Part shown: one piece after another, positions 1-24,588 of the stretch
Numbering within the stretch: position 1 is the first letter of the stretch
How the letters are laid out: each line of letters opens with the position of its first letter
IMG/VR virus record: IMGVR_UViG_3300030012_004117
Coordinates: 1-24,588 of that record
Strand: one strand, 5' to 3'
Origin: a virus
Taxonomy: Duplodnaviria; Caudoviricetes
Length of the DNA stretch: 24,588 bases
Notes under the pieces: model-generated
Database searches by the model: none
What the model saw: only the letters and a program-made list of their open reading frames with translations
What the model was told of the DNA's origin: nothing
Program-made: the position numbers and the translations under genes

Positions 1-597
1 AATTAGATCCGCCGCCAGAGTGGGAAGGATTACCCCTGCCTTGGGGTGTTCTCCATCTTCAATCGAGCAGACGGACAGTCTCCTGCCATCGGTGGCGACA
101 ACGCGACATCCGTTTTCGTCGGCCTCAAAGAAGACCCCGTTGAGCATATGGCGAGTCGCATCTGTGCTGGCAGCGAAGACCACTGAGTTTAGTGCTTCTG
201 AAAACCTCTCCCCACTGAAATTGAAAACCGTTGATTGCTCATCCAAAGAAGGCGCACAATATTCATCCACTGCGAGTCCTTTGAGCTTTGCTGAGAACCC
301 TTCCGAAGATACCTCAATATCGTTTCGGACTTTTTTGATCTTTACTGGACCAGACATTGACCCAACCAAGCTCCTCATTCTCGATCCAGGGATCAGGACG
401 CTGCCTTCCTCTTTCACTTCAGCCGTAGCCGAAGATACGACTTCTTGATCTAGGTTAGTCCCGCTGATGGACAACTTGTCTCTCTCCGCTTGAAGAAGAA
501 CATTCCCTAGAGCGGGGAGGTTACTTTTTGGTGCGGTTGCTTTGTTTACCACGCTAAACAAGCGCAGTAGTTTTTCTTTTTCAATTTCTAGTTTCAT
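1..597 (-). CDS. dnaN: DNA polymerase III beta subunit (sliding clamp), phage-encoded; 3' end runs off the window
   Basis: Not in the ORF track because there is no stop in the window. Hand translation from ATG at 597 gives MKLEIEKEKLLRLFSVVNKATAPKSNLPALGNVLLQAERDKLSISGTNLDQEVV...VVFAASTDATRHMLNGVFFEADENGCRVVATDGRRLSVC. It contains the beta-clamp motifs P.L.nvL, T(N/D)L(D/E), FAas.d.tR..LnGv and vATDG.RL. ATGA overlap with the upstream ORF stop (594-596). Confidence 0.95.
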   Translation of the reverse strand, partial: MKLEIEKEKLLRLFSVVNKATAPKSNLPALGNVLLQAERDKLSISGTNLDQEVVSSATAEVKEEGSVLIPGSRMRSLVGSMSGPVKIKKVRNDIEVSSEGFSAKLKGLAVDEYCAPSLDEQSTVFNFSGERFSEALNSVVFAASTDATRHMLNGVFFEADENGCRVVATDGRRLSVCSIEDGEHPKAGVILPTLAADLI

Positions 598-872
598 AAA
601 TCTTGATTACAGTTTTCTCTCGTTGGATCTTTGTAAATTTCTAATTCTGGGTAGGGAGTCTCCTCTTTACCTTTAATTTGGTCAAGATGTTTTTTCCAGA
701 CCAAGTCTTTTGCGTATCGAGTCAGGGTAGGTCTTCGTAGGCGCTCACACTCCTGTGTCCTTTCTTCCAGTTCTCTAACCACGGACAGGAACTTTTTTTT
801 GTCCGCCCCCGACAAACACTGACAGAGTTCTTTAACCGCTTGATTTACGTCTTTGTTCTTACTCACACGCAT
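594..872 (-). CDS. hypothetical phage protein (about 92 aa, short coiled coil)
   Basis: ORF 594..902. ATG at 872 (MRVSKNK) is preferred because it overlaps the RuvC stop by 14 nt. Its stop is coupled to the dnaN start (ATGA). Confidence 0.7.
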   Translation of the reverse strand: MRVSKNKDVNQAVKELCQCLSGADKKKFLSVVRELEERTQECERLRRPTLTRYAKDLVWKKHLDQIKGKEETPYPELEIYKDPTRENCNQDL

Positions 873-1350
873 CGGGATATTTTCTTCGTCCGAACTCTGC
901 AATCAAATAGGCATCAATCATACCGTCATGTGGTTTCGTTGACCTGCCTTTCTTCGTCCAATCCTCATCTGGGGTGACCTCTGAAACTAAAGCTAGAGCC
1001 GCCGTTTTAGTGCATCCCGCCGGAATCCTACCTAGAATCTCTAACTGCCACTCCCTCGGCTCCACTGGTAGGACGCGCCAACTTTTGATTTCGCAAGCTC
1101 CAAGCATTTTACCAAAGTTGATAGACATTGATCTCATGGCTTGGCTCGACCTAGCGTGTTTCAGCGGCTCTTCAATCAGGATAAAGGGTTCAGTGTTAAG
1201 GTCTAGTATCCACTCCTTGAACGCGAACACATCGACCTCCCGCTTCCCTTTCCTCTTTAGAATCGGCATGGGGCATTTATCAATAATCTTACCGTGAGGA
1301 GAGATGGCGCATATTCCCCCGTCGATGCCGTTATCAATCCCTACAATCAT
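859..1350 (-). CDS. ruvC: RuvC-like Holliday junction resolvase
   Basis: MIVGIDNGIDGGIC (RNase H-fold strand 1 acidic residue), LIEEP, P..W, and C-terminal HDGMIDAYLIA. ATG at 1350 forms an ATGA overlap with the DUF3310 stop. Confidence 0.88.
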   Translation of the reverse strand: MIVGIDNGIDGGICAISPHGKIIDKCPMPILKRKGKREVDVFAFKEWILDLNTEPFILIEEPLKHARSSQAMRSMSINFGKMLGACEIKSWRVLPVEPREWQLEILGRIPAGCTKTAALALVSEVTPDEDWTKKGRSTKPHDGMIDAYLIAEFGRRKYPDACE

Positions 1351-1628
1351 GGACAGCACTCTAAAAAGTCAGAAGAGGGAGTAACTTTTTTCGGGTCGAA
1401 GAAATCATTAGCCGTAACTTCTCCGCCCCTCTGTAGTTCTCTCTTTCTCCGCTCAATTTCTCTGTTCAGATACCACTGGGCTTTCTCCAAGTCTTGGATG
1501 GTCGCCTCTTTATGTTCCGCCCTCAAAATGTATTTAAGGGCATTACCTAAACAGAAGTTCATGTGTTCGGTGATCTCGATAACCTCGATCCCAGCAGGGT
1601 GTTTTTTATAGTGTGTGGGGCGTTCCAT
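1347..1628 (-). CDS. DUF3310 family protein (T7 gp1.7/SaV-like, putative nucleotide kinase)
   Basis: Signature P.HY....GIEVI...FCLGNALKYILRA.HK....DLEKAQWYL.R.I. Confidence 0.88.
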   Translation of the reverse strand: MERPTHYKKHPAGIEVIEITEHMNFCLGNALKYILRAEHKEATIQDLEKAQWYLNREIERRKRELQRGGEVTANDFFDPKKVTPSSDFLECCP

Positions 1629-1629
1629 A

Positions 1630-2241
1630 TCAATCGTCTACTTCTACGTCGATTATTTTACGTTTCTTGATTTTTACAGCTTCACCTTTACTGGCCTTGG
1701 AGTTGTTAAGGATTGAGATTTCAATGTGCTTCGTCCCTTTATGATTCTCTTTCGCGTTAATCCCGAACGACTCAAAGAGAAGTTTGTGGTATGTCTCTAA
1801 GTCTTTTACGTTTCGGATGGGGGGGAGTTTACCTACTACATCTCTCAAGTGTTGGAGGTAGGCGTTGCCCAAGAACGACCTAATCTTTTCTTGTTCGGTT
1901 AGACTTTTAGAGTCATCAATGTTGCGAAGAATAACTTCAGCCTCCTCCTTGTGAGCCTCTAGTTTGTCGGCACTGTTGATGAACTCTGGATCGAGAATTT
2001 TTTTAGTCTGCGCTTGAAGCTCTGAACTTACGGGATCATCGTCTTCAACTAGGTCGATGGGGTTGTTGTTCACCTCTTCTTTCGAGGGGACGTTCATCTC
2101 TTTGAACCACGCATACAGAGTCGAGCTTGAGATGCCCAGTTCTTTGGCAATTGAAGCCCTCCCCCATCCAGCCGAATCTAATTCAATCGCACGGGCTATC
2201 TTTGCTTTCTTTTGGCGATCTCTTTCTTTTCTCGTAGCCAT
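1630..2241 (-). CDS. HTH DNA-binding protein, probable terminase small subunit
   Basis: N-terminal HTH (GWGRASIAKELGISSSTLYAWFK), helical middle, and C-terminal KIIDVEVDD tail typical of TerS. Adjacent and divergent to terL. Start taken at ATG 2241 (MATRKE). The TerS call is inference. Confidence 0.55.
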   Translation of the reverse strand: MATRKERDRQKKAKIARAIELDSAGWGRASIAKELGISSSTLYAWFKEMNVPSKEEVNNNPIDLVEDDDPVSSELQAQTKKILDPEFINSADKLEAHKEEAEVILRNIDDSKSLTEQEKIRSFLGNAYLQHLRDVVGKLPPIRNVKDLETYHKLLFESFGINAKENHKGTKHIEISILNNSKASKGEAVKIKKRKIIDVEVDD

Positions 2242-2271
2242 TATAAAACATTCTCCCTCATCTATCTTTTG

Positions 2272-2300
2272 ATGCAAGAAGAAAGGCTACGTGCTACTTT
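2272..2300 (+). promoter_or_regulatory. putative extended -10 promoter for terL, probably leaderless
   Basis: ATGCAA(2272-2277)-N17-TACTTT(2295-2300) with TG at 2292-2293 (TGn-10). The terL ATG at 2307 lies 7 nt after the -10 box. Confidence 0.4.
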
Positions 2301-2306
2301 GTGTTC

Positions 2307-4079
2307 ATGCCTGTTAATAAACTAGAGCCTAGAGTAACTAACGCTGGAGATAAAATGATGGTGGGGGGTTTGAAGATCCCCGTGACCAGCACCCTCACCG
2401 CACTTCTCTACGGGTTTGCGAATCATAAAAAACCGGAAGCTAAGGAATATTACTTTTGGCGAATCGCAGATATTCTATGGAATAACGAAGACCTTCCTGA
2501 GCCTCTCATGGAACGTCACCCGTGGGCGGACCTCATGATTAAAGAGGCGATATCCAACAAGTATCTAGCAATAGGTGGGTCGGCAAGTTCCGGTAAGTCA
2601 CACACTATGGCCGCTTGGGGGATTGTGAACTGGCTATCACGCCCCAGTGAAACCTTAGTCCTGATGACTTCGACCACGCTCCGAGAAGCGCGAAAAAGGA
2701 TTTGGGGTTCAGTTATCTCGTTACTGTCAGTGATCGAGGGAATGCCTGGTAAGATCAGGGACAGTATCGGTAACATAGCCTACGTAAATGAGTCAGGGAC
2801 ACTGATCGAGAAAGCTGGTCTTTCACTCATCGCCGCAGAGAAGTCCAAGACAAGGGAAGCAGTTGGCAAATTCATCGGGATCAAGCAGCGGCGCGTCATC
2901 CTTATTGGCGACGAATTATCCGAAATCAGTTCCTCGATCCTCAACGCTGGTCTTTCTAACCTGTCGAAGAACCCAGAACTTCAGATCATCGGCATGAGTA
3001 ACCCGTCATCGAGGTTCGATGCGTTCGGGGTCTGGTCTGAGCCATTATTAGGGTGGGAATCTATGGACATCCTCCACGCAGACGAGTGGAAAACAAAGTG
3101 GGGCGGCAAGTATATCCGACTAGATGGTGAGCGCAGCCCCAACATCCTCGCGGGAGAGACAAAGTATATCTACCTACCAACAGAAGAGAAACTTGATGAG
3201 GACAGAAAGCTGCTAGGCGAAGAGTCGAGAGCATATATGCGAATGGTCCGCGCCGTGTTCTTCGATAGCGACGAGAACGAGGGCATCTATTTAGAGTCAG
3301 AGTTATCTCAAAGCGGAGCCATGAACCCTGCATCGTGGGCGGGGACTCCGGTTAAGGTCGCAGGGCTAGACCCCGCCTTCACCAACGGAGGCGACCGAAC
3401 GATTTTGTTTACGGGTCTGGTTGGATACTCGACCACGGGGCAGTTTGTTTTCGAGTTCGGGAAGCTATTTCAGTTAACGGATGACTCATCGAATAAGGCA
3501 GTGCCACGAACCTACCAGATCGTCACCCAAGTCATGAACATCTGTAAGAAGGAGGGGGTATCCCCAGACAACTTGGCAGTGGACTCCACAGGTGCGGGTG
3601 CGCCATTCTGTGATGTCCTCTCAGGCGAGTGGTCGCCTCAAATCTTACGTGTATCCTTTGGGGGAAAGCCTTCGGACAAAAGGGTGTCCTCAAACAGTCG
3701 GCTCACTGGCATTGACCTCTACACGAACCGTGTGTCGGAACTGTGGTTCGTGGGCAAGGAACTGATGCGGACGGGTCAGATCTCAGGAATCGGGAATGAG
3801 TTGGCGGCAGAGATCGTAGCTCGAAACTACGAGATGGTGAAGTCAGGGTCGCTCAAGATCAAGATTGAGTCTAAGCCCGACTTCAAGACCAGGTTCGGGA
3901 GGTCACCGGATATTGCTGATGCCGCCTTCCTCGCTCTCGATTGCGCTAGACAAAGGCACGGGTTGGTAGCTATGGACCCACCGAAGGAGGGTTCTCCGTT
4001 CACGATGCGCCCCCAGAGAACGATTAAATCTATGTCACAGTCACTGGTTAACAACGACTCAATGTTGTTGAAGGACTAA
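2307..4079 (+). CDS. terL: terminase large subunit
   Basis: Walker A GGSASSGKSH, Walker B VILIGDE, coupling motif GMSNP, RNase H nuclease AGLDPAFTNGGD, AVDSTG and terminal RSPDIADA. Confidence 0.95.
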   Translation: MPVNKLEPRVTNAGDKMMVGGLKIPVTSTLTALLYGFANHKKPEAKEYYFWRIADILWNNEDLPEPLMERHPWADLMIKEAISNKYLAIGGSASSGKSHTMAAWGIVNWLSRPSETLVLMTSTTLREARKRIWGSVISLLSVIEGMPGKIRDSIGNIAYVNESGTLIEKAGLSLIAAEKSKTREAVGKFIGIKQRRVILIGDELSEISSSILNAGLSNLSKNPELQIIGMSNPSSRFDAFGVWSEPLLGWESMDILHADEWKTKWGGKYIRLDGERSPNILAGETKYIYLPTEEKLDEDRKLLGEESRAYMRMVRAVFFDSDENEGIYLESELSQSGAMNPASWAGTPVKVAGLDPAFTNGGDRTILFTGLVGYSTTGQFVFEFGKLFQLTDDSSNKAVPRTYQIVTQVMNICKKEGVSPDNLAVDSTGAGAPFCDVLSGEWSPQILRVSFGGKPSDKRVSSNSRLTGIDLYTNRVSELWFVGKELMRTGQISGIGNELAAEIVARNYEMVKSGSLKIKIESKPDFKTRFGRSPDIADAAFLALDCARQRHGLVAMDPPKEGSPFTMRPQRTIKSMSQSLVNNDSMLLKD

Positions 4080-4100
4080 AGTATACTAAATTAGTAGAGA

Positions 4101-4143
4101 ATCAGGTGTTCACAATTTATCGGAAAAATTGTGAACACCTGAT
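4101..4143. terminator. perfect 18-bp inverted repeat between convergent genes, likely bidirectional terminator
   Basis: ATCAGGTGTTCACAATTT (4101-4118), 7-nt loop, AAATTGTGAACACCTGAT (4126-4143). It lies between the stop codons at 4079 (+) and 4155 (-). Confidence 0.75.
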
Positions 4144-4154
4144 GTTAAATCTTT

Positions 4155-4559
4155 TTAGATCTTAGCCCAGTATCCGTAGACCATCTTTTCACGACTGTCC
4201 CAAGTATCGTGTATTTGCCCGTCGATGACGGCTACGTAGTGTGCTGCCATCCTAGCAATGACTCTGCCATGAGGAAGGTCGCTAAATCGAGCCTTCCTTC
4301 CTGCAAATTTAGGAGCGGAACACCAGCCCCAACCCAGTTCCTTTAATGCCGCTGAAAAGTCATCCTTGTAGATTCCTCTAGAGATAGCCCTACTGCCCAT
4401 TCTGCCGACCACACTTGCATCTTTCAGCCTTTTGCGAGACTCTTCATAAGAAAGTTCACACGCGATAGCTAAGGCGCGAATTCCGCAATCGTATTCACTT
4501 TTAAACCCAGCCGCTTGGCGGCCCCCATCATTGTAGATATACAACTTCATAGTTTTCAT
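4155..4559 (-). CDS. small papain-like/C39-like Cys-His-Asp fold phage protein
   Basis: YNDGGR..AGF...DCGIRALAIA (Cys at helix start), HYVAVIDG (His), DTWDS (Asp). Start at ATG 4559 or 4550. Confidence 0.6.
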   Translation of the reverse strand: MKTMKLYIYNDGGRQAAGFKSEYDCGIRALAIACELSYEESRKRLKDASVVGRMGSRAISRGIYKDDFSAALKELGWGWCSAPKFAGRKARFSDLPHGRVIARMAAHYVAVIDGQIHDTWDSREKMVYGYWAKI

Positions 4560-4596
4560 TTTACTTTTTACAAAAGCCACTAAGTGTGGCTACTAC

Positions 4597-4624
4597 AGTA
4601 TACAGAGTTTTTTAAAGTTGTCAA
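4597..4624 (-). promoter_or_regulatory. sigma70-type promoter for the 4155-4559 gene
   Basis: Minus strand TTGACA (4624-4619)-N16-TATACT (4602-4597), about 40 nt upstream of the ATG. Confidence 0.7.
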
Positions 4625-4633
4625 CAACAAAAT

Positions 4634-4817
4634 GTATAGTAACTATACCCCATTTGAGGTATTCGGGGTGCGCGGTCTTATACAAACCATAACAGGAAGT
4701 AATTACTTGCCCTAAAAACGTGTGATACATTGTTTCATATCTTTAAAAAAAGTCTCCCGTGAGAGAGGTTGTGTTTATCTGAGTCAGACAAACACAAATG
4801 AAATCTTAAAGACTTTT
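4634..4817. repeat. cluster of dyad-symmetry elements in a divergent intergenic region
   Basis: GTATAGT-A-ACTATAC (4634-4648); AAGTAATTACTT (4697-4708); TTGTGTTTATCTGA-G-TCAGACAAACACAA (4769-4797, 14-bp arms, 1 mismatch) with outer arms AAAAGTCT (4748-4755) and AGACTTTT (4810-4817). Confidence 0.7.
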
Positions 4818-4927
4818 ATATAGTATTATAAGAAGCGCATTAAAACACACGCTATGTTGTCGTGTTAGGTAATATATAGTGGAGCGACTACCCCTTGCGT
4901 TTATTAGGAAATAGATTATTTTTATTG

Positions 4928-5218
4928 GTGGCACAGAAATTTAAAAGACTTCCCTCTGGGCGTATCCAATATAAAGGTGAATCCTTCCCAGGCTTCAATA
5001 AGCCCAAACGCGCTCCGAAAGATTCAAAAAAGAAGTTTGTCGTCCTCGCCAAGCAGGGAGATAAGATAAAGAAAGTTAGTTACGGACACAGAGATTACCA
5101 AGATTTTCGACAACATAAAGATCCAAAGCGGCGAGCTAACTTTCGTTCTCGCCACAATTGCAAAACCGCAAAAGACAAGACAACGGCCCGATACTGGGCT
5201 TGTAAGCACCTCTGGTAG
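4928..5218 (+). CDS. small basic viral protein, DUF5754/DUF6321-like
   Basis: KKKFVVLAK.GDK.K.V.YG...YQDF.QHKDPKRRANFRSRH.C......TARYWACKHLW. GTG start at 4928 (MAQKFK) is preferred over TTG at 4895. Confidence 0.7.
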   Translation: MAQKFKRLPSGRIQYKGESFPGFNKPKRAPKDSKKKFVVLAKQGDKIKKVSYGHRDYQDFRQHKDPKRRANFRSRHNCKTAKDKTTARYWACKHLW

Positions 5219-5223
5219 AAGAC

Positions 5224-5655
5224 ATGAAAAAAGGGAAAAAAGGTAGGCGTAATCGCCAAGGGGGAATGAACACGGACACTCCTGCGTCCCCTTCACTTAT
5301 GAAGTCCCCAACTGCGAACCCTAATTCTAAGCCTCTTGGCGGGAACAAGGGGAATACTACTAACCCCAACGCAACGCCTCTTGGGGGAGCCTCTAAACCT
5401 AGAGGACTTGATGAATTTTATCAAATGCAAGCAGATAGTTTTGCGGGTATTTCACCTGGATCTACTCAAACCACCGCTGTTCCCAGCACCTCTCCTACTT
5501 CTAACTCGCTCCCCATGAAGTCTCCAACCACCAACCCCAGAGCTTCTGCGGGGGCTGGCTATGGGCGAGCAATTGGGACAGAACGCTCCAGTTTGTTAGC
5601 TACAAAAAAGGATGTTTTGAATAGCGTTAAAAAGAAAAAGCCCAAGACGAGATAG
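5224..5655 (+). CDS. basic, P/S/T/G-rich low-complexity putative virion/core protein
   Basis: 143-aa ORF with K/R-rich ends and an internal repeat MKSPT(A/T)NP at 5299 and 5515. It shares a motif with the next ORF. Confidence 0.7.
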   Translation: MKKGKKGRRNRQGGMNTDTPASPSLMKSPTANPNSKPLGGNKGNTTNPNATPLGGASKPRGLDEFYQMQADSFAGISPGSTQTTAVPSTSPTSNSLPMKSPTTNPRASAGAGYGRAIGTERSSLLATKKDVLNSVKKKKPKTR

Positions 5656-5684
5656 TTAAAATTTACCCCCACTCAATACACCTC

Positions 5685-6722
5685 ATGAGAAAGAATAAGA
5701 AAAAACCTCGCCAGCAGAGAAAGAACGACCTCCGGCAGCTAAAGGATGCTCGTCAATCCGTCAAGGCTGCCCGTCAATCTGTCAAGGATGCCCGTCAATC
5801 CTACAAGGAAATTCGTCAGCAGGAGAAAAAGGGCAGCAAAGCTGGGAACACAGATGCCCCACCCCCTGTCTCTGTGGCCCCCCCTACTAAACAGGACTTG
5901 GAAAAGACATTTGAAACAGGTGAACCCATCAGGGTTGCAACTCCATCTGATGAGTATACAAAGCCGAAAAATAAAAGCCAACTCTTAGAGAGACAAGAGG
6001 CTGCTGGGGCTTTGATGGAAGCGATGAAGATGCGCCCAGGAACTGATAGAGAAGATGCCATTGCAAGGGCATCAATGAGAGCCGAGGGTGCAGGAGTCTC
6101 GCCAGCGCGTATAGATCGATTTGTAAATGAACCAGAGTTTGCTAAAGCTGAAGCATTGCGGAGAGTAAGAGCCGCTGGAGAGAGGGCTGTTGCCGAAGGA
6201 AAGAAGCCCTACGATAGCGGAAGGCCCAAAATCAGCGGAGAAAAATATGCTGAAAAAGCGACAGAAGCACGGGCGCAAGGATATACTGGAGTTAAAGGAG
6301 ATGGCGGATTAGCCGAGCTTTACCAGATGCAAGCGGACAAAGCGCAAGGTGTAGCTCCTGGAACATTTACAGCTTTGGCGAAGGGGTCCAAGATGATCGC
6401 CCCCGATGAGCGAATACTAAAGCGTCTGCGCTCTAAAGTAGCGATGGGTGAACTGACTCCAAAGGGAGCGGGTAAGAAGCTGCAACAAATCAAAGATCGA
6501 AAGAGGGCTTACGACGACCCTAGAGGCTATGCCGAAGCACTAAGAGAACGAGCCGCAGCTATACAAGAAGCGATCCGAACCGGATCTCCTATTCCTAAGA
6601 GAGAAGTAGAAGAAATTCAAGGACAGCTTTCTGAATCTGATAAGAGAAGGCTCGAAAGAAAAAGAAACAATTCCAATCTTAGAGGGGGAGCAACGGGCGT
6701 TTTAAATAGCCGAGTTCGTTAA
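5685..6722 (+). CDS. basic helical putative internal virion protein
   Basis: 345-aa ORF, A/K/R/E-rich, with an N-terminal heptad repeat. Collinear with the giant virion gene. Confidence 0.75.
   Translation: MRKNKKKPRQQRKNDLRQLKDARQSVKAARQSVKDARQSYKEIRQQEKKGSKAGNTDAPPPVSVAPPTKQDLEKTFETGEPIRVATPSDEYTKPKNKSQLLERQEAAGALMEAMKMRPGTDREDAIARASMRAEGAGVSPARIDRFVNEPEFAKAEALRRVRAAGERAVAEGKKPYDSGRPKISGEKYAEKATEARAQGYTGVKGDGGLAELYQMQADKAQGVAPGTFTALAKGSKMIAPDERILKRLRSKVAMGELTPKGAGKKLQQIKDRKRAYDDPRGYAEALRERAAAIQEAIRTGSPIPKREVEEIQGQLSESDKRRLERKRNNSNLRGGATGVLNSRVR
5742..5825 (+). repeat. 21-bp tandem repeat (4 degenerate copies) encoding K(D/A)ARQSV heptads
   Basis: aaggatgctcgtcaatccgtc / aaggctgcccgtcaatctgtc / aaggatgcccgtcaatcctac / aaggaaattcgtcagcaggag. 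Confidence 0.9.
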
Positions 6723-6743
6723 GTATTAAATTTATAAGTTAAT

Positions 6744-7874
6744 ATGGAAGACGATTTTTATAATAGGAATATTGCTGTTTTAAAAGGCAATAACTTTGGT
6801 CTTGGGAGCGGATCTCTTGAAAACCAACGGAGGTTTGAGGAATACTATTCTAGTGCTATAGATCCTATTCGTAAATCTATTAAGGACACTGAGGAAAGAA
6901 GAATGCAAGCCGAGAGGAGTCGGCAAATTCTTGAAGCAGAAAAAGAGCGTTTAAGAAAGGAATCAGCAGAGGCAGAAGCGAAGAAAGCGGCTCAAGAAAA
7001 AGTAGATAAGGCTTTCGGTGCGTTGGGGGTAATTCAACAGATAAAAGACCCAGAAGAAAGACGAGAGGCTTTCGATAAATACGAATCTAGTTTGACTATT
7101 GCGGACCGCCAAGACTCAAAAATCAAAGCGGCTCTTACTATGACTGAACAGGGGATTAAGGAATACGAAAAAGAAATAAAAGATCAGCAAAAGGATAAAG
7201 ACTCTTCAATGGAGGCGAGGGCAAATCTCCTAATTAGTAAGGGAAAATTAAAACAAGCCAGAGAATTGGCTAGTGAAATTTCAGACCCAGTGAAGAGGGA
7301 CACGGTGTTATCGACTGTAGTAGATAACAGACCAAGCTCAACTGCTGATCTTAAAGAGGACTTTAGCAATTTGACGAAAACGGCGACATCTGCTTTGTCG
7401 GAACTTTCTAAAATTACACCTAGCTCAATTTCTCCAGAACCCGAAGCTGGTCCAACTGAAGAGGTAAAAGTGATCACCGAGGCTCCAGAAGTCTCGGAGG
7501 AGGGAGACTCGCAGGAGTCTTTTATTTTTGATGAGGAGGTGGCTTCGGGGGGTTCCACTAAAAGTTCCAATCAACAAATATATCGAGCCGCTAGGAACGC
7601 TTACTTTACATTGTTTGGAGCCGAAGAAGCGGATAAGTTGTTCAAGGATGATCCAGATAACATGACCCCCAAAGAACTCAGCGACTTGTTTGATACGGCT
7701 ACTAAAAAGGTGGCGGAGATTAAAAGAAAGTCCCGAACAAACAAAAAATTCTTTAAACAGTTTGTTGCTGGCGAAGGTGTATTAGATTCCTCAAAGGAGG
7801 TTAAAAAGTCAAAATCACCCTCAACTCCCGAAGGTAATCAAACTTTTGGTGGGTCGGAATTTTATGGGATATAA
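6744..7874 (+). CDS. coiled-coil putative ejection/internal virion protein
   Basis: 376-aa E/K-rich helical ORF directly upstream of the giant protein. This matches the usual position of podovirus ejection proteins (inference). Confidence 0.7.
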   Translation: MEDDFYNRNIAVLKGNNFGLGSGSLENQRRFEEYYSSAIDPIRKSIKDTEERRMQAERSRQILEAEKERLRKESAEAEAKKAAQEKVDKAFGALGVIQQIKDPEERREAFDKYESSLTIADRQDSKIKAALTMTEQGIKEYEKEIKDQQKDKDSSMEARANLLISKGKLKQARELASEISDPVKRDTVLSTVVDNRPSSTADLKEDFSNLTKTATSALSELSKITPSSISPEPEAGPTEEVKVITEAPEVSEEGDSQESFIFDEEVASGGSTKSSNQQIYRAARNAYFTLFGAEEADKLFKDDPDNMTPKELSDLFDTATKKVAEIKRKSRTNKKFFKQFVAGEGVLDSSKEVKKSKSPSTPEGNQTFGGSEFYGI

Positions 7875-7896
7875 ACAAGTTTTCAGTTAACTGTCA

Positions 7897-7925
7897 TTGC
7901 AGAAAGAGGCAGCGTAGTGTAGTAT
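7897..7925 (+). promoter_or_regulatory. putative sigma70-type promoter for the giant gene
   Basis: TTGCAG (7897-7902)-N17-TAGTAT (7920-7925), 27 nt upstream of ATG 7953. Confidence 0.5.
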
Positions 7926-7952
7926 TAACGGATACTACTTACATACGTTGTC

Positions 7953-10900
7953 ATGGCAGACACCAAATTCCCCTCCCCCTCGCCTGAGTCATCTGATGAT
8001 GATCAAGAAAAAAAAGATCTTACTGGCTCTTTACCAGAAGACTCCGAACTAGAACCCACGGAGGAAACCGACCCCGAAGAGGAAGAGGAGAAAAAGCCGG
8101 AGAAGTTCCCCGCTCCCGCTGCTATTGAGCCTATCCCTGATTTTCTATCATGGAAGAGGGGTCGAACTGAGCTAGATTTTGCTGTCACAGAGGGACTTAA
8201 CGATACTGAACGAGAAGTTGTTGAAGCCCACTCTGACAGACTAAGATACATAAACTTCGATAAACTCCAAAAGTTGGGGCGTGGGGAGTATCAAGGCGAA
8301 GCCACTGAGAAGGAGTATCAGAACGCATATAATCAGTTTGCCAGTAGCTTTCGGGTCGATGCCCCAGAGGGGGTAGAGTTTTCTGAAGAAAAAGTCCAAG
8401 CAGCAATTCAAGCCGCTACTATTGAAGTGGGAGCAGACGCGACCAACAACAGGCTGAGTCTTATTGAAGGTTTAGACGATAAGTCGATTAAGTTCTTAGC
8501 CCAACAAGGGGCCGAGGGGTTTGATCTGGACAACCCGTCAAGAACCAAGATTACTGCGAGTGCTTTAAATAATTATAGCCCGTCTGATGAATTTCAAGAA
8601 CAAGCTCTACAGAAAGGGGTCGATAATTTGTTGTCTGGACTGCGAGAGAAAACTCTTAATCAAGTTGCGGTTAGATCTAACTTAATCCCGTTTGCATCAG
8701 TTCCATTTTTTGAGGGGGGCGAAGAAGTTGGAGAAACTGTAGACGTATCTCCAAGGGCATTAAAACAATTTGATAGCCCTTCGGAAGCAGTAAAGTTTTC
8801 TATAGAGAACGGACACATTAAACCCGATCAAGCATTAACTGCTTATACACTCGCTACGGAAAAAGAAGAAGATCTTGATCTTTCGTTAGCCGAAATTGTG
8901 CGCTCTCAGCAGCTTAGTTCATATGTTAATAATTCTCTTCCGACGATAAAAAACAAAGACCCCCTGCTAAACAGTTTAAGACGGGCGGCTAATGACCCAG
9001 ATAATCAAGAAGTTAAAGAGGATTTTTATGAAGCGTTTGCGGGTTCTCTTAACTCAGCAGATGTTGAAGGGGGTGGTTTTAAGATAGACCCCGAAGATAA
9101 ATCTTTCCGTGCCTTAGCGGATGATTACATATTTCAGAGGTCTAGCCAAGACCTTCCAGAGTCGTTCAAAGATGAAGGAGACTTATCGAGCAACGTAAGG
9201 AAAGACCCCCTTACTGGTCAGATAACTATCCACAAAGCTACAATATTTAGACCCGATATTTTTGAAAAGTCTTTGGAAGATGCGGGATTATCCGAAGAGG
9301 ATAAAGAAACTCTTAGGGCAAGACGAAAAGTGATCTTTAATACCCCCTCATTTCAGTATTCAGATGGGGTTAGAAATGCTTTGAAATTCCTTCGCAACGA
9401 CGAGGGCCAGAGCTTTGAAGAGTATCTAGAGGTTCGCAATGAGAGTGTGGACACAGATGCTTTTGACAAATACTCAGAAGAGCTTTGGGAGAAAAGATCC
9501 GAGAAGATAAGGTCGGGCGAGATGTCTAGGGAAGAAGCTCAGTTTTTCTTCCCAGAGACAGAGGCAAAGTCTTTTGGAGATCTTTTTGATGAGTTTCTGC
9601 AAGAAGCAAAAGTAGATAAAGGAGTTATCTATGGACTCAGTATGCTGGAAGAAGCTGTTTTGTCAGCAACCGAATACTATGCTTATAGTGTACCCTTATT
9701 GGCGGAACAAGCCGCTGCCTTGGTATCCCCAAGGATGGCGGAAAAGATTAGAGAGACAAAGGCTTATAAGGGATCTGAAGAGAGATCTGTAGCTTTAGTC
9801 AAAAAGAACATGGCCCAAAGAGAGGCTATGGAGACTTTTGGGTATAAGCCAGGAATGTTATTTGATGTAGCGGGGGCTGCATCGGGCGTTGGGGGTCAAA
9901 TCGTTGCGGATATACTTCTCACTAGAGGGGCGGGAACTTTAGGTAAGCTATCTGGAAAAGTAGGATCAAAAGTAGGGTCAAAAGTGGGGCTACCCACACT
10001 CAAGGGAGCCAAGGAATTAGCCCAAATGAAAATTCTTTCTAAGATAGCAGACGATGCGGCTTTGAAAAAAATTAACGCCGCTAAAGGAGCAGCGAGATCA
10101 AAAGCATATAAAGAAGCTATTGCTAAAAAACTGAGGCCAGGAACAGCTACCAGAGCCATACCAGGCATTATGTCAAGAACTTACTTGGCGGGGTATTCTC
10201 GCAACTATGGAGCCAGCTTAAATGAAATCCAAAATTCTCCCGAAGGTCAAGACATGACCCTCGATCAACAGAGAGAGTTTGCCGCTGACGCAGCAGGTTT
10301 TCAAACTGGTTTTGAAGCGGCTTTGACAGCAGGTTTTGCTAAGGGCGGATTTGATGTGGTGGAGTCCTCTATCCTTAGAGGAATTTCTCCCAAAGGACTT
10401 AAAAAATATTTAAGTAAAGACCTTGGCAAAATTGACAACAAGAAATTCTCAGCCCTTGTCGGAACATCTGTTAAGGAACTGGAGAAAGAATTGGGCGTAG
10501 CCAGAGGCAAAATCCCCACACTGTTACTTGGAGCCGTTAGTGAAGGAATTGAAGAAGGACTTCCTTCGGGGGCTTCTATAGTCTTTGAGGACTTCTTAAT
10601 GTCCTATTTGGATTACAACGAACTAAATGAAGACGTTCCGATTCTTAGGATATTCGACAAATACCTTGAGTTCGGTAAATACCTAGCGAGCGGACAAGTA
10701 GATTCGGACCTTATAAAAGAAGCATACGAGACAGGTAAATATGATTTCCTTATAGGAGCTATTCTTGGTGGTGGCGTTTCTGGTGTTAGAAGCGTGGGTT
10801 CGGGCCTAGGGTCGATGGTGGCTCCTTCAAGGGATAGTAGAGAGGCAGCAATGCAAGCCTCTCAACTCCTTTACGAAAAGATTTCAGATAAGTTGTCTGA

Positions 10901-13900
10901 TAGTGGGTCGCCACTTACGGCCGAGGTGGTAGCTAACATTCTTACCTCTCCTGCTAGGGGTAAAGATTTCGATGGTAGAACACGCGCTGAAGTAGAGGAG
11001 TTGATTGCGAAAGGTGAACTCACTATGGAAGATGCAGTTCGCATGGGACTCGCACAGCCTACCCCAGAGCCTAGCCCTACCCCAGAGCCTGTCACTGGAA
11101 CGGAACCTACAACGGAGGCAGAGCCAACACCGGAAGCAGAGCCTAGTCCAGATCCAACACCGGAAGCAGAGCCTAGCCCAGATCCAGCACCAGAAGCAGA
11201 GCCTACTCCTACCTCAGAGAAGGAGGTTGACACACCAATCAAAATTACTTTTGATCGTGTGGAAACAGATTCGGTTAAAGAAACAGTTGAAGAGTTTTTT
11301 GATTCGGATCAAAATTCTGATCAACAAGCCGCTGCGGACCCAAGCACACTGAGTTCTCCAGAAGTCACGCCAGATCCAAGGCTTGAACCCCTCTCCGCTG
11401 ATGAAGAAGTAGACCGAGTTGTAGCCCAAGTAGACGAGACAGTATTCCCGAAAGAGACTCAAGCCCCGAAAGACCCCAAGGTCAGGGAGCAAGCTCAAGC
11501 GGTGAGCGATGAGGTTAGCAGAATAAACCAATCAGGCGGTAAGGTTGTGTTCGTTAAAGACGCAGAAGAAGCCGATAGAGTTCTGAGGAAAGCTAGGGGA
11601 GGCAAGGGAATCCGCCAAGATCAAAAAGCTAAACTTAGTAAAGAGAGTTCCTTCCAAGCAAACGTAGATGGATCTCCGGTTACTTTTGTTTTCGAGTCAA
11701 AGCTAAAGAACAAAACCACTTCCGCTCTTCGGAAGATTCTTAAAAAGGCATCCCGCGACACTCAGGTTAGCAAGTTGATCGGTCGAGATTCTGTTGTCCT
11801 CCCTAGTAATCAGACAGTCAAAAAGCTGAAGATCAAGGACTTCGATAGCCTTACTGATTCTGAGAAAGTATCATCGGTTTTGGATTGGCTTGACTCAGAC
11901 CCCCAAAACAATTTGGACCCCCAATCCGACAAGGAGTTTATCACTTACCTTCGGAAACTATCCGGCAAAGCTCAAGTTAGTGCCACTCCTGTTACGGCCA
12001 ATGCCGTATCAAGCGTTGTATCCTCCAAGGTGGGAAGCCCCATCATGCCTCCTGCATCCGAGTCCCCAGTCTTAAATACTGAACAAAAGCTGGAGTCAGG
12101 TCGCACTAAACGGGTCTTCAATAAAGCCTCTATTGAAGAGACTGCGAAGCAGTTCAAAGGAGAGGACGTAGAGGCGTTTAAGATCTTCATGAGTGTCTTA
12201 GAGAAGTCATTGGAACAACTCCCTTCTACGGTCACTCTGGTCATAGGTAAGAGTAGATTCGCGGCTTCTGCTAACAGGAGGACTGGAGAAGTATCAATTG
12301 ATCCCGTTGCTTTGTTTGAGCAGTTTAAGGGCAATAGAGACTTAGACTTTTCTAATCCTTCCCATCAAAAATATGTTTCCGCTTCTTTACAGAGGATAGT
12401 TGTCGAAGAGTTCGCACACATAGCGTCCTTTAATTCTATCCCTCAGAACGTGTTCGATGAGGTCGTTAACGGGATGTCTGACTCTGACTACGAGTATGTG
12501 ATTAGCACCTATTTCAAATTCGACAAAAAAGGCGCAGCAAAGGCGAGATCCGATCTAAAAAGCGGTGACCCAGAGACAGTTAAGAGACAGAAAGAATACT
12601 TGGTTGAAGAGTTCTTACGCCAGCAATATCAGGATAAGGAAGCGGGGTTCACGACAGAGGACTCTTATCTACTTCTGAAGGGCGAGAAGAGAAAGCCTGT
12701 TCGTGATCTTGTTATCGCATACTTAAAGGGTATGTATCGCCGGATCACCAAGAAGACTAGGAACGGTCGCTTTTTGTCAGGCCCAGAGAGGGCGGCAGTT
12801 GCTAGGATCACAGATGAGATCAATACGTTGCGGATGGATTTCAATACCCCGCTCCCATACGGCTACACATTTGATGACTCTCCCCAAGGGGCTGCTGCCG
12901 ACATCGAAGCCCTCAGTCAAATGTTCCCTCCACAGGAGCCTAGCGCATTAGGTATGCCCCAAATGTCTGAGGAATCTATTCCATTTGTTGATCAGCCTAA
13001 GATTCTCTCCAACACACCTGTTGTTCCAGGTCGGCGAGTAGCAACCGCTCCCCCAACCGCAACAGGTAAAAGGCGACCGTTCACAGAACTTGAGCGAGCA
13101 GCAAGCGGGATGGATGTCTTATTCTCCAACTATCGCCTACAACGCTCTTACGTCCCAAACGCAACGGCGATATCACAATACGAAATCTTAGGGCAAGCAG
13201 GGCGTGACTTATTAGAAAAATTAAATCGTGCTGACGATGCGGAGAAGCAAGGAGTAGCAGATGAAATTCATCAAGCTCTGATCACTAAGATCACTGACAA
13301 CTTGCTTCACTTGCACGATGAAATGAATCCTACCGTCAGAGAGCGAGCAAGGCTCTGGTATGAGGGGGCCAATCGTGTCGCAAGGGATTTAGCTGCAACT
13401 TACAACATTTCTCCTGAGCAAGCCGCCGCCGCTATTGCTGTGCTTTCTCCTCAAAACGATTGGTTCCAAAACGTATCCTTGGCAAGCCGCACACTTGATA
13501 TTTTGTATAACCAAGGGCAAACCGTTTTCGACAAAAAGCTCATGGAAAAATACGCTGCGCTCGAAAGCAGTCAGCAGAAAAAGTCTGGAGTATCGGCCAA
13601 GCAGCACGAAATAGATATGGAGAATAGGCGCAAGGAAGCGCGTCTTTATGCTAATAAGCATCTCTTAGGTAAGAAGCTAGATGACCTAAGCGATGACGAT
13701 GCTGCAATTTTTGTGCGAGCCTATGATCAGGAATACAACCCTAGAGGTTATGCCGTTATTACTCCAGAAGGCAATCGCATTGAGCCGAAGGCTAATAAAG
13801 AAGGCACTGCTTTGCTAAGTGTCGGTTGGGGTAGTTACGCCGAAATTTCAAAAGCTGTCACAATGTATCGGTCAGATGATTTTGTGACACTTAGTCAAAC

Positions 13901-16900
13901 TGTTGGGGGAGCGCACAAAGTTAGAAACTTTTATAACAACATAATCGATCCGACTAATTCAAAAGACGTAACGATTGATACTCACGCAGTAGCCGCAGGG
14001 TTGCTGTTACCTGTTGCTGGAGCCGACAGCGAAGTTTCCCACAATTTTGGTACGAACAACAAGGGTGACACGCGCAGGATCAGCAATGAGGGCCGCGCAA
14101 AATATGGGCATAACGGAACTTATGCTATTTTTGCTGAAGCATACCGAAGAGCAGGGGCAGCAAGAAATTTGAAGGCTAGGGAAATGCAGTCCATTACATG
14201 GGAGCAAGTAAGAACCTTGTTTGAAGCAGATCAGAAGAACAATAATGTCCTTGTGGAGTCTAGAGAATTATGGTATGATTCCGCTGATGATAAAAGCGCA
14301 AGAGCATCTGTCGAGAAAAAATTTGGAGGTTATGGCCTCCCAGATTGGGCCACACCAAGTCGGCGCGAGGATGGTGCTGAAGCGTTACCCCAACAAACCC
14401 AAGATCAACGTGCGGGATTGGCAGATGTCTACGGGGATGGACTTGGAGAGTCCAGAGAATCTCCCAGCGGAATTACGCTTATCGATCCCAGACGAACTGC
14501 TGCCGAGGGAGCTACTACCAGACGAAGTTTAGACGACCAAGGCGCACCCCGAATCTCTGATGAGGATGCCCTCGACGATGCCATCTACATGGACTCCGTT
14601 GACCGGAACGACTATGAGATGGCCGAAGAAGCCTTGGAACGAGTCGCTGCTAGGTATGGGGTAGAGAACCCTGAGCTAGTTGTCCGCGACAAAGACGGCG
14701 ACATCCTGACTCCCGCACAACGATTCATGATTCCTCCAACGGTGATCTCGCCACAGAAGATCGCTCGCCATAAAGAACTTGAAGCGAAACATGATGCAGG
14801 AACCATCACGCCGGAAGAGACTGCCGAGGCAGAACGTATCGTAGCGGAAGCTGCAAAGGCTGCGGGGTTTGATTCGCCAAAAGTTTATCATGGGACAAAC
14901 GAAGACTTCGATACCTTCAGCAAAGAAAAGCTAGGTTCAAAAAATATCTTTGCAGAATCCGCCCGTGAGGGATTCTTCCTAGCGGGGTCTTCAACAACAG
15001 CAGAAAATTACATGGGATTAACTTCCCTTGATTTTGCAGGTCTTTCGATTTCGCAAGACCCCCTATTAGCCGAAGCTAGGGTAAAATTCCGAGACGAACT
15101 CGATGAGGTTGGACGAAAAGAAAAAGAAGTTTTAGGATCTCTCGACAAGGAGCTACTAAATAATCCCAACACCAAACAGCTTACAGAGATTTTTGGAGAG
15201 GCTTTCGAGGAAAACCGTCTGAGGAAGATGAATATTTTATCTGAAGTAGTGTTTGGTAAACCATATGGCACTAAGCAAGGAGAAATATTGGAGGAGAGCG
15301 GCGTGAATGCGATGCGCGACGAGGTTAACGCTAGAATAAACAAATTTATAGAGCAGGAGTATTTAAATCGCAGTGGAAAAACGCCTCAAATTAAAGAGTT
15401 ATTCACCAAGATGGGGAACCCCTATATAATAGATGCGGGAGATACAGTGGCGGGGGCTGAATTTCCTCTCACCAACCACATCCAAGACGCTAAAACACTA
15501 GGCCATGATGGAGTTATTTTTAAGAATATATCTGATGGAGGAGGGCCAGACACAGTTTATGTCGCATTTGAGCCTAACCAAATCAAATCCGCTGACCCCT
15601 TCACCGGAGTCCCGATTGATGAGCGTTTTGACAGGGATCAGGATTCGATTCTTTATTCAGCTAGGTTCTTGGATGATATCGAGGGTGGTGATGATATATC
15701 GGCAACGCCGGAATTTGATATACGCCCCCTACTTCAAACGCTTGAGATGCCGCTGGTTCACACCAGAAAAGAGTTCGGACTGTTCCGCAGGATCATTGCG
15801 AAACTCACTGGGACTAACCTGCCCAGTCAGAGAGACATCATGGGCGATGAGGGCGGTTGGACTGCCTTCTCCAAAGCTATAATAAATGGCGACTTTCCAG
15901 ACGAGCGCATCAGGAACATGATCATCGGCAACGGGCGGTTTGTTCCCTCCGTAGAGAGTCTTTTGAATCGCCTCCACATTACAATGGAGGACATCATCAA
16001 AAAGAAATACAAAGGTAATTTGCCAGCGGATGTTAGGAAAGACTTCAATACCGCCATTGGAACGGAAGACATCGTGGTTGATAGTGTCAAGAAAGGGCGC
16101 ATAGATGCCCAACACAAGGCTGACATCGCACTAATCAATAGCGGCGATCCTAATTCGTATCGCCAGATGACTCAAGAAGAGGCCGATACCCTAATCCAAA
16201 CGGCTAGAGAAGAAAACCCAACAGCAACAAATCAAGAGATTGGAGTCATCGCGGGGAACTTGTATCGCAAAAAACTATTCAAAGAAGCTGAGAATAAGCA
16301 AAAGGAAGCGACAGACAAGCTACTGCAAGAATCAGCTAGGCAAGAAAAGATAAAGGTTGTCCAAGCACTCAAAAGACTTGAAGACCGAGGAGAAAACGAC
16401 CTTGTACAAATTGTTGTCGAGCTACGGCAAATGATCTCTGATATTTCTAATTACTTTGGTGAAGAAGGAGCGGACGCATTAAATAAAGAACTCAAACTAG
16501 CTTTCGATGTGTCCAATGGTTTCTACTTGTCACGCCGCTACAGGTTCTTCAATGACCCTACTTATAAGTCGAACCTGATTGAATTGATCCGAGGTGGGGA
16601 AAAAGTAAAGGGAAGTAAGCGGAAGGTTGCCGAACTCAATGAGCGAATCGAAAATGCTATCCCAGAATTTATAGGCATTGCGCGGCTTGAGATCCAGAAA
16701 AAGCTATTAGAAACAAAACTAAGAGAGGCTCAAAAAAGAGGCGAAGTAATATCCCAAGAAAAGAGTAAACAGATTACAGAATCCAAAGAGTTTCAACGAG
16801 AGGTCGATCAAGAATTAGGTGACCCCGAAACAGCAGCTAAGGAGGCAATGATTGAATACCTAGCGGAGTTTGGAGATGCTAGAGATTACGAGACTGCTTC

Positions 16901-19289
16901 CAACGGAGCCAAAACAATTCATGACGCACTCAAGCAAAAGAAAAACTTGACCCCAGGTATCAAGAAACTCCTTGGTCAATATGAGTCTGATGCGGACGCT
17001 ATCACTGGAATCAGGGTTATGCTTCAAACCATTCAGACCCAGACTCATATGCTTGCCAGCATCATGAAGCTCAAAAACCTTGTAGACCTAGATAATCGTT
17101 TGCGAGAGGATGCCGAAGCTGCCGGAGAGAAATATAATCCATTTATCTTGTCGGATGATGAGCATCGTAACTTAAACGCACTAGACAAAAAGAGTTATGA
17201 GGAACTGGAAGGCAGTATTCCTGACTCCAATCCATTAAAAGGTAAGTTTATCAGGAAGGACATAAAGGCAGCACTTGAGGTTTCTAAAGACCCCATTGAT
17301 ATGAATCGGGCAAACGAAACCGCTAAGGGTTTTGCTAGAGCCGTGTCCGCCGTTGGAGTCCTTAATGGTTTAACCCTGATGGGAGTGACCACCTTCTCAG
17401 GGTTGGCCTTCCACTTCAGAAACTCTATCTCCACTGTGTTCAGAGCTATTAGAGCGGGAGCTTTCTTGAAACCCGCTTATGCGACCAAAATACTTGTTAG
17501 AGCCATCGCGGAAGCTGCGGTCGCTTTTCCAGGGGTGAATGAGAAATACCGATACGTTCCTGATTGGATTAACCGTTTAGCCAGAGGTGAGCGGGTTTCA
17601 CTAGAGTCGCTCATGGTGGAACACGCCAAACTAGAAGGACTCAGCGTTGTTAATCAGAGCGTGAGGTCTGCCGTGTATAAAGACCTCTTCGGTCTGAGAA
17701 AATCAGAACCTAGTTTTATAGCGGACATGGACAAACTAGAGTCTCTAAACCCCGCTTCTAGGGCATATAGAAAACTCTCTAAGAAGGTATTAGACTACTC
17801 ATTAAAACTTACGAACGCCTCCGACAACGCTTTCCGAATCGCTACCTATTACAATAACGTAGACCTTCTGAAAAAGGCTAGGGCCAAGGGAGATGGGTCG
17901 TCGTTCCGAGGGATTCCAATTACGGAGATGTCAGACTACGACATCGAAAGGGAGGCTGCTAGGATGATGAATAAGATCACTCCAGGCGAGGACTACCTTG
18001 TCCAAGCTGGTAAAACTCTAGCGGAGTCCCCTCTGAGGGTTGTCATATCGTCGTTCGCTAGATTCAAGTTTGAGACAATGCGGACATACGTTAACTACCA
18101 CACAGAAGTCGGTGAACTTTTGAATTCAAGCAATCCCGTTATGAGAGCGGAGGGGGTCAAGAGATTAGCTGGAGTCATTGCGATGTATGGGATCTCTTTT
18201 GGGCCAACCAGTTATTTATTGAGTAAACTCTTAGGTGGACTGGAAGAGGAAGAACAAGATGCCTTGGACGAGGGCAACCCCAGCTTCTACAAACGCGCCC
18301 AGATGCTCAGAAAACTCAACCGATCCACTGGGGAAATAACGGACTACAACTTTACATATATGGATGAAATGGCTTTCTTGGGAGATCCCTTTAGTTATGC
18401 CCTACAAGAAATCCGCCAAGACAAATTAGGCCCGATGGGTGCGGTTTCTGGATTCTTGGGGGCAATCGCGTTCGGTGAGATATTGGATCAGCAAGTTCTG
18501 TCTCAAGTCATCCATGAAGTTATCTACACCAACAGGGATGCCAAGGGTAAAAAGATTGTCGAAGACAATGACACAGGTGAAGACCGTATTTATAAGCCAA
18601 TACTTTATGCTCTAAAAAGGCTTGCCCCTGCATATGTCCGAGGAAGCGTAGAAGGTAAGCAAGCCTTTGAATCTGCTCAAGGAACATATTCTGAGAAGAT
18701 GGAGGCGGCAGCGAAAGCCCTCTTTAATAGAGCAGTTCTACCTACCAAGCCTTTCACTAGACCCGTATCCGAAAGATATCTTTCCATCCTTTACAAGTAT
18801 AACAGGTTTAAGCGAATTGCCGGTGAGCATAAATCCGATGCCATGTCAGAGAATATCTATGTTGGCTCAACTTCCCGTAGGCCAACGGACGAAGAAGTAA
18901 GGGAGTTTGTCAACAATTACTACGAGGGACTCATTCAAGTCTATGACATGACCGATAAATTAACTAAGCAGTTCTTTAAAATGGGAATGTCTCCAGAAGA
19001 AATAGCAGTTTCACTCAGTTCTAGCGGACTTATGAGCAAGAAAGATATCGCTAATTATCTTAGAGGAAGCACCCGTAGTCAGTTGGTGACTAGGACTTTC
19101 TCTTTACCTTTACCTACTTCTGGAAAAGCAGGGGACGAAGGGAAGCTGAGAAAGTTCGATGATGTGGGCGATGCGAACCGCCGTTATCGTTTCATGCTAG
19201 AGGCTAGGAGAAGATATACCACTGAAGGATTTGAAGATGGAACATACGTTCCACAAACCTACAACCCAACCAATGAAGATGAAGAATAA
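7953..19289 (+). CDS. giant (3778 aa) polyvalent internal virion/ejection protein with zincin-like, HhH-glycosylase-like and ADP-ribosyltransferase domains
   Basis: Uninterrupted ORF. Gly/Ala-rich hydrophobic helices in the N-terminal third; P/E/T linker; IVVEEFAH...EYLVEE; WY..A...LSPQ.DW..N...HKV.NFY.NI...VTIDTHA...Y..A..AY.RA...QSITW; YHGT...GFF.....A..Y...GHDGVIF...YVAFEPNQIKS; C-terminal helical region (FHFRN, DN.FRIA.Y, F..F..E..R) resembling large polyvalent/ejection proteins. Confidence 0.85.
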   Translation: MADTKFPSPSPESSDDDQEKKDLTGSLPEDSELEPTEETDPEEEEEKKPEKFPAPAAIEPIPDFLSWKRGRTELDFAVTEGLNDTEREVVEAHSDRLRYINFDKLQKLGRGEYQGEATEKEYQNAYNQFASSFRVDAPEGVEFSEEKVQAAIQAATIEVGADATNNRLSLIEGLDDKSIKFLAQQGAEGFDLDNPSRTKITASALNNYSPSDEFQEQALQKGVDNLLSGLREKTLNQVAVRSNLIPFASVPFFEGGEEVGETVDVSPRALKQFDSPSEAVKFSIENGHIKPDQALTAYTLATEKEEDLDLSLAEIVRSQQLSSYVNNSLPTIKNKDPLLNSLRRAANDPDNQEVKEDFYEAFAGSLNSADVEGGGFKIDPEDKSFRALADDYIFQRSSQDLPESFKDEGDLSSNVRKDPLTGQITIHKATIFRPDIFEKSLEDAGLSEEDKETLRARRKVIFNTPSFQYSDGVRNALKFLRNDEGQSFEEYLEVRNESVDTDAFDKYSEELWEKRSEKIRSGEMSREEAQFFFPETEAKSFGDLFDEFLQEAKVDKGVIYGLSMLEEAVLSATEYYAYSVPLLAEQAAALVSPRMAEKIRETKAYKGSEERSVALVKKNMAQREAMETFGYKPGMLFDVAGAASGVGGQIVADILLTRGAGTLGKLSGKVGSKVGSKVGLPTLKGAKELAQMKILSKIADDAALKKINAAKGAARSKAYKEAIAKKLRPGTATRAIPGIMSRTYLAGYSRNYGASLNEIQNSPEGQDMTLDQQREFAADAAGFQTGFEAALTAGFAKGGFDVVESSILRGISPKGLKKYLSKDLGKIDNKKFSALVGTSVKELEKELGVARGKIPTLLLGAVSEGIEEGLPSGASIVFEDFLMSYLDYNELNEDVPILRIFDKYLEFGKYLASGQVDSDLIKEAYETGKYDFLIGAILGGGVSGVRSVGSGLGSMVAPSRDSREAAMQASQLLYEKISDKLSDSGSPLTAEVVANILTSPARGKDFDGRTRAEVEELIAKGELTMEDAVRMGLAQPTPEPSPTPEPVTGTEPTTEAEPTPEAEPSPDPTPEAEPSPDPAPEAEPTPTSEKEVDTPIKITFDRVETDSVKETVEEFFDSDQNSDQQAAADPSTLSSPEVTPDPRLEPLSADEEVDRVVAQVDETVFPKETQAPKDPKVREQAQAVSDEVSRINQSGGKVVFVKDAEEADRVLRKARGGKGIRQDQKAKLSKESSFQANVDGSPVTFVFESKLKNKTTSALRKILKKASRDTQVSKLIGRDSVVLPSNQTVKKLKIKDFDSLTDSEKVSSVLDWLDSDPQNNLDPQSDKEFITYLRKLSGKAQVSATPVTANAVSSVVSSKVGSPIMPPASESPVLNTEQKLESGRTKRVFNKASIEETAKQFKGEDVEAFKIFMSVLEKSLEQLPSTVTLVIGKSRFAASANRRTGEVSIDPVALFEQFKGNRDLDFSNPSHQKYVSASLQRIVVEEFAHIASFNSIPQNVFDEVVNGMSDSDYEYVISTYFKFDKKGAAKARSDLKSGDPETVKRQKEYLVEEFLRQQYQDKEAGFTTEDSYLLLKGEKRKPVRDLVIAYLKGMYRRITKKTRNGRFLSGPERAAVARITDEINTLRMDFNTPLPYGYTFDDSPQGAAADIEALSQMFPPQEPSALGMPQMSEESIPFVDQPKILSNTPVVPGRRVATAPPTATGKRRPFTELERAASGMDVLFSNYRLQRSYVPNATAISQYEILGQAGRDLLEKLNRADDAEKQGVADEIHQALITKITDNLLHLHDEMNPTVRERARLWYEGANRVARDLAATYNISPEQAAAAIAVLSPQNDWFQNVSLASRTLDILYNQGQTVFDKKLMEKYAALESSQQKKSGVSAKQHEIDMENRRKEARLYANKHLLGKKLDDLSDDDAAIFVRAYDQEYNPRGYAVITPEGNRIEPKANKEGTALLSVGWGSYAEISKAVTMYRSDDFVTLSQTVGGAHKVRNFYNNIIDPTNSKDVTIDTHAVAAGLLLPVAGADSEVSHNFGTNNKGDTRRISNEGRAKYGHNGTYAIFAEAYRRAGAARNLKAREMQSITWEQVRTLFEADQKNNNVLVESRELWYDSADDKSARASVEKKFGGYGLPDWATPSRREDGAEALPQQTQDQRAGLADVYGDGLGESRESPSGITLIDPRRTAAEGATTRRSLDDQGAPRISDEDALDDAIYMDSVDRNDYEMAEEALERVAARYGVENPELVVRDKDGDILTPAQRFMIPPTVISPQKIARHKELEAKHDAGTITPEETAEAERIVAEAAKAAGFDSPKVYHGTNEDFDTFSKEKLGSKNIFAESAREGFFLAGSSTTAENYMGLTSLDFAGLSISQDPLLAEARVKFRDELDEVGRKEKEVLGSLDKELLNNPNTKQLTEIFGEAFEENRLRKMNILSEVVFGKPYGTKQGEILEESGVNAMRDEVNARINKFIEQEYLNRSGKTPQIKELFTKMGNPYIIDAGDTVAGAEFPLTNHIQDAKTLGHDGVIFKNISDGGGPDTVYVAFEPNQIKSADPFTGVPIDERFDRDQDSILYSARFLDDIEGGDDISATPEFDIRPLLQTLEMPLVHTRKEFGLFRRIIAKLTGTNLPSQRDIMGDEGGWTAFSKAIINGDFPDERIRNMIIGNGRFVPSVESLLNRLHITMEDIIKKKYKGNLPADVRKDFNTAIGTEDIVVDSVKKGRIDAQHKADIALINSGDPNSYRQMTQEEADTLIQTAREENPTATNQEIGVIAGNLYRKKLFKEAENKQKEATDKLLQESARQEKIKVVQALKRLEDRGENDLVQIVVELRQMISDISNYFGEEGADALNKELKLAFDVSNGFYLSRRYRFFNDPTYKSNLIELIRGGEKVKGSKRKVAELNERIENAIPEFIGIARLEIQKKLLETKLREAQKRGEVISQEKSKQITESKEFQREVDQELGDPETAAKEAMIEYLAEFGDARDYETASNGAKTIHDALKQKKNLTPGIKKLLGQYESDADAITGIRVMLQTIQTQTHMLASIMKLKNLVDLDNRLREDAEAAGEKYNPFILSDDEHRNLNALDKKSYEELEGSIPDSNPLKGKFIRKDIKAALEVSKDPIDMNRANETAKGFARAVSAVGVLNGLTLMGVTTFSGLAFHFRNSISTVFRAIRAGAFLKPAYATKILVRAIAEAAVAFPGVNEKYRYVPDWINRLARGERVSLESLMVEHAKLEGLSVVNQSVRSAVYKDLFGLRKSEPSFIADMDKLESLNPASRAYRKLSKKVLDYSLKLTNASDNAFRIATYYNNVDLLKKARAKGDGSSFRGIPITEMSDYDIEREAARMMNKITPGEDYLVQAGKTLAESPLRVVISSFARFKFETMRTYVNYHTEVGELLNSSNPVMRAEGVKRLAGVIAMYGISFGPTSYLLSKLLGGLEEEEQDALDEGNPSFYKRAQMLRKLNRSTGEITDYNFTYMDEMAFLGDPFSYALQEIRQDKLGPMGAVSGFLGAIAFGEILDQQVLSQVIHEVIYTNRDAKGKKIVEDNDTGEDRIYKPILYALKRLAPAYVRGSVEGKQAFESAQGTYSEKMEAAAKALFNRAVLPTKPFTRPVSERYLSILYKYNRFKRIAGEHKSDAMSENIYVGSTSRRPTDEEVREFVNNYYEGLIQVYDMTDKLTKQFFKMGMSPEEIAVSLSSSGLMSKKDIANYLRGSTRSQLVTRTFSLPLPTSGKAGDEGKLRKFDDVGDANRRYRFMLEARRRYTTEGFEDGTYVPQTYNPTNEDEE
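11057..11213 (+). repeat. Pro/Glu/Thr linker with 30-bp tandem repeats (PTPEAEPSPD x about 3)
   Basis: ccaacaccggaagcagagcctag(t/c)ccagat at 11124 and 11154, with a degenerate third copy at 11184 and shorter PTPEP units upstream. Confidence 0.9.
12230..12760 (+). other. zincin-like metallopeptidase (MPTase-PolyVal-like) domain within the giant protein, non-canonical EExxH
   Basis: A beta-rich lead-in (VTLVIG...AASAN...GEVSIDP), then IVVEEFAH (EEFAH at 12405-12419) and a downstream EYLVEE helix. Domain limits are approximate. Confidence 0.5.
13290..14230 (+). other. HhH DNA-glycosylase-superfamily-like (DUF7178-like) domain within the giant protein
   Basis: LWYEGA, IAVLSPQNDWFQN, GAHKVRNFYNNI, VTIDTHA (13968-13988; resembles the vDTH catalytic Asp motif of EndoIII/MutY), AEAYRRA, MQSITW. 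Domain limits are approximate. Confidence 0.65.
14820..15659 (+). other. ART-PolyVal-type ADP-ribosyltransferase domain with a helical insert
   Basis: AAKAAGF..KVYHGT (YHGT from 14886)..FDTF..GFFLA....A..Y, then an insert of about 120 aa, then MGNP...GHDGVIFKN....YVAFEPNQIKSADP...ERF....ILYS. Confidence 0.8.
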
Positions 19290-19461
19290 GAAGTTCAAGC
19301 CCCACATGATGTATGATAAGTCCGGTAAAGGCTTCAAGGCCAACACCTACAAACAACACCTAGCTATGAAGGAAAAAGGATACGGTCACTCAAAGCCCAG
19401 CAGTAAAGCCAAGACTGCAAAGCGAGTGAAGAAGCTGATTCAAAAGAAGTCCGGCTACTAG
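19279..19461 (+). CDS. small basic phage protein (about 60 aa)
   Basis: MKNKKFKPHMMYDKSGKGFKANTYKQHLAMKEKGYGH..., a motif I recall from aquatic phages. ATG 19279 (or 19273) overlaps the stop of the giant gene. Confidence 0.75.
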   Translation: MKNKKFKPHMMYDKSGKGFKANTYKQHLAMKEKGYGHSKPSSKAKTAKRVKKLIQKKSGY

Positions 19462-19721
19462 ACTGGAGTCTTAGTCATCCTCAGAATGGTCTTCTCAATC
19501 GAGGAGAATACTTCCTCGTAACCATCGCTAGCGGGATCAGTTACCGCTGCTGCGAGGGATCGCGTAAACGATTCACGGCAAGAGGGTAGGTCGATTACTG
19601 CTCCCCGAACACTTGTCTTTGTGCCGTGAACAAACGCAAGGGCTGCCCAGTTGCCATTCTCTGGGCGAGCTAGGATCTCGACGGTGTTTCCGCCGAGATC
19701 CAAAAATTCTTTCTGGTTCAT
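19458..19721 (-). CDS. hypothetical protein
   Basis: 87-aa ATG-start ORF with globular composition. Its stop overlaps the convergent gene's stop in CTAG (19458-19461). Confidence 0.6.
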   Translation of the reverse strand: MNQKEFLDLGGNTVEILARPENGNWAALAFVHGTKTSVRGAVIDLPSCRESFTRSLAAAVTDPASDGYEEVFSSIEKTILRMTKTPV

Positions 19722-19787
19722 CGGTCACACTCGTATATCAGACGGAGTATTGCAACCAGCACTATCAAGTTAATAATAAGATACATT

Positions 19788-20258
19788 TCACTTCCTCCTA
19801 ACTCCTAAGATTTTAGATTTGTAAAACGATAGCTGCGTTTTACACACTGCACGACTCTGGGTAGGACGGTGAATGCACTCGCCATTCCCGATATAGATCA
19901 GGACATGACCCGCACTACCTGATCGACTACCCCGCCACGTTACTACAATATCGCCTGGGCGGATTGCCATGACCGGAACGGGTCGACCCCACTCCAACCA
20001 GTTTCTCGCCATCGCATGATGCGAGGGTGTGCTGCCCCCCGATTCGTTAATGACTTGTCCCACCCAGTTAGCGCACTGGCATGAGTCGCCGTAGCGGTAG
20101 TGTCGACCCGCCCATTCCTTTGCCGTTTCGACAATTGAGGAGGAGGTGAACTGACCCGCTATGAGCGGACGAAACTTTCTCTTCTCTTGTCCTCTGGCAC
20201 TAGCCATGAAAACAGCTAGGCCCGACAAGAGAATAACAATGTATATGAACTTTTTCAT
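19788..20258 (-). CDS. NlpC/P60-family cell-wall peptidase with N-terminal signal peptide
   Basis: MKK + hydrophobic stretch + ASA; A..W.G..Y.YG...QCANWV (Cys), ARNWL.WG, RPGDIVV, GHV.IY.GNG..IH (His, His). Confidence 0.88.
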   Translation of the reverse strand: MKKFIYIVILLSGLAVFMASARGQEKRKFRPLIAGQFTSSSIVETAKEWAGRHYRYGDSCQCANWVGQVINESGGSTPSHHAMARNWLEWGRPVPVMAIRPGDIVVTWRGSRSGSAGHVLIYIGNGECIHRPTQSRAVCKTQLSFYKSKILGVRRK

Positions 20259-20569
20259 TTTTTCGGAACACCCAAGTGGGTCTTAGCGTATTGGTGAACT
20301 CCCTGCTTCGTCATTCCCATCAGGTCTGCTATCTGCTGGTAAGTCATTTTCTTCCGCCTGAGTCGCCGGATTTCATCCAGCTTGTTTGGTTGTCTTGGGC
20401 CGCTCTTCTGACCCTTCCGGCGACCAGGTTTTCGGATAGCTCCCGCTTTGACAAGTCGTTTTCTTAGGGTCGCGTAGCAGCAATCATAGTCTTTCGCCAT
20501 GTCTTGAAGCCGTTCTCCTCGCTGGTAGCGAGCGATGACTTGGGGTAGTGGTAGTATTACTCTCTTCAT
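20255..20569 (-). CDS. double-HTH DNA-binding protein
   Basis: YQRGERLQDMAKDYDCCYATLRKRL and LRRKKMTYQQIADLMGMTKQGVHQY. ATGA overlap with the NlpC/P60 gene. Confidence 0.8.
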   Translation of the reverse strand: MKRVILPLPQVIARYQRGERLQDMAKDYDCCYATLRKRLVKAGAIRKPGRRKGQKSGPRQPNKLDEIRRLRRKKMTYQQIADLMGMTKQGVHQYAKTHLGVPKK

Positions 20570-20570
20570 A

Positions 20571-20777
20571 TCAGTGGTTTTTTAAAGCATTACTCAAACG
20601 GATCTCAACATCTGCTAGAGTTGGTTGGATTTTATCTGCCATGGCAGTGCATCCGTTGACAAAGCCAAGCCGGAAAGCGGCTTCCTCAACAGGTTTGAAT
20701 TCAACTCCGATTATCTCGTAGTTTTTTCTAAGTTTATCGAGCGCGTCTTCGTATCGCTCATCTAGGTATTTACTCAT
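20571..20777 (-). CDS. hypothetical protein
   Basis: 68-aa ORF, tightly packed in the minus-strand operon. Confidence 0.65.
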   Translation of the reverse strand: MSKYLDERYEDALDKLRKNYEIIGVEFKPVEEAAFRLGFVNGCTAMADKIQPTLADVEIRLSNALKNH

Positions 20778-20796
20778 TTTATTTTTGGGTTACAAA

Positions 20797-21006
20797 TTAT
20801 ATCAAGCCCTCCTCAATCATTTCTTTAACGGAAGGCAAACTCTCAGCGTAGCTAGATAGATCACTTATTATTTCATCGAGGATTTCTCTATAGTGACGCT
20901 TGTCATCAGATCGACTGTGAAAATCGACCACTACATTTATCTCTCTCTTGATCATCTTATTCAACACTCCAGAGTAGGTTAGATCATTTAATTTATATTC
21001 TTTCAT
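20797..21006 (-). CDS. hypothetical protein
   Basis: 69-aa ORF, tightly packed in the minus-strand operon. Confidence 0.65.
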   Translation of the reverse strand: MKEYKLNDLTYSGVLNKMIKREINVVVDFHSRSDDKRHYREILDEIISDLSSYAESLPSVKEMIEEGLI

Positions 21007-21011
21007 ACGTT

Positions 21012-21035
21012 TTACAGGTTACAGGTTACAGGTTA
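21012..21035. repeat. 7-bp tandem repeat (TTACAGG)x3 + TTA
   Basis: ttacaggttacaggttacaggtta fills the intergenic gap between the TAGT stop and the next ATG. Confidence 0.9.
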
Positions 21036-21037
21036 AA

Positions 21038-21892
21038 TTAGTTCTTTTTATCAAGGGTGGTTTTTACCATTCCGTAGTCATCCCGACCCTTTGGAATATC
21101 AACGCCCTCAACCAACTTCAGTAGATTCTTCTTAAAGGGTTTATAGTCTACGTGGTGATGCCACCTACCAAACTTCTTAGTCACTCTTGCTATGTCTGGG
21201 TGCTGATCCACAAGTGACTGCGCGAACTCCAGTCTATTGTCAGTTTCCGCATACACAGTGTCAGTATTCCCGCCGCCCATACGCATAGATGCAACCTTCC
21301 CGCACAGGAAAGCATTGAACAACACGGTACATTCACCTGATTTGAGAACCCTCAACGACAAATCAGTGTCCTCGTTATACTTGCCTCGCCACCGGAAGGG
21401 TAGGTTGTTGCGAACAAGGATACACGAATATATTCTCGTGTTAATATAGTATGGTGGTATGGGTTGTGTTGCCTTGCAGAATGAGTAATAGTTCATGCCG
21501 GATAGACCAACATTATCAAACCGATCAGTGAAGTCCTCAGATGCCCTAAATGTAGCATTGCATCTCACCTCTAATTTGTCGTTCATGTGAAGTCGATTAA
21601 ACGCCTCTATATTGTCATCTAGAATCCAGTGTCTTTTGTGTCCCCCTGTGACGCTGTGATCCCAGACCCAATTACGGACGGGTATAGACCCGAATCCTTT
21701 TTGTGAGAAGTCTGAAGGCAGAACTAAGACATCTGAATTCACCCACTGATTTCGTTGATATGCCTCCGCCTCAGAAGGCTCCACAACTACCTTGAATGGG
21801 ACGCTGCACCTCCTGAGTGACCTAGCGGTAATGCAGGAGTTAGGGCGACCCTTAGATATAACGTAAACAGGATATCTTATTTCTTTTGCCAT
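21038..21892 (-). CDS. TET-associated/GREB1-like (TAGT) GT-A glycosyltransferase, putative DNA base glycosylation
   Basis: YPVYVISKGR, VVVEPSE...Y, RNWVWDHS...HWILDDNI (DxD-like), NTRIYSCIL, RWRGKYNEDTDLSLRVLK, GGNT..VY, GRWHHHVDY. Confidence 0.85.
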   Translation of the reverse strand: MAKEIRYPVYVISKGRPNSCITARSLRRCSVPFKVVVEPSEAEAYQRNQWVNSDVLVLPSDFSQKGFGSIPVRNWVWDHSVTGGHKRHWILDDNIEAFNRLHMNDKLEVRCNATFRASEDFTDRFDNVGLSGMNYYSFCKATQPIPPYYINTRIYSCILVRNNLPFRWRGKYNEDTDLSLRVLKSGECTVLFNAFLCGKVASMRMGGGNTDTVYAETDNRLEFAQSLVDQHPDIARVTKKFGRWHHHVDYKPFKKNLLKLVEGVDIPKGRDDYGMVKTTLDKKN

Positions 21893-22661
21893 ACGTTAGG
21901 ACGGTCATTCCAAAACCCCGTCTTTACTTTTTCATAGCCTGATTGTTTAAGGATATTAGCAAACATCCTACCCATCTTACTATGATGAATATACGAATCA
22001 AGAGGGATAACCTTAGAAGACCAGCGAAGGTTGTAGAAGTAATCAAAATGCCCAAATGATTTTGCATTAAAAGCATTAGCCATAACTATTACCTTTGGCT
22101 TGTTCACTTCTAAGATTTCAATTAGGTGATCGCCAGCGTGATAAATATGCTCAAAGTATTCACTAGCGAAGACTAAATCAACTGGCCCAGCTTCTTTGTG
22201 GTCAGGCAATACGTCTATGTGGCTAGCGCAAAAATCATACTGCTTAGTGCCTTTAAGATTAGTGCCAACCACCCTGCCACATCCTATATCCTCAAGTGCT
22301 TTAGTGGTAAGTCCCAAGCCGCACCCTAAGTCTAAACAGGTATCAACAGTAAGATTAAGAGGCCCCACCTTCTTTATATACTCTGATGAATATATTTTGT
22401 AACAGGCTAGTAGGTCGCAGAAATACCAATCATCGTCATATAACTTGTAAGCGGCATCCTCATAGTCCAAGGCTTCATACCATTTATTCCTCAAGTCTTC
22501 AGCCCACTTAGAGTAGCCTTTTCCGTTGTAGTGATTTAAGACATCCGTATACCTCTGCTTTGCAGATGTAATGTTTATAGAATACATCTCGCAGTATAAT
22601 TTAATCGCCTCTTCAATCTTCATCTCAATCAACTATAACGTAAACAGGATATCTTATTTCT
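21857..22661. mobile_element. 777-bp methyltransferase cassette bounded by a perfect 28-bp direct repeat
   Basis: TATAACGTAAACAGGATATCTTATTTCT at 21857-21884 and at 22634-22661, bracketing exactly one gene. The mobile interpretation is inference. Confidence 0.7.
21877..22623 (-). CDS. class I SAM-dependent methyltransferase
   Basis: Motif I CLDLGCGLGLTT and VDLVFASEYFEHI. ATG 22623 (MKIEEAI) is preferred. The stop TAA lies inside the 28-bp repeat. Confidence 0.85.
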   Translation of the reverse strand: MKIEEAIKLYCEMYSINITSAKQRYTDVLNHYNGKGYSKWAEDLRNKWYEALDYEDAAYKLYDDDWYFCDLLACYKIYSSEYIKKVGPLNLTVDTCLDLGCGLGLTTKALEDIGCGRVVGTNLKGTKQYDFCASHIDVLPDHKEAGPVDLVFASEYFEHIYHAGDHLIEILEVNKPKVIVMANAFNAKSFGHFDYFYNLRWSSKVIPLDSYIHHSKMGRMFANILKQSGYEKVKTGFWNDRPNVWQKK

Positions 22662-22669
22662 CTACCCAC
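22625..22669 (-). pseudogene. truncated duplicate of the TAGT N-terminus (MGREIRYPVYVIVD*)
   Basis: GTG at 22669 is in the same register as the TAGT ATG (offset 777). It encodes EIRYPVYVI, identical to TAGT residues 4-12, and stops (TGA) 1 nt before the methyltransferase ATG. Confidence 0.7.
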
Positions 22670-22881
22670 ATCTCCTTTACCTCCCTATGGTGAGGTTTAA
22701 ATGGATGCCACGAACTCTTGGTCTTAGCTGTTAACTTCTGACCTATTAGAGAGGCGAACTCATTCAAGTCTTCCTCTGATTCAAATCTAAATATTATCTT
22801 GGCGTAAGGCTCCTGCCTCTCCTGCTCAAACTCAGGCATCCCACCCCACAGATCCTCTTGATGTATTAAGTCCTGATCCAT
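22654..22881 (-). CDS. small conserved protein usually found just upstream of TAGT/GREB1-like genes
   Basis: WGGMPEFEQE...Y..I..RFESEEDL..FA.LIGQKLT.KTKS.W.P. ATG 22881 is preferred because a separate ORF occupies 22883-23059. Confidence 0.75.
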   Translation of the reverse strand: MDQDLIHQEDLWGGMPEFEQERQEPYAKIIFRFESEEDLNEFASLIGQKLTAKTKSSWHPFKPHHREVKEMWVEK

Positions 22882-22882
22882 T

Positions 22883-23059
22883 TTAATATCCCGCCCACGC
22901 TCTAAGGTTTTTGATTGTGGAGAATTCGATCCAAGCCCCGCGAGATACCCCGTGGCCTCCTGCTGGTTCACTGTTTAGGATAAACAGCTTTCCGTTGTTG
23001 AGGAACGCCTCGCGTCCCCAGTCGTGGGACATAGCCCAGTGTAGGTGTTGTTTATTCAT
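22883..23059 (-). CDS. small hypothetical phage protein (58 aa), below the ORF-track cutoff
   Basis: MNKQHLHWAMSHDWGREAFLNNGKLFILNSEPAGGHGVSRGAWIEFSTIKNLRAWAGY*. A-rich leader ...ACTAATC-ATG, and TAA-A-ATG coupling to the next gene. Confidence 0.75.
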   Translation of the reverse strand: MNKQHLHWAMSHDWGREAFLNNGKLFILNSEPAGGHGVSRGAWIEFSTIKNLRAWAGY

Positions 23060-23071
23060 GATTAGTTTTTT

Positions 23072-23431
23072 CTAAGCACACGGTGAGTCTGCTTTATTAA
23101 TTCCGCTCCACCACTGGGTGACAGTGGCTTGGTGTTCTTCACCTTCATTTCCAAGGTAGATCAGTTGGTGCTTGCACCCTTTCTTCAGCCAGCAAGGTGT
23201 GCTTGAAAAGAAAGGGTGTTCCCTGTCCAGATCTGGCGTGATCTCAAGCCTCCACTGGACATCTGGCCACTCTCCCCTGTCGAACTCGTCTGGTTCTAGA
23301 AGTTGTCGGGTGGACTGCCACCCGTCGAGGTCTACCGCAATCTTGGTTGGAGCGTGTATGGGGCGCGTGAATCGGCAACCCGATTCTGTTTGGAAGAACA
23401 ATTTGTTTTCGGTTTTATTTACCAGTTTCAT
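23072..23431 (-). CDS. hypothetical protein (Trp-rich)
   Basis: 119-aa ORF preceded by the AATCATTAATCAC leader motif. Confidence 0.7.
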   Translation of the reverse strand: MKLVNKTENKLFFQTESGCRFTRPIHAPTKIAVDLDGWQSTRQLLEPDEFDRGEWPDVQWRLEITPDLDREHPFFSSTPCWLKKGCKHQLIYLGNEGEEHQATVTQWWSGINKADSPCA

Positions 23432-23469
23432 GATTGATGATTAGTGATTAATGATTGAGGTTTTTTGGT

Positions 23470-23733
23470 TTAGGATAGATTATTTTTTGATTCCGTAAAA
23501 GGAATCGAATTCACCGCTGACTGTAGTGCCGCCTTTATCGTTTTTCCGCTGGCCGCCAAGCCGCCATTCTTATCATGGCAAACCCAACCTTGACCTTCCC
23601 TTTTAATTCTGAATAAAGGGAGTGAGGATTCATCCTTCAAATCGACAGCCCAGTATATACCCACCTCGATTTTCTGGATAAAAAAACGAGACGTTGTATC
23701 TGAGCCTGTTTGGATTTGTAATCTATTTCTCAT
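23470..23733 (-). CDS. hypothetical protein
   Basis: 87-aa ORF with a beta-rich small-protein pattern (W.C....G.....TIKAA). Confidence 0.7.
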   Translation of the reverse strand: MRNRLQIQTGSDTTSRFFIQKIEVGIYWAVDLKDESSLPLFRIKREGQGWVCHDKNGGLAASGKTIKAALQSAVNSIPFTESKNNLS

Positions 23734-23754
23734 TATATAAATAGTGTGGTTGTT

Positions 23755-23788
23755 GGTTTTGCTTTTGGTTTTGGTTTTGGTTTTGGTT
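23755..23788. repeat. 6-bp tandem repeat (GGTTTT) x about 5.7
   Basis: ggtttt gctttt ggtttt ggtttt ggtttt ggtt, intergenic and directly after the stop of 23787-24185. Confidence 0.9.
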
Positions 23789-24185
23789 ATGACTTGGCGA
23801 GCGTTACAAATTTCCCTTCTCCCCGCTTTTTAGCCCTCCTATACTCTTGCAGAATGAGTCCAGCTTTCAGCCTACGGGCCTCTTTTATTACGCGATCAAA
23901 CTGGGCAGTGCTTTCCCACTGAGACCACCCCTCTTCTGCTTCGTCATGGTCAGCAGACAAGATGCCCCTATGTTCGAGCGATCCGTAGAGCGTTCCAGTG
24001 TAGATTTTCAACCAGACCTTTTCACCCTCCGCTAACAGGCGATACTTCGTCCTCTCAGCCTCTGCTTCGGGGAATGGCTTGTAGTCATAGTGCCCTGTCC
24101 AGACGGTCAGGTTACCGAAGTCCTCCCGCTTGATTGAGGAGGGATCGCAGTGCCTTAGCTCCTCTGGAGTTTTAATCGTTTTCAT
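23787..24185 (-). CDS. hypothetical protein
   Basis: 132-aa ORF preceded by the repeated leader motif. Confidence 0.7.
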   Translation of the reverse strand: MKTIKTPEELRHCDPSSIKREDFGNLTVWTGHYDYKPFPEAEAERTKYRLLAEGEKVWLKIYTGTLYGSLEHRGILSADHDEAEEGWSQWESTAQFDRVIKEARRLKAGLILQEYRRAKKRGEGKFVTLAKS

Positions 24186-24206
24186 GATGTGTGATTAATG
24201 ATTATC

Positions 24207-24377
24207 TCATTTAGAAACGGTGTATTCCCACCCCATACCATTGCAGAGTGCCTCCCCCAGTTCTTGAGAATTGCACTTGGCGACCTCTTTTTCGTCGGGG
24301 TGATCGAGAACACTCGTATCAGGCGAGGTGATGACGATCCACTCGTTCTCTCGTGCTTTGTAAACGATCGCTTTCAT
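24207..24377 (-). CDS. small hypothetical protein (56 aa), below the ORF-track cutoff
   Basis: MKAIVYKARENEWIVITSPDTSVLDHPDEKEVAKCNSQELGEALCNGMGWEYTVSK*, preceded by the repeated leader motif. Confidence 0.7.
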   Translation of the reverse strand: MKAIVYKARENEWIVITSPDTSVLDHPDEKEVAKCNSQELGEALCNGMGWEYTVSK

Positions 24378-24400
24378 GATGTGTGGTTAATGATTAAGGA

Positions 24401-24588
24401 TTATGACACGTCCTCTTTTGCGAGGATGTAGATTTTGGAAAACGTATGGTGAGAGTCATCCACCACGATAATGAAATTTCGTTGGGGGTCGCCTTCGCGG
24501 AGGTCGGACACGATTGCGTCTACTCCATCGTGAGAGATAGTCTCAAAGAGGTAGGCATCAGGATGCCCGATAATGGATTCTTTATTCA
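24401..24588 (-). CDS. small hypothetical protein, start at or beyond the window edge
   Basis: Open frame NKESIIGHPDAYLFETISHDGVDAIVSDLREGDPQRNFIIVVDDSHHTFSKIYILAKEDVS*. The window ends on ..TG, consistent with an ATG at 24589. Confidence 0.6.
   Translation of the reverse strand, partial: NKESIIGHPDAYLFETISHDGVDAIVSDLREGDPQRNFIIVVDDSHHTFSKIYILAKEDVS

Follow-up and report, generated by a model that had tools for sequence, protein, structure and literature searches.

Probable recent capture of a methyltransferase gene from an unrelated phage, with a 28-bp target duplication, at the start of a chimeric phage glycosyltransferase gene

The window, by which we mean the whole stretch of DNA analysed (24,588 nucleotides), is a 24.6-kb piece of a phage that we regard as marine. 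Pfam and phrog profile scans showed that it also encodes a terminase, a sliding clamp and a 3778-aa polyvalent protein. On the minus strand, a small gene, a methyltransferase gene and a gene for a glycosyltransferase of the TAGT family, which was reportedly named in a 2013 paper, follow one another between a conserved 58-aa gene and an array of heptamers. The features of this locus are listed below.

21012..21036, no strand assigned: array of the heptamer TAACCTG (as read on the coding strand), the downstream boundary of a variable slot; its copy number differs among kin
21037..22882, minus strand: module of small gene, methyltransferase and TAGT gene, an insert in the variable slot that is absent from the syntenic place in kin
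21038..21892, minus strand: TAGT-family GT-A glycosyltransferase, 284 aa, chimeric (PF20691, E 3e-46; phrog_842)
21653..21856, minus strand: TAGT codons 13-80, called the shoulder here, the likely product of an older exchange with the donor lineage
21857..21884, minus strand: downstream repeat copy, with the methyltransferase stop and TAGT codons 4-12 inside
21877..22623, minus strand: class I SAM-dependent methyltransferase, 248 aa (PF13489, E 3e-6), of a phage family found beside TAGT
21881..21884, minus strand: AGAA (coding strand), four shared bases inside a homeologous stretch alike at 26 of 28 positions, with the switch to recipient letters at 21880 and 21866; likely the return crossover
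21881..22639, minus strand: segment of 759 bp, probably derived from the donor, identical at 754/759 bases to the contigs L001, L002 and L254
22625..22669, minus strand: stub of 14 codons with a GTG start, in which TAGT codons 1-12 stand in frame with the last two codons and the stop of the donor's small gene
22634..22639, minus strand: microhomology GTTATA (coding strand), 6 bases, the putative upstream crossover; identity to the donor begins exactly there
22634..22661, minus strand: upstream repeat copy, from the last base of TAGT codon 3 to codon 12, with the small-gene stop inside
22654..22881, minus strand: small gene, 75 aa, the partner of TAGT, with no Pfam family
22883..23059, minus strand: 58-aa gene, the upstream anchor of the slot, with two alleles among the runs and 88-91% amino-acid identity in the kin L356-L358

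The 28-mer occurs as two exact copies, at 21857-21884 and 22634-22661, with a spacing of 777 bp, as the initial annotation had reported, and it is the longest exact direct repeat of the window; 30 base shuffles reached only 13-16 bp. Both copies also have the reading described for them earlier, in that each holds a TAA stop (that of the small gene in the upstream copy and that of the methyltransferase in the downstream copy) and, in another frame, TAGT codons 4-12. The upstream copy is likely the recipient's own TAGT start. The stub of 14 codons (22669-22625) is real, with its end 1 base short of the methyltransferase ATG at 22623, but its start codon is GTG, not ATG. A GGAGG sits 10 bases 5' of this GTG, and no GGAGG-like motif was found before the methyltransferase ATG; the stub would maintain translational coupling to the methyltransferase. 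The gene upstream of the stub is likewise real, with its stop within the repeat, but its start had to be revised, most likely to the ATG at 22881 (75 aa), because the conserved 58-aa gene occupies 22883-23059. The GC contents quoted previously for a sample of the methyltransferase and a sample of the TAGT gene (37.2% and 50.0%) were correct, but the contrast between the whole segments was smaller (39.4% versus 46.3%). Among the 25 window proteins scanned, no integrase family was matched, in agreement with the earlier statement, and no recombinase or transposase gene was found; the 777-bp unit consists of one gene. An exact copy of the 28-mer was searched for in viral contigs, which may exclude records very close to the window, with 0 matches.

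A scan of viral contigs with the methyltransferase retrieved L001 and L002, which are identical to each other and 99% identical to the window, and a metagenome scan gave three methyltransferase loci, two of the window type and one of the donor type (L254). No third context for the segment was found in the viral-contig, run or metagenome scans, which yielded only these two types. There was no match for the methyltransferase in GenBank phages, and prokaryote genomes contained 12 distant loci (29-39% identity) that were scattered across taxa and gave no clue to the host. The genome of the donor type, G001 (74 kb, 84% complete), is siphovirus-like and unrelated to the window phage: it encodes a portal, prohead protease, capsid and tape-measure set, its terminase differs, and the window's terminase had no match in it. 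What the two have in common is limited to the module, an NlpC/P60 gene and a 69-aa gene, and outside the segment no shared DNA above 86% was detected between window positions 4589-24588 and G001. Within the segment, the identity was 99.3% (99% for the methyltransferase). With a donor-type genome found that matches at 754/759 bases, the earlier view of the methyltransferase as a recent add-on was borne out.

The ends of the segment could be placed to the base. In G001 the order is small gene, methyltransferase and TAGT; a single base separates the small-gene stop from the methyltransferase ATG, and no long repeat surrounds the methyltransferase. Identity between donor and window begins at GTTATA, the six bases with which the repeat ends when read on the coding strand, extends 0 bases further upstream, and stops after AGAA, the four bases with which the repeat opens. 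Because the segment ends coincide with the repeat ends and the donor has no long repeat, the repeat is likely a product of the capture, and the initial annotation's insertion via the repeat is not supported; nor is its term scarless, since the stub and the repeat are the scar. The donor's TAGT start agrees with the repeat in 26 of 28 positions; at the other two, neither window copy has the donor's letter. The runs X7 and X15 contain the donor type with the identical breakpoint at 22639 and differing small-gene starts, so that the donor type varies among samples while its flank is constant; X7 also contains, beside the donor-type methyltransferase, pieces 99% like the window's TAGT body (21199-21483). 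A near-identical phage with the small gene and TAGT and no methyltransferase was found neither among viral contigs, runs and metagenomes nor among kin, and we can therefore only infer the pre-insertion allele.

The TAGT protein matched PF20691 with 158 bits (curated cut-off, 27.5), and its DD motif (D92-D93) was invariant in 38 rows; a sequence search for a solved structural relative gave none. Cultured phages whose TAGT is close (43-52% identity) include the Aeromonas phages Aeh1 and 65 and Vibrio phage 1.076.O. Its two parts have different affinities. The nucleotide identity of codons 13-80 was 81% to G001 and 50-56% to L005, L007, L008 and L009, in all four of which the small gene abuts TAGT, whereas codons 81-240 were 67% identical to G001 and 70-74% identical to these four loci. 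In the tree, the TAGT body grouped with L005, L007 and L009 and not with G001. The trees of the two parts conflict, with support of 100/99 and 99/98, and AU tests rejected the swapped groupings (p = 0.0004 and 0.033, for groups named after the trees had been seen). The conflicting trees and the AU tests indicate that an earlier exchange likely made the landing site. The locus is a nested mosaic, with a probable recent methyltransferase capture and a likely older TAGT exchange.

We consider it probable that the methyltransferase was captured recently from a phage of the G001 type, that the 28-bp repeat is the target duplication of two offset crossovers; the enzyme is predicted to methylate the sugar added by TAGT. 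In a co-infected cell, the recipient strand would have left the TAGT start at codons 11-12 through the six bases of microhomology that it shares with the end of the small gene in the donor; the recombinant would then have run through the donor methyltransferase and returned into the recipient TAGT at codons 3-4, where 26 of 28 bases are alike, a likeness that probably stems from the earlier exchange of TAGT codons 1-80 with the G001 lineage. The offset between the exit and return points would account for the duplication of 28 bp, and the in-frame exit for the stub. G001 encodes RecA; a Rad52-like family had no match among the window proteins or the 34 ORFs scanned in the kin genome G006, these genomes being incomplete.

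Other routes were weighed against these two offset crossovers. It is unlikely that a 777-bp circle left the donor at two GTTATA hexamers and entered the TAGT start by one crossover, or that an unsampled intermediate passed on the repeat, the methyltransferase and TAGT codons 1-80 as a block. The hexamer does stand at both ends of the 777-bp unit in the donor, gene mini-circles are known in T4-type phages according to the available part of PMC2839356, and the 81% shoulder attests at least one other exchange with the G001 lineage. A single crossover, however, would put donor letters in one of the copies, and both carry recipient letters, so that the circle route needs an extra repair or recombination step; an intermediate phage was not found in the viral-contig and metagenome scans. 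A transfer in the reverse direction, with the window's lineage as the source of the methyltransferase in that of G001, was already disfavoured and is very improbable. It would agree with the unusual 22-residue tail of the G001 small gene and with the lack of the methyltransferase in G003, a complete relative of G001, but it would require that the breakpoint in G001 coincide by chance with the hexamer that ends the window's repeat, and the window's kin are without the whole module. In a quick tree, moreover, the donor allele (P0075) lies at the ancestral node with an end branch of 0, compared with 0.015 for the window allele; two of the three internal amino-acid differences appear to be derived in the window and the third is uninformative. 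The codon usage of the methyltransferase leans to G001 more than that of any of 17 window genes, which weakly supports the direction from G001 to the window. Capture from a G001-type phage remains our preferred reading, with the proviso that the odd small-gene tail and the lack of the gene in G003 suggest that G001 may have acquired the gene recently as well; the actual donor, or an intermediate, could lie outside the sampled phages, and G001 is perhaps one link in a transfer chain.

The sequencing runs bear on the soundness of the assembly and on the possibility of a switch. The run analysis covered 8 of the 21 listed runs. Six runs contain this phage; they represent five samples, two studies and one year, possibly a single campaign. 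The evidence from them consists of contigs at a depth of 2.5-15, which drop rare variants, and only stretches covered by run contigs were used. With at least 31 bases on each side, the upstream junction was spanned in four of the six runs and the downstream junction in three, both counts including X1, a possible source of the window; contig L253 crosses both junctions with zero differences within the module. This recurrence in independent contigs of several runs and in L253 disposes of the assembly artefact that the initial annotation had named as its refutation. That the window is an assembly chimera of two co-occurring phages is accordingly extremely unlikely: donor and recipient types can occur in one sample, as in X7, but, besides the spanned junctions, five bases private to the window recur in all recipient-type contigs. 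The repeat had also been thought to make the methyltransferase switchable. When one repeat unit was removed in silico, the small gene was unharmed and TAGT had an open frame of 284 codons that began with the GTG at 22669, so that the deletion would be as clean as had been claimed. That selection keeps the repeat as a switch, through which the methyltransferase is lost, regained or amplified and the phage population toggles its modification, is nevertheless quite improbable. A length of 28 bp is at the minimum of 23-27 bp quoted for RecA/RecBC recombination in the accessible part of PMC12074656, and two other phage groups include relatives with a filled and relatives with an empty site. Against this, the 777-bp deletion joint, a circle joint and a tandem copy were absent from all six phage-holding runs, although rare excision may escape contigs of this depth. 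In addition, the repeat is conserved neither in the donor nor in other members of the methyltransferase family (in 79 of 80 loci no shared stretch was longer than 6-17 bases, the other value being a script artefact), and its origin can be explained without selection for switching. In X1, one unbroken contig covered 20500-22887 with no difference, even though two diverging strains are present immediately upstream, and each allele of the polymorphic upstream flank was linked to the filled site. The repeat would permit rare loss of the methyltransferase by ordinary recombination; a programmed switch is unsupported.

The module as a whole also lies in a variable place. Close kin share the terminase at 96-97%, and TAGT was found in none of five kin records (three of which span the slot), none of five others (four more distant, near-complete) and not in one further record. 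In G008, the 58-aa gene is followed directly by the heptamer array. In G010 and G016, only a stretch like the first codons of the small gene remains, which is either a remnant or a target. G006 carries a C5 DNA methyltransferase (PF00145, E 6e-33) before the heptamer array, in the same slot. Since the module is missing in kin, window positions 21037-22882 as a whole fill a variable slot.

We then surveyed the junction of small gene and TAGT in 160 loci, namely the best 80 of 476 matches to TAGT and the best 80 of 99 matches to the small gene. The small gene preceded TAGT in 131 of the 160 loci, which form 68 clusters: 49 were empty, 3 fused, 6 contained this methyltransferase family and 10 other cargo. 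Three of these ten (L024, L030 and L031) are likely pairing artefacts; the remaining seven contain a GT8 gene, a GT1 gene, a homing endonuclease and four unnamed genes, one of which was not scanned, and FkbM genes are also among the cargo. Both the empty sites and the other cargo that the initial annotation had suggested looking for in related phages were thus present. Two clusters hold filled and empty states. In L138, the small-gene stop and TAGT start are duplicated exactly, over 12 bp, around a GT8 gene (PF01501, E 2e-9), and all nine relatives compared were empty (TAGT identity 84-95%). In the L113 group, a methyltransferase lies in an imperfect 9-bp duplication, and three relatives (L104-L106) were empty. 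No general excess of junction repeats was found: the 25 cargo clusters gave 5-11, compared with 4-11 at control gene starts (L138 is not the representative of its cluster). Long duplications are therefore the exception, few in number and likely marking recent cases. A broader reading, which we offer as speculative and rather doubtful, is that the junction serves, with no integrase, as an accretion slot on a mobile glycosylation module that does not depend on TET. Unrelated phages would repeatedly load this slot with sugar-tailoring enzymes (this methyltransferase family, GT8, GT1 and FkbM), every load would leave a duplication by which the cargo can be lost again, and the product would be a methylated sugar mark on phage DNA, so far undescribed, whose diversification counters host nucleases.

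This recent gene capture between unrelated phages is a variant of known mosaicism and not a new kind of element. In the available parts of the work on phage mosaics (Martinsohn 2008, PMC2327257; De Paepe 2014, PMC3945230), one homeologous shoulder is combined with one illegitimate junction. The present locus is similar in that a patch of 99.3% identity lies between otherwise unrelated genomes, with an 81% shoulder on one side and microhomology on the other; the patch exceeds 90% identity between diverged genomes (754/759). It differs from the described mosaics in that the head and terminase genes of donor and recipient are unrelated and both breakpoints can be read to the base, and in that the illegitimate junction falls within the recipient's own shoulder gene, which is why 28 bp were duplicated. 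Gene entry into phages is usually inferred from blurred borders; here the donor type and both breakpoints are readable, as are a slot without the module in kin and the older exchange to which the landing site is probably due, and comparable footprints occur in two further phage groups where the small gene meets TAGT.

Morons are defined in part by a promoter and terminator of their own. On the coding strand, no promoter-like or terminator-like site above shuffle level was found in the 759-bp insert or at its ends, and 17 bases stand before the ATG. Absence from the syntenic site in relatives, another trait of morons, was observed for the methyltransferase in L005, L007, L008 and L009 and for the whole module in kin. 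Like morons and the PeSL cassettes of T4-type phages, as far as the accessible text of PMC2839356 describes them, the locus has one accessory gene between two conserved genes and repeats that could excise a mini-circle; unlike those cassettes, its repeat is coding and occurs in a single place, and is not a dispersed regulatory cassette. The glycan-related gene between perfect direct repeats also resembles Salmonella wzy, for which the available part of PMC12074656 gives a 113-bp repeat and reversible loss at about 1 in 500, with excision, circle and reversion measured, whereas the repeat here is 28 bp long and recent, and no excised form was seen in the six low-depth runs. Further background is given in PMC8256090 and PMC13326640, as far as their available parts go.

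The structure predicted for the methyltransferase (pLDDT 96) is of the class I fold. Motif I (DLGCGLG) is intact, and D98, G100 and G102 were invariant in 36 rows. The fold matches tie among small-molecule O- and N-methyltransferases (best VIA Z 13.3, with rmsd 3.0 over 190 aligned residues, tied with many others) and name no substrate. DNA methyltransferases carry the catalytic motifs PC (C5) or (D/N/S)PP(Y/F/W) (N6/N4); neither was found in this protein, whose strand-4 motif is FASEYFEH. NCBIfam gave no match for 13 proteins, and the nearest Atlas clusters of the methyltransferase were viral. Among the best 80 of 269 viral loci, which form 45 family clusters, TAGT lay within 4 kb in 38 clusters (37 by tblastn and one more by Pfam), and the gene order varied: the methyltransferase stood between small gene and TAGT in 13 clusters, after both in 8 and before both in 7. 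This adjacency, together with the sugar-tailoring cargo at the junction, suggests that the methyltransferase acts on the TAGT product, and we lean slightly towards a tailoring O-methyltransferase for the TAGT glycan. In the literature found, which mostly excludes subscription journals, no paper on this methyltransferase family or on the slot came up.

The initial annotation had spoken of DNA modification, for which the gene neighbourhood gave no backing. The 149 neighbour proteins scanned, made up of 146 out of 172 non-redundant ones and 3 fusions, included no TET, PF00145 or ThyA-type protein, and no TET, C5-methyltransferase or ThyA-type gene occurred among 63 of 71 ORFs of the donor G001, 80 of 86 of G003 and, except for the slot gene, 34 of 48 of G006. 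PF00145 was matched in none of five records (the control worked), and no TET/5mYOX or hydroxymethylase was found in the window. Neither a TET nor a hydroxymethyl-base gene was thus found close by, and DNA is a putative acceptor. Phage DNA is still the most likely candidate, at about even odds, the others being a virion protein or a host-surface glycan. The TAGT family includes the T6-type DNA glucosyltransferase, which favours DNA; in the part of PMC13390438 available, the T6-type enzyme is thought to add a second glucose to glucosyl-hydroxymethylcytosine. The locus is like the TET-linked phage glycosyltransferases, as described in the accessible part of 10.1101/2023.12.21.572611, in its GT-A enzyme with a strong PF20691 match and in the ParB-like and methyltransferase neighbours. 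It is unlike these clusters in that, as scanned, no TET, C5-methyltransferase or hydroxymethylase stands beside TAGT or occurs in the donor and kin, and in that it moves as a module of two to three genes. The same part of that source leaves unexplained about 65% of phage glycosyltransferase contigs, which have no base-modification neighbour. The combination of small protein, TAGT and methyltransferase is a common phage module that lacks the TET or hydroxymethyl-base partner expected for TAGT; it is small enough to express, and an E. coli reconstitution assay already exists in which its product could be tested. Should DNA be the acceptor, the module would be a new route to sugar-modified phage DNA.

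The model of the small protein was poor (pLDDT 76, pTM 0.44), and searches gave no fold match, no useful PDB sequence match and, in the Atlas, only unnamed viral clusters. In other phages, homologues of its domain are fused to ParB-N or to TAGT, and the ParB-N fusion was present in five of the seven long homologues scanned. On account of these fusions, we suggest that the small protein may be a ParB C-terminal dimerisation domain. The ParB-N fusions and the DNA methyltransferase in the slot of kin count in favour of DNA as the acceptor. ParB-like proteins activate phage thymine dioxygenases, according to the available part of PMC13229309.

In other phages, genes bounded by exact repeats were found at the following loci.

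L138, 2381-3109: GT8 glycosyltransferase gene at the small gene/TAGT junction, within an exact 12-bp duplication
L233, 3853-4692: methyltransferase homologue, exact gene-start repeats of 17 bases
L219, 3953-4778: methyltransferase homologue, exact gene-start repeats of 15 bases
L165, 1981-2786: methyltransferase homologue, exact gene-start repeats of 13 bases

In the nine relatives compared with L138, the junction was empty, with no GT8 gene present. N-terminally extended TAGT genes were located as listed.

L233, 4665-5918: extension is the domain of the small gene
L255, 3192-4391
L256, 3677-4846

Aeromonas phage Aeh1 and the Vibrio phage 1.076.O have TAGT genes whose N-terminus is longer by approximately 100-110 residues; both phages are cultured and would allow measurement of the TAGT product.

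The features below concern the variable slot with its flank and the probable donor, the unrelated G001-type phage.

Window, 22858-23075: 58-aa gene region, two alleles
L357 and L358 (kin), 3677-3700: stretch resembling the first codons of the small gene, preceding the heptamer array
L001 (donor), 3931-3999: basic 22-residue tail of the small gene, lacking in homologues

Between the alleles at window 22858-23075 there were 21 substitutions and one 3-base insertion, the latter extending the small gene to 78 aa, and sites containing the methyltransferase were linked to both alleles. The stretch retained in kin may be either a remnant of a lost module or an insertion target. The methyltransferase frame stays open across the donor tail, and in P0076 it reads through this region; the tail is possibly the scar of a previous capture.

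Repeats were located as follows.

Window, 21012-21036; L349, 1472-1527; L351, 1960-1994: heptamer array
Window, 23421-23450, 24175-24204 and 24367-24396: 30-base repeat, three copies, at small early gene starts
Window, 4101-4143: near-perfect 21-bp inverted repeat, 3' of the terminase gene

The heptamer motif recurs between early genes of kin and adjoins the variable slot, with copy numbers of approximately 3 in the window, 8 in G008, 5 in G006 and 2 in G010; the array is perhaps a shuffling boundary. The inverted repeat is likely a terminator.

Other genes were as follows.

Window, 7953-19289: polyvalent protein, 3778 aa, containing Pro/Glu-rich repeats as well as an ART-PolyVal and a DUF7178 domain
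L243 (G001), 13902-17904, and L248 (G003), 13776-16273: ParB-N gene cluster with a PAPS-reductase/DUF3440 gene, close to the terminase
L352 (G006), 16256-17254: GT9 (heptosyltransferase-like) gene

The polyvalent protein gene was 77-81% identical to that of kin at the nucleotide level, with a variable middle part. The ParB-N cluster was common to the donor and its relative G003, and the GT9 gene of G006, one of the kin, sits at another genome position.
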